Shown one piece after another: positions 1 to 64,000 of a stretch of 64,000 nucleotides of DNA. The stretch covers positions 2,087-66,086 of the forward strand of contig CANQZW010000004.1 in assembly GCA_947628435.1 (NCBI GenBank), written 5' to 3'. A program made the translations under genes and the position numbers. Every line of letters starts with the position of its first letter. The first letter of the stretch is position 1. The notes beneath the pieces are model-generated. The model did not search any database. It was given only the letters and a program-made list of their open reading frames with translations, and was not told the origin of the DNA. This stretch comes from an uncultured Bacilli bacterium (GTDB lineage: Bacteria; Bacillota_I; Bacilli_A; RF39; UBA660).

Positions 1-1218
1 AGGACCCATTATAACGCGGTCTATTGCCTCATCGATTTCTGTCATCGTAATGGCTGATTTTTCACTTCTAACAGCAAGAAGTGCAGCCTCATTAAGTAAG
101 TTTTCCAAATCTGCACCTGAAAAACCTACTGTTCTTTTGGCTATATTATCTAAATGTACGTTCTTAGATAATACTTTATTTCTTGCATGAACTTTTAATA
201 TCTCTTCCCTTGCCTTTTGCTCTGGTAATGCAACCGTTACTTGCCTGTCAAAACGTCCTGGTCTTAAAAGGGCTGGATCCAAGACATCTGGTCTGTTAGT
301 TGCTGCAATGATTATTATTCCTTCATTTGCACCAAAACCGTCCATCTCAGTTAACAATTGGTTAAGGGTTTGTTCTCTTTCATCATGTCCTCCACCAATC
401 CCAGTACCTCTTTGACGTCCTACTGCATCAATTTCATCAATAAATATCAAGCAAGGGGCATTTTGTTTTGCCTGTTTAAACATATCTCTTACTCTTGATG
501 CACCAACACCAACATATAATTCTACAAAATCAGAACCAGATATGAAATAAAATGGTGCGTTAGCCTCACCTGCAACTGCCTTTGCAAGTAAAGTTTTACC
601 TGTTCCTGGAGGACCTACCAAAAGTACTCCTTTAGGTATTCTAGCTCCTAATTTTTGAAACTTTTTAGGATACTTTAAAAAGTCTATTAATTCTTGCAAT
701 TCTTCTTTTTCTTCTGGAAGTCCAGCTACATCCTTAAAAGTAACCCTACCATTATCCGGATTCAACTTAGCCTTACTTCTTCCAAAGTCCATTGATCCTT
801 TTTGACCATTAAGTTGTTTAGTAAAAAACCAAAATGCTAAACCTATTAATAATATTGTTGGAGCAATATTTACTAAAAATACTACCCAATGATTAGCAGA
901 AGGATCAGATTTAGATACAATTTTAAAATCCTTTTCTTCACTTGCATCAACTATTTTATTTATTACAGTATCTGAAAGTGGTGTTTTTACACTAAACGTT
1001 TGCCCTTGTTTAGCATCTTTTAACTTACCAGTGATTTGATAAGTGTATGCTGATGTACTTGGAGTTATTACAACCTCCTTAACATTATTCTTAGACAAAG
1101 CTTTATTAAACTCATTATAAGTTAATTCCTTATTATTCTCACTACTCATATTATAAAAGAACATTATTGATAATCCAATAATTAATAGTAAGAAATAAGG
1201 AAACATTCCCTTTTTCAT
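1..1218 (-). CDS. ftsH: ATP-dependent zinc metalloprotease FtsH, N-terminal 406 codons; the 3' part of the gene lies beyond the window start
   Basis: Not in the ORF track because there is no stop in the window. Minus-strand translation from the ATG at 1216-1218 gives [16 protein letters not shown] (TM segment). It then shows Walker A GPPGTGKT, Walker [10 protein letters not shown] and [20 protein letters not shown], and stays in frame to base 1. Confidence 0.9.
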
Positions 1219-1225
1219 ATTTTGA

Positions 1226-2569
1226 CTATTTTGACCTGTCATTTTCTTCCTCCTTGTAATACTTTAATATTATATCATACTTTCCTTGTTTTGACTTATC
1301 ATATTTAGATTTCTTAATTCCTGGAATCCAAAGAATCTTTCCTTTACTATCAACTAATAAAGGATACGTAATTCTATTTTGTCTTAAAATCTTTTCTGTA
1401 ATAAAAATATCATTAACTTTTTTAGAACCTTTAAGTCCTAAAACTTCTATTCTATCACCATTAATTACGTTTCTTAAATATAATGGAAAACAAATGTCTT
1501 TACTGTTAAACGCCGTAAAATAATTAGTAGTATTTTCCAATTTGTTAACTTCTTTAACAATAAAACCATTAGGTAATTCTTGATAGGAATCAAAAACAAA
1601 ACAATAATCATTATATTTTAATTTATTATCGAAATATATCTTATTATAAGACTTAACTAATATTTTTTTCTTTGGTAAATTAATCAATTCACTTGTTTTT
1701 TTGCTCTTAATAAGAGATATTACTAAATTAGTTTTATTATCATCTATATATGTAATATCACTACCATAATTATTATATAAATACCTCATTACTATTTTCT
1801 TTATTATTAAGTTATCATGCATTAACAACTTATCTACTAATATTTCATTTTTAACTACAATATTAGGATATAATTTATCGATAATACTATCAAAATAACT
1901 ATTATATTCACCTAGCAATGTCGAAAATTTTAAAAATTGTCTATGAACAAAAGGATTTTCTTTTTTAAGTAATGGTAATATATACTTTCTATACCTATTT
2001 CTTGTATACGTATCATCATCATTAGACTTATCAATAGCATAATTAATACTATTCTTATCACAATAATTTAATAATTCATCTTTTGTAACAAAAAGTAAAG
2101 GCCTTATAATATTATAATTTTTTCTTTTACTTATTAAAGATATACCAGCATAACCTTTAAGGGATGATCCTCTTACAATCCTCATTAATATGGTTTCAAT
2201 TAAATCATCACCATGATGTGCTGTAAATAAATAATTAGAATCATACTTATTAATAAGATTTTCAAAAAAAGCATATCTTTTTTCCCTAGCTTCTTGCTCA
2301 GTAAAACGGTTATTTTCGTAAGAATCTATTTTCATAAATTCAAAAGTTATATTTTTTAATTTACAAAAATATTCTAACTTTCTAACCTCTTCATCACTTT
2401 CTTTTCTATGATTATGGTGGACATGCGCACAAATGATTTTATTATTAGGATAATATTTACACAAAATATCTAATAATGCCATCGAATCTGGACCATATGA
2501 TACCCCTACTATTAAAGTTTTTGATGAACTTATACTTAACTTTTCTAAAAAATCATAAACAGATTCCAT
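1226..2569 (-). CDS. tilS: tRNA(Ile)-lysidine synthase
   Basis: 447 aa. N-terminal PP-loop-like [13 protein letters not shown]. Sits directly upstream of ftsH, as in the Bacillus tilS-(hprT)-ftsH arrangement. Confidence 0.8.
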
Positions 2570-2651
2570 AAAATCACCTTAAGGTATATTGTAACACAAA
2601 AAAACAAAAAGAACATATATAATTATCATATATAACATTCTTTTTATTATA

Positions 2652-3035
2652 TTAATATTTTAAAACTTTTTGTATATAATCTTCATTTTCTATATCTAGA
2701 TATAGATTTTTTATTTCTTTTCCTTTTATATTACCATCAATAAATTTCATTGGACTATAAACTATTTTAACCAACACAGTATTATCACACCAATTACATA
2801 AATTCTCTCCATCAAAGTAATATGTTGATGGAATTATTAGTGAAGATATATTTATAGAGGAAATAATAATAGGTACCGTTTTTATCTCTTCTTTTAATTC
2901 ACCATTTTCCTTAACAAAAAATTTTTTTGAAATTGCAAAAAAAGCTCCATCATTGATTTCTATTAATTCTTCACATATTGCTGCTAATCTATCATCAAAC
3001 GCACGCCTTTTAAATTTTTTTACTTTTTTATACAT
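2652..3035 (-). CDS. hypothetical small cytosolic protein (127 aa from MYKKVKKFKRRAF)
   Basis: ORF-track ORF 2652-3086. The start is trimmed to the ATG at 3035, which follows the SD AAGGGGGA. No recognisable motif. Confidence 0.5.
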   Translation of the reverse strand: MYKKVKKFKRRAFDDRLAAICEELIEINDGAFFAISKKFFVKENGELKEEIKTVPIIISSINISSLIIPSTYYFDGENLCNWCDNTVLVKIVYSPMKFIDGNIKGKEIKNLYLDIENEDYIQKVLKY

Positions 3036-3064
3036 TTTAATCCCCCTTTTGTTAACAATCGTAT

Positions 3065-3093
3065 ATGATACAAAGAATAATAACAATTGTCAA
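3065..3093 (-). promoter_or_regulatory. sigma-A type promoter, TTGACA-17 nt-TATCAT, in front of the 127-aa ORF
   Basis: On the minus strand, TTGACA is at 3093-3088 and TATCAT at 3070-3065, with an exact 17-nt spacer. It lies just downstream of the rpoC terminator. Confidence 0.5.
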
Positions 3094-3112
3094 TAATTAA
3101 ATTAAAATATTA

Positions 3113-3139
3113 CAAAAAAAGAAGGCTAATAGCCCTCTA
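3113..3139 (-). terminator. rho-independent terminator of rpoBC
   Basis: Minus-strand sequence is AGAGGGCT-att-AGCCTTCT followed by TTTTTTT. The hairpin overlaps the rpoC TAG stop. Confidence 0.7.
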
Positions 3140-6100
3140 ATCAACTAACTGTTCTTCTAATACATCTAGTGCATCATTATCAACTTGTTCACTTTCTAAA
3201 GAATAGTCAACACCAGAATAGAACTTAGAACCAGTACCAGCTGGAATTAATTTACCAATAATAACATTCTCTTTTAATCCTGTTAAATGGTCAACTTTTC
3301 CCTTAATAGCTGCATCTGTTAAGATTCTAGTAGTTTCTTGGAATGATGCTGCTGATAAGAATGAATCTGTCTCTAACGATGCTTTAGTAATACCAAGCAT
3401 TATAGGTCTTCCAGTTGCTGGTTTCTTACCTTGAATAATAGCTTCTTTATTTATTTTTGTAAACTCATGCATTGAAACTAGCTTACCAGATACTAATGAG
3501 GTATCACCACCATCTACAATCTTAATTCTTGCAATCATACGACGAGCTAAAATCTCAATATGCTTATCAGAAACATCAACACCCTGTGATTTATATACTT
3601 TTTGAACTTCTGCTAAAATATAATTTTGAGCAGTTATTGGATCAGTTACAGCAAGTAATTCCTTAGGATTTATAGAACCTACGTTAAGCTTATCACCTGC
3701 TTTTACTTCTTGACCTTTTTCAACGCAAAGTTTTACACCATAGTTAGTAGTATGTTCTCTTGATTCAACATCATTAGTAATTTCTATTTTATATTTACCA
3801 TTTAAATCTTCAATCTTTGTTACTTTACCATTTATTTCAGCAATTGTAGATTTTGCTTTTGGTATTCTTGCTTCAAATAATTCTTGTACACGAGGTAAAC
3901 CTTGAGTTATATCCTCTCCTGATGCAACACCACCAGTATGGAATGTTCTCATGGTAAGTTGGGTACCTGGTTCACCAATTGACTGAGCAGCCATTATACC
4001 TACTGCCTCACCAATTTCAACAACATTACCAGTAGCTAAGTTAGTACCATAACAGTGCTTACATACACCATTTTCAGTTTTACATGTTAAAGCTGTTCTT
4101 ATTTCAACTTCTTTGATTCCAGCCTTATCAATTTTATCTGCAATTGGTTCAGTAATTAATTCGTTTTTATCTATTATTACTGCTTTTGTTACTGGATCAA
4201 TTACTTTTTTATTAGTGTAACGTCCAACAATACGTTCATGTAAGCTTTCAATTACCGTATTAGAATTTTCATCAATAAATTCAGATACTAAAACACCTTG
4301 AATTGTTCCACAATCTTCTTGTCTTACTATTACATCTTGAACAACATCAACTAAACGTCTGGTTAAATATCCAGAATCTGCTGTTTTTAATGCAGTATCA
4401 GCATTACCTTTACGAGCTCCGTGTGTAGAAATAAAGAACTCAGAAACTGATAAACCATCAATAAATGATGATGTAACCGGGATTTCTACTGCTTCACCGT
4501 TTGGTTTTGCAAGTAAACCACGCATACCTGCAAGCTGCGTAAATTGTGATAAGTTACCACGTGCCTTAGAATTTATCATCATCATAATTGGATTATCTGA
4601 TGGAGCCTCTACCTTTTGTTTTAATTCTTCTTGAACTTTATTGGTTGCATCATTCCATACAGAGCACACCTTTTCATAACGTTCTTTATCTGTTATTAAA
4701 CCACGTCTGTACTGTTTATTTATCGTATCAACTAACTTTTGTGATTTTTCAACAATTTCACCTTTATGTTCACTTGTTTCAACATCTGCTATTGATATTG
4801 ATATACCAGATAATGTTGAATATTTAAATCCTAAATCTTTTAGGCGGTCTAACATTATTGATGTTTCGGTAGTCTTATAACGTTTAAATATCTGAGCAAT
4901 TATACTCTTTAATGCACTTTGTGGAAAAGGTTTTACAAGTTCCATTTTACTAATAGCCTCTGGAATATTAGTTCCACGTGGTAAAAAATATTTCATTGGT
5001 GTTAAATTTTCAAAATTATCATCAGTAGGTTCATTTATATACTGAAAACCATCAGGTAAAATTTCATTAAACTTTAACTTACCAACCGTTGTTACTAAAT
5101 ACATTTGTTTTTGTTCTTCAGTAAACATTTTATATTTTAATGATTTAGCAGGTAAAGCAATTCTTGCATGTAAAGTAAGTTCTCTTCTTTCATAAGCCTC
5201 AATTGCTTCATCAGCATTTTTAAATACCCTTCCTTCGCCTTCTATACCAGCTTTTTCCATGGTTATGTAGTAGTTACCTAATACCATGTCTTGTGATGGT
5301 GTAACAATTGGCTTTCCATCTTTTGGTGAAAGAATATTATTTGCACCAAGCATTAAAATTCTAGCTTCAGCTTGAGCTGCATCAGATAAAGGTACGTGAA
5401 CAGCCATTTGGTCTCCATCAAAGTCAGCATTAAATGCCGCACAAACTAAAGGATGAAGTCTAATAGCCTTACCACTTACTAATTTTGGTTCAAATGCTTG
5501 AATACCTAATCTATGAAGTGTTGGAGCACGGTTTAACATTACTGGATGTTCTTTTATAACATCTTCAACTATATCCCATACTCTCTCATCTTGATTTTCA
5601 ATTAATTTTTTTGCAGATTTGATATTATGAACAATATCTCTTTGCACTAAACCATGAATAACATGAGGTTTAAATAACTCAAGTGCCATTTCTTTTGGAA
5701 TACCGCATTGGTACATCTTAAGTGTTGGTCCAACAGCAATAACACTACGTCCTGAGTAATCAACACGTTTACCAAGCAAATTCTGACGGAAACGTCCTTG
5801 TTTTCCTTTTAACATAGAAGAAATTGATTTAAGTGGTCTATTTGATGGACCAGTTACATTTCTACCACGTCTTCCATTATCAAACAAAGCATCTACTGCT
5901 TCTTGAAGCATTCTTTTTTCATTTTGAACAATAATTGATGGAGCATTTAATTCAAGAAGTTTTTTTAAACGATTATTACGATTAATAACACGTCTATATA
6001 AATCATTTAAATCACTGGTTGCAAAACGACCTCCATCCAATTGAATCATAGGTCTTAATTCTGGTGGTATAACAGGTAAAGCTGTTAATATCATCCATTC

Positions 6101-6769
6101 TGGTTTATTTCCTGATTTATCAAATGAATCTAATATGTCCAATCTTTTAAGAAGTCTTGTTCTTTTTTGCTCTTGAGCACCATCTAATTCTGCTTCTATT
6201 TTCTTTATTTCTTCTTTAACATTTATTTCTTTAAGTAGCTTTAAAATAGCTTCTGCACCCATACCAACCTCAAAAGTATTACCATACTTTTCATAATAAG
6301 CACGGTATTCTTTATCAGATAACGTTTGCTTCTTTTCAAGAGGTGCAGCTCCTGGATTTATTACTACGTAAGAAACAAAATATAATACCTCTTCTAGATC
6401 TCTTGGAGACATATCAAGTACTAATCCCATACGAGATGGAACACCTTTAAAAAACCAAATATGAGATACTGGAGTAGCAAGCTCTATATGTCCCATACGT
6501 TCACGACGAACTTTAGACTTAGTAACTTCAACTCCACATCTATCACAAATAATATTTTTATATCTTAATCTTTTATATTTTCCACAAGCACATTCATAAT
6601 CCTTGCTTGGACCAAATATTTTCTCACAGAACAAACCATCTCTTTCAGGTTTTAAAGTACGATAATTAATGGTTTCTGGTTTTTTAACCTCTCCATAAGA
6701 CCACTCCCTAATTTGTTCGGGTGAAGCGATAGATATCTTTATTCCATCAAACTTATTTGCATCTAACAT
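3137..6769 (-). CDS. rpoC: DNA-directed RNA polymerase subunit beta'
   Basis: 1210 aa. Catalytic NADFDGDQM motif and zinc-finger cysteines (CACGKY...CDRCG). Confidence 0.98.
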
Positions 6770-9700
6770 TACTCTTCATCCCCTTCCATTAAAGCGTCGT
6801 CTATTTCATCTAATTCATCTTCAATTTCTGCCTCATAATCATCTTGTTCTTCTTCACTTACAAGTTCATCAGACTCAGATTCAACTTCTTGCTCTGAGAC
6901 AACATCAACCGTTTGTTTTGGTTCAATCATTGAAACGTTATCTATTTCTTCAATTGATAGTGGAGAAACCTCTTTTTCTTCTTCCTCTTCAAGAGTTTTA
7001 ACATCAACTTCTTTTCCATCTTCAGTTATCATTGCAATGTTTAAACCTAAAGCTTGGAACTCTTTAACAAGTACTCTAAAGCTTTCTGGAACGCCGGCTT
7101 GATTAACTGGTTTTCCTTTAACAATTGACTCATAAACTTTAACACGTCCAACAACGTCATCTGATTTAACGGTTAAAATTTCTTGAAGTACGTGAGCAGC
7201 GCCATACGCATATAATGCCCAAACTTCCATTTCACCAAATCTTTGTCCACCAAATTGTGCCTTACCACCTAATGGTTGCTGTGTAACTAATGAATAAGGT
7301 CCAGTTGCACGAGCATGTAGCTTATCATCAACCATGTGATCTAGTTTTATCATATACATAACACCAACTGCAACACGATTATCAAAAGGCTCACCTGTTT
7401 TACCATTATATAAAACTGTTTTTCCATCTGGATCCATGCCTGCTTCTACCATCATATCTTTTATATCGTCCCACGTTGCACCATCAAATACAGGAGTAGC
7501 AGTATAAACACCTAGTTTTTTAGCTGCCATACCTAAATGCATTTCTAGTATTTGTCCAGGATTCATACGAGATGGAACGCCTAATGGGTTAAGCAAGATA
7601 TCAACTGGTGTACCATCCGGTAAATAAGGCATATCTTCTTGTGGTGCAACAAGTGAAATAACACCTTTGTTACCATGACGTCCAGCCATTTTATCTCCGA
7701 CTTGAATCTTACGTTTTTGAACTATGTATACACGAATTTCTTTACTAACTCCGCTTGGTAATTCATCAGAGTCTTTCTTGGTATATATTTTTATATCATG
7801 TACTATACCAGCCCCACCATGTGGAACACGAAGTGATGTATCTCTTACCTCACGGGTTTTTTCACCAAAAATAGCATGTAATAGTTTTTCTTCTGATGTA
7901 AGTTCTACCATACCTTTTGGCGTTACTTTACCAACTAGGATATCTCCTTCTTTTACCTCAGTACCTATCCTAATAATTCCATTAGCATCCAAATTTTTAC
8001 GACTTTCCTCACTTACGTTAGGAATATCACGTGTGATTTCTTCTGGTCCTAACTTAGTATCACGACACTGAATTTCATAATCTTCAATATATATAGATGT
8101 TAAAACGTCATCCTTTACCATTCTTTCATTAAGAATAACTGCATCCTCATAATTATATCCATTATAAGTCATAAATGCTACTACTAAGTTTTTACCTAAA
8201 GCAACCTCACCCTTATCAGTAGATGGACCATCCGCTATTATTTGTCCACGTTTTACAGCATCACCAACCCTTACAATTGGTCTTTGATGATAGCACGTAC
8301 CAGCATTTGATCCTTCAAAATTCTTAAGCATATATATATCTTTAGCTTTTGTTGTTTTAACAATGATTTTCTTACCATCAACGTATTCAACAACACCATC
8401 AGCTTTAGCAATTACGGCAACACCACTATCTTTAGCAGCTTGAGCCTCAACACCTGTTGCAACAAGTGGAGCTTCTGCTTTTAATAAAGGTAAAGCTTGA
8501 CGCTGCATGTTTGAACCCATTAAAGCACGGTGTGCATCATCATGGTCAAGAAAAGGAATACAACTTGTTGTAACAGATACAATTTGTTGTGGAGCAACAT
8601 CAATGTAGTCAACCTCTTCAGGGGTTGCTAAAATATTCTCTCCATTTTGACGAGCAGGAACATGCTTTTGAATAATAGTACCATTATCCATTTCAACTTT
8701 AGCTTGAGCTATTATATGTCCATTTTCTTCATCAGCTGTCAAATAATCTATTTGATCTTGTAACTTACCATTTTTTACTCTTCTATATGGTGTCATTATA
8801 AATCCATAGTCATTTATTTTTGCATAATTAGCAAGTGATGTAATAAGACCTATGTTAGCTCCTTCTGGTGATTCAATAGGACATATTCTACCATAGTGAG
8901 ACACATTAACATCACGCACTTCCATAGCAGCTCTATCACGAGACAAACCACCTGGTCCTAAAGCAGATAAACGACGTTTGTTATTTAATTCTGATAACGG
9001 ATTAATCTGATCCATGAATTGTGATAACGGACTTGATCCAAAAAATTCCTTAATAACCGCTGTTATTGGTCTTATATTAATCAATGTTTTAGGAGTAGCT
9101 GTTTCAACGTCTAAAGTAGTCATTCTTTCACGAATAACTCTTTCCATACGAGCAACACCTATTCTAAATTGATTTTGTAATAATTCACCAACTTGTCTTA
9201 AACGACGATTAGATAAATGATCTATTTCATCTATTGATCCTATATTATGTAAAAGGTTTAAATAGTAAGATACTGATGCATATATATCTGATATAGTAAG
9301 TGTTTTAACATTTATGCTCTGATCATTACCAACTACTTTTACAACTTTTTTAGAATCAAGTGGTGAGTATACACTAACAACTTGAACCATTGTATGATCA
9401 TCAAGTTCTTTATCCATAGTTGCATCAATCATTCCATAACCATTATCTAAAATTGGTTTTAAAGTATTCATAACCTCATTGGTAATTTTCGTACCACTTT
9501 TAATTATAACTTTTCCGTCTACTTTTATATCTTCAGCCAAAGTTTGATTCAACAAACGATCACATATATTTAATTTTTTATTAAATTTATAACGTCCAAC
9601 TTTTGCTAAATCATATCTGAAATTATCAAAAAATCTAGTTATTAACTGATTCTTAGCACTATCTAAAGTTGCAGGTTCACCTGGTTTTAATTTTTCATAT

Positions 9701-10407
9701 ATTTCAAGTAATGCCTCATCAGTATTCTTAGTAGAATCTTTTTCCAAAGTATTCATCAAATATTCATCATTACCAAATAGTTTTAACATATCATCGTTAG
9801 ATGAAAGTCCAAACGCACGTAAAAAAGCAGTAATAACAACCTTTCTATTACGATCAATTCTAACATCTACAACATCTTTACTATTAAGCTTGTATTCAAG
9901 CCAAGTTCCTCTTGTTGGTATTATCTGAGACGATATTATAGAACGCCCATTTTTATCAATTTCTCTACCATAATAAACGCTTGGAGAACGAACTAATTGT
10001 GATACAATAACACGCTCTGAACCGTTAAATATAAATGATCCAGAATCAGTCATTAATGGCATATCACCTAAGAATATTTCTTGCTCTTTTACCTCGCCAG
10101 TTTCATTATTAAACAAACGAGTTTGAACTTTTAGCGGAGCAGCATAAGTAGTTTTCTTCTCCTTACATTCTTTTATTGTATGTCTTGGTTCATCAAATGA
10201 ATATTCACCAAATACTAAAGATAATGTTCCAGAGAAATTTTCTACTGGGCTTATTTCCTCTAACACTTCTTTAATTCCCTCTTGAATAAACCAATTATAT
10301 GACTTGGTTTGTATTTCAAGTAAATCAGATAATTCCAAAGAATTATTAACCCTTGAAAAGTCTCTTCTTTCACGGTATTCGTTTACTTTTTTTATCTTAT
10401 AAGCCAC
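6769..10407 (-). CDS. rpoB: DNA-directed RNA polymerase subunit beta
   Basis: 1212 aa. [13 protein letters not shown] motif. GTG start at 10407 preceded by GGGGTGG. The stop overlaps the rpoC ATG (TAATG). Confidence 0.98.
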
Positions 10408-10477
10408 GCAATTCCACCCCTAAACTATAAATTTTTAAAGAACATGTCTAAAATTAAAGACACAGTACCAATTTAAA

Positions 10478-10506
10478 ATATTACAAGAAAAATCTAGACT
10501 TGTCAA
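10478..10506 (-). promoter_or_regulatory. candidate sigma-A promoter upstream of rpoB, TTGACA-17 nt-TAATAT
   Basis: On the minus strand, TTGACA is at 10506-10501 and TAATAT at 10483-10478, with a 17-nt spacer. Confidence 0.45.
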
Positions 10507-10618
10507 TATTTTTTTCAAAATATTCAATAAAAAATCATAATTTTATTTAATTATGACATTTATTTTATATTTCTATAAATTTCAAAGTTTAATTTGCTTT
10601 TAATAACAAATTAAATAA

Positions 10619-11203
10619 CTAAATAGATTTTATTATATAAAAGCCTTTTTTCTTTGCTATAACATCTACTTTTTTATATTTTTCCTTCATATGTCTAGTC
10701 AATGATTCTGCTCCTTGTTTTTTTCTTACAACTATCCATAACTGTCCATCATCTTTTAAATAATCTTTAGCACCCATTATAATTTCATATAACTTTTCAT
10801 TACCTACCCTAATAGGTGGATTTGATAATATATAATCATATTTATTACTTATATTTTCATATGCATCTGATTTAAACACATTTGCTTTTAATCCTTGCTC
10901 ACTTAAAGATCTTTTTGATAAATTAATCGCTCTTTCGTTTATATCTGACATATCCACAGCAAAACCCTTTTTTGCCGCATAAATTCCAATAGGTCCACAA
11001 CCACAACCTATATCTAATAATCTTTTTTCCTGTGGAAAAGTGTACTCGAATGTTGTTAATAATAATTTTGTACCAAAATCCAACTCATCTTTCGAAAAAA
11101 CTCCATTATCCGTATAAAAATAGTAACTTGTATCATTAATAATCGTATTTATTTTTCTGATATTAGATTTTAAATTTTCGTCATTTGTAAAATAATGTGC
11201 CAT
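10619..11203 (-). CDS. ybxB: class I SAM-dependent (RsmC/YbxB-like) methyltransferase
   Basis: 194 aa. SAM motif DIGCGCGPIG and LSNPPIR motif. Position between rplL and rpoB matches Bacillus ybxB. Confidence 0.75.
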   Translation of the reverse strand: MAHYFTNDENLKSNIRKINTIINDTSYYFYTDNGVFSKDELDFGTKLLLTTFEYTFPQEKRLLDIGCGCGPIGIYAAKKGFAVDMSDINERAINLSKRSLSEQGLKANVFKSDAYENISNKYDYILSNPPIRVGNEKLYEIIMGAKDYLKDDGQLWIVVRKKQGAESLTRHMKEKYKKVDVIAKKKGFYIIKSI

Positions 11204-11245
11204 ATATACACCTCTATTAATTTATAAACATTGATTTTATTATAA

Positions 11246-11272
11246 CAAAAAAGAACTACGTTTTGTAGCTCT
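11246..11272 (-). terminator. rho-independent terminator after rplL
   Basis: Minus-strand sequence is GAGCTAC-aaaac-GTAGTTC (one G-U pair) followed by TTTTTT. Confidence 0.65.
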
Positions 11273-11296
11273 TTTAGTACTTATTATTAAACTAAC

Positions 11297-11662
11297 TTAT
11301 GCAAGTTCAACTGTTGCTCCAGCTTCTTCTAACTTAGCTTTAATATCATTTGCCTCATCCATTGAAGCATTTTCTTTGATATTTCCACCTTCATCAGCTA
11401 ACTTCTTAGCTTCCATTAGTCCTAAACCAGTAACATCTCTAATTACCTTTATTACTTGAATCTTAGTTGCTCCAGCATCTTTTAATACAACTGTTGCAGA
11501 TGTTTTTTCTTCTGCAGCAGCAGCAACTGGTGCAGCAGCTACTGCAACAGCACTTGGATCAACTCCAAACTCCTCTTTCATTTTGTCTACTAATTCTTTT
11601 ACTTCAAGAATTTTCATTTCCTTAATTGCATCAATTATTTCTTGTGTACTTAATTTTGCCAT
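11297..11662 (-). CDS. rplL: 50S ribosomal protein L7/L12
   Basis: 121 aa. Alanine-rich hinge AVAVAAAPVAAAAEEK and a conserved C-terminal domain. Confidence 0.97.
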   Translation of the reverse strand: MAKLSTQEIIDAIKEMKILEVKELVDKMKEEFGVDPSAVAVAAAPVAAAAEEKTSATVVLKDAGATKIQVIKVIRDVTGLGLMEAKKLADEGGNIKENASMDEANDIKAKLEEAGATVELA

Positions 11663-11687
11663 TTTTAATTTCCTCCCTATTTTTTAT

Positions 11688-12185
11688 TTATTTTTCTTCT
11701 TCTAAATTCTTACTATGTAAGTCTAAGCAAATTGCAACATTCTTAACATGTTCCATTAAACCTGCCGCAAACATTGTAAGTAATCCATCTCTTGATGGTA
11801 TTTTTGATAATTCCTTAAGTTCATCAAGAGTTGTTTCTTTACCATCTACGTATCCACCTTTTAATTCTAAGGCTGGATGATCTTTAGCGAAATCTGCTAA
11901 AACTTTAATTGGTGCAACAGCATCTTGTGACGTTGCAATTGCAGATGGTCCTTGCAAACAATTATCTAATTTAATAGATAACTTATCAAAAGCTCTTTTA
12001 GTTAAAGTATTTTTATATACTTTATATGAAGAATCTGATTCACGAAGTTTACGACGAAGATCAACTATCTCAGCATCAGTTAAACCACGGTAATCAAATA
12101 AAACAACGCTATTTGCGTTTTTAACACGCTCGGTTATTTCATTAACAATTTCTTCTTTTTTAGCTATGATCGCTTGATTTGCCAT
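11688..12185 (-). CDS. rplJ: 50S ribosomal protein L10
   Basis: 165 aa. Upstream of rplL. Typical L10 N-terminus (VVLFDYRGLT). Confidence 0.95.
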   Translation of the reverse strand: MANQAIIAKKEEIVNEITERVKNANSVVLFDYRGLTDAEIVDLRRKLRESDSSYKVYKNTLTKRAFDKLSIKLDNCLQGPSAIATSQDAVAPIKVLADFAKDHPALELKGGYVDGKETTLDELKELSKIPSRDGLLTMFAAGLMEHVKNVAICLDLHSKNLEEEK

Positions 12186-12383
12186 GCTTTTTCCTCCTTC
12201 TTTAGTAATAAGTACCTAAATTAAAAGGTCTTTACATCAAAGACATAAAGACCTTAAAATCCAAATATGATTTTTTTGTCCTCGGTAGGAATAAAGTTAT
12301 GCGTTTATTCGCTCCTACTGTCTTTGGTACTCTTTAGTATGCCATAAAGGCAATAACTACACTTAAGTTTAAAACAATTTTAA
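12186..12383 (-). promoter_or_regulatory. L10 (rplJL) leader-like 5' UTR with an attenuator hairpin
   Basis: 198-nt gap between rplA and rplJ. It contains AAGACAGTAGGAG...CTACCGAGG pairing. A 10-bp hairpin AAGGTCTTTA-11 nt-TAAAGACCTT (12225-12255) is followed by TTTAATTT. Confidence 0.5.
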
Positions 12384-13082
12384 TTATTTGTCAAATGATG
12401 TTAAATCCACTTTGATTCCAGGACCCATAGTAGATGCTAAAGATACATTTTTTAAATAAATACCTTTTGCAGCTTGTGGTTTAGATTTAATTATTACATC
12501 CATAAAGGCATTAACGTTATCAATTAACTGATTTTCAGTAAAGGACACTTTACCAACAATAGCATGAACGTTTGCGTATGAATCAGTACGATATTCAACA
12601 CGTCCTTTTTTAACGTCTTCAACAGCCTTTTTAGTATCTATTGTAACAGTTCCTGTTTTTGGATTTGGCATTAAACCTTTTGGACCTAATATTTTACCTA
12701 ATTTTCCTAAAAGTGGCATCATTTCTGGTGTTGCTATAATTACGTCAAATTCAAACCAATTTTCCTTTTCAATTTTAGTAATCATATCAACATCACCAAC
12801 AAAGTCAGCACCTGCACTAACAGCTGCTTTTGCAGCATCACCTTTAGCTAAAACTAAAACCTTCTTAGTTTTTCCTGTACCATGAGGCAATACTATTGCA
12901 CCTCTTAATTGTTGGTCATTTTTCTTTGTATCCAAATTTAATCTAACAGCTATTTCAACTGTTGCATCAAACTTAGAGATTGAAGTTTCTTTTACTAATT
13001 TAACAGCCTCTTGTAGAGTATATGACTTACCTTTTTCAATTTTGCTTAAAGCATCAAGATACTTCTTACTTTTCTTTTTCAT
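12384..13082 (-). CDS. rplA: 50S ribosomal protein L1
   Basis: 232 aa. Canonical L1 sequence and rplK-rplA order. Confidence 0.97.
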
Positions 13083-13161
13083 TTTCTTACCTCCTTGTGG
13101 TTAATAGCGGATTTTCCTCCCACATAGATAAATCTATATGTTTTTTTATTATTTATTAATA

Positions 13162-13587
13162 TTAATCTTTAATTTCAATACCCATATTCTTAGCAGTACC
13201 TGCAACAATTTTCATTGCCTCTTCAACAGTATACGCATTTAAATCAGGTAACTTAATTTCAGCAATTTCCTTTAATTGTGCATTAGTTATACTTCCAACA
13301 ACCTCACTAGATCCTTTAGCAGAACCAGATTTGATTTTTGCATACTTTTTAAGCAAAAATGGAGTTGGTGGAGTCAAAAATCTTAAATCGAAACTTCTAT
13401 CATCATATATAGTAATTTCAACTGGAATTATATCTCCCATCTTATCTTTAGTTGCATCATTATATTTGACACAGAATTCACCTGAGTTAACTCCTGCTGG
13501 ACCTAACACAGTTCCTACTGGTGGAGCTGGTGTTGCTTTTCCAGCTGGCAATTGCAACTTTATCATCTTTACAACTTCTTTTGCCAC
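13162..13587 (-). CDS. rplK: 50S ribosomal protein L11
   Basis: 141 aa from the GTG at 13587, which follows the SD GGAGGTG. Sequence [24 protein letters not shown]. The ORF-track start at 13596 is probably over-extended. Confidence 0.95.
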
Positions 13588-13744
13588 GAAAAACACCTCC
13601 TATAATTATTTTTTCGCGAGTGGTCAAATAGCTTTCTTTTAAAATCCGCGCCTTCCACTTTTTTCTTTCATCATCTATATAAATATATAGCTGCCAATTA
13701 ATTTTAACACAGCATATATGATAAAAGCAATAGTTTTTTTATTT

Positions 13745-14281
13745 TTATTCCTTAGTAAATTTAGTAAATTCTAGTTCAACATTCGTTTCTTGACCAAATA
13801 AATCTATCGTAACATTAGCTTTACCTGCATCCTTATCTATTTCATTTATTTTACCTGCTAACATTTTAAATGGTCCATCAGTTATCTTAACCTTATCACC
13901 AACTTTATAGTCAACAACAACGTTTTCACCAGTATATCCTATTTCCTTAAAAATTCGCTCTACTTCTTCATCATATAATGGAACAGGTTTTGCTCCTTTA
14001 CCTGATGATCCTAAAAATCCAGTAACACCAGGGGTATTACGTACAATATACCATGATTCATCTGACATAATCATCTCTACTAATACGTAACCAGGAAATA
14101 ATTTTTTTAGTTTTTCTTTTCTTTTACCATCTTTTATTTCAACTTCTTTTCTTTCAGGAACAATTACCCTAAATATATTTTCCTGCATTTCCATTGAATT
14201 TATTCTCATGTCTAACTTTTCTTTTACATTAGCCTCATGTCCAGAATAAGTGTTAACGACATACCATTTTTTTTCTTCCAT
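13745..14281 (-). CDS. nusG: transcription termination/antitermination factor NusG
   Basis: 178 aa. N-terminal WYVVNTYSGHE and KOW motif GDKVKITDGPF. Confidence 0.95.
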   Translation of the reverse strand: MEEKKWYVVNTYSGHEANVKEKLDMRINSMEMQENIFRVIVPERKEVEIKDGKRKEKLKKLFPGYVLVEMIMSDESWYIVRNTPGVTGFLGSSGKGAKPVPLYDEEVERIFKEIGYTGENVVVDYKVGDKVKITDGPFKMLAGKINEIDKDAGKANVTIDLFGQETNVELEFTKFTKE

Positions 14282-14282
14282 A

Positions 14283-14501
14283 TTAACTTACTAGCTCCTT
14301 TACGTATGATAATAATGCTACAATTAAGTCTGTACCAACAAAAAATAAACATATAAATATCATGAATGAAAGTGTTGCAACCGAATATTTAAACAAATTA
14401 CTCTTAGATGTCCATATAACTTTTTTAGTTTCTTGTTTAACATCTATAAAAAAGTCTTTTAAAGTTTTAAAAATATTTTTTTTGTTTTTCTTTTTAGCCA
14501 T
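14283..14501 (-). CDS. secE: preprotein translocase subunit SecE
   Basis: 72 aa. Basic N-terminus plus a single C-terminal TM segment. Immediately upstream of nusG. Confidence 0.8.
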   Translation of the reverse strand: MAKKKNKKNIFKTLKDFFIDVKQETKKVIWTSKSNLFKYSVATLSFMIFICLFFVGTDLIVALLSYVKELVS

Positions 14502-14581
14502 TATATATCTCCCATTACCTCAAAATAAAAAACACTTTTTGTGTTTACTACCTATGATAGTAACACAAACGAATAAAATAG

Positions 14582-15202
14582 TCAATTTATTTTACTTAAT
14601 ATATCCCTTAATTTAATTCGTATCCTAAATAAAGCACACTCTATTGATTTTGGAGTTTTACCTAAATTTTTAGAAATTTCTTCATAGTTAAGACCATATA
14701 ATCTTTGAGTATATACTTGCTTTTCAAAATAAGTTAGCTCTTTTTGTAACATTTTATTAAAACTTTCAGTATTTTCTTTACTTACTAAAAGATCCTCGAT
14801 ACTGCTGTCTTTATCATAAATAATATTTTTAAAGCCATTTTTATCATCCTCGTCATTTGTATAATCAATAGAATATGATTCATTTAAAATCTTATGCTTT
14901 TTACGATTAGCTTGCTTTACTGCACTTATTATCTTTCTTTTAATACATACAAATGCAAAAGTGCAAAATTTTATATCCTTTTGATCCTTATAACTTTTTA
15001 TTGCAGAATCTAATCCGATTAATCCTTCTTGATATAAATCATTATAATCCAATCCTTTACCCTCAACTAAACGAGAATATTTTTTTGCAAAATAATCAAT
15101 TACAGATTCATACTTTTTATATATTGTCTCACTTGCTAATTCATTACTTTCTGAAACCATATATAATAGTTCATAATCATCTTCATATTTATTTTTTATC
15201 AT
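14582..15202 (-). CDS. sigH: sigma-70 family sigma factor, SigH-like
   Basis: 206 aa. Region 2 YQEGLIGLDSAIKSYK and region 4 HTH near the C-terminus. Position upstream of secE-nusG and downstream of rlmB matches Bacillus sigH. Confidence 0.75.
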   Translation of the reverse strand: MIKNKYEDDYELLYMVSESNELASETIYKKYESVIDYFAKKYSRLVEGKGLDYNDLYQEGLIGLDSAIKSYKDQKDIKFCTFAFVCIKRKIISAVKQANRKKHKILNESYSIDYTNDEDDKNGFKNIIYDKDSSIEDLLVSKENTESFNKMLQKELTYFEKQVYTQRLYGLNYEEISKNLGKTPKSIECALFRIRIKLRDILSKIN

Positions 15203-15222
15203 TTATTATCCCCCTTAAAAAA

Positions 15223-15927
15223 TTATTTTCTTTGTCTTACAACCTCATATATCATTATTCCTGCCGCAACAGACGCATTTAAACTGTTTATTTTACCATA
15301 CATAGGAATTCGTGCTATAAAATCACAATTTTTTTTAACCAAGCTACTCATACCAAAGCCCTCACTTCCTATTATTATCGCAACAGGCAACGTATAATCA
15401 ATATCATTATATATAACGCTATTATCCATATCCGTACCAACGATCCATACGCCGTGTTCTTTTAATTTTCTTATTGTATTATTAATATTAGTAGCTTCTA
15501 CAATACTAACATTATCTAATGCTCCAACACTGGTTTTCATTACCGTTGAATTAACTTTTACACTTCTGTTTTTTGGAATAACGATGTAATTAACGCCAGC
15601 TGCTTCTGCCGTTCTAATTATGGCACCAAAATTATGAGGATCTTCTATATGATCTAATATAATAATAAACGGATTAGAATTCAAATTAAGAATCATTTCA
15701 TTTTCAGTTAAATATTTAAAATCAGGTATTTCTAAAATTACCCCTTGATGGTTTCCCGATTGTAGTTTATCTAACTCTTTTTTATTTAAATAAGAAATAG
15801 GAGTATTTAACTGCTGTAATGCCTTTTGTATATCAGAGTCAATCATATTTTTAGATAAATAAGCTTTTTTTATTTTTCTGTTATTTTGTATTAATTCTTT
15901 TGCTACATTTTTTCCAAAAACATACAT
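15223..15927 (-). CDS. rlmB: 23S rRNA (guanosine-2'-O-)-methyltransferase RlmB (SpoU/TrmH family)
   Basis: SpoU motifs DHIEDPHNFGAIIRTAEAAG and IIGSEGFGMS...IPMYGKINSLNASVAAGI. Start is either the ATG at 15927 (SD GGTGA) or the GTG at 15936. Confidence 0.85.
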   Translation of the reverse strand: MYVFGKNVAKELIQNNRKIKKAYLSKNMIDSDIQKALQQLNTPISYLNKKELDKLQSGNHQGVILEIPDFKYLTENEMILNLNSNPFIIILDHIEDPHNFGAIIRTAEAAGVNYIVIPKNRSVKVNSTVMKTSVGALDNVSIVEATNINNTIRKLKEHGVWIVGTDMDNSVIYNDIDYTLPVAIIIGSEGFGMSSLVKKNCDFIARIPMYGKINSLNASVAAGIMIYEVVRQRK

Positions 15928-15928
15928 A

Positions 15929-16318
15929 TTAATCACCCGTTATTTCCTTCATTAATTGTTCTATTCTTTTATAATCCTTTTTTAAATATAACATTCCAAA
16001 TAAAGCTTCTAGTGCGGTCGCTTTTTTATATTCCTTTATTTTAGTACTATGAGGTTTAGAATTAGGCCTATAATTTCTTGCTCTTTTAATCGTATATAAT
16101 TCATCTTGAGTAAAAATATCTTTATAAATAAGATCATCAAGTATAATAGCTTGATTTTTAGCACTAACATATTTTATGGATTCCTTATCCATTAAATTAA
16201 CTTTTAACTTTGCATTATTTACTAAATAGTTTCTTACATTAACCTCATACACAGCATCTCCTATGTATGCTAAAATACCCACATTTATTTCATTTATGTT
16301 CACTTTCTTCACATCCAT
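15929..16318 (-). CDS. mrnC: mini-ribonuclease III
   Basis: AYIGDAVYE signature. Upstream of rlmB as in Bacillus. The start is uncertain (ATG at 16318 versus the ORF-track 16351). Confidence 0.8.
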   Translation of the reverse strand: MDVKKVNINEINVGILAYIGDAVYEVNVRNYLVNNAKLKVNLMDKESIKYVSAKNQAIILDDLIYKDIFTQDELYTIKRARNYRPNSKPHSTKIKEYKKATALEALFGMLYLKKDYKRIEQLMKEITGD

Positions 16319-16362
16319 AAGTATTAAAACACATAAAAACATAAAAAACAAGGAAAACCTTG

Positions 16363-16677
16363 TTAATCTATTTTAAGTATTTTTTCGCCATTTTTTGAAT
16401 ATAAATATTTTTCTCTTGCATATCTTGCAGCATATTCTGGATTTTTTAATTTTTCAACATCATCAGAAAGTATTTTTTCCTCTTCCATAAGAGAATTTAA
16501 TTGTGACGTTAAATTATTCTTTTCTTTCGTTTTTTCTCTTATTTTAAAAATATTACCAATAGATGATACAACGCATAATCCAATTATAAAAAAGCAAAAA
16601 ATAAATGTTAAAACAACTCTTCTTTTTTTCCTAACTATTAATCTATTACTCACTATATCATCACCACTATAAATCAT
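16363..16677 (-). CDS. divIC: septum formation initiator (FtsB/DivIC family)
   Basis: 104 aa. One N-terminal TM segment followed by a coiled-coil (LTSQLNSLMEEEKILSDDVEKLKN). yabP-yabQ-divIC synteny. Confidence 0.6.
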   Translation of the reverse strand: MIYSGDDIVSNRLIVRKKRRVVLTFIFCFFIIGLCVVSSIGNIFKIREKTKEKNNLTSQLNSLMEEEKILSDDVEKLKNPEYAARYAREKYLYSKNGEKILKID

Positions 16678-16701
16678 TATATAATTAAATATTTAAATTT
16701 T

Positions 16702-16974
16702 CTAGTGTTTTTTGTCTTTAAAGTAAAACAAATGACAAAATAAACCACCAAGTATCAAAAATATAAAAATATAATAATTTAACATACCATAATCTATCTT
16801 ATATAGAAAAAAATAAAAAAGTCCCATATGAAAAAAGCAAAATACCAACTCACTTATTATTTTTAATATTCTATTTTTTATCTTTAATAATTTAAATAGT
16901 TTAAATGTTGCAACAAAAAACATACCATAAATAAAAGAATAAAATATTACCTTAAATTGATTTTCCAATTTCAT
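16702..16974 (-). CDS. yabQ: spore cortex biosynthesis protein YabQ-like membrane protein
   Basis: 90 aa and hydrophobic. The start overlaps the yabP stop. Called by synteny only. Confidence 0.5.
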   Translation of the reverse strand: MKLENQFKVIFYSFIYGMFFVATFKLFKLLKIKNRILKIISELVFCFFHMGLFYFFLYKIDYGMLNYYIFIFLILGGLFCHLFYFKDKKH

Positions 16975-17264
16975 TATTTAAATAACCTAGATATTACTGA
17001 ATCCTCTTTCTTTGTTTTTTCATTATCTAAATAAGTAAAACCATCTATTATTCCTTTAATTACAATCGTGCCATCATAGGTATCTAATTTTATTATTTCA
17101 AGTTCTTGTCCTTTAATTCCTAAAGGTCCAACACTGGTTTCAAGGAGAAATTCTTCGCTATCAAAACTATCAATTTTAGTTACTCCACTTATTGTTATAT
17201 TTTGTCTTTCAACAATTTTAATTTCATGAGTTATTAATTCTACTTTATCTGTATCTTTATTCAT
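16974..17264 (-). CDS. yabP: sporulation protein YabP
   Basis: 96 aa. Contains NITISGVTKIDSFDSEEFLLET, typical of YabP/YqfC. Confidence 0.75.
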   Translation of the reverse strand: MNKDTDKVELITHEIKIVERQNITISGVTKIDSFDSEEFLLETSVGPLGIKGQELEIIKLDTYDGTIVIKGIIDGFTYLDNEKTKKEDSVISRLFK

Positions 17265-17315
17265 AAAGTCCTCCTGATAAAGTATATTATAAAAAAAGAA
17301 TAATATGATAACATA

Positions 17316-17573
17316 TTACTCTTCATTATTATATGCTTGTTCTATTGCCGTATCAATTTTATTTCTTAACTCAGCATTAATAGGATGAACATAATCTTTA
17401 TATTTACCATCTTTTAGTTTCTTATTTGGCATAGCAGCAAAAATTCTAGTATTACCTTTTATTATTCTTATTCCATTTACTTTTAAGCAATTATCAAATA
17501 TTATCTCTGCATATCCTATCATCCTAGAATTTTCGTTGTTTTCTTTTTGAATTGACACACTTGTTATCTCCAT
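17316..17573 (-). CDS. spoVG: septation/sporulation regulator SpoVG
   Basis: 85 aa from MEITSVSIQ (SD AAGGAAG). Contains NGIRIIKGNTRIFAAMPNKKLKDGKYKDYVHPIN. Confidence 0.9.
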   Translation of the reverse strand: MEITSVSIQKENNENSRMIGYAEIIFDNCLKVNGIRIIKGNTRIFAAMPNKKLKDGKYKDYVHPINAELRNKIDTAIEQAYNNEE

Positions 17574-17644
17574 AACACCACTTCCTTTACTATTACTAAC
17601 TAACATAATTTTACCATATTATTTAAAAAAAAAGCAAAAAAATG

Positions 17645-19804
17645 TTATTTTTTTACTTTTTTTCTTAATAAAATTACACCTACTAATACAGCCGTTAACC
17701 CTAAAATGATAAGAACATAATTAGGAACCTTCCTACCTGTTGTTATCGTAACTATTAATTCTGCCGAATCTCTACTACCTATTTTAACAACTTTTTGATC
17801 AATCATTTCAGTTAAGTAATAGCCATCAGCATCACTATCTTTAATAGTAACAAGAGCTGTTGAGTTTTTATCTTCAATAAGTTCGTATCCTTCTGGTGCT
17901 TCTTTTTCAACTACCCTATACTCTCCAGGTGGAAGCTTTGAAATATGTGCTATTCCACCTTGAGTAAGTATTATATATGTTCCATTATTAGTACTTAAAT
18001 TTGCATCATAAGAATACATACCAGGCTGCTGTTCTTTTAATAAAATATCCTTATATACATTATTAATCTTTCTTTGTAATGAGAATTTTCCACCATTAAC
18101 AAAGTTACCATCTTCATCCTTTTTTTGAAATTCTAAGCCCGCAAAACCATTAGTAAATGATACGTTGCTATCCGCACCACATACATTAACTGATTTACTT
18201 GGTTCGGATGGTAAGGTAAGTCCTTCTGGCGGCTTTACCTCGTTTATTGTGTATTTACAACTAGGTAACGTACGAACTTTAAATTTTCCGTTACATGTTT
18301 TAAGCGATTTTACTGCACCATCGGTACTACTACTAGAAACATCATAAACTCCTGGTGATACTTCCTTAAAATAAACGTTTTTATTATTTTCCAAAATTTC
18401 AAACTCTGGTCCGGTATAAGTATCAGTTCCACAACCATCATCTAAAACAACAACATTTCCATCTTCATCGACAGTTTTTTTAGTTAAATTAAATTCTTTA
18501 TTTTTATTAGTAACAGTAATGGTTGCATAACTTGAAGAACCTGCAGTATTACTATTTGTAACAGTAACTTTTTTTACACTTGAATCAAGTTCATAACCTT
18601 GAGGAACATTAGTTTCTTTTACATAATATGTTCCTGGAGCAGGGATATTACTATAAGTAATTTCACCTTTATCATTTGTTACATCAGTTTTTAAAACTTT
18701 TGTGCAAGAACTATCCGAACATATATTAAAAGTTGCCCCTTTTAAAAGTTTATTATCTAATTGACTCTTTTTTATTATCTTTAATTGATATTTAGGAGTA
18801 TATACCTTTACAGCTAAAGTCCTAGTAGTGCCAACTACTCCTATAAGATCCTGAGAAGTTGAATGATAATAAGCTTTAAGATCCCCTTTATTTTTATTAT
18901 AAACAGATATTTTTACTGTTTTTGCACTATTTTTATCAATAGGGTTAGAACTAGAAATAGTAATAGAATTATTATTTTTTGTAACTTCTAAACCACTTTT
19001 TTCAGAAATTTCCCAATAAGAAAATAATGAATCTGATATAGTTGTTGTAAACTTACCTTTTGATGCATTCCAAGAAAGTGATATGGTTTTTGCTTTGGCC
19101 TCCGTACTAAAATTTTTAGGATTTTTATAAAAGGCTTCATAAACTTTTTTTATTATAGCGTTATATGTTTGAGATAATACATTATTTTTGCCACTAATAT
19201 ATCTATCATAAAAACTATTTGATTTCGCTTTATTTGATGGAGCTACTTTTCCAGTTTTTATATCACTTATAGTTCTTTCACCCGTTGCAACCTCCCATAT
19301 TAATTGTTGGGTTGCATATACTTGAAAAACATATTTGCTATCTGTTGGACAATCAACAGAGTTTTTATTAGCATTAGTACTTTCACTTGGAATTTTATCA
19401 ACCTTAGCTGCAAAAGTTAAAATTTTTTGTATCATTTCTTTCTTAGTTGCTCCTCCTTGAGAGTCAGCTAAAAATTTATGGTTATAACCTCCTAATGAAG
19501 AAGAGGTATATGTAGGGGCATTTAAATGTGCACCCGGCTCTATACAATAAGCTTGTTTGCCATCCATACTATAAATACCAACGAATTTCGGATTCATTTT
19601 TATTGTGTAGCCATAACTCCAAGCGCCACTACTTTCACTTTTTTTGTAAACTAATATATCATAATCTGAAGAACTAATATTAGAAAGACACTTATGATAT
19701 ATCCACTTTGGTTTTAATGCTGCGAATGTTTTTAGATTAAATGAAAAAAAGGTGATAACTATTAATAATAATAGTTTTAAGCTCTTTATTAATCTTTTAT
19801 TCAT
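17645..19804 (-). CDS. secreted thioester-domain (TED) adhesin with SpaA/CnaB-type Ig-fold repeats and a C-terminal TM anchor
   Basis: 719 aa from MNKRLIKSLK (signal peptide ending ...KTFA). Candidate thioester Cys in AYCIEPG (codon 19544-19546) and Gln in ATQQLIWEV. SpaA-type repeats (GATFNICSD...GTYYVKETNVPQGYELD; GEYRVVEKEAPEGYEL). C-terminal hydrophobic stretch plus LRKKVKK, but no LPXTG. Confidence 0.7.
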   Translation of the reverse strand: MNKRLIKSLKLLLLIVITFFSFNLKTFAALKPKWIYHKCLSNISSSDYDILVYKKSESSGAWSYGYTIKMNPKFVGIYSMDGKQAYCIEPGAHLNAPTYTSSSLGGYNHKFLADSQGGATKKEMIQKILTFAAKVDKIPSESTNANKNSVDCPTDSKYVFQVYATQQLIWEVATGERTISDIKTGKVAPSNKAKSNSFYDRYISGKNNVLSQTYNAIIKKVYEAFYKNPKNFSTEAKAKTISLSWNASKGKFTTTISDSLFSYWEISEKSGLEVTKNNNSITISSSNPIDKNSAKTVKISVYNKNKGDLKAYYHSTSQDLIGVVGTTRTLAVKVYTPKYQLKIIKKSQLDNKLLKGATFNICSDSSCTKVLKTDVTNDKGEITYSNIPAPGTYYVKETNVPQGYELDSSVKKVTVTNSNTAGSSSYATITVTNKNKEFNLTKKTVDEDGNVVVLDDGCGTDTYTGPEFEILENNKNVYFKEVSPGVYDVSSSSTDGAVKSLKTCNGKFKVRTLPSCKYTINEVKPPEGLTLPSEPSKSVNVCGADSNVSFTNGFAGLEFQKKDEDGNFVNGGKFSLQRKINNVYKDILLKEQQPGMYSYDANLSTNNGTYIILTQGGIAHISKLPPGEYRVVEKEAPEGYELIEDKNSTALVTIKDSDADGYYLTEMIDQKVVKIGSRDSAELIVTITTGRKVPNYVLIILGLTAVLVGVILLRKKVKK

Positions 19805-22800
19805 TGTTATCACCTTCTTCAGTATTACTACTATTTTTTGCAACTACTAGAATTTGTAAATCCTCATCATCTACTGCGGCGTAGTTAACAAATGAGCCTG
19901 CTTCTTTTCTTGTTATATCAAAGGCAATAGTAAGATATTTCTTTTCTCCACCTTTTACTAATTGATCAAATAACGTACTATTTTCTACATACCCATCTTC
20001 ATTTAATACCCAGCCTTTATTTTCTTCATATTCTTCATTAAAAGTCATTCCGTCTGGAATATAATCTTTAACAGTATATATATATCCAGGATAATATCCT
20101 ATATTTTCAAGTTCTATTGTATAAACTACTTTTATATTTAGATTATTAATATCCTTTACATCTAACTTAGCTAACTTTGAATTACCATAATCTTTTATTG
20201 TTGAAACTCCAAGCTGATTTGTAGTTATTGCTTTTGTAATATATTTAGTTAACTTAACCGAATATTCTTTTCTTAGTGTTAATCCTAAATTTATATTACT
20301 AACAGTTCTAGTATCATCAGTAATTTCAATATTATCTGTTTTTAAATTAAATTCTCCTACGTCTATTTCTTTATCTATACCATCATCAAGTTCTTCTGTT
20401 ACTATGGTTTCTTCTTTTGTGTTTGCTACTATTTGCATAATCCATGTGGCATCTACTGTGTTTATTTTCCCATCTTGGTTAACATCAGCCAATTTTTTCT
20501 GCAACTCCGTAAACTCTACTTTTTCACTAATATAGTTCATAATAAGCTTAAAATCTGTAACAGATATGTCATTATCCAAGTTAACATCACCTAAACTGTA
20601 GCTTACTTTAGTAACTTCATCTATTATAGCTTTTCCATACATAACTCTAAATGATGATGTAAATGATTTATCGGGAATTACTCGGTAAGGAGATACTCCA
20701 TACTTAGCAGTATTATATTCTGCCGTAACATAATAATTTCCTGGGTTTAAATCTGCTAAAACATAATTTCCTTTTTCATCAGATACAGTAGTTTTAATAA
20801 GTTCTTGTGTATCTGCATTATATAATCCTAAAGTAACACCTGCAACCTTCTTTTCAGAAGAATCCATCATACCATTAGCATCAAAATCCTCCCAAACATT
20901 ACCGGTTATTCTTTTACTAATTACTTCTACATCTATTGGTCTTATATTTTTAACTATTTTCTCTTCTTCTTGTAAAATCAAGTAAGAATTTATAGTATAC
21001 TTATCACCACTTTTATTACTTTTTGGATTTATTTTTATTTTTTGTTCATATGTCTTAGATGCCTCTAGATTAATATTACTTACTTTAACTGCCGTAACTT
21101 CTAAATAATTATCATTTTTATACTTTGAGCAATCATCCCAAGTAATTTCACTTGCATTTGCTAATTTGCTTGCATCACTTACTATTGCAGATGGGCTTGT
21201 TGTACAAAAAGCGTTAGATGGCAAATCAGATAATGTATAAGTACCTGTATAATTATCTTCTTCATTTTCAACATCATTATATGGTAAAACTGTTATTATT
21301 TCCATGTTTGAATGAGTTACATTACTACTATCATTATTATATAATTTTATGCTAGTTTCAAAAGCTGTATTTTTTGGAATGGTTGGTTTTAATGCATACT
21401 GTGAAAAAGAAATAGCCTCACTATTTATGTAATTTATATTTCTTGTTGTTGTTCTTAAATCCTCAGGTGATGAATCTGTTATTCCATCAGATGATGTTGC
21501 TTGAATAACAACTTTAATTGGAAGATCTGTGTGTGACTTTATATTAATATCGTAACTTATATCAAATACAATTGAATCAATCCATTCATTAATTTGTTTT
21601 CCTGTTAATGTATAAGTTAACGTTTTACCACTTACCTTAGGAAGAATATAGTTTTCGTTATAAATGTAATTAACTCCATCAGGCAAAGTAACTGTTATAG
21701 TAACATTTTTTAAATCTTTAATTTTTACTGCACTCGTATTAATTAATGCCGCTGGCATACTAACGCTTGGATATATACTTATCTGTGAGGTGTTGGTATT
21801 TGCACCATCAATAATTGCATTTATTTCGCTACCTTCTACATATACCTTTGTTCTTGCCTTAAATGGGGTTATTTTTACTGATGTAGAAGAATTTCCCGCA
21901 AATAAACGACCATTAACGTAACTAAATTTTGAATCTAATGATACTTGTACTCCTTTATTTCCAACATTAGTTAATACTCTTACTCTAAAATCTATATTAG
22001 AACCCGGGCTAACACTATCAATAGTATAAGTTAAATGCGCTATAACTTTATCACCGTTTAATTGTTCATTTGCTTTTTCAAAAGAATCATATGTAGCGGT
22101 TGTTCCATTAACACAGGAAGAGCCGTTTTGTTCTACTTGACATACTGTATATGTGACTTTTATTTTATCTTTATATTCTTCATTAATATAATAAGGTGTT
22201 GGTGATTCTACATCCCCACTATATTCAACCATAGTAAATACTGGCGTTTGATTACCAAATGCAAACGTTCCTCTACTAATTGGAACTTCTACACTTAAAT
22301 TTTTTATATCTGCATCTGCTTCTGATGAGTAACTAATTCTTGATCTTACAATTGCCTCTTCACCAAAAGATAAATACGAATTATCTTGTAATTTTCTTAT
22401 TGTTCCATCTTCCTCAGTATTAATTGTTAACTCATTTGTTACTGTTCCTGTTGAAAAAAGAGGGTTAATAACTGGATCTGATGTAACATCTCCTATCTTT
22501 AGTTTGACTGATATATCATCTTTTGAATCATTACGCGGAGACTGTGCTGTTACAAAATATGATCCTAACGCAACAAAGTCATTTCCATACAAGTTAATTG
22601 TTCCATCTGTTTTTATACCTTTAATAACTAAGCTATAAGTTGTCTTAACATTAACTGTGTTTACAACTTCTACTTCAAAACCATTTTCGTCATTTATTTT
22701 ATATAATGCATTATAAGTTCCAATATTAGAACTATTAATTGTTGTTTCTTTATTTGATGAAACATTGTAGTACTTAACTGTACAATTATTTTGATCATTA

Positions 22801-24455
22801 CAAGTTTTATTTTCACCATCTATCTTTATAATAGGAGTATTAAGTTTTGAATTAATTGCAACATTAACAGAATCTGCTGTTAACGTTTGAACTTTAGTAT
22901 AAGGTGTTTTTTCAACAACGTTTATAGTTCTAGTTAAAGTAACATCTTGATTAGAAGAATCTAAAATAGTATACGTTACTGTGTATTGGCCAATAGAATT
23001 TACATCTATCTCTTCAAGTTTTTCATCAGAATCTTTCTTTGAAATAGTAGTTTTATAATCCGTATAACTTCTATCGTTTTTTAGTAGTCCTTGTTCACTA
23101 TAAGCAGTTCCCTTTACCAACATTATATTCTTATTACCATTTAACTTATATATATCGTTATTTAAACTTACGGTAGTTCTATCAACAACTTCTATCTCTC
23201 TTTTAAGTGTTACTTTACCTGTTGATGTAGAATACTCATAAATTACAGTATGCTTACCATTTTCTTTTGTTATGTTCTTTTCTTGGATGATATTACCCTT
23301 TGCATCCGTTATTTTTCTTATGCATTCATTACTTAACTCCGTACATATTGGTGCGGCATTTAAAGAAGTTGAAATGCCATATTCAGTATATACTTCACCA
23401 TTTTCTAAAGTGATTTTTTTATCTCCAAGCAAATACAATTCTGGACTGCTTTTTTCATTGATGTTTTGAGCTGTATTAATTTTTAATTTTGGTGTAGAAA
23501 GCGCACTTTCAGAAACTTGATTTTCATTTTTAGTTAAACTCTCAACCGTACCCGAATCATATACAAAATCATTTATAGAATTATATTGGAAATAATTCCC
23601 GGAATTATATTCATAATCCTTTTTATAATGGGGCATTTTTTCTAAAAGATTAGTTTTTTTATCGTATAATCCAAAATACTTTTCTTCTGTTGCTAATTCT
23701 ATTTCAGATTCTACATTATCTACAGTTTGAGTAGCTTGTAATGTTAGCGTAGGATCTGGATTAAAATAAAGACCTTCTAAACTATTTGCTCCATTAAGCT
23801 CGGATTTATTAAATCCTAGTACAATACCAAACGGAGCTAAACGTCCATTTGGATAATCATCAGTTTTATAAGCTTTACCCGAAACGATCTTTGGAGTTAA
23901 GGTAACTTCTTTACTTTCGATTGTAACTTCTGGAACAGAATCTAAATTATTATCTCCCGATTTTATTGTAGGCTTTATTTTTGTTTGGTTCGCAATGTTT
24001 CCGACTTTTAAATATAATTGTCTCGTTAAGGTACTACCAGATTCATTATCATAAATAATAACATCAACTTTTTTACCGTCTTCTGACACATCATAAAAAG
24101 CAGTAGGATCAGATGTTTCCCAGTAGGCATCTATACTCTTATCTATTTCTGCTGTTATTTTAACAGCGGGAGTTTCTGCTGTATAAGATACTTCATATAT
24201 GATTGTACTAAAACTTTTTACAGTTTCAACAGATTCAGTTGATTCCGCGTTTTTTACCGCAACCGATGTTAAAGTAGCAACACCTGGCTCATCATCTTCT
24301 GCAAATACAACTAATGCTACTATACATGAAATAATAAATATTCCAATAAATAATGATATAAATTTATGTTCTTTAATAAAATTGGTTATTCTTATTCTTT
24401 GAATAACAAACCAATCTTTTAACTTTGTTTTAAAATCGTCTGTTTTAGTTTTCAT
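19797..24455 (-). CDS. 1552-aa N-terminally anchored surface protein with Ig-like (DUF5011-type) repeats, an SdrD-B-like domain, an embedded dockerin-like EF-hand pair and a DUF11-like C-terminus
   Basis: Start at the ATG at 24455 after the SD GGGAGG. TM segment FISLFIGIFIISCIVALVVF. SdrD-B-like motif GNVWEDFDANG...GNYYVTAEY. Dockerin-like GDVNLDNDISVTDF / ADVNQDGKINTVDA (20424-20591). DUF11-like ...VVYTIELENIGYYPGYIYTVKDYIPDGMTF. The stop overlaps the next start (ATGAATAA). Confidence 0.7.
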   Translation of the reverse strand: MKTKTDDFKTKLKDWFVIQRIRITNFIKEHKFISLFIGIFIISCIVALVVFAEDDEPGVATLTSVAVKNAESTESVETVKSFSTIIYEVSYTAETPAVKITAEIDKSIDAYWETSDPTAFYDVSEDGKKVDVIIYDNESGSTLTRQLYLKVGNIANQTKIKPTIKSGDNNLDSVPEVTIESKEVTLTPKIVSGKAYKTDDYPNGRLAPFGIVLGFNKSELNGANSLEGLYFNPDPTLTLQATQTVDNVESEIELATEEKYFGLYDKKTNLLEKMPHYKKDYEYNSGNYFQYNSINDFVYDSGTVESLTKNENQVSESALSTPKLKINTAQNINEKSSPELYLLGDKKITLENGEVYTEYGISTSLNAAPICTELSNECIRKITDAKGNIIQEKNITKENGKHTVIYEYSTSTGKVTLKREIEVVDRTTVSLNNDIYKLNGNKNIMLVKGTAYSEQGLLKNDRSYTDYKTTISKKDSDEKLEEIDVNSIGQYTVTYTILDSSNQDVTLTRTINVVEKTPYTKVQTLTADSVNVAINSKLNTPIIKIDGENKTCNDQNNCTVKYYNVSSNKETTINSSNIGTYNALYKINDENGFEVEVVNTVNVKTTYSLVIKGIKTDGTINLYGNDFVALGSYFVTAQSPRNDSKDDISVKLKIGDVTSDPVINPLFSTGTVTNELTINTEEDGTIRKLQDNSYLSFGEEAIVRSRISYSSEADADIKNLSVEVPISRGTFAFGNQTPVFTMVEYSGDVESPTPYYINEEYKDKIKVTYTVCQVEQNGSSCVNGTTATYDSFEKANEQLNGDKVIAHLTYTIDSVSPGSNIDFRVRVLTNVGNKGVQVSLDSKFSYVNGRLFAGNSSTSVKITPFKARTKVYVEGSEINAIIDGANTNTSQISIYPSVSMPAALINTSAVKIKDLKNVTITVTLPDGVNYIYNENYILPKVSGKTLTYTLTGKQINEWIDSIVFDISYDINIKSHTDLPIKVVIQATSSDGITDSSPEDLRTTTRNINYINSEAISFSQYALKPTIPKNTAFETSIKLYNNDSSNVTHSNMEIITVLPYNDVENEEDNYTGTYTLSDLPSNAFCTTSPSAIVSDASKLANASEITWDDCSKYKNDNYLEVTAVKVSNINLEASKTYEQKIKINPKSNKSGDKYTINSYLILQEEEKIVKNIRPIDVEVISKRITGNVWEDFDANGMMDSSEKKVAGVTLGLYNADTQELIKTTVSDEKGNYVLADLNPGNYYVTAEYNTAKYGVSPYRVIPDKSFTSSFRVMYGKAIIDEVTKVSYSLGDVNLDNDISVTDFKLIMNYISEKVEFTELQKKLADVNQDGKINTVDATWIMQIVANTKEETIVTEELDDGIDKEIDVGEFNLKTDNIEITDDTRTVSNINLGLTLRKEYSVKLTKYITKAITTNQLGVSTIKDYGNSKLAKLDVKDINNLNIKVVYTIELENIGYYPGYIYTVKDYIPDGMTFNEEYEENKGWVLNEDGYVENSTLFDQLVKGGEKKYLTIAFDITRKEAGSFVNYAAVDDEDLQILVVAKNSSNTEEGDNNE

Positions 24456-24526
24456 AGCATAAACCTCCCATTCTAGTCTATACATATTAATTTAACCATA
24501 AATACGAATAAAAATCAATAAACGCA

Positions 24527-24555
24527 CAAAAAAAAAGTTCATACTTTATGAACTT
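24527..24555 (-). terminator. rho-independent terminator of veg
   Basis: Minus-strand sequence is AAGTTCATA-aag-TATGAACTT followed by TTTTTTTT. The hairpin includes the veg stop codon. Confidence 0.7.
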
Positions 24556-24752
24556 ATTATAACAGTATTAATTAAAATGTCCGTATATCCAAAGCTTTTT
24601 ACATCAGTATCGGTTTTAAGTGTCCAAATATTTTTATACGTATTTAGTATTATTCCTTCATATGTTTCACTTTTATTTCTACCTACATCAACAAAAACTT
24701 TTACTTTTTTACCCTTAAGATTAATAATTTTCTTTTTTATTTCGTTTATCAT
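24546..24752 (-). CDS. veg: Veg (DUF1021) protein
   Basis: 68 aa. GRNKSETYEGIILNTYKNIW...FGYTDIL resembles Bacillus Veg. yabG-veg synteny. Confidence 0.8.
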   Translation of the reverse strand: MINEIKKKIINLKGKKVKVFVDVGRNKSETYEGIILNTYKNIWTLKTDTDVKSFGYTDILINTVIISS

Positions 24753-24761
24753 TGATTCACC

Positions 24762-25511
24762 CTATCTCGGATATCCCGTTGTCATAACACCCCTTGTGTT
24801 AACACCACCAATACCATTTTTGCCATTGCTTGTCTTTTCTAAAAGCGTTAATAAATCTACGTTTTTATTTTTATCTGACAAACTAAGAGATAATGCAATA
24901 ATTGCGGGGTCTAATGCATGAATATTTATTTTCTTTGGACTTGATGCAAAATTTGCACCTGCTTTAATTAATCTTTCATAATCTGATTGGCAAGCTCCTG
25001 CAATTATTATTAATTTATCATAATCCTTTTGATATTTTCTACATACTTTTACGGCATCTGAAAAATACTTTGAATTCTTTTTAATTTCCGAATCATGACC
25101 AGTTATAACAACAATATCAGGATTAATATCTTCTAAATACTTTTCAATATTTTGAGCCATTTCATTTTCTGGGGAATAAACCCCAAACGCTAAAACATTT
25201 GCTTTCTTATAAAAATCTAAACACCTATTTAAATATTCTTTGTCTCCATCAATATGAAGAATTTTACCTGGAATATAAAAATAATCGCTTCTTTCAAAGT
25301 TCCTTATTGATTCTAACTTCTCATAAAACTTTCTATCATCATCGTCATTACTATTTTTTTGCACTAATATTAAATCATTTACACTACTATCCGCACATAA
25401 TCTTACATTTACTCCTTTTAAATATGCAACTTGATCAATTATTTTTTCTATTTTAAAAACAACATCATTTTCATGCGATATTCTAGTAACTAAATCTCCT
25501 ACTTTAAACAT
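24762..25511 (-). CDS. yabG: sporulation-specific protease YabG
   Basis: 249 aa from MFKVGDLVTR. Contains PGKILHIDGD, VVITGHD, IIAGACQS, RLIKAGANFASSP and NIHALDP, matching Bacillus YabG along its length. Confidence 0.85.
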   Translation of the reverse strand: MFKVGDLVTRISHENDVVFKIEKIIDQVAYLKGVNVRLCADSSVNDLILVQKNSNDDDDRKFYEKLESIRNFERSDYFYIPGKILHIDGDKEYLNRCLDFYKKANVLAFGVYSPENEMAQNIEKYLEDINPDIVVITGHDSEIKKNSKYFSDAVKVCRKYQKDYDKLIIIAGACQSDYERLIKAGANFASSPKKINIHALDPAIIALSLSLSDKNKNVDLLTLLEKTSNGKNGIGGVNTRGVMTTGYPR

Positions 25512-25649
25512 TGTTATCACCCAATTAAATATATGCAAAAAAAAACTAAACATTCTATCGTTTAGCATTTCAATTTATGTTTAAATTAATAATAATTTTA
25601 TTTTCTAAATCAGATTAAATAACATCAAATGAGATAAAAGAATTACTAT

Positions 25650-26351
25650 CTATTCATTAATAACACTAAAACTTATTATAGAAGTTTTCTTAACAAATAG
25701 TTTTTTATTTTCTTTGGCGGTAATAGTTATAAAATATTCACCTTTTTTATTTATGTATTTAGTAATATCATTAATCATTTTGCCTTCATATAAAGTTTTA
25801 CTATTCTTATTATCAAAGATTTCAATTTCTTTATTTTCTATATCTTTAACTTGTTTTCTTCCTTTATACTTTTTATTTAAATTTATACACTTTTCCATAT
25901 TTTTATTTTCATATTTAGGATAGCAATCATAGACTATAATATCTAATTTATATGCTTTTTTTTCAAAATTATTAATAATAAAATCTTTTTCCATTGATTT
26001 GGTTAAAGCGTTATTTGTATTACTAAGTGATAAATATAAGAGAAATGGGATAATCGTTATTTTTTCTCTTTTTTCTCCACCTTTTAGCACAACTTTATCA
26101 TTTAATTGTATTTTATAAAATCTATTATCATAATAATGATATCCTAAATTAATTATAATTGGACCAAAAATAATTCTTAATAATAATATAATTATTATAA
26201 TTATTGATACTATCATTAAAAATTTCTTTTTCTGTTTCTTTTTAAAGTGCATCTCTTCTTGCTGAAACGCCATACTTTCCATTTGTGCTTGTAATTTTCT
26301 TTTTTCCAATTCCTCTTTTGTTAGTATTTCGCCTATTTTATATTCACTCAT
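25650..26351 (-). CDS. hypothetical single-pass membrane protein
   Basis: 233 aa. One TM segment (FLMIVSIIIIIILLLRIIFGPIII). No recognisable motif. Confidence 0.5.
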   Translation of the reverse strand: MSEYKIGEILTKEELEKRKLQAQMESMAFQQEEMHFKKKQKKKFLMIVSIIIIIILLLRIIFGPIIINLGYHYYDNRFYKIQLNDKVVLKGGEKREKITIIPFLLYLSLSNTNNALTKSMEKDFIINNFEKKAYKLDIIVYDCYPKYENKNMEKCINLNKKYKGRKQVKDIENKEIEIFDNKNSKTLYEGKMINDITKYINKKGEYFITITAKENKKLFVKKTSIISFSVINE

Positions 26352-26365
26352 AAATACTCCTATTT

Positions 26366-27190
26366 TTATTTTTTCTTACTTAACTCGTTCGAAATTTTAA
26401 CAAATTCCTCTATTGTTATATTTTCCGCTCTTTCATTTATATCTTTATTAAATGTTTTTAATATGTTATTAACCTTATTTAAATCGTAGTTTGATAAATT
26501 GTTTTTTAGAGTTTTTCTTTTTTGTGTAAAGGCTGATTTAACAAGTTTAAAGAAATGTTCTTCGTTATTTAACTTTAACTTATCTTTCTTTTTATTAAAA
26601 ACTACTATGGCTGAATCAACATTTGGTTTTGGATAAAAGACATTTTTAGATACGGTAAAAGCTTTTTTTACATCAAAATAGTAATTTAAAAAAATAGTCA
26701 AAGAATTATAACTTTTTGTTCCTGGTATAGCAGAAAATCTATCCGCAACTTCATTTTGCACCATAACAATTATTTTTTCTACATCTATTTTTTGTTTAAT
26801 AAAGCTAGTTATTATAGGCGTTGTAATATAATAAGGTAAATTTGCAATAACCATTATTCTTTTAAAATCATATTTTTTTATGTCTTCTTTTATGTTTCTT
26901 TTTAAAAAATCATCATAAATTATATTAACATTATCATATTTATTTAAAACCTCATCTAAAACCGGTTTTAATGTTTTATCTATTTCATAACCAATGACAT
27001 ATGCATTTTTTTCACATATTTTTTTTGTTAAAGCTGCTGCTCCAACACCTATTTCTATAACAAGAGTATCTTTATTTGCACCACTTAGTGACACGATATT
27101 ATCTAAGATATTTTGATCAAGCAAAAAGTTTTGTCCAAATTTCTTTTTGAAAACAAAGTTATTTTTATTTAAAATCTCTTTAACATTCAT
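26366..27190 (-). CDS. rsmA: 16S rRNA (adenine1518/1519-N6)-dimethyltransferase
   Basis: 274 aa. KKFGQNFL and IEIGVGAAALT SAM motifs, plus NLPYYITTPI. Confidence 0.93.
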   Translation of the reverse strand: MNVKEILNKNNFVFKKKFGQNFLLDQNILDNIVSLSGANKDTLVIEIGVGAAALTKKICEKNAYVIGYEIDKTLKPVLDEVLNKYDNVNIIYDDFLKRNIKEDIKKYDFKRIMVIANLPYYITTPIITSFIKQKIDVEKIIVMVQNEVADRFSAIPGTKSYNSLTIFLNYYFDVKKAFTVSKNVFYPKPNVDSAIVVFNKKKDKLKLNNEEHFFKLVKSAFTQKRKTLKNNLSNYDLNKVNNILKTFNKDINERAENITIEEFVKISNELSKKK

Positions 27191-27257
27191 AAACTCACCT
27201 AAACATTAAAAAACAAATAAAATATTTTATTTGTTTTTATTTTAACATAAATTTAAA

Positions 27258-27863
27258 TTATCTCCAATTAACCGCAACATCTATTTGTGTTGGGTTTTTC
27301 TTTGCAAAGCCACCAGTATCACAAACTATTGCATATCCTAAAGAGCTTTCTAAAATCGTACCTTTAGGTCTTAATTCATAATTTGCTGCGACCATTACAT
27401 AGTTTCCTAACATTTTAACTCCATCTTCACGAACCCAATATGGATATTCTGTTTCTGAATAACCTGCACGTCTCATGGCATTAACTACTTTTGTCATATT
27501 TAGGTTATAATATGTCTCTTTACCAGAAGGACCTATTATTACACCTTTACTTCTTGATAATTTTTCACCTGTCCAACTACCCTTAAGCACAGTAGTAGTA
27601 GGAACCGTTGTTGTAATTACTTTTTGCGTAGTTGTAACTGCGGTTGTTGTTGTAACTTCTTCTTGCACATTATTTGTGTAAGCTAAAGAAGCAGTTGCAA
27701 CATAATTATTAGGATCAAACGTTTTTTTAGTGGTAGAAACAGTAATTACATCTCCACCTTCAGCAGAAAATAATATTCCTGCTTTTGAAAAACCAATAAA
27801 TGCTATTAAAAAAACCACAAGGATTAATAATGCACCCTTAATTTTTCTATTTAAATGTTTCAC
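27258..27863 (-). CDS. secreted 3D-domain (MltA/RlpA-like barrel) protein, YabE-position
   Basis: 201 aa. Signal anchor, Thr/Val-rich linker, and C-terminal RPKGTILESSLGYAIVCDTGGFAKKNPTQIDV resembling a 3D domain. Lies between tatD and rsmA, like Bacillus yabE. Confidence 0.5.
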   Translation of the reverse strand: MKHLNRKIKGALLILVVFLIAFIGFSKAGILFSAEGGDVITVSTTKKTFDPNNYVATASLAYTNNVQEEVTTTTAVTTTQKVITTTVPTTTVLKGSWTGEKLSRSKGVIIGPSGKETYYNLNMTKVVNAMRRAGYSETEYPYWVREDGVKMLGNYVMVAANYELRPKGTILESSLGYAIVCDTGGFAKKNPTQIDVAVNWR

Positions 27864-27920
27864 TTTTTCACCTCATAACCCAATACACACGGGTTGTTAT
27901 TAATAATATCATAAATGGTA

Positions 27921-28673
27921 CTACAAGTCAAATTTTGAAGAAACATTATTCCCTGTTATGTCAATAACCTCATCTTCTTTTATTTGTTTTATTTGTGCTA
28001 TTTTTTTTGCAACTAAATTAATATTAGAAGGACTATTTGTTTTTCCTCTATAAGGTTCTGGCGATAAATAAGGACTATCTGTTTCTAAAGAAAAATTACT
28101 TAAATCAATTTCTTTTACAACACCAGTTAACTCTTTAGCATTTTTAAAAGTAATTACCCCTCCTATTCCTAATAAAAAACCTAATTTAATAAATTTATGG
28201 GCCATTTCTATGCTACCTGAATAGCAATGTAATATCCCTTTAATATTATATTCTTTTAATAAATTATATGTGTCTAAAAACGCCTTTCTACAATGTACTA
28301 TTACTGGCAGTTTGTTTTCTTTAGCTATTTTAAGCATATTTTTAAAAACATATATTTGTTTATCTTTATTATCTTTAGTCCAATAATAATCTAAACCAAT
28401 TTCACCTACTGCTACTACTTTCTTTAATTTTGATAATTCGTTTATTTTATCAATAAACGATTCTTTTAAATCATCAATGTTTTCTGGACCAATTCCGACA
28501 GCAGCATATACGTTTTCATACTTATTAGCCAAAGCAACAGCCTCAATACTACTTTCTAAATCATATCCGTTTATAATAAGTTTATCAACCCCAGATTTAA
28601 AGCTTTCTTTTATTACCTTATCTGGATTAGAATATTCGTTTTTTAAGATATGACAATGTGAATCTATTAACAT
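27921..28673 (-). CDS. tatD: TatD family metal-dependent hydrolase
   Basis: 250 aa. Contains MLIDSHCH, GEIGLDY, VIVHCR, HCYSG and ETDSPYL. Confidence 0.9.
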   Translation of the reverse strand: MLIDSHCHILKNEYSNPDKVIKESFKSGVDKLIINGYDLESSIEAVALANKYENVYAAVGIGPENIDDLKESFIDKINELSKLKKVVAVGEIGLDYYWTKDNKDKQIYVFKNMLKIAKENKLPVIVHCRKAFLDTYNLLKEYNIKGILHCYSGSIEMAHKFIKLGFLLGIGGVITFKNAKELTGVVKEIDLSNFSLETDSPYLSPEPYRGKTNSPSNINLVAKKIAQIKQIKEDEVIDITGNNVSSKFDL

Positions 28674-28700
28674 ATTATTACCACCAAAAAAATTATATCA

Positions 28701-28883
28701 TTAATGATATAATTTAATAAATAAAAATTTTATAAATAAAATAAATACTACCACAAAATATATTGCATCTTTTAATAACCTGCTATCAAGATATATAAAA
28801 CCTATTAATAATAACAAACTAATAAAAAATAAAACTTTAAGTATAAAACCCTTTTTTTCTTTCGTTAACACGTTATGGTGCAT
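28701..28883 (-). CDS. hypothetical small membrane protein (60 aa; start uncertain)
   Basis: ORF 28701-28991. The most plausible start is the ATG at 28883 after AGGAAG. Two predicted TM segments. Confidence 0.35.
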   Translation of the reverse strand: MHHNVLTKEKKGFILKVLFFISLLLLIGFIYLDSRLLKDAIYFVVVFILFIKFLFIKLYH

Positions 28884-29007
28884 ACATTTTCTTCCTTTCA
28901 TAGGATTTTTACTGCATTCACAACGATAAAAATATAACATATAAGACTTTATGTGTAAATATTTTAGACAATTAATTTTATAATTAGACAAAATTTTACA
29001 TTGTTAA

Positions 29008-29502
29008 TTATATGGTTTCAAAGTAACTTTCAAAAAAAGATAAAGCAAATTTTATAAGTTCTTCGTTTTTGTTATCCATTTTTTCTATTATAAAATATCC
29101 TGCTAAATCTCCATTTGGAGATATCGGTAATATATTAAATGGATTTATTAGTTTATAATCCTTTGTTAAATAATGATTAAGTTTAAAATTATTGAAATTA
29201 TTATCAAATTCATTTGATAATTTTTGAGATAACATGTCATCTAAATTTGAAAAAACAATTTCATCTAAATTCGTAACAAAGATATTAGAATTTAATTTAT
29301 CTGATAAGGTTTTAACAAATAAGTTTATAAATTCCTCGTTTTTATCTATTATAGTATGTTTTTTTAATGATATTGTTTCTTTATCGCTTAAAAAGATTTC
29401 TAATAATTCTCCAGATTTAATATGCATATTTTTTCTTAATTCTTTAGGTATTACAACACGTCCTAATTCATCTATTCTTCTTGTTATTCCAGTAGTTTTC
29501 AT
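29008..29502 (-). CDS. spoVT: AbrB-family transcriptional regulator SpoVT
   Basis: 164 aa from MKTTGITRRIDELGRVVIPKELRKNMHIKSGE (SpoVT-AbrB swapped hairpin), plus a C-terminal GAF-like half. Directly downstream of mfd, as in Bacillus. Confidence 0.85.
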   Translation of the reverse strand: MKTTGITRRIDELGRVVIPKELRKNMHIKSGELLEIFLSDKETISLKKHTIIDKNEEFINLFVKTLSDKLNSNIFVTNLDEIVFSNLDDMLSQKLSNEFDNNFNNFKLNHYLTKDYKLINPFNILPISPNGDLAGYFIIEKMDNKNEELIKFALSFFESYFETI

Positions 29503-29545
29503 ACATTTCTTCCCTTCTTTTTTAGAATGTATAAATCTACTATTT

Positions 29546-32500
29546 TTATTCAATAATATCAATCATTTTTATCAAATAATAAAGAAAGTGTTCTTTTAAA
29601 TTCTTCGTTACCAGCTCTATTTTTAACATATCATTTATGTATTTAACCTCAAAATTACTACTAATTTTAAATAATTTTGTTAATAGTTTTGCTCCATTTT
29701 GTCTTTTTGATACTTCACTTTTAAAATAAATAATTATCTTATCTTTTATTTGTTCTACTTTAAATACACCTTTTTGTTTTGCTTTTGTTTGAAATAATTC
29801 TTCTAACATATAGATTATTATATTTTCATCTAACAAACCAAAACGATCTGTTAATTCTTCTTTTACTCTTATAAAATCATCAAAATCATTAATTGTGTTA
29901 ATTTTTTTATGAATTTCTATTTTTAAATCTTCACTATCTGCATACTTATCACTTATATGAGTAGAAACACTAATAAAAGCTTTTTCATCGGGTTTTACCT
30001 CTTCAGTCTCATAATCATTATTAGTTTTTAATTTTTCTACTTCTTCGTTTAAAATTTTTAAATACATATCATAACCAACCGTATCAATAAAACCAGACTG
30101 TTCTGCTCCTAAAATATCGCCTGCTCCTCTTATTGAAAGATCTCTTATTGCTAAAGCATAACCACTACCTAATTCAGTAAATTCTTTTATGGCATTTAAT
30201 CTTTTTACGGCAATTTCATTTAGCTCTTTATTTTTATTATACATTAAATAAGCATATGCTATATTTTTACCACGACCAATTCTTCCTCTTATCTGATATA
30301 ACTGGCTTAAGCCAAAATAATCTGCATCCAATACTATTAACGTATTTGCGTTTTCAATATCTATACCTGTTTCAATTATCGTAGTACATACTAAAACATC
30401 ATATTTTTTATCGATAAAACTATCCATGGTTTTTTGTATTTGTTCTTTATTCATTTGACCATGGATATAAGTTACCTTTGCCTCTGGAACTAATTGTTCT
30501 ATTTTAATAACTTTATCTTGAATTTTTGATACGTTATTATAAAGAATAAAAACTTGTCCATCACGAGCCATTTCTTTATAAATAGCATCTTTTATAACCT
30601 GATTACTTTCCCTTAATACATAAGTTTGTATCGGATACCTAAATGCCGGTGGAGTTTCTATAAGTGATAATCCTCTTACACCCGTTAAAGACATTTGAAG
30701 AGTTCTTGGAATTGGTGTTGCAGAAAGTGTTAACACATCAATATTTTCCTTATATTTTTTTATTTTTTCTTTATGAGTAACACCAAATCTTTGTTCTTCA
30801 TCAATTACTAAAAGACCTAAATCTTTATATTTAACATCACTACTTAACAACCTATGAGTTCCTATTATCAAATCTATTTTACCATTTTGTAAATCTTCTA
30901 AAATGTCTTTTGTCTGCTTAGATTTAACGAATCTGTTTAATACTGCTATATTAACTCCAAACCCATAAAACCTTTCTTTCGCATTATCATAATGTTGTTT
31001 TGATAATATGGTAGTTGGACACAAAAATGCTACTTGCTTACCTGATTTAATAGCTTTATAAATTGCTCGAAATGCTACCTCGGTTTTTCCATACCCAACA
31101 TCACCACATAATAATCTATCCATTGGATAAGGTTTTTGCATATCCTCTTTTATTTCCTTTATTGCCTTTATCTGATCAGGTGTTTCATCATATTCAAAAT
31201 TATTTTCAAATATTTCCTGCTCTTCATCATCCTTTAAAAATGCAAAACCTTTTGAAATTTTTCTTTTAACAGATATATCTAATAATTCTTTTGCAATATC
31301 TTTAACCCTTTTTCTAACACGTGCTTTTTGCTTTGACCACTCTGTACTTCCTAATTTATTTAACTTTGGTTTAATACCCTCATTAGAAGAATATTTACTT
31401 ATGTATTCTATTTTTTCAACAGGTATGTATAATCGGTCATTATCCTTGTACTCAACGTGTAAAAAATCTTTTTTTAAACCCTTTACATCTAAAGTAATAA
31501 TTCCTAAGTAACGTCCTATTCCATGGTAAGAGTGAACAACATAATCACCAGGATTTAATTTGTTTATATCTTTTATTTTAGAACCATACTTAAATTTACT
31601 TTTATAAGAAGTTTTGTTACTAGATTTATATAATTCTGTTTTAGATAAAAACACGTATTGATTTAATATAAAGCCCTCTGGTATATCTTTTTTAATAATA
31701 TTTATTACGTCATTTTTTAAATCATTTTCTAAAGTAATAACTACTTTATCGTTTACTTTGCTTATAAAATCATCAATTAATTTTTTTTCTTTTAAACAAA
31801 CAATAACTTTTTTTCCACACCTTAACATATTAGAAATAAAATTATTTATTCTATTAAAATTACTATTATATTTTTCTATCAAAGAAGAAGAATAATTTTC
31901 AATAATCTTATTTTTATCGTAATAATTATCAACTGATAAAATATTTATATATTTATCTGGAATTAAATCATTTAAATCATACATATAATTATCTATATTA
32001 AATGAATCTGTTTGTTTAAACTCTGTTACTTCTTCCATGATTTTAGTATATCCTAAAAAAATTGCATCTAAATCTATAAATAACTGACATGAGTCTAAAA
32101 TATATTGTGATAAACTAGATACTTTGTTAACTACTTTTGGAAGAAGGCTTTGTCTTTTAGGTATGTTAGCTATATTTTTCTCATTTATAAACTCAGTAAA
32201 TGGCATTATTTTTATTTGATCTATATTTTTTATTGACAGCTGCGATGTTGCATCAAATTCTCTTATGCTTTCTATTAGATCATCAAAGAATTCTATTCTA
32301 ATAGGATTATCATAACCATATGGATATATATCTAATATGTATCCTCTGTTTGAAAACTCTCCAGACTTAGTTACAATACTTTCTTTTTCATAACCAAGCA
32401 TTAATAATTTATTTAATAAATCTTCTCTTTTTATAGCTTCTTTTGTTTTTAAATTAATATTTAGACTTTTCCACAAATCCTTACTTGGTAAAAATCTTAA

Positions 32501-32845
32501 ATATCCCATTAAATTAGTAATAACTATTTTTTTATTATTTGTACAAGTTAATTCGTTTAAAGTTTCTACTCTTTTTACCATTAAATCAGGTGATAAGGCA
32601 AGTGCCTCACTTGTAATAAAATCATCCGTTGGAAATAATAATACGTCATTAAAACCATAAAAGGTAAGATATTTATATAAATTATTTGCCTCATATAAAG
32701 TGTTTGTAACTACTAAAATATTTTTTTTTAAAGCACTAAAAAGATTCCAAACATACTCTGCTTGGACTACTTTGTTAAGACCTGTAACTACAACGGGTGA
32801 ATCAGTATTAACAATCTTGTTTTTAAATATTTTTTCTAGCATCAT
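29546..32845 (-). CDS. mfd: transcription-repair coupling factor
   Basis: 1099 aa. CarD-like GDYVVHSYHGIGRY. Helicase motifs LLCGDVGYGKTEVA, DEEQRFG, LTLSATPIPRT and QLYQIRGRIGRG. Confidence 0.97.
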   Translation of the reverse strand: MMLEKIFKNKIVNTDSPVVVTGLNKVVQAEYVWNLFSALKKNILVVTNTLYEANNLYKYLTFYGFNDVLLFPTDDFITSEALALSPDLMVKRVETLNELTCTNNKKIVITNLMGYLRFLPSKDLWKSLNINLKTKEAIKREDLLNKLLMLGYEKESIVTKSGEFSNRGYILDIYPYGYDNPIRIEFFDDLIESIREFDATSQLSIKNIDQIKIMPFTEFINEKNIANIPKRQSLLPKVVNKVSSLSQYILDSCQLFIDLDAIFLGYTKIMEEVTEFKQTDSFNIDNYMYDLNDLIPDKYINILSVDNYYDKNKIIENYSSSLIEKYNSNFNRINNFISNMLRCGKKVIVCLKEKKLIDDFISKVNDKVVITLENDLKNDVINIIKKDIPEGFILNQYVFLSKTELYKSSNKTSYKSKFKYGSKIKDINKLNPGDYVVHSYHGIGRYLGIITLDVKGLKKDFLHVEYKDNDRLYIPVEKIEYISKYSSNEGIKPKLNKLGSTEWSKQKARVRKRVKDIAKELLDISVKRKISKGFAFLKDDEEQEIFENNFEYDETPDQIKAIKEIKEDMQKPYPMDRLLCGDVGYGKTEVAFRAIYKAIKSGKQVAFLCPTTILSKQHYDNAKERFYGFGVNIAVLNRFVKSKQTKDILEDLQNGKIDLIIGTHRLLSSDVKYKDLGLLVIDEEQRFGVTHKEKIKKYKENIDVLTLSATPIPRTLQMSLTGVRGLSLIETPPAFRYPIQTYVLRESNQVIKDAIYKEMARDGQVFILYNNVSKIQDKVIKIEQLVPEAKVTYIHGQMNKEQIQKTMDSFIDKKYDVLVCTTIIETGIDIENANTLIVLDADYFGLSQLYQIRGRIGRGKNIAYAYLMYNKNKELNEIAVKRLNAIKEFTELGSGYALAIRDLSIRGAGDILGAEQSGFIDTVGYDMYLKILNEEVEKLKTNNDYETEEVKPDEKAFISVSTHISDKYADSEDLKIEIHKKINTINDFDDFIRVKEELTDRFGLLDENIIIYMLEELFQTKAKQKGVFKVEQIKDKIIIYFKSEVSKRQNGAKLLTKLFKISSNFEVKYINDMLKIELVTKNLKEHFLYYLIKMIDIIE

Positions 32846-32857
32846 ACCACCTTGTTT

Positions 32858-33433
32858 TTAGCTTTTTGATTTAGTATTATATTTATTCATTACCAATAAA
32901 AAAGGTTTTGAAATGGAATCTAAAACCGCATCTGCTGCTTTTGATATTATCGGTTTTAATATTTCCTGTTCTTCTTTGCTTAATTTTCCTAAGACATAAT
33001 CTTTAGTATCAATACTCTTATTATTTGATATGCCTATTTTTATTCTTTTGTATTCATTTGTATGAAGTTGTTGTTCTATATTCTTTAAACCGTTATGACC
33101 ACCAGAACTACCTTTTTCTTTTAACTTCATAGATCCTAACGGAAGATCTAAATCGTCATTAATAACTATTATGTCTTCAGTTTTAATATTTAAAAATTTT
33201 ACAAACTTTATCATTACATCTCCAGATAAATTTATATAATTTTGAGGTTTAATAAACACAACCCTACACATATCTATATAGCAATCAAAATAAAGTGCGT
33301 CATCTCTTTTTTCCCATTTTTTTACATTTAATCTTTTTGCTAACTCATCTAAAACTTTAAAACCAATATTATGTCTTGTGTTTTCGTATTGTTTTCCTTT
33401 ATTTCCTAATCCTACGATTAATTTTATCTTCAT
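32858..33433 (-). CDS. pth: peptidyl-tRNA hydrolase
   Basis: 191 aa. Contains GLGNKGKQYENTRHNIGF and GGHNGLKNI. Confidence 0.95.
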   Translation of the reverse strand: MKIKLIVGLGNKGKQYENTRHNIGFKVLDELAKRLNVKKWEKRDDALYFDCYIDMCRVVFIKPQNYINLSGDVMIKFVKFLNIKTEDIIVINDDLDLPLGSMKLKEKGSSGGHNGLKNIEQQLHTNEYKRIKIGISNNKSIDTKDYVLGKLSKEEQEILKPIISKAADAVLDSISKPFLLVMNKYNTKSKS

Positions 33434-33436
33434 TAG

Positions 33437-34159
33437 TTAACCTCCATTAAATATTTGATTTATTTCATCAGTATATGTTCCATCATCGTTATGTACTATT
33501 ATATTAGGCTCTATTTTAAGACCTACTTTACCATTTTTAACACCCTCTATTAAAACTAAATTAGACTCAGAATTTCTAAAAGGATATATAATCTTTAATC
33601 TTTTTGGCTCTATGTTATATTTTTTCATTAAACCTATTATTTCTATTAATCTATCTGTTCTATGAACAAGTGCTATTTTACCATTGTTCTTTAATATTTT
33701 CTTTGCACACATAAATATGTCATCAAGACAAATTGATATTTCGTGTCTTGCAATTGCTTTTATTTTATTATCATTTGTGTTACTGTTTTTAGTTATTTTA
33801 AAATATGGCGGATTACAAGTAATAAGATCAAAATAATCAGTATCATAATTTTTATTTATGTCTTTAACATCTAAATTTAAAATTGTTATTTGATTATCAA
33901 GATTATTTAATTTCACACTTTTTTGTGCTAAATTATATACTTCTTTTTGAAGTTCTACTCCTATTATTTTAGATTTTGTTCTAGTACTTAAAAAAAGCGG
34001 AACTGGTGCATTTCCACAACAAAAATCAATTATTTTCATTTTATTATTAACTTTAACAAAGTTTGCTAGCAAAACAGAATCTAATGAAAAACTAAACCAA
34101 TTAGTATTTTGATATATTTTTAAATTTTTATAATTTAAAAGGTCATTTATTACTTCCAT
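33437..34159 (-). CDS. yabB: tRNA (adenine-N6)-methyltransferase family protein (YfiC/YabB-like)
   Basis: 240 aa. SAM motif IIDFCCGNA and catalytic NPPYF. Confidence 0.8.
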   Translation of the reverse strand: MEVINDLLNYKNLKIYQNTNWFSFSLDSVLLANFVKVNNKMKIIDFCCGNAPVPLFLSTRTKSKIIGVELQKEVYNLAQKSVKLNNLDNQITILNLDVKDINKNYDTDYFDLITCNPPYFKITKNSNTNDNKIKAIARHEISICLDDIFMCAKKILKNNGKIALVHRTDRLIEIIGLMKKYNIEPKRLKIIYPFRNSESNLVLIEGVKNGKVGLKIEPNIIVHNDDGTYTDEINQIFNGG

Positions 34160-34943
34160 TATTACCTATACAAACCTCAAATTCTTCAGAATCTGGAGTT
34201 TTTACCTTATAACTTCTTTTTAATATATTTAACTCAAATACTTTACCTGTTTTTCCATTATGTGTAACTGTCTGTCCAATTTTTGGTAATTCTTTTTTAT
34301 ATTCACTATACACGTCATCTTCATACCCTAAGCAACAAAGCAATCTACCACATGATCCGTTTATTTTGGTTGGATTTAATGCAATACCTTGATTTTTTGC
34401 CATATTTATAGAAACACTATCGAAATTAGTTAAAAAATCACTACAACATAGTGGTCTACCACAAGGACCTAGTCCCCCTATTTCTTTTGCTTTATCTCTT
34501 ACGCCTATTTGCCTTAATTCAATTCTTGTCTTATATTTAGATGCTAAAAGTTTAGCAAGCTCTCTAAAATCAATGCGTTCATCTGCGATAAATTTGAAAA
34601 TAAGTTTTTTCTTATCAAATGTATATGACGCTTCATATAATTTCATATTTAATTTTTCTTTTTCTACTAAATCTTTAGCATACTTCAAAGCTTTTTGTGC
34701 ATCCTTTATATTTTTATCATTAATTTTTTGATCTTCTTTTGTTGCTAATCTTATAACATCTTTTAAGGGTAAAAAAACGTTTTTTTCAGGCATTTCAAGA
34801 ACTTCTGTAACAGCTTGTGCGAATTGCAGTCCTCGTTCTGTTTCAACAATTACAAAATCATTAATATTTATGTTATTTTTTCCAAGAGAAAAATAGTATA
34901 TTCTTGATCCTGTCATAAATTTAATTCCTATTACTTTTACCAT
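34143..34943 (-). CDS. ricT: PSP1-domain regulatory protein RicT (YaaT)
   Basis: 266 aa. MVKVIGIKF..IYYF N-terminus, RIELRQIGVRD, and cysteine cluster GPCGRPLCC...CGRLLCCL. Confidence 0.9.
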   Translation of the reverse strand: MVKVIGIKFMTGSRIYYFSLGKNNININDFVIVETERGLQFAQAVTEVLEMPEKNVFLPLKDVIRLATKEDQKINDKNIKDAQKALKYAKDLVEKEKLNMKLYEASYTFDKKKLIFKFIADERIDFRELAKLLASKYKTRIELRQIGVRDKAKEIGGLGPCGRPLCCSDFLTNFDSVSINMAKNQGIALNPTKINGSCGRLLCCLGYEDDVYSEYKKELPKIGQTVTHNGKTGKVFELNILKRSYKVKTPDSEEFEVCIGNNGSNK

Positions 34944-35856
34944 TTGTTATTTCTCCTATTCCTATTATAAAATTACTAATAAATAATGTTATATTTACAT
35001 TGTACTCCAATTTTTGCATGTTTTCTAAAATAAATTTTATTTTTTTTATTATAATTTCTTCAGATTGACAATCAGCTATATTTTTTATACCCGTTTCATT
35101 ATTAAAATAGTCCATATTTTTAAATATTTTATAATTTAAAGCATCTTTATAGGATAAAAGAATTACCATTAAGGCATTTTTTAAAGATTCTTTCGTATTA
35201 AAATAATCTAAAAATTGAACTTTCATTAAAGAAACTGCTTTAACAAAGTTATTTTCTATAATAAATAAAAAATCTAAAATATTATTTATTTCTTCCTCGG
35301 TTAAAAAAGTAATTTTTTTTATGTATTTCATTCCTTTTTTTAATTGTTCGTTATTTAGTCTTACAACCTGGCATCTTGATACAATTGTAGAAATTACAGA
35401 ATTAATGTTTGTTGTAGTAAATATGGCAATTGTATTAGTATCATCTGGTTCTTCTAAAAATTTAAGTAGTGAATTTGCCGCAGAAGAATTTAAAGTATCT
35501 ACATTATTTATAATATAGACCTGATTTTTACCTTCTATTGACTTCGTTTTGAATTTTTCTTTCAATGATAATATTTCTTCTTTTTTTATAACGTTATTTA
35601 CTGGTTTTATGATGTTTAATTCGCCAAAATTACCAGATTTAATTCTTGAACATATGTTGCACTTTGAACAATTATCAGTATATTTTTCTGGACAAATTAA
35701 TATTTTTGAAAAAATAAGCGAATATTTTTCTAAATTATCTTCGTCATCACCAACAAGAAGATAAGCTTGAGCTCCTACCAATGAATTGTTCAATTTACTT
35801 AATATTTTACTTAAAATAGGCTGTTTTTCTATTACCACGTCATTCAATAAAATCAC
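34921..35856 (-). CDS. holB: DNA polymerase III subunit delta'
   Basis: 311 aa. Degenerate clamp-loader AAA+ fold (AYLLVGDD, NSLLKFLEEP, SRCQVV). Upstream of ricT. Confidence 0.8.
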   Translation of the reverse strand: MILLNDVVIEKQPILSKILSKLNNSLVGAQAYLLVGDDEDNLEKYSLIFSKILICPEKYTDNCSKCNICSRIKSGNFGELNIIKPVNNVIKKEEILSLKEKFKTKSIEGKNQVYIINNVDTLNSSAANSLLKFLEEPDDTNTIAIFTTTNINSVISTIVSRCQVVRLNNEQLKKGMKYIKKITFLTEEEINNILDFLFIIENNFVKAVSLMKVQFLDYFNTKESLKNALMVILLSYKDALNYKIFKNMDYFNNETGIKNIADCQSEEIIIKKIKFILENMQKLEYNVNITLFISNFIIGIGEITNGKSNRN

Positions 35857-35861
35857 CTCTT

Positions 35862-36050
35862 TTAGTAGTTAAAAAGAAGAAATAAAGCTAATCCTATAAT
35901 ACCAGGAACATCAAAAAAACTTGCTACTAATATGGTTATTACATTTATTGGTATCATCAAGTTAAGAGATGATAAAAATGTATTATAACCAAAAAGCAAA
36001 ATCATTCCTATAACTACTTTTTTTAATATTTTAAATATAAATCTGAACAT
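35862..36050 (-). CDS. bofA: pro-sigma-K processing inhibitor BofA-like membrane protein
   Basis: 62 aa with two TM segments. IPINVITILVASFFDVPGIIGLALF resembles the conserved BofA C-terminus. Downstream of recR, as in Bacillus. Confidence 0.6.
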   Translation of the reverse strand: MFRFIFKILKKVVIGMILLFGYNTFLSSLNLMIPINVITILVASFFDVPGIIGLALFLLFNY

Positions 36051-36089
36051 ATTTTCACCTCTAGTAAAAAATATGTTCTTTTACCAATT

Positions 36090-36689
36090 TTATGATATTT
36101 CATTTCTATTTTCTAATGCCATTTCTAATGTTAATGCATCTAAGTATTCCATATCCGCACCAATCGGTACCCCTTGAGCTATTTGCGTTACTTTAACATC
36201 TGTATTTTCTAAAAGTTTTCTAATATATAAAGATGTAGTATTTCCCTCTATACCAGGTCTTAAAGCTAATATAATTTCTTTAATATCTTCTTTTGTTATT
36301 CTATCAATTAAAGAATTAATTGATAGATCCTCAGGATTTATTCCATCCATAGGAGAAATTAATCCACCTAAAACATGGTATTTATTTTTAAAATCACTTA
36401 TTTTTTCTAAAATAAAAACATTCTTTTGATTTTCAACTACAAAAATGATTTTTGAATCTCTATTATCATCATCACATATCATACATTTGTTTGAATCCAT
36501 AAGACAACCACATATAGGGCATGTCTTTATATTACTCTTTATATTTTCTAATGTTTTACTAAATGAATCTATTTTTTCCTCTGGCATATTTAATATTGAA
36601 AATGCATATCTTTCCGCTGTTTTTTCTCCAACTCCAGGCAATAATTTTAAACAATCTATAAGTTCTTGTAATGTTTTTGGATAATTCAT
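36090..36689 (-). CDS. recR: recombination protein RecR
   Basis: 199 aa. HhH motif LPGVGEKTAER, zinc finger CPICGC...CMIC, and a Toprim domain. Confidence 0.95.
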   Translation of the reverse strand: MNYPKTLQELIDCLKLLPGVGEKTAERYAFSILNMPEEKIDSFSKTLENIKSNIKTCPICGCLMDSNKCMICDDDNRDSKIIFVVENQKNVFILEKISDFKNKYHVLGGLISPMDGINPEDLSINSLIDRITKEDIKEIILALRPGIEGNTTSLYIRKLLENTDVKVTQIAQGVPIGADMEYLDALTLEMALENRNEIS

Positions 36690-36701
36690 TTTTTCATCAC
36701 C

Positions 36702-36998
36702 TTATAAAAAGTTACCTAATGCTCCTGCTGCATTCCCCATTTTTAATTCTATTTCTTTGTTAAGTTTACTCATAGCATCATTAAAAGCAATAGTTATCAT
36801 ATCTTCTAAAATTTCTATATCTTCTTTTTCTAAAGTTGTTGCTTTAATTTTAACAGTTAAGACTTCTCTTTTTCCGTTTATTACTACTTCTACTAATTCT
36901 GAATTTCCAGTAAATTTCATTGCTTCTATTTTACTTTTAGATTCCATCATATTTTTTTGCATAGATTGAGCTTGTTTCATTAATGCTTGTAAATTCAT
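36702..36998 (-). CDS. ebfC: nucleoid-associated protein YbaB/EbfC
   Basis: 98 aa. Between dnaX and recR. Typical MKQAQSMQKNM N-terminus. Confidence 0.9.
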   Translation of the reverse strand: MNLQALMKQAQSMQKNMMESKSKIEAMKFTGNSELVEVVINGKREVLTVKIKATTLEKEDIEILEDMITIAFNDAMSKLNKEIELKMGNAAGALGNFL

Positions 36999-36999
36999 A

Positions 37000-38628
37000 T
37001 TATTTTTCCTCCGTTTCTATTAATTCATTAAACTCACTTAAAGTTGTTCTATCTTTTAATTTTTTCACTTTTGATAACAGCAACTTTTCATCTTTTAGTT
37101 GCAATTCATTATTCTTAACTAAATTAACATATTCTGGTCTTATTTTTTGCCAATATTCATCTGTTATATATACTATTTTGTATGTATTATCATATATTTT
37201 TTCAAATATTTTTTTACTTATATCATATTCTTTTTCTATTTTTGTCAAAAACGATTTTATTGGTATAGTAACAATAACGCCTGTCTTTGAAGCTGCTACT
37301 GGTTTACATTTTAATAATATTCCAGCACTTTTTTTATATTTTTCATTTGTTAAATATTCATTAAGCGTATTCCATTTTTTATTAATAGAATTCAATTCAT
37401 CACGAGATGAGTTTTTTAATATATTATTTATTCTAACATTTTTTAATTCATCTACTGTTTTTAAAAAATCATCTTCCTCTAATGTTTCACGTGAAACATT
37501 AGAAACATTTTCTTCTTTTTTACTTGAATTGCTTAGATTGTTATTTGATGTTTCACGTGAAACATCAAATTTACTCATTAATTTTATTATATTTACCTCA
37601 AAAATCAAATTTTTATCTATATTGTATTGTAATTTGTTTGATAATTCTATTAAGTCATCTATTAAATCATATAGTTTTTTTTCAGATAAGTTATCAAACA
37701 AAACAAACAAATTATTATTTGCATCCTTTAACACTTTTTTTCTATATAAAATAACATTTCTTATACATGTAATTAATTTTTGTGACACTAAATAAAAATC
37801 TTTACCATTATTTGACCATTTATGAGACATTTCAATTATTTTATCATATTTTAAATTTAATAAATTATTAAAAAACTTTTCGACTTCTCCATCAGAAATT
37901 GTGCCTGATAATTCTTGAATATCTTCTAATGATATTTTATTATCACAAAATGCAAAAGCTTGATCTAACATTCCAATAGCGTCTCTCATTCCGCCTTTTG
38001 AATTACGAATAATTTCATATAATGCGTCTTGCTCAATAGGTATGTTTTCTTTTTGTATAATATTTTCAAGACATTGTTTCATGTAATCTTGAGTTATATT
38101 TTTAAAATCAAACCTTTGACATCTTGATATAACAGTTGTTGGTATTTTTTGTGGTTCTGTTGTTGCTAAAATAAATATTACATATTCTGGCGGTTCTTCT
38201 AATGTTTTTAGCAAAGCATTAAAAGCTCCTATAGAAAGCATATGTACCTCATCTATTATATATACTTTATATTTTGACATTGAAGGTACTAAGCCTACGT
38301 TATTTTTTATTTCTCTTATTTCATCAACACCATTATTAGAAGCAGCATCTATTTCTATTATATCCGGATTAGCATTATCATTAAACGATATGCAACTACT
38401 GCACTTATTACATGCATCACCATCTTCGTTATTATAACAATTTATAGCTTTTGCAAATAACTTTGCGCAACTTGTTTTACCGGTTCCTCTTGGTCCAGTA
38501 AATAAATATGCATGACATAATTTATTGTTTTTTATAACATTTTTTAATGTTTTTACAATAACATCTTGTCCAAAAACCAGATTAAAGCTATTTGGTCTAT
38601 ATTTTCTATATAATGTTTGATATGTCAT
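37000..38628 (-). CDS. dnaX: DNA polymerase III subunit gamma/tau
   Basis: 542 aa from MTYQTLYRKYRP. Contains GPRGTGKTS, zinc module CNKCSSC, DEVHML and SRCQRF. The variable linker carries two VSRET peptides encoded by parS palindromes. Confidence 0.95.
   Translation of the reverse strand: MTYQTLYRKYRPNSFNLVFGQDVIVKTLKNVIKNNKLCHAYLFTGPRGTGKTSCAKLFAKAINCYNNEDGDACNKCSSCISFNDNANPDIIEIDAASNNGVDEIREIKNNVGLVPSMSKYKVYIIDEVHMLSIGAFNALLKTLEEPPEYVIFILATTEPQKIPTTVISRCQRFDFKNITQDYMKQCLENIIQKENIPIEQDALYEIIRNSKGGMRDAIGMLDQAFAFCDNKISLEDIQELSGTISDGEVEKFFNNLLNLKYDKIIEMSHKWSNNGKDFYLVSQKLITCIRNVILYRKKVLKDANNNLFVLFDNLSEKKLYDLIDDLIELSNKLQYNIDKNLIFEVNIIKLMSKFDVSRETSNNNLSNSSKKEENVSNVSRETLEEDDFLKTVDELKNVRINNILKNSSRDELNSINKKWNTLNEYLTNEKYKKSAGILLKCKPVAASKTGVIVTIPIKSFLTKIEKEYDISKKIFEKIYDNTYKIVYITDEYWQKIRPEYVNLVKNNELQLKDEKLLLSKVKKLKDRTTLSEFNELIETEEK
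37483..37498. promoter_or_regulatory. parS: parS site 1 (TGTTTCACGTGAAACA), inside dnaX
   Basis: Exact 16-bp palindrome matching the ParB/Spo0J consensus TGTTNCACGTGAAACA. The palindrome extends to 20 bp (37481-37500). Confidence 0.8.
37549..37564. promoter_or_regulatory. parS: parS site 2, inside dnaX
   Basis: Exact copy of the 16-mer. The palindrome extends to 20 bp (37547-37566). It is 66 bp from site 1. Confidence 0.8.
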
Positions 38629-38691
38629 AATATTTTTTCCTTTCATAAACATTATATCATTTAAAAAAGTTTTTTAAAACTTTAAATACAA

Positions 38692-38707
38692 TGTTTCACG
38701 TGAAACA
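38692..38707. promoter_or_regulatory. parS: parS site 3, tadA-dnaX intergenic
   Basis: Exact copy of the 16-mer. The palindrome extends to 22 bp (38689-38710). Confidence 0.8.
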
Positions 38708-38712
38708 TTGTA

Positions 38713-39123
38713 TTATTTTTTTCTTTTATCTTTAAAAAATTTTTGTATTAAATATAACGATTTATTATCGTCCTCAATATGTTTATATTTTTCTAATTTT
38801 ATTTTTATTTCTTTATCTTTTTCTTGCATAAAATATACTTTTTTTATACGACATAATTCTATGGCATTCATACAAAAATTACAAGGCTGTAAAGTAACAT
38901 ATAGTTCACAATCATTAAGTCTCCAATTTTTTAATTTTTTACAGGCTTTCGTTATAGCTATTATTTCTGCATGTAATATTGCATTTTTCTTTTGTTCTAC
39001 TTTATTATGAGCTTTTGATATTACTTTTCCATCTTTAACAATAACTGCACCAACTGGCACTTCACCTTTTTTATATGCTTTTTTAGCTTCTTCTAAAGCA
39101 ACATTAATAAATTTTTCGTTCAT
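38713..39123 (-). CDS. tadA: tRNA-specific adenosine deaminase
   Basis: 136 aa. Deaminase zinc motifs HAE and PCNFC. EVPVGAVIV near the N-terminus. Confidence 0.9.
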   Translation of the reverse strand: MNEKFINVALEEAKKAYKKGEVPVGAVIVKDGKVISKAHNKVEQKKNAILHAEIIAITKACKKLKNWRLNDCELYVTLQPCNFCMNAIELCRIKKVYFMQEKDKEIKIKLEKYKHIEDDNKSLYLIQKFFKDKRKK

Positions 39124-39143
39124 ATATTATTACCTCAAAATAA

Positions 39144-39159
39144 TGTTTCACGTGAAACA
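39144..39159. promoter_or_regulatory. parS: parS site 4, ffs-tadA intergenic
   Basis: Exact copy of the 16-mer, 21 bp upstream of the tadA start codon. Confidence 0.8.
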
Positions 39160-39174
39160 TATATTTTATAAAAT

Positions 39175-39253
39175 AAAAGCACACACAGAAAGAGGTTATT
39201 AAGGCTGCTACCTTTCGGTCCTGACCTGGTTCTAACATTTCCGTTGTGCACAA
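39175..39253 (-). ncRNA. ffs: signal recognition particle RNA, short 4.5S-type (about 80 nt)
   Basis: The minus strand reads ...AACCAGGUCAGGACCGAAAGGUAGCAGCCUUAA..., the conserved SRP domain IV. The 5' GUGCACA pairs with the 3' UGUGUGC. Followed by UUUUAUUU. End positions are approximate. Confidence 0.8.
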
Positions 39254-39255
39254 AT

Positions 39256-39284
39256 ATTTTATTATATTATCATAAATTAATCAA
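39256..39284 (-). promoter_or_regulatory. candidate ffs promoter, TTGATT-17 nt-TAAAAT
   Basis: On the minus strand, TTGATT is at 39284-39279 and TAAAAT at 39261-39256. The -10 element ends about 5 nt before the predicted RNA 5' end. Confidence 0.5.
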
Positions 39285-39318
39285 GTTTTATTATTAATCT
39301 TATTTAACTAATTTTTAA

Positions 39319-39334
39319 TGTTTCACGTGAAACA
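39319..39334. promoter_or_regulatory. parS: parS site 5, gyrA-ffs intergenic
   Basis: Exact copy of the 16-mer. The palindrome extends to 26 bp (39314-39339). Confidence 0.8.
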
Positions 39335-39356
39335 TTAAATATAATTTGTTTTTGTT

Positions 39357-41870
39357 CTATTCGTCCTCTAAAATTGCATCATCATTATAATTTTCATCTG
39401 CTTTTTCAACTATTGATACAGTTGAAACTTTTTGTCCTTCACGAAGATTTATTAATCTTACTCCTTGAGTAACTCTACTCATTTGTGAAACTTTATCTAA
39501 TGAAATTCTTATAACAATACCTTTATTAGTTATTATCATTAAATCTTTATCCGTTGTTACCGTCTTAAATGCAACAATGGTACCGTTTTTATCAGTAATA
39601 TTTAATGTTTTAACTCCTTTGCTTCCTCTATGTGTTAAACGATATTCATCTATTTTTGTTCTTTTTCCATATCCTTTTTCAGTTACAACTAATACATCTT
39701 GATGTTCTTTAGCTATTTCTGCTCCCACACATATACAGTTTTCAGATAATTCCATTCCTTTAACTCCAGATGCGGTTCTTCCTATTATTCTTATCTCATT
39801 TTCATTAAATCTAATCATTCTACCATTATTAGATGCAATAATTATATCATCATTTCCAGTTGTAAAATGAACAGATAAAACTTCATCATTTTCCTTTAAT
39901 GTAATAGCTATTTTACCATTTTTTCTAATATTTTTAAATTCAGATACATTTGTTCGTTTTACTATACCATATTTTGTTGCTATAACTAGATATTTATTAT
40001 CTTCATCTTCATTATCCAATAAAATACTATTTATTTTTTCATCTTTTTCAATTGGTAATAAATTAATTATTGGTAATCCTTTTGATTGCCTTGAAAATTC
40101 TGGAACTTCATATCCTTTTATTCTGTATACTTTTCCTTTATTAGTAAAGAACATTACGTAATTGTGTGTTGTTCCTGATTTTAATATTTCCACAAAATCT
40201 TCGTCATTCGTAGACATTCCTTTAATACCTACTCCACCTTTATTCTGTAATTTATATGTATCAGTTGTCATTCTTTTAATATATCCATTATGAGTAAGTG
40301 CTATAACTATGTCTTCTTCTGGTATTAAAGATTCATCTTCTATATAATCAATAGCAGTCATATCAATAGATGTTCTTCTTTCATCAGAATATTTTTTCTT
40401 TATTTCTAACATTTCTTCTTTTATAATATCTAATACTTTTTGATTTGATTCTAATATTGATTTTAAATTTTCAATTTCTTTTAGTAATTCGTCTAGTTCT
40501 TTTTCTATTTTATCTCTTTCTAGACCAGTTAATCTTCTTAAACGCATTTCAAGAATACTATTACTTTGGATTTCAGAAAGTCCAAATTTATTTATTAATT
40601 TTTCTTTTGCATCTTGATCATCTAAAGCCCCTCTTATTATTTTTACAACCTCATCGATATTATCTAAGGCAATTTTTAATCCTTCTAAGATATGAACTCT
40701 TTTTTCATCTTCATTTAATTCATACTTAGTTCTTCGTATGATAACCTCTTTTTGATGATCAATATATTTTGAAATAATATCCTTTAATCCAAGTGTTTTT
40801 GGAGTTCCATTATCAATCACTAAAAATATTATCCCATAATTAATTTGAAAATTAGTATGTCTATATAAATTGTTTAAAACAACTTGTGGATTTGCATCTT
40901 TTTTTAACGTAATTGTTATTTTAACACCATTTTTTAAATCTGTATGATAATCCGAAATTCCATCAATTATTTTATTATGAACAAGTTCTGCAACTTTGTT
41001 TTTTAATTCTAATGTATTTGTTCCATATGGAACTTCTGTTATTACTATTTGACTATGATTACCATTTTCTTCAATAAAAGCCCTACTTCTTATTGTTATA
41101 CTTCCTCTTCCTGTTTCATAGGCCTTTTTTATACCAGAATTACCTAAAATGATTCCTCCCGTTGGAAAATCAGGACCTTTTATATAATTCATTAAACCAT
41201 TAACATCAATGTCAGGATTATCTATGTAAGCAATACAACCATCAATTACTTCTCCTAAATTATGTGGTGGAATATTTGTGGCCATACCTACTGCAATTCC
41301 CATTGAACCATTAATTAAAACATTAGGTATTCTTGATGGTAATACAACTGGTTCAGGACTGGTTTCATCAAAGTTTGGCATCATATCAACAGTATCTTTT
41401 CTTATGTCTCTTAACATTTCTAAAGATATTTTAGATAATCTTGCTTCTGTATAACGATATGCTGCTGCACCATCCCCTTCTATATTACCAAAGTTACCAT
41501 GACCATCAACCATCATGTATCTTTGGTTAAAATCCTGTGCCAATCTTACCATTGCATCATATATTGATGAATCTCCATGTGGGTGATAATGTCCCATTAC
41601 ATAACCAACTGTTGTTGCACTTTTTTTATGTGGTTTATCTGGTGTGTTTCCTTCTTCATACATTGACCATAATATTCTTCTATGAACAGGTTTTAAACCA
41701 TCTCTTAAATCCGGTATTGCACGTGATGTAATAACACTCATTGAATAATCAAGGAAAGAATCAGAAATTTCTTTTACTATATCATTTTCATCATGTGAAT
41801 CTCTTTCGTGAAAAACTCCACTAAATTTATCTTTTTGTTCTTCTGTTTTATTTTCTTCTTTATTTTCCAT
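39357..41870 (-). CDS. gyrA: DNA gyrase subunit A
   Basis: 837 aa. Contains FLDYSMSVITSRAIPDLRDGLKPVHRR and active-site AAAYRYTEARL. SD GGAGG before the ATG. About 30 aa of acidic/lysine-rich N-terminal extension. Confidence 0.97.
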   Translation of the reverse strand: MENKEENKTEEQKDKFSGVFHERDSHDENDIVKEISDSFLDYSMSVITSRAIPDLRDGLKPVHRRILWSMYEEGNTPDKPHKKSATTVGYVMGHYHPHGDSSIYDAMVRLAQDFNQRYMMVDGHGNFGNIEGDGAAAYRYTEARLSKISLEMLRDIRKDTVDMMPNFDETSPEPVVLPSRIPNVLINGSMGIAVGMATNIPPHNLGEVIDGCIAYIDNPDIDVNGLMNYIKGPDFPTGGIILGNSGIKKAYETGRGSITIRSRAFIEENGNHSQIVITEVPYGTNTLELKNKVAELVHNKIIDGISDYHTDLKNGVKITITLKKDANPQVVLNNLYRHTNFQINYGIIFLVIDNGTPKTLGLKDIISKYIDHQKEVIIRRTKYELNEDEKRVHILEGLKIALDNIDEVVKIIRGALDDQDAKEKLINKFGLSEIQSNSILEMRLRRLTGLERDKIEKELDELLKEIENLKSILESNQKVLDIIKEEMLEIKKKYSDERRTSIDMTAIDYIEDESLIPEEDIVIALTHNGYIKRMTTDTYKLQNKGGVGIKGMSTNDEDFVEILKSGTTHNYVMFFTNKGKVYRIKGYEVPEFSRQSKGLPIINLLPIEKDEKINSILLDNEDEDNKYLVIATKYGIVKRTNVSEFKNIRKNGKIAITLKENDEVLSVHFTTGNDDIIIASNNGRMIRFNENEIRIIGRTASGVKGMELSENCICVGAEIAKEHQDVLVVTEKGYGKRTKIDEYRLTHRGSKGVKTLNITDKNGTIVAFKTVTTDKDLMIITNKGIVIRISLDKVSQMSRVTQGVRLINLREGQKVSTVSIVEKADENYNDDAILEDE

Positions 41871-41882
41871 TCTAAAACCTCC

Positions 41883-43811
41883 TTAAATATCCAAATTTTT
41901 AACATATCTAGCATTAGTTTCAATAAATTCTCTTCTTGGCTCTACTTCTTCACCCATTAATTTATTAAACATTGCGTCTGCTAAAACACAATCTTCTACT
42001 GTTATTTTTCTTAAAGTTCTTTTTTCTATATCCATTGTAGTTTCGTTTAATTCTTCTGCATCCATTTCACCAAGACCTTTCATACGTGTAATTTCTGCTC
42101 TTTGTCTTGTGTTTTCTGGCAAAGATGCTAAATAAGCTTCTTTTGCAACCTCATCAAGTACGTACTTTCTTGTTTTACCATGCGTTATTCTAAATAATGG
42201 TGGTTGTGCAGCATAAACATGTCCTGCTTCTACGATAGGTTTAAAAAATCTATAAAATAAAGTAAGTAACAATACTCTTATGTGTGAACCATCAACATCG
42301 GCATCGGTCATTATTATTATTTTGTCATATCTTAATTTACTTAAATCAAATTCATCACCAATACCCGTTCCAAAAGCCGTTATAATGGTTCTTATTTCTT
42401 CGTTTCCTAATGCTTTATCTAATCTTGCTTTTTCTACATTTAATATTTTACCTCTTAAAGGAAGAATTGCTTGAGTCATAGAATCTCTTCCCTTTTTTGC
42501 ACTTCCTCCTGCTGAATCTCCCTCGACTATAAAGATTTCTGATACTTTTGGATCCTTACTCTTACAATCAGATAATTTTCCAAAAAAGTTTGTTGTTGTC
42601 AAATCGCTTTTACGTGTTATTTCCCTTGCTTTTTTAGCAGCATTTCTAGCACGTGAGGCAAGCATCGCTTTATTAACAATTATTTTTGCTTCATCTGGAT
42701 TTTCAAGTAAAAACTTTTCAAAACCTTCTGAAAATACCTTATCTGCAAGTTTTCTTACCTCAGAATTTCCTAATCTTCCTTTAGTTTGACCTTCAAATTG
42801 AGGATTTGGATGCTTACAAGATATAATCATTGTGATTCCTTCTTTAACATCATCACCAGTTAATGATTCATCTTTTTCCTTTAAAATACCTGATTTTTTT
42901 GCATAACTATTGATAACTCTTGTTAAGGCTCTTTTTACACCTTCTTCATGTGTTCCACCATCGTGCGTATTAATATTGTTAACAAATGAATATATGTTAT
43001 CATTATAACCAGTATTATATTGCAATGCCACTTCAAAAAATACTCCATCTTCCATTCCTTCTAAATGAATAATATCATCATGAATAGGAGTTTTTCCTTG
43101 ATTAATAAATTTTACGTATTCAGAAATACCACCTTCATATATGAAAGTTTCACCCGTTGTATCTTCTTCATCTCTATCGTCTCTTAAAGTTATTCTTAAA
43201 CCCTTATTTAAAAATGCAAGTTCTCTTACTCTTACCTTTAATGTTTCATAATCATATATATCTGTATCAAATATATCAGGATCAGGTTTAAAAGTAACCC
43301 AAGTTCCAGTTCTATTTTCTTCACAATCACCTATTATTTTTAATGGTTCTTTAGTATGTCCACCATTTTCAAATCTAATTTTATATATTTTACTATTTTT
43401 ATAAACAGTTACCTCTACCCATTTAGATAATGCATTAACAACTGATGCACCAACACCATGAAGTCCTCCTGATACTTTGTATCCTCCACCTCCAAATTTA
43501 CCACCAGCATGAAGTACCGTATACACTGTTTCTACTGTTGATATTTTTGTTTTTGGATGAATATCAACTGGAATACCGCGTCCGTCATCTTTTACAGTTA
43601 TAGAATTATCTTTATTAATAATAATTTCAATGTTATTACAATAACCTGCTAAAGATTCATCAATTGCGTTATCAACTATTTCCCAAACTAAATGATGTAA
43701 GCCCTTAACATCCGTTGTACCAATGTACATACCAGGTCTTTTTCTTACTGCTTCTAAGCCTTCTAATACTTGTATATCAGATGCATCATAATGTTCATTT
43801 TTCTCTATCAT
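41883..43811 (-). CDS. gyrB: DNA gyrase subunit B
   Basis: 642 aa. Contains [24 protein letters not shown], the GHKL ATPase domain, and Toprim motifs EGDSAGG and DADVDGSHI. Confidence 0.97.
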
Positions 43812-43813
43812 AA

Positions 43814-44926
43814 TTATTTCTCCTTTTTGAAATTGCCATTTGTAGCTACAAAAATACTAGATTTTTTCTTTAATTCTTCATTTATATCATTTATATCAGT
43901 AGTAGTAATAAAAATTTGTATATCATTTTTGAAATATTTAATTATATTATTTTTCTTTATATCATCAAGTTCACTAAAAATATCATCTAATAAAATAATA
44001 GGTTTTATTTTCTTTTCTTTTATAAAAACTTCAAGTTCTGCTAACTTTAGACTTAAGATGGATAATCTTTGTTGTCCTTGAGAACAAAATTCAGTAACAT
44101 CTAAATCATTTAAATACATTTTAAAATCATCTTTATGACAACCTAAAAGAGTTGTTTTTTGAAGTAACTCATTCATAAATATTGAATTATATTTATCAAT
44201 TAATAAAGATTTTAAATTATTATCATTTAATTCCTCTTCTTTAATAAAACTTTTATAATTTATTTTAAGAACACCCATTTTTGAGATATTATTAAATACA
44301 CTTTGTAATTCTTTATTAAGTTTATTTATAAAATTATATCTTATTTTTACTAACTCTATATTTTTATCAATAAGCTTATTTGTTATTATACTATAATATG
44401 TCTTATCAAATTTAGCATTGTTTTTTTGTTTTAAATATTCATTTCTTTGTTTTAATATTTGATTATATTCTTTAAGTAAAAAAACATAATCTTTTTTAAA
44501 CTGACATAATTCAATGTTTAAAAATCTTCTTCTTATACTTGGAGAACCTTTTATTATTTCTAAATCATCTGGACAAAACATAATAACATTAAGCTTTGAT
44601 AAATAATTACTTATTTTTTTTTGTAATATGTTGTCAATTGTTACTTTTTTTCCTTTTTGATTTAATAAAATTGATAAAGAATGAGTATTATCATTATCAT
44701 CATTAAATGTTCCTGATACTTTTGTATATAGTTCATTTTTTTTAATTAAATTCAATTCATTATGAGTTCTATGTGATTTTGTTATTGCAAGAAAATATAT
44801 ACTTTCTAGTATATTTGTTTTTCCTTGAGCATTATTTCCTATAATAATATTTATATTATTGTCAAAATCAAAAGAAATTTTAGAAATATTTCTATATTTT
44901 TCTAATTCAAGATTCTTTAAAAACAT
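43814..44926 (-). CDS. recF: DNA replication and repair protein RecF
   Basis: 370 aa. Walker [10 protein letters not shown], signature SQGQQR, and Walker [12 protein letters not shown]. Confidence 0.93.
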
Positions 44927-45047
44927 TATTACCTATTTTAATGCCCATTTTAACCACCTACACATATTTTGGTATACTACTACATACAAATTAATTATAC
45001 CATAAAAAGTGGTTTATTTTCATTTTAATTAAGTAAAATTTATTTTT

Positions 45048-45509
45048 TTAATAAATATTTTGAAATTCTTTTCTTTTTTTTGATAATAAAGTTTCTAATC
45101 TGTTTGCCCTTAATATCTGATTATCTATAATAGAATAAGATAATTTTAATTTAATTGTTTTTCCACAAGTAAATTTTATTATAATTTCTTCTTTTTCTTT
45201 ATAATATTCACTTATTTTATTTAAAGAAATCCAAGAACATTTATCTAACCTTGGTGATGCTGTTGGAAAAAATATTATTCCTTTACTTTCTTCTATAATA
45301 ATAGGAGCTTTATGAGATATACCTAATATTCTTTTTGTTCCTGCTAACCTTCCTTCATATGAACTTCCAAAAAATTTACAACTATTATCAATTATTTTCA
45401 TAGTAGAATTATTTACAATAAACTCATCATTTTCTTCTATTATTTTTGCCTTCTCATTTTCATAAGATAAAATAGCAAGTGTTTGTCTATTTATTTCATA
45501 ATTTTGCAC
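45048..45509 (-). CDS. comK: competence transcription factor ComK family protein
   Basis: 153 aa from the GTG at 45509 (SD GGAGG). IIDNSCKFFGSSYEGRLAGT..ISHKAPIII....IIFFPTASPRLDKCSWIS aligns with the conserved core of Bacillus ComK. Confidence 0.8.
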   Translation of the reverse strand: MQNYEINRQTLAILSYENEKAKIIEENDEFIVNNSTMKIIDNSCKFFGSSYEGRLAGTKRILGISHKAPIIIEESKGIIFFPTASPRLDKCSWISLNKISEYYKEKEEIIIKFTCGKTIKLKLSYSIIDNQILRANRLETLLSKKRKEFQNIY

Positions 45510-45576
45510 AATAAAACCTCCCTTAAAAATATTGCTATATATTATCCTCATTATTTTTAAAAAAATTGTCAAATTT

Positions 45577-45603
45577 TAAAAAAAAGAAGAATTTAATCTT
45601 CTT
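45577..45603 (-). terminator. rho-independent terminator after the HAD-like gene
   Basis: Minus-strand sequence is AAGAAGA-ttaaat-TCTTCTT followed by a T run, immediately after the stop at 45606. The stem is AT-rich. Confidence 0.45.
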
Positions 45604-45605
45604 TT

Positions 45606-46658
45606 TTAAGGTTTAAGTGATTTTACAGGTGCTTTTTTTTTGTCTTCTTTTTTTGAATCAATACTAAGCACTTTATTATAATAATCTCTAAAAGTAGAAT
45701 ACATATCTATTTCATCTAAATTATTTTCAATAAATGTTTTCTTTTGTAAATTATGATTAAGAGCTATCTGACAAAGATCAAACATTATATTTTCTTTAAT
45801 TAAATCATCTAATGAAAGTTTTCCTTCTCTTACGTCTTGATAAAGCTTTTCTTTAGTATTTTTATACCATTGATCATATTCAGAGGTTGTCCTTCTTTTT
45901 CCTAAATATATATATTTTTTCTTAATTTCAAATATTTTGTCATCATCTAATTGACTAAAATTCGGGTAATGTTTTAATATTTCTTTTTCACCTAATATTA
46001 AACTTTCCTTATAAATTTTATCGTGTATTTCGTCTTCTAACGTTGTTTTTAAAAGGCATTCATTAAAATATAAATTATAGTTTAATAAAGAACTTTTTCC
46101 TCCTAACTCCATACAACTAACAAGCATGGGAATATCGGCATAATCGTTTCCAACCGAATACAATTCATATTCTTCTAAGTTAAATTTTTCCTTAATTACT
46201 TTAAAGATGTCTTTTTTTTGATCAAGAAGTCCTATTTTATAACCATCAAATATAATGTGATGAATACCATATTCATTATATTCTTCAGTGATATGTGATT
46301 TTAATTTTTCTTGATCAAAACTTGCTGCACCACCTTTTGTTACCATATATAAAGTAAAATTTTTATTACAATATTTTAATATTTTTTCTATTATTTCTTC
46401 ATAAATAAACGTTAAATTTAGTTCATGGGAAGATAAATCTGATACTATTATAAGTTTGTTTCCATTATTTAAAAATTTTTTTAAATCATTTGCACATTGT
46501 AAGCATAATTTTTTCATTAAATATGCATGGTAATCTTTATCATTGCATATTTCATTAATATCTTTATAAGCATTAATGTCTCCGTATAAATAATTTGCTC
46601 CAATTATACTATCAGGAATTAACGTTCCAAATAAATCACTTACTAAAATTTTTGGCAT
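45606..46658 (-). CDS. HAD-superfamily (Cof-like) protein with a degenerate motif I and an extra C-terminal domain
   Basis: 350 aa from MPKILVSDLFGTLIP (SD GGAGG at 46664-46668). Motif I reads DLFGT rather than DxDxT. Motif IV-like VGNDYADIPML. About 125 aa of C-terminal extension without a recognisable motif. The ORF-track start at 46775 would overlap dnaN and is rejected. Confidence 0.55.
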   Translation of the reverse strand: MPKILVSDLFGTLIPDSIIGANYLYGDINAYKDINEICNDKDYHAYLMKKLCLQCANDLKKFLNNGNKLIIVSDLSSHELNLTFIYEEIIEKILKYCNKNFTLYMVTKGGAASFDQEKLKSHITEEYNEYGIHHIIFDGYKIGLLDQKKDIFKVIKEKFNLEEYELYSVGNDYADIPMLVSCMELGGKSSLLNYNLYFNECLLKTTLEDEIHDKIYKESLILGEKEILKHYPNFSQLDDDKIFEIKKKYIYLGKRRTTSEYDQWYKNTKEKLYQDVREGKLSLDDLIKENIMFDLCQIALNHNLQKKTFIENNLDEIDMYSTFRDYYNKVLSIDSKKEDKKKAPVKSLKP

Positions 46659-46719
46659 ACTTAACCTCCTATAAATGTTTATTATTATAACATTTAAAAA
46701 AAAATTAGCAATAGCTAAT

Positions 46720-47841
46720 TTAATATGTTTTAATTGGTAAAATAAGTTGTAATAAACTATCATCATCCTCATCAAGAATAATTATAGGTTGAATTTCACT
46801 ATTAAATTTTATTACTACTCCTTTACTTTCTACTGTTTTAATAGCATCCATCATAAATTTTGAAGAAAAAGCGATTTTTATATTTTTATTTTTATCTTTT
46901 TCAACTTCTATTTTTTCTTCTACCTTACCTATTTCTGGAGAATTAGAAGATATAATAACCTCATTATCATTACATTCAAATTTTATAATATTTTTATCTT
47001 TTTCACTTGTTAGTAAAGAGGCTCTATCTATAACATTATAAAGTTCTGTTGCATTTGTTTTAACTGAAAGTTCAAAAGAATTAGGAATTAATCTATCTAC
47101 ATCAGGAAATGTACCACTTAGAACTCTTGTCTGAAATAAAGTATTATCAAATTTAAATAAAACCTTATTATTAAAAATATGCATTTGTATTTCTTTTTCA
47201 TTTTCTTCTAATATTTTAGTTAATTCTATTAAATTTTTACCAGGAATAACTATGTTTATGTTTTCTTTAATATTATTATCTATATTTATACTTTTTTTAG
47301 CTAATCTATAAGAATCCGTTGATATGCATTCTAATTTGTTTTCTTTTATTTTAAAATTAATTCCAGTAAGTATTGGTCTTGTTTCTTGTTGAGAAACTGC
47401 AAAAGATGTTTTATATATTAAGTTTTTAAATTCTTCTTTCTTTAATATAATAGGTTCTTTTTTTTCTTCTAAATCTAAATTAGGAAATTCTGATGCTTCC
47501 ATGCAATTTAAATTAAATTCAGAATTACCACATGATATTAAAACTTTGATTCCATCTAATAATTCAAAATTAATTATTCTTCCTTCTAATTTTCTAATTA
47601 TTTCTAATATGTATTTTCCTTGAATAACAGTACTTCCTATTTTTTCTATTTTATCAAGATTTTCTTTATCTATAAAAGTTTCAATACTTATATTATTATC
47701 ACTAGCACTTAAAAACAAACCATTATTAGTTAAATTGAATTTAATACCTCCTAATACTGGAATTAAATTTTTACTAGATATTGCTTTACTTACAGAATTT
47801 AAACTTTGAAGTAGTACTTCTTTTTTTACACTAAATTTCAT
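46720..47841 (-). CDS. dnaN: DNA polymerase III subunit beta (sliding clamp)
   Basis: 373 aa. Immediately downstream of dnaA. Typical MKFSVKKEVLLQSLNSVSKAIS N-terminus and three-domain length. Confidence 0.95.
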   Translation of the reverse strand: MKFSVKKEVLLQSLNSVSKAISSKNLIPVLGGIKFNLTNNGLFLSASDNNISIETFIDKENLDKIEKIGSTVIQGKYILEIIRKLEGRIINFELLDGIKVLISCGNSEFNLNCMEASEFPNLDLEEKKEPIILKKEEFKNLIYKTSFAVSQQETRPILTGINFKIKENKLECISTDSYRLAKKSINIDNNIKENINIVIPGKNLIELTKILEENEKEIQMHIFNNKVLFKFDNTLFQTRVLSGTFPDVDRLIPNSFELSVKTNATELYNVIDRASLLTSEKDKNIIKFECNDNEVIISSNSPEIGKVEEKIEVEKDKNKNIKIAFSSKFMMDAIKTVESKGVVIKFNSEIQPIIILDEDDDSLLQLILPIKTY

Positions 47842-47881
47842 ATTATTTCTCCTTTATATATATAATTATTATTTTTATTAC

Positions 47882-47980
47882 TGTGGAAAATGTGGAAAAA
47901 AAGTAATTTTGTTGATATTAAAAGAAAAAACAAATATTTTTATTCCACAAAAGATGTTTAAACAAAAAGATTTTTCCACA
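47882..47980. promoter_or_regulatory. DnaA-box cluster in the dnaA-dnaN spacer (second half of a bipartite oriC)
   Basis: TGTGGAAAA at 47882-47890 and 47891-47899 (tandem). TTTTCCACA at 47972-47980. Weaker TATTCCACA at 47941-47949. Confidence 0.7.
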
Positions 47981-47982
47981 AT

Positions 47983-49332
47983 TTATATTTTCTTTTTTAA
48001 TTCTTCTATTATAGATTTAAATTGATTATTATTATTTATTTCAGTACTTATTTTATCAACTGAATGCATAATTGTTGAATGATCTCTTCCACCAAATTGT
48101 ATACCTATTTTAGGAAATGATTCATCAGTTAATGTTCTACATAAATATATAGCTACTTGTCTTGGAAAAGCTATACTTGCTTTTCTTTTTTTTGATTTTA
48201 AATCATCTACTGTTATATTATAATAATCCGCTACTACTTGTTGAATTTTTTGAATATTATTTTTAGTAAATGATGATTTTGATAGATAATCTTTTAAAGC
48301 ATCAATAGCAAGAGATAAATTTATTTCATTGGTATTAAACATAGTAGCATAAGCAATTACTCTTGTTAAAGCACCTTCTAATTGTCTTACGTCTGATTCA
48401 CAATTATTAGCTATATAAGAAATTACATCATCATTTATTGTACCTTCCATGTTTTGACCTAAAATTTTTTTTCTAAGTATTTGTACTCTCATTTCATAAT
48501 CAGGTGGATAAATATTAACACTAAGTCCCCAATTAAATCTTGTTCTTAACCTATCTTCTAATTTTTTTAAATCATCTGGAGATCTATCTGATGATATAAT
48601 AATTTGCTTGTTATCATCATATAAATTATTAAATGTATTAAAGAATTCTTGTTGTGTTTGAGTGGCACCACCTAAGAATTGAATATCATCAATTATTAAA
48701 ACATCAACTGCCCTATACTTATTTTTAAAACTATCAATGTAATTAAAGTTAGTACCAGATTCGTCCTTTTTATTTAAATTAAGAAAATCAGATATAAATT
48801 GTTCACTTGTTACATATAAAACTTTTTTATTAGAATTTTCAATAATAAAGTTTCCAATAGCATGCATTAAATGGGTTTTACCAAGTCCACTATTTCCATA
48901 TAAAAATAAGGGATTATATGTTTTTCCAGGATTTTCTGCAACAGATACCGCAGCCATATATGCAAATTTATTACTATCTCCTACAATAAAAGAATCAAAT
49001 GTGTATTTGGAATTTAAATTTGATTTTTCTGGTGTATTTAATGGTACGCCAATGTTTTGAATATCTATATTTGAATTATTTTCAATTTCGTCTTCAAAAA
49101 CAAAATCAAAATCAAAACTTGTGTTAGTAATTTCACTAAATACATCTGATATGGTTTGATACCAGGTTTCTTGTAAACTTTTCTTTTGTAAAGGAGAATC
49201 TACAAGTATCTTTGCAACATTATTATCAAGAGATAAAAGCTTTGTGTTTTTAAACCATGTATCATATGACAAAGAAGATATTCTTGATTTTATTTTTTCT
49301 AGGAAATTATCCCATAGATTATCTATGTTCAT
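47983..49332 (-). CDS. dnaA: chromosomal replication initiator protein DnaA
   Basis: 449 aa. Walker A GNSGLGKTH and Walker B LIIDDIQF. C-terminal DNA-binding HTH (FPKIGIQFGGRDHSTIMHS). Confidence 0.97.
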   Translation of the reverse strand: MNIDNLWDNFLEKIKSRISSLSYDTWFKNTKLLSLDNNVAKILVDSPLQKKSLQETWYQTISDVFSEITNTSFDFDFVFEDEIENNSNIDIQNIGVPLNTPEKSNLNSKYTFDSFIVGDSNKFAYMAAVSVAENPGKTYNPLFLYGNSGLGKTHLMHAIGNFIIENSNKKVLYVTSEQFISDFLNLNKKDESGTNFNYIDSFKNKYRAVDVLIIDDIQFLGGATQTQQEFFNTFNNLYDDNKQIIISSDRSPDDLKKLEDRLRTRFNWGLSVNIYPPDYEMRVQILRKKILGQNMEGTINDDVISYIANNCESDVRQLEGALTRVIAYATMFNTNEINLSLAIDALKDYLSKSSFTKNNIQKIQQVVADYYNITVDDLKSKKRKASIAFPRQVAIYLCRTLTDESFPKIGIQFGGRDHSTIMHSVDKISTEINNNNQFKSIIEELKKKI

Positions 49333-49722
49333 AATAACCTCCTTTCCCCCTAAAAAGAGTATTTCACTTACATTTTATCAAAAAAAAGAATTAAAAACAA
49401 TCAATATTGTAAAATATTGTTATCCACACTACTTTTCCACAACAAAAATTATATAAAATAAAAGATTTTTAAAATATTACACTTTTCCACAACCAAATAA
49501 AAAATAAAAAAAGAACAAAGTTAAAAAAGTTATCCACAGATTGTTAATAAATGTTAAAAAATATAAAAAATAAAGAAAAAATTTAAATAATATGTGGATA
49601 ACTTTGTGTTAAACTAAAAAATTATTTATAAATAATAAAATAGTTGACAATAATTAAAATAACTCATATAATAGTCGTGTTAAAAAAAACGAAATATTAA
49701 ATAAAAGTTGGAGGTGTATAAA
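49333..49722. other. oriC: oriC upstream region: DnaA-box cluster plus an AT-rich unwinding stretch
   Basis: Perfect TTATCCACA at 49420-49428 and 49530-49538. Perfect inverted TGTGGATAA at 49593-49601. One-mismatch TTTTCCACA at 49433-49441 and 49483-49491. The sequence between the boxes is nearly pure A/T. Confidence 0.8.
49644..49672 (+). promoter_or_regulatory. consensus sigma-A promoter of rpmH-rnpA, TTGACA-17 nt-TATAAT
   Basis: TTGACA at 49644-49649 and TATAAT at 49667-49672, with an exact 17-nt spacer. Confidence 0.7.
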
Positions 49723-49851
49723 ATGAAAAGAACTTTTCAACCAAATAATCATAAAAAGAAGAAAAAACATGGTTTTTTTGCTAGAAAATTAGCTGGTACT
49801 GGTATTATTAATTTAAGAAGATCTAAGGGTCGTAAAAAATTATCAGCATAA
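49723..49851 (+). CDS. rpmH: 50S ribosomal protein L34
   Basis: Not in the ORF track (42 aa). Hand translation gives [51 protein letters not shown] lies 8 nt upstream. Confidence 0.95.
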
Positions 49852-49899
49852 TTCCACTTATTTAGGTAAGTGGTTTTTTGTTATTAAAGAGGTGATTGT

Positions 49900-50226
49900 G
49901 TGAAAAAGAAAAATATTATAAAAGAAAAGAAAGATTTTGATAAAATTTTTAGAATAAGAAATCAATTTTCCTCAAAGTATTCTTACATATATATAAATGA
50001 TAATAATCTTGATCATTATCGTTTTGGCATATGTGTTTCAAAAAAAATAGGAAATGCTGTTCAAAGAAATAAGTTAAAAAGAAGAGTAAAAGATATTATT
50101 GATAAATCCGAGTTGCTTTTTCCTAATAAAGATTATATAATTGTATTGAAGAAAGGTGTAATATTCACTAAGTACTTAGAATTAAAAAAAGACATAATTG
50201 ATGAATTAAAAAAAATAATTAGATAG
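49900..50226 (+). CDS. rnpA: ribonuclease P protein component
   Basis: 108 aa with a GTG start. RNR-type motif VQRNKLKRRVK. Follows rpmH. Confidence 0.9.
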   Translation: MKKKNIIKEKKDFDKIFRIRNQFSSKYSYIYINDNNLDHYRFGICVSKKIGNAVQRNKLKRRVKDIIDKSELLFPNKDYIIVLKKGVIFTKYLELKKDIIDELKKIIR

Positions 50227-50240
50227 GAGATATAAACCAA

Positions 50241-51221
50241 ATGAAAAGGCTAAAAAAAATAATTATAGTTTTTTTACTGGTTTTTTTATTAACTGGTTGT
50301 ACAAAACAATTAGTTGTTGAAAAAACAAATAGTAATGGTAAAAAAACAAAAGTAGTAGTTAAATATGATGAAGGAAAAAATGCAACAGGTCAAACTTTAA
50401 CTAAAAATATATTATGTAAACCAAAAGATGCAAGTTTAAATAAGATATATAAAAATAATAAAGTTAATACTGATAAATTAGTACAGTGTAACAAATTTGT
50501 TCCAACAATAAAATCCAATGAAGGTTTATGGGATAATATTTTTATAAAACCACTTGCTTGGATAATATTAAAATTAGGTTATTTTGTTAAAAATTTTGGT
50601 CTTGCTGTTATTTTAGCAGGTTTGTTTATAAGATTAATTTTATATCCTGTAACTAAAAAAAGTGCAATGCAATCAGAAAATTTAAAAAAGGCTCAGCCAG
50701 AATTACAAAGATTAGAAAAAAAATATGCAAATAAAATGGATGATCAACAAGCAATGATTCAAAAAAGTCAGGAAATGATGGCAATATATAAAAAATATAA
50801 TATTTCATTATTTTCTGGATGTATAATAGCATTTATTCAATTGCCTTTATTTATTGCATTTTTAGAAGCAATAAATAGAACTCCTGCAATTTTTGAAGAT
50901 AATTTTTTAGGATTACAATTAGGTACAACTCCAGGTTTTGCATTATCTCAAGGTAATTTTTGGTATATAATATTACCAATTTTAGTTTTTGTTGTTACGT
51001 TTTTCTCATTTAAATTTACACAAAAAGATGTGTCAAATGATAATAATCCCGCAGCATCTTCAACAAAAATGATGATGAATTTTATGGTAGTAATAATTAC
51101 AATAAGTTCTTTTCAATTATCAACTGCAATAGGATTATACTGGATAACATCTAGTTTATTTACTATCATTCAAAATATATTAGTACAAAGAGGTGGTAAT
51201 AATGCTAGAATTAAAAAATAA
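50241..51221 (+). CDS. yidC: membrane protein insertase YidC/SpoIIIJ (lipoprotein type)
   Basis: 326 aa. Lipobox LLTGC and the conserved 60-kDa-IMP core (ILYPVTKKS...YKKYNI...LPILVF). Confidence 0.93.
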   Translation: MKRLKKIIIVFLLVFLLTGCTKQLVVEKTNSNGKKTKVVVKYDEGKNATGQTLTKNILCKPKDASLNKIYKNNKVNTDKLVQCNKFVPTIKSNEGLWDNIFIKPLAWIILKLGYFVKNFGLAVILAGLFIRLILYPVTKKSAMQSENLKKAQPELQRLEKKYANKMDDQQAMIQKSQEMMAIYKKYNISLFSGCIIAFIQLPLFIAFLEAINRTPAIFEDNFLGLQLGTTPGFALSQGNFWYIILPILVFVVTFFSFKFTQKDVSNDNNPAASSTKMMMNFMVVIITISSFQLSTAIGLYWITSSLFTIIQNILVQRGGNNARIKK

Positions 51222-51825
51222 TAAATATGAAGGAAAAAATAGTGAGGAACTTTTAAATAAAGCATTAGCGGATTTAAATGCATCAAAAGATGAGGTTTAT
51301 TATAATATTAAAGAAGAAGTATCAGGAAGTTTATTTAAATCAAAAAAATATAGTTTAACTATTATTTTAAAAGATGATGTTGTAGAATATATAAAATCAT
51401 ATTTAAAAGAAATAACAGAATTAATGCAAATAAAAGTAGAATTTGAAATAGCAAAAAGAGAAAATTATATAAAAGTAAATATGCTATCTGATAATAATCC
51501 TATATTAATAGGAAAAAATGGTCGTACTATGGAATCATTACAATCATTAGTAAGACAATCCATTCAAAGTAAGTTAGGAATAAAAATTAACGTAATTTTG
51601 GATGCTAATGATTATAAAGAAAGACAACAAAAAAACATAGAAAGATTAGCTGTTAAAATTGCAAAAGACGTTGTTAAAACAGGAATAGAAGTTAAGATGG
51701 ATAGAATGAATTCATTTGAAAGAAGATTAGTTCATAATAAACTAACGGACTTTAAAGGTGTAACAACAATTAGTGAAGGTGAAGAACCAAACAGATGTGT
51801 AATAATTAAACCAATAGAGAAATAG
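51202..51825 (+). CDS. jag: RNA-binding protein Jag/KhpB (KH + R3H)
   Basis: 207 aa from MLELKNNKYEG (SD GAGGTGG). KH motif LIGKNGRTMESLQ and R3H motif NSFERRLVHNKL. Confidence 0.9.
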   Translation: MLELKNNKYEGKNSEELLNKALADLNASKDEVYYNIKEEVSGSLFKSKKYSLTIILKDDVVEYIKSYLKEITELMQIKVEFEIAKRENYIKVNMLSDNNPILIGKNGRTMESLQSLVRQSIQSKLGIKINVILDANDYKERQQKNIERLAVKIAKDVVKTGIEVKMDRMNSFERRLVHNKLTDFKGVTTISEGEEPNRCVIIKPIEK

Positions 51826-51841
51826 AAATATTTCTTTTTTA
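51818..51841 (+). terminator. weak AT-rich hairpin plus T-run after jag
   Basis: AGAAATA-gaaa-TATTTCT followed by TTTTT. It overlaps the jag TAG stop. Only one G-C pair, so this is weak. Confidence 0.3.
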
Positions 51842-51965
51842 TTTTATAATTTAATTTGTAAGAATTAAATTTTTATGATATTATAAAAACCACTAAAAAA
51901 ACAAAACTTTTAAAATTTTAAAAATAGCATATTTATTTAATATATTTTATGAAAGGAGTAAAAAA

Positions 51966-53303
51966 ATGTATAAAGATAAAGATTTGAAAAGTAAAAATCA
52001 AATAAGTAAAATAGAACAAAGAAAAAATAATCATATAAAACTAACATCAGCTTTTTTATCATTAATTTTATCAATTGAAGGAACGGTTTGTTTACAATCT
52101 TTAAAATATAATAAACCTTATGTTGTTAAACATATTAATCCTTTTAATGGTAATAGTATATGTTTTGATTCGGTTGCTGATTATCAAGCTGAAAAGGTAG
52201 TTGAATTTATTTCTGATAATGAGTTTAAAGATATAGATGAATATATGAAAAATTTAGATATTAAAGAAAAAAAAGCATATGCTTTATATTTTGCTTTGTT
52301 AGAAAATAAATATCTAACTGACGAAGAAAAAGAAAAGTTAACATCATATATTCAGTATTTTATAGATAATAAATATTTAGATTATGAATATATTTATAAT
52401 AAATTTTCAAATTTTTTCATTCCTTTAAATGATGAAAATTTATTTAAAAATAAAAATATAACAGGTGGACAATATAATTCTTTTTTTAATTATATAATTT
52501 TTACATCTAAAAAAGGGAGAGAAAGCTCATTAAGTCATGAAATATATCATGCAGAAGATAAAATTATTAAATTTGAAAATAATTCATCTTGTATTTGGTT
52601 TATTGAGGGTTTAACGTCTTTATTAGATTATGAATATAATAATAAGTTGTCTTTTTCTTATAAGGAAGAAGTAACGTTTTGTAGAATTTTATGTGAATTA
52701 GTAGGTTCTGATGTATTATTTGAAACAAGAGCTAAAGGAAATATTAACATATTAATTAATGCATTTATTAATAAAGGATTAGAAAGACAAGAAATTATAA
52801 ATTTATTTAATTTGTTTAATGAATTTACTATTGAAAAAAGAAAAGAAAATATTAGTAATGAAAAAGAAAATACATCTCTTACTGAATTAAAGATAGAAAT
52901 AATAAAAACACTTAAAAATATGTATTTAAAGATAAATGAAAATAAGAAATATGTAAGTCCAATGTTTTATCAGTATATTGTTTGTATTGCTGAATCTTCT
53001 TTTAGATATAATTTTGATAAATTTATTTCTGAAAAATATTATTTTAACAGTCTAAAAAAAGATAAAATACCAATTACTAAAGGAATTAATATGAATAAAC
53101 AAACATATGAGTTTTTTGATTCAAGCTACGAATATTATGATGACTATATAGAACAAACAGATGAAATTTATCAAATTCAGGCTAATACAACACAACGAAA
53201 GGTTTTAACAAAAACAACAAGAAAATATATGAATAAAGAAGATTTAAATCAAAACATAACAAGAATGATTGATCATTTAAGCAAAAATCAAAAATCAAAG
53301 TAA
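51966..53303 (+). CDS. membrane-anchored protein with an HExxH...E (MA-clan gluzincin-like) motif
   Basis: 445 aa. SD AAAGGAG. N-terminal TM segment (LTSAFLSLILSIEGTV). SHEIYHAEDK followed by IWFIEGLTSLL, with the Glu 19 residues after the second His. No other recognisable domain. Confidence 0.55.
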   Translation: MYKDKDLKSKNQISKIEQRKNNHIKLTSAFLSLILSIEGTVCLQSLKYNKPYVVKHINPFNGNSICFDSVADYQAEKVVEFISDNEFKDIDEYMKNLDIKEKKAYALYFALLENKYLTDEEKEKLTSYIQYFIDNKYLDYEYIYNKFSNFFIPLNDENLFKNKNITGGQYNSFFNYIIFTSKKGRESSLSHEIYHAEDKIIKFENNSSCIWFIEGLTSLLDYEYNNKLSFSYKEEVTFCRILCELVGSDVLFETRAKGNINILINAFINKGLERQEIINLFNLFNEFTIEKRKENISNEKENTSLTELKIEIIKTLKNMYLKINENKKYVSPMFYQYIVCIAESSFRYNFDKFISEKYYFNSLKKDKIPITKGINMNKQTYEFFDSSYEYYDDYIEQTDEIYQIQANTTQRKVLTKTTRKYMNKEDLNQNITRMIDHLSKNQKSK

Positions 53304-53353
53304 TAAAATTTTAAAATATGCTATAATACATATCAAAAAGGAAGTGATTTTCC

Positions 53354-54697
53354 ATGAATGATACAATAGTTGCGATAGCTACTGCTCAAGCACAAGGAGC
53401 AATATCAATTATTAGAGTATCAGGTGAAGATGCAATAAATATAGTTAACCCATTATTTAAAGAAAAAGATTTAACTAAAATTAAATCCCATACCATAAAT
53501 TATGGGCATATTATATATAAAAATGAAATAATAGATGAAGTACTTCTTTCTGTTATGAAGGCACCTAAGACATATACAAAAGAAGATGTAATAGAAATTA
53601 ATACCCATGGATCAGCTGCGGTAGTAAAAAAAATAATAGAGATTCTTTTAATACTAGGTTGTAGATTAGCAGAACCAGGAGAATTTACTAAAAGAGCTTT
53701 TTTAAATGGAAGAATAGATTTAACACAATCTGAGGGAGTAATGGACATAATTAAATCAGATACTGAATACACAAGAAAAATGGCAATAAATCAGTTATCA
53801 GGTAAAGTGTCGTCTTTAATTATAGAACTAAGGGATAAAATTGTGAGTTTAATTTCTAATATAGAAGTAAACATAGATTATCCTGAATATGAAGATATAG
53901 AAGTTGTTACCGTTGATAAAATAAAACAAGAAGTTCATGAAATGTTAGATAAATTAAATAAAATTGTTAAATTATCTGAAGATGGGAAAATAATAAAAGA
54001 TGGTATTAAAACAGTTATTTTAGGAAAACCAAACGTAGGAAAATCAAGTTTATTAAACGCACTTTTAGAAGAAGAAAAAGCTATTGTAACTGATATAAAA
54101 GGAACAACAAGAGACATAGTTGAAGGAAACATAATAGTAGGGGGAATAAAATTAAATTTAATAGATACGGCAGGTGTTAGAAAATCCGATGATTTAATTG
54201 AAAAAATAGGAATTGAAAAAAGTCTTAATTTAATAAATGAAGCTGATTTAATTTTACTAATGTTAGATGCATCAGAACAATTATCAGATGAAGATAAGTT
54301 TTTAATAGAAAAAACAAAAAATAAAAAAAGAATAGTAATAATGAATAAAACAGATTTAAAGATTAAAAATTCATATAATGAAAAAACAATTAAAATAAGT
54401 ATTAAAAATAATAATGGAATAGATAATATAAAAGATGAAATAAAAAAAATATTTAACGTAGAAGAAATTATAAATAAAAATATAACAATTTTTACAAGTG
54501 CAAGACAAATTGCTTTACTTAAGTCTGCAATTAAATCATTAAAAGAGGTTCAAAAAGGGGTAGAAAAAAATAAAGAAATAGACATGATAGAAATAGATTT
54601 AAAATTAGCTTGGGAGTACTTAGGTGATATAATAGGTGCTAATTATAGTGAAGAATTAATTGATAATTTATTTAGTAGATTTTGTTTAGGCAAATAA
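53354..54697 (+). CDS. mnmE: tRNA modification GTPase MnmE
   Basis: 447 aa. G1 motif GKPNVGKSSLLN, G3 motif DTAG, and C-terminal FCLGK. Confidence 0.96.
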   Translation: MNDTIVAIATAQAQGAISIIRVSGEDAINIVNPLFKEKDLTKIKSHTINYGHIIYKNEIIDEVLLSVMKAPKTYTKEDVIEINTHGSAAVVKKIIEILLILGCRLAEPGEFTKRAFLNGRIDLTQSEGVMDIIKSDTEYTRKMAINQLSGKVSSLIIELRDKIVSLISNIEVNIDYPEYEDIEVVTVDKIKQEVHEMLDKLNKIVKLSEDGKIIKDGIKTVILGKPNVGKSSLLNALLEEEKAIVTDIKGTTRDIVEGNIIVGGIKLNLIDTAGVRKSDDLIEKIGIEKSLNLINEADLILLMLDASEQLSDEDKFLIEKTKNKKRIVIMNKTDLKIKNSYNEKTIKISIKNNNGIDNIKDEIKKIFNVEEIINKNITIFTSARQIALLKSAIKSLKEVQKGVEKNKEIDMIEIDLKLAWEYLGDIIGANYSEELIDNLFSRFCLGK

Positions 54698-54722
54698 AAA
54701 GTTAAGTAATTAACTTTTTTTT
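54698..54722 (+). terminator. AT-rich hairpin plus T-run after mnmE
   Basis: AAAGTTAA-gtaa-TTAACTTT followed by TTTTT. Confidence 0.45.
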
Positions 54723-54762
54723 AAGTTTGTTGTATAATACCAAAAGAAACGAAGGTGGATTT

Positions 54763-56577
54763 ATGAAATATGACATTATAGTAGTGGGGGCAGGTCATGC
54801 AGGATGTGAGGCAGCACTTGCAAGTGCTAGATTAGGTAAAAAAACACTACTTATTACGATAAACATAGATAATGTAGCAGATATGCCATGTAATCCATCT
54901 ATTGGTGGTTCTGCAAAGGGAATTGTTGTAAGAGAAATAGACGCATTAGGAGGAGAAATGGGGCGTAATGCAGATAAAACCCTTCTTCAAATTAAGATGC
55001 TTAATTCCTCTAAGGGACCTGCTGTAAGAAGTTTAAGAAGTCAAGCAGATAAAGTAAGCTATAAAAAAGAAATGATAAATACTTTAAAAAATACTTGTAA
55101 TTTAACAATAATGGAATCAATAGTAAAAGATTTAATTGTTGAAAATAATAAAGTAAAGGCAATAACAACAGAAGATAATAAAACAATTTATTGTAATGCA
55201 TGTATATTAACCACAGGTACTTATTTAAAAGCGGATATATTAGTAGGAGATAATAGAACGCCAAGTGGACCACATGGTGAAAAACGTGCTAATTTTTTAA
55301 GTGATAATTTGGCAAAGTTAGGTTTTAAATTATTAAGATTAAAAACGGGAACTCCACCTAGAATAGAAAGATCTTCAATTGATTTTTCTAAATTAAAAAA
55401 GGAAGATGGAGATGATTGTGCGTTAACATTTAGCTTTGATAATATAGTTTATTATGATTATAAAAATCAAGTTCCTTGCTATTTAACTTATACTAATGAA
55501 AAAACTCATAAAATAATAATGGATAATTTAAATAAGTCAGCTATGTATGGTGGTTTTTATGAAAATTTAGGTACAGGGCCTAGATATTGTCCTTCAATAG
55601 AAGATAAAATTGTAAGATTTAAAGATAAGGAAAGACATCAATTATTTTTAGAACCAGAAAGTATGTATTATGATGATATTTATCTGCAAGGCTTTTCTAC
55701 GTCTATGCCCCATGATATTCAAGAAAAGATGGTTCATTCATTAAAGGGTTTAGAACATGCTAAAATACTAAAATATGCATACGCAATTGAGTATGATGCA
55801 ATAGATCCACTTCAACTAAAACCAACTCTTGAAACAAAAATAATTGAAAACTTATTTACGGCTGGTCAAATAAACGGGACATCTGGATATGAAGAAGCAG
55901 CAGGACAAGGTATAATTGCAGGTATTAATGCAAGTTTAAAATTAGATAATAAAGAACCTTTAATATTATCCCGTAGTGAAGCTTACATTGGTGTATTAAT
56001 AGATGATTTAGTAACAAAAGGTACCATAGAACCCTATCGTTTATTAACATCAAGAGCAGAATTTAGATTGCTTTTAAGAAGTGATAATGCGGATTTAAGA
56101 TTAAGTAAAAAGGCCTATGAAATAGGATTGCTTTCAAAAAAAAGATATGAAAAATTAGAAGAAAAAATAAATGAAATAAATCAAATAGAAGAAGAAATGA
56201 AAAATATAACTTTTCCAGAATATAAATGCAATTTAAAAGACTATTTAAAAAGACCTGAAATAAAAATAATTGATTATAAAGATAAATTTAGTAAAAATTA
56301 TAGTAAGGAAGCATTAGAACAAGTAGAAATAAATCATAAATATGAGGGATATATATTAAAAGCAAAAAAAGAAGCTGAAAAAATAATAAGATTAGGTAAA
56401 AAACAAATTCCAGAAGATATAGATTATTCAAAAGTTGATAATTTAGCAACAGAAGCAAGACAAAAATTAGAAAAAATAAGACCAAGAACCATTGATCAAG
56501 CAACAAGAATAAGTGGTGTAAATCCATCAGATATAGCAATACTTATGGTGTATTTAAAGAGGTTTTATAATGAATAA
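54763..56577 (+). CDS. mnmG: tRNA uridine 5-carboxymethylaminomethyl modification enzyme MnmG
   Basis: 604 aa from MKYDIIVVGAGHAGCEA (FAD dinucleotide fold), with SD GAAGGTGG. The ORF-track TTG start at 54727 is probably over-extended. Confidence 0.96.
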   Translation: MKYDIIVVGAGHAGCEAALASARLGKKTLLITINIDNVADMPCNPSIGGSAKGIVVREIDALGGEMGRNADKTLLQIKMLNSSKGPAVRSLRSQADKVSYKKEMINTLKNTCNLTIMESIVKDLIVENNKVKAITTEDNKTIYCNACILTTGTYLKADILVGDNRTPSGPHGEKRANFLSDNLAKLGFKLLRLKTGTPPRIERSSIDFSKLKKEDGDDCALTFSFDNIVYYDYKNQVPCYLTYTNEKTHKIIMDNLNKSAMYGGFYENLGTGPRYCPSIEDKIVRFKDKERHQLFLEPESMYYDDIYLQGFSTSMPHDIQEKMVHSLKGLEHAKILKYAYAIEYDAIDPLQLKPTLETKIIENLFTAGQINGTSGYEEAAGQGIIAGINASLKLDNKEPLILSRSEAYIGVLIDDLVTKGTIEPYRLLTSRAEFRLLLRSDNADLRLSKKAYEIGLLSKKRYEKLEEKINEINQIEEEMKNITFPEYKCNLKDYLKRPEIKIIDYKDKFSKNYSKEALEQVEINHKYEGYILKAKKEAEKIIRLGKKQIPEDIDYSKVDNLATEARQKLEKIRPRTIDQATRISGVNPSDIAILMVYLKRFYNE

Positions 56578-57271
56578 AGATGAATTTATAAAAGAACTTG
56601 AAAAAATAAATATAAAAGTAACAGAAAAACAATTAATGATGCTAGATGTTTATTATAAAATGTTAATTGATTATAATAAACATACAAATTTAACTAGAAT
56701 AACAAATGAACAAGACGTATACTTAAAACATTTTTATGATAGCTTAACAATAATAAAAGCAGTAGATTTAAAAAATAAAACATTGATAGATGTAGGAACG
56801 GGTGCTGGATTTCCAGGCTTAGTATTAAAAATTATTTTTCCAACATTAAAAGTAACACTTCTTGATTCATTAAATAAAAGAATAGAATTTTTAAAATTAG
56901 TTATTAATAATCTAAACTTAGAAAATATAAACGTGATACATCAAAGAGCTGAAGAATATGCCCTATCAAATAGAGAAAAATTTGATATAGTAACCTCCCG
57001 TGCGGTATCATCTCTTCCAATACTATCAGAACTTTGTATTCCAATGGTTAAATTAAATGGTTATTTTGTTGCAATGAAAGCAGAGGCAAAGCAAGAACTT
57101 GAAAACTCAAAAAAAGCCATAAAAACACTAGGAGGAGTTATAAAGGATATCGTTATATTTAAGCTTCCTAAAGATAATGGATTAAGAACATTAATTATAA
57201 TAGAAAAAAAACAAATAACGAGTGTTAAGTATCCACGTAAATTTTCTGAAATTAAAAAAAAGTCATTGTAA
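56570..57271 (+). CDS. rsmG: 16S rRNA (guanine527-N7)-methyltransferase
   Basis: 233 aa. LIDVGTGAGFPGLVLKI SAM motif. Overlaps the mnmG stop. Confidence 0.93.
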   Translation: MNKDEFIKELEKINIKVTEKQLMMLDVYYKMLIDYNKHTNLTRITNEQDVYLKHFYDSLTIIKAVDLKNKTLIDVGTGAGFPGLVLKIIFPTLKVTLLDSLNKRIEFLKLVINNLNLENINVIHQRAEEYALSNREKFDIVTSRAVSSLPILSELCIPMVKLNGYFVAMKAEAKQELENSKKAIKTLGGVIKDIVIFKLPKDNGLRTLIIIEKKQITSVKYPRKFSEIKKKSL

Positions 57272-57285
57272 TGGTGACTTTTTTG
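57255..57285 (+). terminator. rho-independent terminator after rsmG
   Basis: AAAAAGTCA-9 nt loop-TGACTTTTT, followed by further T residues. The rsmG stop codon lies in the loop. Confidence 0.6.
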
Positions 57286-57322
57286 TTGTATTATTTAGTT
57301 AATGATAAAGGGGATTAGAAAT

Positions 57323-58498
57323 ATGTTTAACAATGATCAAAACTTTAATAATAATTTTAATAATAACACAAATTCGTTCTTTCAAAATTATTCTAATAAT
57401 ATAGATAATCAAAATTCTGATTTGTCCAAAAATAATTTTAATTTAGAATATCAAACTGAACAAGAAATGCCACCAGAATTAGGTGATATAAAAAATTTAA
57501 GTGATGCTACTGTATTTAGTGCACCAACCATGGATGTTTTAAGTCCTATGAACGTAATGCCAGAAAATATACCACAGCAGGATTTATTAGATAAGTATGA
57601 AAATGGCAACTTAAATAACTTTGAATCTTCAAATACTACGTTACCAAATCAAACAAACCAAGAACCTTCTTTTTTATCACCTGGTATTATACAAAATACT
57701 AATAATAGTTATGATATTGATAACAATTATTCGGTAAATAATGATTTTAATTTAGAATCTTCTTTTATTAATTCAGATAATATATCTAAAAATGTTGATG
57801 GTAAGTTACCTTTAAATCTTTTTGATAATACAAAAGATAATGATTTTGACATTCAACCCCCTTTAGAAGAATATCATAAACATCAAGAAAATTTAAATGA
57901 CGAATTAGATTCAAAAGAAGAAAGTTATACTATTTTAGATAATAAACTTAATAATATTGATCAACAAGATAATGATTTAATAAAAGAAAACGATTATAAA
58001 ATTATAGATAACAAAAAATTAAATGATGAGGATATTAATTTAACTAAGGAACCAAATCAACAATCACAAGATTCACATGACGAAAATGATATATTTAATG
58101 AAATAAATAAAGAAGAAAAAGAAGAAATACAAATTTCTAAAGAAGAAGAATCAACAAGTGAAGAACAAAAACAAGAAGAAGAAAACGAAAATGATGATTA
58201 TGAGATTGTAGAAGATAAAAAAATAAACGATGATGATTTATCTCAATTACAAGATTTAGGCATAGAAAATTCTTATGATACTGAAGATACATTAGATATA
58301 ATGGATATAAACGAAGAAGAATCATCAAATAAGGAAGAACAAGAAGAAACAGAAAATAAAGAAGAAAAATCTACTAAAGAAATAGTTGATAAAATTAAAG
58401 ATTTAGTAGAGGAATTAAAAACCGATGGAAAAGATATAAATATAGAAGAATTTGATTTTGAAAAAATGTATCAAATAATAATAAAAATTGATAAATAG
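57323..58498 (+). CDS. highly acidic Asn/Asp/Glu-rich low-complexity protein, unknown function
   Basis: 391 aa from MFNNDQNFNNN (SD AAGGGGA). No TM segment or signal peptide. Only the last roughly 50 aa (KEIVDKIKDLVEELKTDGKDINIEEFDFEKMYQIIIKIDK) look like ordered sequence. Confidence 0.55.
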   Translation: MFNNDQNFNNNFNNNTNSFFQNYSNNIDNQNSDLSKNNFNLEYQTEQEMPPELGDIKNLSDATVFSAPTMDVLSPMNVMPENIPQQDLLDKYENGNLNNFESSNTTLPNQTNQEPSFLSPGIIQNTNNSYDIDNNYSVNNDFNLESSFINSDNISKNVDGKLPLNLFDNTKDNDFDIQPPLEEYHKHQENLNDELDSKEESYTILDNKLNNIDQQDNDLIKENDYKIIDNKKLNDEDINLTKEPNQQSQDSHDENDIFNEINKEEKEEIQISKEEESTSEEQKQEEENENDDYEIVEDKKINDDDLSQLQDLGIENSYDTEDTLDIMDINEEESSNKEEQEETENKEEKSTKEIVDKIKDLVEELKTDGKDINIEEFDFEKMYQIIIKIDK

Positions 58499-58515
58499 CA
58501 TAAATGGAGGACAAA

Positions 58516-58962
58516 ATGAGAATAGGAATAGCAAATGATCATAGGGCTTATAAAGTAAAAGAGGAATTAAAAAAAATGTTAGATGAATATGATATAGTTG
58601 ATTATGGTTGTTATTCACAACAAAGAATAGACTATCCTAAATATGCAATAACTTTAGCAGAAGCAGTAATAAATAAAGAAGTTGACTTAGGAATTGTAAT
58701 GTGTGGTACAGGAATAGGTGTTTCTATTGCATGCAATAAGGTAAAGGGAATAAGATGCGCGAAAATAGATAATAAAGATGAAGCAAAATCTGCTAAAGAA
58801 CATAATGATGCAAATGTTTTAGCATTTAGTGCACAATCTAATACTGCAAAAGAAATAAAAGAAATGATAGATATATTTATTAATTCGACATTTCTTTCAG
58901 ATCCATGTTATAAAATTAGAATTGACCAAGTACAAAAATATGAGGAAACTAATGAGTATTAA
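58516..58962 (+). CDS. rpiB: ribose-5-phosphate isomerase B (RpiB/LacAB family)
   Basis: 148 aa from MRIGIANDH (SD GGAGG). Contains MCGTGIGVSIACNKVKGIRCA. Confidence 0.9.
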   Translation: MRIGIANDHRAYKVKEELKKMLDEYDIVDYGCYSQQRIDYPKYAITLAEAVINKEVDLGIVMCGTGIGVSIACNKVKGIRCAKIDNKDEAKSAKEHNDANVLAFSAQSNTAKEIKEMIDIFINSTFLSDPCYKIRIDQVQKYEETNEY

Positions 58963-59149
58963 GATAATTTTATATTGTTTATTTATTCCTTTTAGTATAT
59001 GGATAATAACATCAACGAACATAGATAAAATATTTAAAAAAAATAGTATTATGCAAATACATTCATTATATTTTGTACTATCTTTAATTTTATCTTATTT
59101 GTTAGTTAATTTTTTTGTTGATTTATATAGTACCATTAGTCTTCTTTAA
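58952..59149 (+). CDS. small membrane protein, DUF1146/YwzB-like
   Basis: 65 aa from MSIKIILYCLF (SD GAGGAA). The start overlaps the rpiB stop. Two TM segments. NIDKIFKKNSIMQIHSLYFVLSLILSYLLVNFFVD resembles Bacillus YwzB. Confidence 0.5.
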   Translation: MSIKIILYCLFIPFSIWIITSTNIDKIFKKNSIMQIHSLYFVLSLILSYLLVNFFVDLYSTISLL

Positions 59150-59159
59150 GGAGAATAAC

Positions 59160-60083
59160 ATGAAAAAATTTTTATTACTAACATTGCTAATAATATTAAT
59201 TCCCTTATTCATAGTTGGTTTAAATAATTCAACTAAGATAATAAATAAAATTAAATATGGTATTTATAGTAATAAAATAATTAGAATTAAAAAAAATACT
59301 GATGGGCAAATAATAAACGTACCAATAGAAGAATATGTATTAGGAGTAGTAGCAGCAGAAATGCCTGCTTCTTTTAATGCTGAGGCTTTAAAAGCACAAG
59401 CGGTGGCATCTAGAACATATGTATTAAATAAGGCACTTAAAAATAATAATGATTATGATGTTACGGATGGAACACAAAACCAAGTTTATATTGATTATGA
59501 TGGTATGAAAGATAAATGGAAAGATAATTATGAAAAAAATTTAAATAAAGTAAAAACAGCGGTGGAAAGCACAAAAGGAGAGGTTGTTTTATATAATAAT
59601 AATTTAATTGATGCAATGTTTTTTTCAACAAGTAATGGTTATACAGAAAATAGTGCAGATGTTTTTTCCTCATCAAAACCATACTTAGTAAGTGTTGAGT
59701 CTTTTTGGGATAAAACAGAATCTCCGGTCTTTAACACCACTAGCGAAATTTCTAAATCTGAATTTTTATTTAATTTAGGACTTGAAAATAAAAACGAAAT
59801 TTTAATAAGTAACGTTAAAAAAACTAATACAGGAAGAGTAATTAATTTAACTATAAATGGTAAAACTTTTGATTCAAATAAAATAAAAACAACTTTTAAT
59901 TTAAAATCAACAAGTTTTGATATAAATATACAACAAGATAAGGTTATATTTAAAGTAAGTGGATATGGACATGGTGTTGGAATGAGTCAATATGGAGCTA
60001 ACGGAATGGCTAAAGAAGGATATAAATATCAGGATATTTTAAAACATTATTATAAAAATTGTGAAATAAAAAAAATAAATTAA
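59160..60083 (+). CDS. spoIID: stage II sporulation protein D (lytic transglycosylase)
   Basis: 307 aa from MKKFLLLTLL (SD AAGGAG). Contains EEYVLGVVAAEMPASFNAEALKAQAVASRTY and GHGVGMSQYGANGMA. Confidence 0.88.
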   Translation: MKKFLLLTLLIILIPLFIVGLNNSTKIINKIKYGIYSNKIIRIKKNTDGQIINVPIEEYVLGVVAAEMPASFNAEALKAQAVASRTYVLNKALKNNNDYDVTDGTQNQVYIDYDGMKDKWKDNYEKNLNKVKTAVESTKGEVVLYNNNLIDAMFFSTSNGYTENSADVFSSSKPYLVSVESFWDKTESPVFNTTSEISKSEFLFNLGLENKNEILISNVKKTNTGRVINLTINGKTFDSNKIKTTFNLKSTSFDINIQQDKVIFKVSGYGHGVGMSQYGANGMAKEGYKYQDILKHYYKNCEIKKIN

Positions 60084-60130
60084 TGTATATTTTTTTCACT
60101 TTCGTTAAAACTTTAAATGAGGTGAAGAAA

Positions 60131-60772
60131 ATGAAAAGAATAAAATTAAAACCATTTGTAAAAATTTCAATGATTGGAGTAGTATTAATAGTGTTTTTAG
60201 TATCAGTTTTATACTTAAATAATAACAAAACTGATACGGTGTCAAAAAATGATAATGATTTTACCTATGTTAATGATTATATCTTTGATAGTTATTATCC
60301 AGTAGTAAATCAAGAAGAAAAATTTGTAAGACCATATACTTCTGAGACAGTAAGCATTTATAAAAATTTTTATGATAAAGATGCATCAGAAGAAGAACAA
60401 CAAAATTCCATTATTTATCACGAAGGAATATATATGCAAAATTCTGGTGTTGATTATAAATCAGAAGAAGGTTTTGATGTAGTTTCATCAGTATCAGGGA
60501 CAGTAACGAACGTAACAGAAGACACACTATTAGGAAAAACAGTAGAAATAAGAAATTCAAATGAGATAATAATTATGTATCAATCATTAGGTGAAGTTTT
60601 AGTAAAAAAAGGCGATAATGTAACTCAAGGACAAGTAATTGCAAAAAGTGGTACTTGTGCATTAAACAGTGATGTAAAACAAGGCTTGCATTTTGAAATG
60701 TATAAAAATGGTAGTGTAATCAATCCAGAAAAATATTATGATAAATCTGTAAAAGAATTAACAGAAAATTAA
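60131..60772 (+). CDS. spoIIQ: membrane-anchored degenerate LytM/M23 domain protein, SpoIIQ-like
   Basis: 213 aa from MKRIKLKPF (SD GAGGTGA). N-terminal TM segment. M23 fold (GDNVTQGQVIAKSG...GLHFEMYKNGSVINP). The HxH motif reads GLH and the HxxxD motif reads HEGIY, so the metal ligands are incomplete. Confidence 0.55.
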   Translation: MKRIKLKPFVKISMIGVVLIVFLVSVLYLNNNKTDTVSKNDNDFTYVNDYIFDSYYPVVNQEEKFVRPYTSETVSIYKNFYDKDASEEEQQNSIIYHEGIYMQNSGVDYKSEEGFDVVSSVSGTVTNVTEDTLLGKTVEIRNSNEIIIMYQSLGEVLVKKGDNVTQGQVIAKSGTCALNSDVKQGLHFEMYKNGSVINPEKYYDKSVKELTEN

Positions 60773-60797
60773 TTAAAAAATTAAGAGATTTAAAATA

Positions 60798-61775
60798 ATG
60801 AAAAATAAAGATATTGGAATTGATTTAGGCACGGCCAACATCCTAATATACGTAAAAGGAGAAGGAATTGTACTTTCTGAACCAAGTGTTGTTGCAATTG
60901 ATAAAGAAACAGGCAAGGTATTAGCTATTGGACAGAAAGCACATGAAATGATAGGACGTACACCAGGAAGTGTAATAGCTATAAGACCCCTAAAAGATGG
61001 AGTAATAGCAGATTTTGATAAAACAGAAATAATGTTAGATTACTTCATAAAAAAAATAAAAGGTAAAACTTTCTTTAGTAAACCAAGAATTTTAATATGT
61101 TGTCCTTCTAACATAACACAAGTTGAAAAAAATGCGATAAGAGAAGTAGCAGAAAGAACAGGTGCTAAAAAAGTATACGTAGAAGAAGAACCAAAAGTTG
61201 CAGCAGTAGGAGCCGGACTTGAAATAGGAATGCCAAGTGGTAACATGGTAATTGATATAGGTGGTGGAACAACTGATATTGCAGTTCTTTCATTAGATGG
61301 TATAGTTCATAGCGAATCAATTAAAGTAGCAGGTAATACCCTTGACGTAGATATAATAAAATATATAAAAAATAAATATAAATTATTAATAGGTGAGGTA
61401 ACAGCGGAACAAGTTAAAATGAAAATAGGAACAGTTTTAGATGAATCAAAAGAAAAACAAATGAAGGTAAGAGGAAGAGATTTGTTATCTGGCTTACCGA
61501 AAACAATTAATATATCATCAAAAGAGGTAAAAGAAGCAATAAAAGATAGTGTAGAAATGATTATTCATGCTGCTAAAACAGTTTTAGAAAAAATAGAACC
61601 TGAAATTTCTGCAGACATAATTGATAAAGGAATTGTTTTAACTGGTGGTGGGGCATTATTAGAAGGATTAGATAAATTAATAGAAAAAGAAATAAAAGTG
61701 CCTGTGAAAATAGCAAAAAGTCCACTTACTTGTGTAGCGGAAGGAACAGGTATAATATTAGATAATTTAATATAA
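60798..61775 (+). CDS. mreB: rod shape-determining actin homologue, MreB/Mbl family
   Basis: 325 aa. Contains IGIDLGTANILIY, DIGGGTTDIA and VLTGGGALL. Confidence 0.95.
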   Translation: MKNKDIGIDLGTANILIYVKGEGIVLSEPSVVAIDKETGKVLAIGQKAHEMIGRTPGSVIAIRPLKDGVIADFDKTEIMLDYFIKKIKGKTFFSKPRILICCPSNITQVEKNAIREVAERTGAKKVYVEEEPKVAAVGAGLEIGMPSGNMVIDIGGGTTDIAVLSLDGIVHSESIKVAGNTLDVDIIKYIKNKYKLLIGEVTAEQVKMKIGTVLDESKEKQMKVRGRDLLSGLPKTINISSKEVKEAIKDSVEMIIHAAKTVLEKIEPEISADIIDKGIVLTGGGALLEGLDKLIEKEIKVPVKIAKSPLTCVAEGTGIILDNLI

Positions 61776-61801
61776 AAAGAATTCTCGTGAATTCTTTTTT
61801 T
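61776..61801 (+). terminator. rho-independent terminator after mreB
   Basis: AAAGAATTC-tcgt-GAATTCTTT followed by TTTT. Confidence 0.7.
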
Positions 61802-61831
61802 ATGTTATAATTATAATTAGGTGATAACTAT

Positions 61832-62542
61832 ATGATAAATTTTATACTTTGTGATGATAATAAATATGTCACAGATTTAAATGAAACTATCATTAAAAAA
61901 GTTGCCATGCCTTATGATTTTAGTTATAAAATATATTCATTTGATAAGTATAATATTAAACTAAAAAATTTAATAAACGCACCATTAGATGTTAAAATTT
62001 ATATATTAGATTTAGAATTACCAAATAAAACAGGATTAGATATAGCAAGAGAAATAAGGAAGGTTGATTGGGATAGTATTATAATAATATTAACTTCACA
62101 TGATGAATTAGAACTTAATATGTCTAAACAAAAGTTACTAATATTTGATTTTATATCAAAATTTGATAATTATGAAGAAAGATTATCAGATAGCATAAAA
62201 ATGATTATAAATAAAATAGATAGGAAAAAAGTAATTTGTTTTAAATGTAATAAAGAAATACACCATGTAAATTTAGACAATATTTTATATATTTATAAAG
62301 ATAATTTGTCAGATAAAACAACCATAGTAACTGCAACTAATGAATATCCTATAAATGAATCTTTAATTAATATAGTAAGCAAATTAGATTCAAGATTTTA
62401 TCAAACACATAGAGCATGTTACGTTAATGTTGATAAAATTGATAGTGTTGATTTTAAAAATAGTATAATTAATTTTAATAATGGAAAAAGCATTGATTAT
62501 TTATCAAGAAATTATAAAAAAGGATTGAGGGAAGTATTATGA
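61832..62542 (+). CDS. LytTR-family response regulator (AgrA-like)
   Basis: 236 aa. Receiver domain (ILCDDN, phospho-acceptor in YILDLELP, ILTSH). C-terminal LytTR domain (FYQTHRACYVNVDKI). Confidence 0.85.
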   Translation: MINFILCDDNKYVTDLNETIIKKVAMPYDFSYKIYSFDKYNIKLKNLINAPLDVKIYILDLELPNKTGLDIAREIRKVDWDSIIIILTSHDELELNMSKQKLLIFDFISKFDNYEERLSDSIKMIINKIDRKKVICFKCNKEIHHVNLDNILYIYKDNLSDKTTIVTATNEYPINESLINIVSKLDSRFYQTHRACYVNVDKIDSVDFKNSIINFNNGKSIDYLSRNYKKGLREVL

Positions 62543-63843
62543 ATTCATTCTTTATACCACTAATAATTATTTCTCAAACATTTACAGAATATATTGTATT
62601 TTTGAAAATAATTAACAACGATAATAATATTAAAAAAAATAAAAAAATATTTATATTTGTAGTATTTTTATCTCAAATGTTTATATCGAATTATGTTTTG
62701 CCGGATTATTTAAGATATGTATTTACTATAACTATATTCACATGCACTTCCCATTTTATATTAAAAAAAAATTTAATTGAATCCTTTGTTACTAGTATTT
62801 TAACTTTAATTTTAATATCAATAGTAGAAATAATTATAACAATAATTCTTTTCGTTATTGGTATAAAACCACAGCAGATATCGGAAAATATAAACAATCA
62901 ATTTTTATTAAATATGGTTATATCCTTATTGTCTATTCTCATAATAAATTTAAAGAAAATTTTAGACATTATTTTAAATATAAAAATAATTTGTATAAAA
63001 AGAAAGGTTTTATTTAAATACATAATAATAATTTTAATTATAATATATTTGATATTGGCAAAAAATATTTTATTTGCTCGTGTGACCTTGGAAATGATAA
63101 TAAATCTTATAATATTATTTGTGTCTTTTCTTTTATTCATTTTAATATTTATATCTGATAATAAAAATAGCCAGTTAGAAGAGGCAAATAAACAAATGTT
63201 AAATTATGTAACTAAATATGAGAAAATAATAGCAGATCAGGGTAAAGCAAACCATGAATTTAGAAACCAATTAATGGTAATTCGTGGTTATGCTCAAATG
63301 AATTCTCCTAAACTTATTGAATATTTAGATTCAATAGTTGATGATACCAAAAAGACACATAGTAGTTATTTGATAAGTCAATTAAATAAATTCCCTGATG
63401 GTGGTATTAAAGGACTTTTATATTATAAATTATCTATAATGGATGATGAAAATATAAAGTATGAAATAAATGTAGATACAGGTGTTAAAACAAAGTTAAA
63501 ATCATTAGACACAATTATTTATAAAAACATAACTAAAATATTAGGTGTTTTATTAGATAATTCAATAGATGCTAGTAAGCAAAGTAAAAACAAAAGAATT
63601 ATTATATCTGTGACAAATGAAAAATCTAAAGTAATATTTAATATTTCAAATACTTATAAAGGAAAAATTGATGTGTCAAAATTAAGTACGGGTTACACTA
63701 CAAAAGGAAAAGGACATGGATATGGGTTAAGATTAGTTAAGGATATAATAGATGAAAATGAAAATTTTGAAATTCAAAGATCGGTGGATGAAAATTATTT
63801 TGTAACAAATTTTAATATATTAATAAAAAGAAAGAAAAAGTAA
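62539..63843 (+). CDS. AgrC-like GHKL sensor histidine kinase
   Basis: 434 aa with about six N-terminal TM segments. H-box ANHEFRNQLMVIRG, N-box LLDNSIDAS and G-box GKGHGYGLRLV. The start overlaps the regulator stop. Confidence 0.8.
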   Translation: MNSFFIPLIIISQTFTEYIVFLKIINNDNNIKKNKKIFIFVVFLSQMFISNYVLPDYLRYVFTITIFTCTSHFILKKNLIESFVTSILTLILISIVEIIITIILFVIGIKPQQISENINNQFLLNMVISLLSILIINLKKILDIILNIKIICIKRKVLFKYIIIILIIIYLILAKNILFARVTLEMIINLIILFVSFLLFILIFISDNKNSQLEEANKQMLNYVTKYEKIIADQGKANHEFRNQLMVIRGYAQMNSPKLIEYLDSIVDDTKKTHSSYLISQLNKFPDGGIKGLLYYKLSIMDDENIKYEINVDTGVKTKLKSLDTIIYKNITKILGVLLDNSIDASKQSKNKRIIISVTNEKSKVIFNISNTYKGKIDVSKLSTGYTTKGKGHGYGLRLVKDIIDENENFEIQRSVDENYFVTNFNILIKRKKK

Positions 63844-63859
63844 CATAGTACTTTTTCTT

Positions 63860-63985
63860 TTATCTTTCTATCATTGATTTTGGCATATTTGGTTCATCAA
63901 GCCAAACAATTAAACATCCACTCGTTGCGGTTGCAGCTACTAAAGCACCTAGAGCAGTGATAGCAGAAATAAGCATTGCTTTCAT
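63860..63985 (-). CDS. agrD: AgrD-like cyclic-lactone autoinducer prepeptide (41 aa)
   Basis: Not in the ORF track. Hand translation of the minus strand gives MKAMLISAITALGALVAATATSGCLIVWLDEPNMPKSMIER. SD AAGGAGG at 63994-64000. Hydrophobic leader, a single Cys followed by four hydrophobic residues, then a D-E-P-x-x-P-K tail. Confidence 0.7.
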   Translation of the reverse strand: MKAMLISAITALGALVAATATSGCLIVWLDEPNMPKSMIER

Positions 63986-64000
63986 CTTTTTTACCTCCTT

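Follow-up and report, generated by a model that had tools for sequence, protein, structure and literature searches.

Five perfect, identical palindromes lying within 1.85 kb around gyrA, ffs, tadA and dnaX probably (at about 0.85) form a chromosomal centromere, that is, a cluster of parS sites; from established ParABS biology we infer a ParB protein, its binding and spreading, and the loading of SMC. The sites are found in the window, by which we mean the whole 64-kb stretch of DNA that was analysed, from a spore-forming, uncultured gut member of the Bacilli with ~25% GC that is close to 'Candidatus Aphodocola'.

Five consensus parS sites next to the replication origin

A pattern search of both strands returned exact copies of TGTTTCACGTGAAACA at 37483, 37549, 38692, 39144 and 39319, the five positions claimed in the initial annotation. 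No other copy is present in the 64-kb window, as had also been claimed, and this holds even when up to two mismatches are allowed. By chance, 0.02 matches would be expected, and none of 100 shuffled versions of the window reached five. The 16-mer had been identified as consensus parS, and all five sites indeed match TGTTNCACGTGAAACA at 16/16 positions (PMC7383237, PMC7022226), the published consensus being TGTTTCAC-GTGAAACA (PMC7383237). The 18-mer ATGTTTCACGTGAAACAT is common to all five sites, as first described. Four of the palindromes are extended further by their own flanks; the extended lengths, given originally as 20–26 bp, are in fact 26, 28, 30, 18 and 26 bp. Successive sites are 66, 1143, 452 and 175 bp apart. 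The sites and the features around them are as follows.

37483..37498, parS-1: 26-bp perfect palindrome (37478-37503) inside the dnaX coding sequence, at linker codons ~385-390, read VSRET
37549..37564, parS-2: 28-bp perfect palindrome (37543-37570) in the dnaX linker, codons ~363-368, read VSRET
38692..38707, parS-3: 30-bp perfect palindrome (38685-38714), intergenic between tadA and dnaX, 6 bp 3' of the tadA stop
39144..39159, parS-4: palindrome limited to the 18-mer (39143-39160), intergenic between the ffs 3' end and the tadA start
39319..39334, parS-5: 26-bp perfect palindrome (39314-39339), intergenic, with the gyrA stop on one side and the ffs promoter region on the other
37000..38652, minus strand: dnaX, clamp-loader tau/gamma subunit (Pfam), with parS-1 and parS-2 in the linker between its domains
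38713..39123, minus strand: tadA, tRNA adenosine deaminase (Pfam)
39170..39255, minus strand: ffs, small SRP RNA (Rfam RF00169, 56.4 bits)
39357..41870, minus strand: gyrA (Pfam)
47882..49601: oriC region, with dnaA (47983-49332, minus strand) between DnaA-box clusters at 47882-47980 and 49420-49601

Three sites are thus intergenic (gyrA/ffs, ffs/tadA and tadA/dnaX) and two are in frame within the DnaX linker. parS-3 precedes both the dnaX start codon and promoter-like hexamers for this gene; the true start is likely at 38628 (MTYQ...), in agreement with the 542-aa gene called by ENA. The in-frame linker sites are retained in the closest relatives, where they read VSRET or VPRET, and the linker around them is variable. 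In B. subtilis, the parS site located within spo0J is translated as NVPRET, and its reading frame is that of the VSRET sites here.

The origin is bipartite, with DnaA-box clusters on both sides of dnaA, and the GC skew changes sign within the oriC region, at ~49.5 kb. The array is separated from the DnaA-box clusters and the skew switch by 8.5–12.1 kb and falls entirely on the dnaA-dnaN-gyrBA side, so the proposed origin-proximal position on one replichore is correct. Half-sites are not enriched in the 64-kb window as they are in Pseudomonas (four GTTTCAC outside the array versus ~5 expected), and two neighbouring loci, L089 (10.5 kb) and L093 (20.7 kb), contain no parS copies. Tandem duplication, which does hold for relatives, was ruled out as the origin of the window's sites, as they have nothing but the 18-mer in common and TRF detected no repeat unit.

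The array is retained at the same locus across the clade

Every covered site is kept in eight other assemblies from strains of the same species, with 5/5 sites in L001–L003 and 3/3 covered sites in the shorter L004–L008. In L002 and L003, dnaX looks split; these contigs have low coverage and differ from the window by few SNPs and indels, and we therefore take the split to be assembly or strain noise.

More divergent genomes were collected with a DnaX-based contig search. Every relative fetched, 13 from the clade, carries between one and ten parS sites (0–2 mismatches), mostly at least three, at the gyrA-ffs-tadA-dnaX locus, including seven in L009, ten in L010, four in L011, five in L013, six each in L020 and L028, five in L055, eight in L074 and three in L082. 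DnaX from these relatives is merely 38–66% identical, yet the order dnaA-dnaN-comK-recF-gyrB-gyrA-ffs-tadA-dnaX is kept. The persistence of parS at one locus despite this divergence supports the prediction of a functional centromere and points to purifying selection exerted by a canonical ParB. At the base level, the clade-wide 18-mer core has A at −1 in 68/68 sites and T at +1 in 66/68, and the intergenic flanks are unconserved; together, an invariant core and drifting flanks indicate selection on the site itself.

Tandem units bearing parS were found by TRF in L009, L010, L028, L031, L055 and L074. Unit lengths are 44 bp in L010, 62 bp in L031, 125 bp in L028 and 167 bp in L055, and the arrays contain up to six units. 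The ancestral array position in the clade is the intergenic region 3' of gyrA.

Symmetry in the sequence flanking the parS sites greatly exceeds chance expectation, and copies differ in flank sequence. At least four additional symmetric pairs beyond the 18-mer are present at 27% of the clade sites versus 1% of random positions. Known ParB recognition does not account for these palindrome-extending flanks; hairpin-templated palindrome growth could give rise to such fast-evolving symmetric flanks.

ParB is not encoded near the array, and Noc is probably reduced to a remnant

Searches with Pfam and NCBIfam profiles, covering ORFs of ~180 aa or more and several smaller ones, found no ParB-family, ParA or SMC gene in the 64-kb window. 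A Spo0J probe likewise gave no ParB by phmmer against all 223 six-frame ORFs of the window; the probe is valid, as it picks up ParB-family genes in 63 of the 120 metagenome loci listed. Motif scans of the window for the deviant ParA Walker A (KGGxGK[ST]) and for ParB box II gave no match. The 10 kb past the right end of the window likewise contain no ParB-family, ParA or SMC gene, and walking off both ends yielded no ParB; there is no parB within 48 kb of the array on one side or within ~25 kb on the other. In a congener, a 1.07-Mb contig (ERZ28751349:contig_17631) was found to have no ParB gene following rsmG, and more distant relatives have only Noc beside dnaA and rsmG, with no ParB-family, ParA or SMC gene adjoining noc or rsmG. 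No ParB of the clade was recovered, protein searches having covered the best 120 hits. Of the three genes said to be missing from their usual place next to rsmG, parA and parB are indeed absent by profile, phmmer and motif searches, while the claim for noc has to be qualified, as the adjoining ORF is apparently a Noc derivative. Some Firmicutes can dispense with ParA (PMC7022226).

57302..58498, plus strand: low-complexity ORF of 398 aa, directly 3' of rsmG (56570-57271)

This ORF has no Pfam or NCBIfam match, and it aligns solely with the C-terminal 60–110 aa of the Noc proteins of relatives, which themselves match TIGR04285 at 280–290 bits. This alignment suggests a probable Noc remnant, with a Noc-like C-terminus retained and the ParB_N and HTH domains lost. 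No Noc-type protein with ParB_N and HTH was found beside rsmG in the window. The Noc-binding palindrome (NBS) TATTTCCCGGGAAATA is likewise missing, with no occurrence at up to two mismatches in the 64-kb window and none at up to one mismatch in L009, L010, L089 and L093. As parS is still perfect in a lineage that has lost both NBS and the DNA-binding domain of Noc, parS would have a binder of its own that is still present.

More distant relatives do carry NBS, and the tandem arrays of four of them (L028, L031, L034 and L040) have parS and Noc-binding sites in alternation. Compared across the relatives, the locus goes from interleaved parS and NBS arrays, via pure parS arrays between gyrA and ffs, to sites scattered about ffs, tadA and dnaX in a lineage whose Noc has no DNA-binding domain. 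A literature search on parS/NBS tandem arrays returned nothing relevant, and to our knowledge an arrangement of this type has not been described. A wider and rather doubtful scenario would connect these states. The centromere would have lost its link to parAB and rsmG and become settled at gyrA-ffs-tadA-dnaX, including the DnaX linker, and Noc would meanwhile have been reduced to a protein without its DNA-binding domain; the tandem arrays of sister lineages would be a composite platform for the CTP-switch clamps ParB and Noc that tethers the origin region to the membrane, and the pure-parS array of the window would be a derived state after loss of Noc.

Other explanations for the palindromes

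Another reading is that the palindromes work chiefly by forming hairpins or cruciforms, for instance to terminate transcription at gyrA, ffs, tadA and dnaX or to insulate these genes, with the match to parS being secondary. We consider this quite improbable. Three sites are positioned exactly at gene boundaries, four of the five palindromes reach 26–30 bp with flanks that differ between copies, and the clade-wide excess of flank symmetry (27% versus 1%) would also suit structures of this kind. Terminator-like scores were obtained for sites 1 and 3, but both calls are on the plus strand, antisense to all genes here, and there was no sense-strand call at any site; intrinsic terminators, in which a GC-containing stem precedes a T-run on the transcribed strand, were ruled out on this basis. 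Two of the sites are, moreover, within a coding region, and the invariant part is exactly the 16–18-bp ParB site, where a structural element would tolerate compensatory changes in the core. The flanks are also unconserved between orthologous sites of L009 and L010.

It is very unlikely that the sites are decaying leftovers in a lineage that lost ParB as it lost functional Noc. The failure to find ParB in the window or at its usual position by rsmG, the loss of the Noc DNA-binding domain and the 1.07-Mb contig of the congener, which suggests a reduced genome, would fit such relics. The five sites are nevertheless all perfect and are identical in the sampled strains, and L009 and L010 retain 7–10. 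NBS, in contrast, vanished entirely where Noc lost its DNA-binding domain, which shows the speed at which unbound sites disappear.

There is little to recommend a role as operators for another sequence-specific regulator, either ParB-like or another HTH repressor, of ffs, tadA and dnaX. Sites 3 and 5 are just 5' of promoter-like hexamers for dnaX and ffs, respectively, as operators might be. Two sites are intragenic, however, and the match to consensus parS is complete over 16/16 positions. Relatives differ in where the array lies and in how many copies it has, with tandem arrays of up to six units, which is typical of centromeres and not of operators; a parB-family gene is also nearby in 63 of the 120 listed metagenomic stretches with close pairs of the 16-mer. 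Several identical copies with short inverted symmetry might point to a dispersed repeat of a generic kind or to a miniature mobile element; this can practically be dismissed, as the copies have just 18 bp in common with differing flanks, none occurs elsewhere in the 64 kb and the locus is constant across genera.

Discussion

Established ParABS biology suggests how the predicted centromere would work. A canonical ParB, with its gene elsewhere in the genome, would nucleate as dimers on each 16-bp site, bind CTP, close as sliding clamps and spread across several neighbouring kilobases. Five loading sites in so short a region would raise the flux of ParB loading and give one dense partition complex ~10 kb from oriC. 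This complex would mark and segregate the origin region and would most likely recruit SMC-ScpAB.

Multiple close palindromic sites for a ParB-family protein are also found in plasmid centromeres of the F sopC type, sopC itself consisting of 12 tandem 43-bp units. The arrays in the relatives L010, L031, L028 and L055 are tandem in the same way; the copies in the window, unlike these, are not tandem by TRF, and the site is the chromosomal consensus parS instead of a plasmid-specific sequence. Bacillus subtilis Spo0J/parS (ten sites, which load SMC; PMC7022226) comes from the same phylum, uses the same consensus and can have sites within coding sequence. In B. subtilis, however, the sites are scattered over a broad origin-proximal domain and the genes after rsmG are parB, parA and noc, whereas here the sites occupy one locus unlinked from rsmG, and the gene next to rsmG is probably a Noc-like remnant without a DNA-binding domain. 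Streptococcus pneumoniae, whose incomplete Par system has an orphan parB and four parS (PMC7022226), is another Firmicute with origin-proximal parS and no parA beside it, the latter being established here for the window. A direct precedent in arrangement is Caulobacter crescentus, in which at least five parS are clustered on one arm ~8 kb (8–10 kb) from ori and nucleate one ParB complex spanning ~10 kb (PMC5815017). That cluster is tied to the parAB region and includes imperfect sites of graded affinity (PMC5815017), in contrast to the five perfect sites here.

Among the metagenomic matches listed, there are many close pairs and arrays of perfect parS. At least 26 of the 120 stretches listed contain at least four parS per 2 kb, and such dense clusters, among the matches listed, mostly adjoin parB and rsmG. 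The locus had been proposed to be a compact dedicated platform for ParB and SMC. The centromere part of this proposal is upheld by the consensus match, the origin-proximal position and the conservation in the clade; the suggestion that it is unusual in kind is not, given the Caulobacter precedent and the abundance of metagenomic clusters. What is unusual is the separation of the cluster from parB and rsmG.

As an element of a well-understood kind, the array of the window alone adds little conceptually. The analysis identifies the likely centromere of an uncultured, small-genome lineage of gut Bacilli, for which the contig of the congener measures 1.07 Mb. It suggests that a centromere can sit stably away from parB and rsmG, among essential replication and SRP genes, throughout a clade. 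The comparative series may also serve as a natural experiment in which the site repertoires of ParB and Noc co-evolve with their proteins.

Five parS sites close to the replication origin

A pattern search of the 64-kb window with TGTTTCACGTGAAACA returned five exact matches (starts 37483, 37549, 38692, 39144 and 39319), as the initial annotation had placed them, and no sixth site at up to two mismatches; 0.02 matches were expected by chance from dinucleotide-preserving shuffles. The 16-mer is the consensus parS as published (PMC7383237; PMC7022226), which confirmed its assignment to the ParB/Spo0J binding-site consensus. All five sites contain the 18-bp core ATGTTTCACGTGAAACAT, as also proposed, while their perfect palindromes run from 18 to 30 bp, slightly different from the 20–26 bp first given.

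Features of the parS array and of the origin
37000-38652, minus strand: dnaX
37478-37503: parS-1 palindrome, 26 bp, in frame in the DnaX interdomain linker, read VSRET
37543-37570: parS-2 palindrome, 28 bp, in frame in the DnaX interdomain linker, read VSRET
38685-38714: parS-3 palindrome, 30 bp, between tadA and dnaX
38713-39123, minus strand: tadA
39144 (start): parS-4, palindrome of 18 bp, between ffs and tadA
39170-39255, minus strand: ffs (Rfam, 56 bits)
39314-39339: parS-5 palindrome, 26 bp, between gyrA and ffs
39357-41870, minus strand: gyrA
47882-47980 and 49420-49601: DnaA-box clusters on both sides of dnaA
47983-49332, minus strand: dnaA
56570-57271: rsmG
57302-58498, plus strand: 398-aa N/D/E-rich, low-complexity ORF following rsmG

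The window spans the origin region of a Firmicute (~25% GC, standard genetic code), with a GC-skew sign change near 49.5 kb. DnaA boxes and GC skew place the array 8.5–12 kb from oriC, all on one replichore, in agreement with the earlier estimate of about 10–12 kb. To the left of oriC, the minus strand carries dnaN, an ORF, comK, recF, gyrB, gyrA, ffs and tadA in order, followed by dnaX, ybaB, recR, bofA and holB; to the right are rnpA, yidC, jag, an extra ORF, mnmE, mnmG, rsmG and the 398-aa ORF, then rpiB, spoIID, an M23 peptidase, mreB and an agr-like module.

Other genes of the window were also recorded. Between dnaN and recF sit a comK homologue (45048-45572, minus strand), an insertion kept across the clade, and a 389-aa ORF (45606-46775, minus strand) with no family match, seen only in the window and its relative L009. 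The 445-aa ORF between jag and mnmE (51966-53303, plus strand) also lacks a family match and is absent from the congener L093. Two very large ORFs of 732 and 1562 aa (17645-24485, minus strand), the former weakly matching SpaH/EbpB LPXTG-pilin, possibly form a pilus or adhesin locus. The agr-like quorum-sensing module (61832-63843, plus strand, and L089:8226-8993) comprises a LytTR response regulator, a GHKL histidine kinase, an AgrB homologue and a 41-aa ORF, possibly an AgrD-like peptide.

Conservation of the array among strains and relatives

Gut-type assemblies from ENA and Logan contain the window sequence at 99.6–100% identity, and each of these same-species contigs retains every parS site within its span. 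In two low-coverage ones, dnaX is called as two ORFs (L002:1180-2808 and L003:1498-3126); since no more than 4–10 substitutions or indels separate these contigs from the window, the split is probably an assembly error rather than real pseudogenisation. RsmG homologues of ~70% identity include one named 'Candidatus Aphodocola sp.' (Bacilli incertae sedis) by NCBI, and a congener contig of 1,066,292 bp has the gene order of the window.

Relatives were collected by a DnaX-seeded scan with one genome per GTDB species. L009 (66% DnaX identity), L010 (57%) and uncultured Bacilli MAGs (38–42%) share the dnaA-dnaN-comK-recF-gyrB-gyrA-ffs-tadA-dnaX synteny. Every fetched clade relative carries parS at the gyrA-ffs-tadA-dnaX locus, most as an array of at least three (L009, 7; L010, 10; L011, 4; L013, 5; L020, 6; L028, 6; L031, 5; L055, 5; L074, 8; L082, 3; L034, L040 and L042, 2 each), and none was found at this locus in other Firmicutes fetched by the same scan. 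In the closest relatives the sites follow gyrA, ffs and tadA or lie within the DnaX linker, positions homologous to those of the window, and copy number changes by 44–45-bp tandem duplication; in the more distant relatives every site falls in the gyrA-ffs interval. The variable DnaX linker holds two to three in-frame copies, read (N/D)VSRET or VPRET, in the window (37483-37564, dnaX codons ~363-390), L009 (11068-11152) and L010 (11101-11206). B. subtilis spo0J contains a parS site with this same reading frame, which gives NVPRET.

The 18-mer core shows almost no variation in the 68 clade sites compared, unlike the sequence around it, a pattern that marks purifying selection on a site bound by protein. 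We conclude that the five window sites form a genuine parS cluster that lies near the origin and is under selection.

Symmetric flanks

The palindrome-extending flanks differ from copy to copy and are far more symmetric than chance: four of the five window sites have at least four symmetric pairs beyond the 18-mer, as do 27% of clade sites versus 1% of random positions. A sense-strand terminator role for the palindromes was unsupported by terminator calls. Flanks also differ at the orthologous sites in L009 and L010, indicating fast turnover. We hypothesize that the symmetry arises from hairpin-templated template switching at a long perfect palindrome, or from a weak ParB flank preference (YWA...TWR).

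ParB, ParA and Noc

The initial annotation had noted that parA, parB and noc are missing beside rsmG. This holds for parA and parB, as the 64-kb window yielded neither a ParB_N/HTH_ParB protein nor a ParA-type Walker A or a ParB box II motif; the flanks reached beyond it and the region after rsmG in the congener with the 1.07-Mb contig yielded none either. For noc the statement needs qualification. In the clade relatives L094, L095 and L096, rsmG is followed by a single ParB-family protein whose best NCBIfam match is nucleoid_noc (280–290 bits) and whose HTH has Noc-type specificity residues (Q..K..R) as judged by eye, and these genomes contain perfect Noc-binding sites (NBS). This protein is thus Noc, and ParB proper was not found beside noc in any clade relative examined. 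The 398-aa ORF of the window has no Pfam or NCBIfam hit and keeps only the Noc-like C-terminal 60–110 residues (BLASTP E = 0.003 versus the relatives' Noc); with an HMM of Noc C-termini it was the best non-self match among 502 ORFs (E = 4e-5). It appears to derive from a Noc whose ParB_N and HTH domains have been lost, which fits the absence of NBS from the window (none at up to two mismatches) and from L009, L010, L089 and L093 of the same lineage (none at up to one mismatch). NBS are gone, yet the parS sites are still perfect and present in several copies. Unbound sites evidently decay in this lineage but parS has not, which is strong indirect evidence that a ParB exists.

Composite parS/NBS arrays

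In more distant relatives, the gyrA-ffs parS array is interleaved with perfect NBS (TATTTCCCGGGAAATA).

Composite arrays
L028:8622-9327: ~5.6 copies of a 125-bp tandem unit; one parS and one perfect NBS per unit
L031:18-435: ~6.7 copies of a 62-bp tandem unit; one parS and one perfect NBS per unit
L034:9283-9397: parS-NBS-parS
L040:9365-9433 (= L094/L095:18727-18795): parS-NBS-parS

The parS-NBS-parS arrangement spans ~100 bp or less in L034 and L040, which are conspecific with L094 and L095. One literature search turned up no account of interleaved ParB/Noc loading arrays, and a composite array of this sort has, to our knowledge, not been described.

Comparison with other systems and implications

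The initial annotation had set the five-site cluster against the dispersed sites of B. subtilis and suggested a compact, dedicated ParB/SMC loading platform. Caulobacter has at least five parS clustered ~8 kb from ori, likewise on one arm (PMC5815017), and several ori-proximal sites are present in most species (PMC7022226). Pairs of perfect parS 28–58 bp apart were sought in metagenomes, and at least 120 stretches matched. Among the 120 matches listed, GC content ranged over 24–71%, 26 had at least four parS per 2 kb (up to 15 in some) and 63 had a ParB-family gene in the same stretch, typically in an mnmG-rsmG-parAB neighbourhood. A 35% GC metagenome contig (L115:1044-2027) carries 15 perfect parS in ~1 kb, ~1 kb upstream of dnaA, and in two further stretches (L194 and L201) 10 sites fall within 2 kb. 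Other uncultured lineages also have parS arrays of very high density. A parS cluster of this kind is therefore not unusual; what is distinctive is a centromere stably unlinked from parB and rsmG and placed among gyrA, ffs, tadA and dnaX.

From established ParABS biology, ParB dimers would nucleate at each parS site, and CTP-bound ParB would close and slide off the site. Five adjacent loading sites would give a high local ParB density ~10 kb from oriC, and the dense complex would organise and segregate the origin and recruit SMC. The window cluster is an element of a known kind; the more interesting lead is its comparative context, namely the shift away from parB, the Noc remnant and the sister-lineage arrays that combine parS with NBS.
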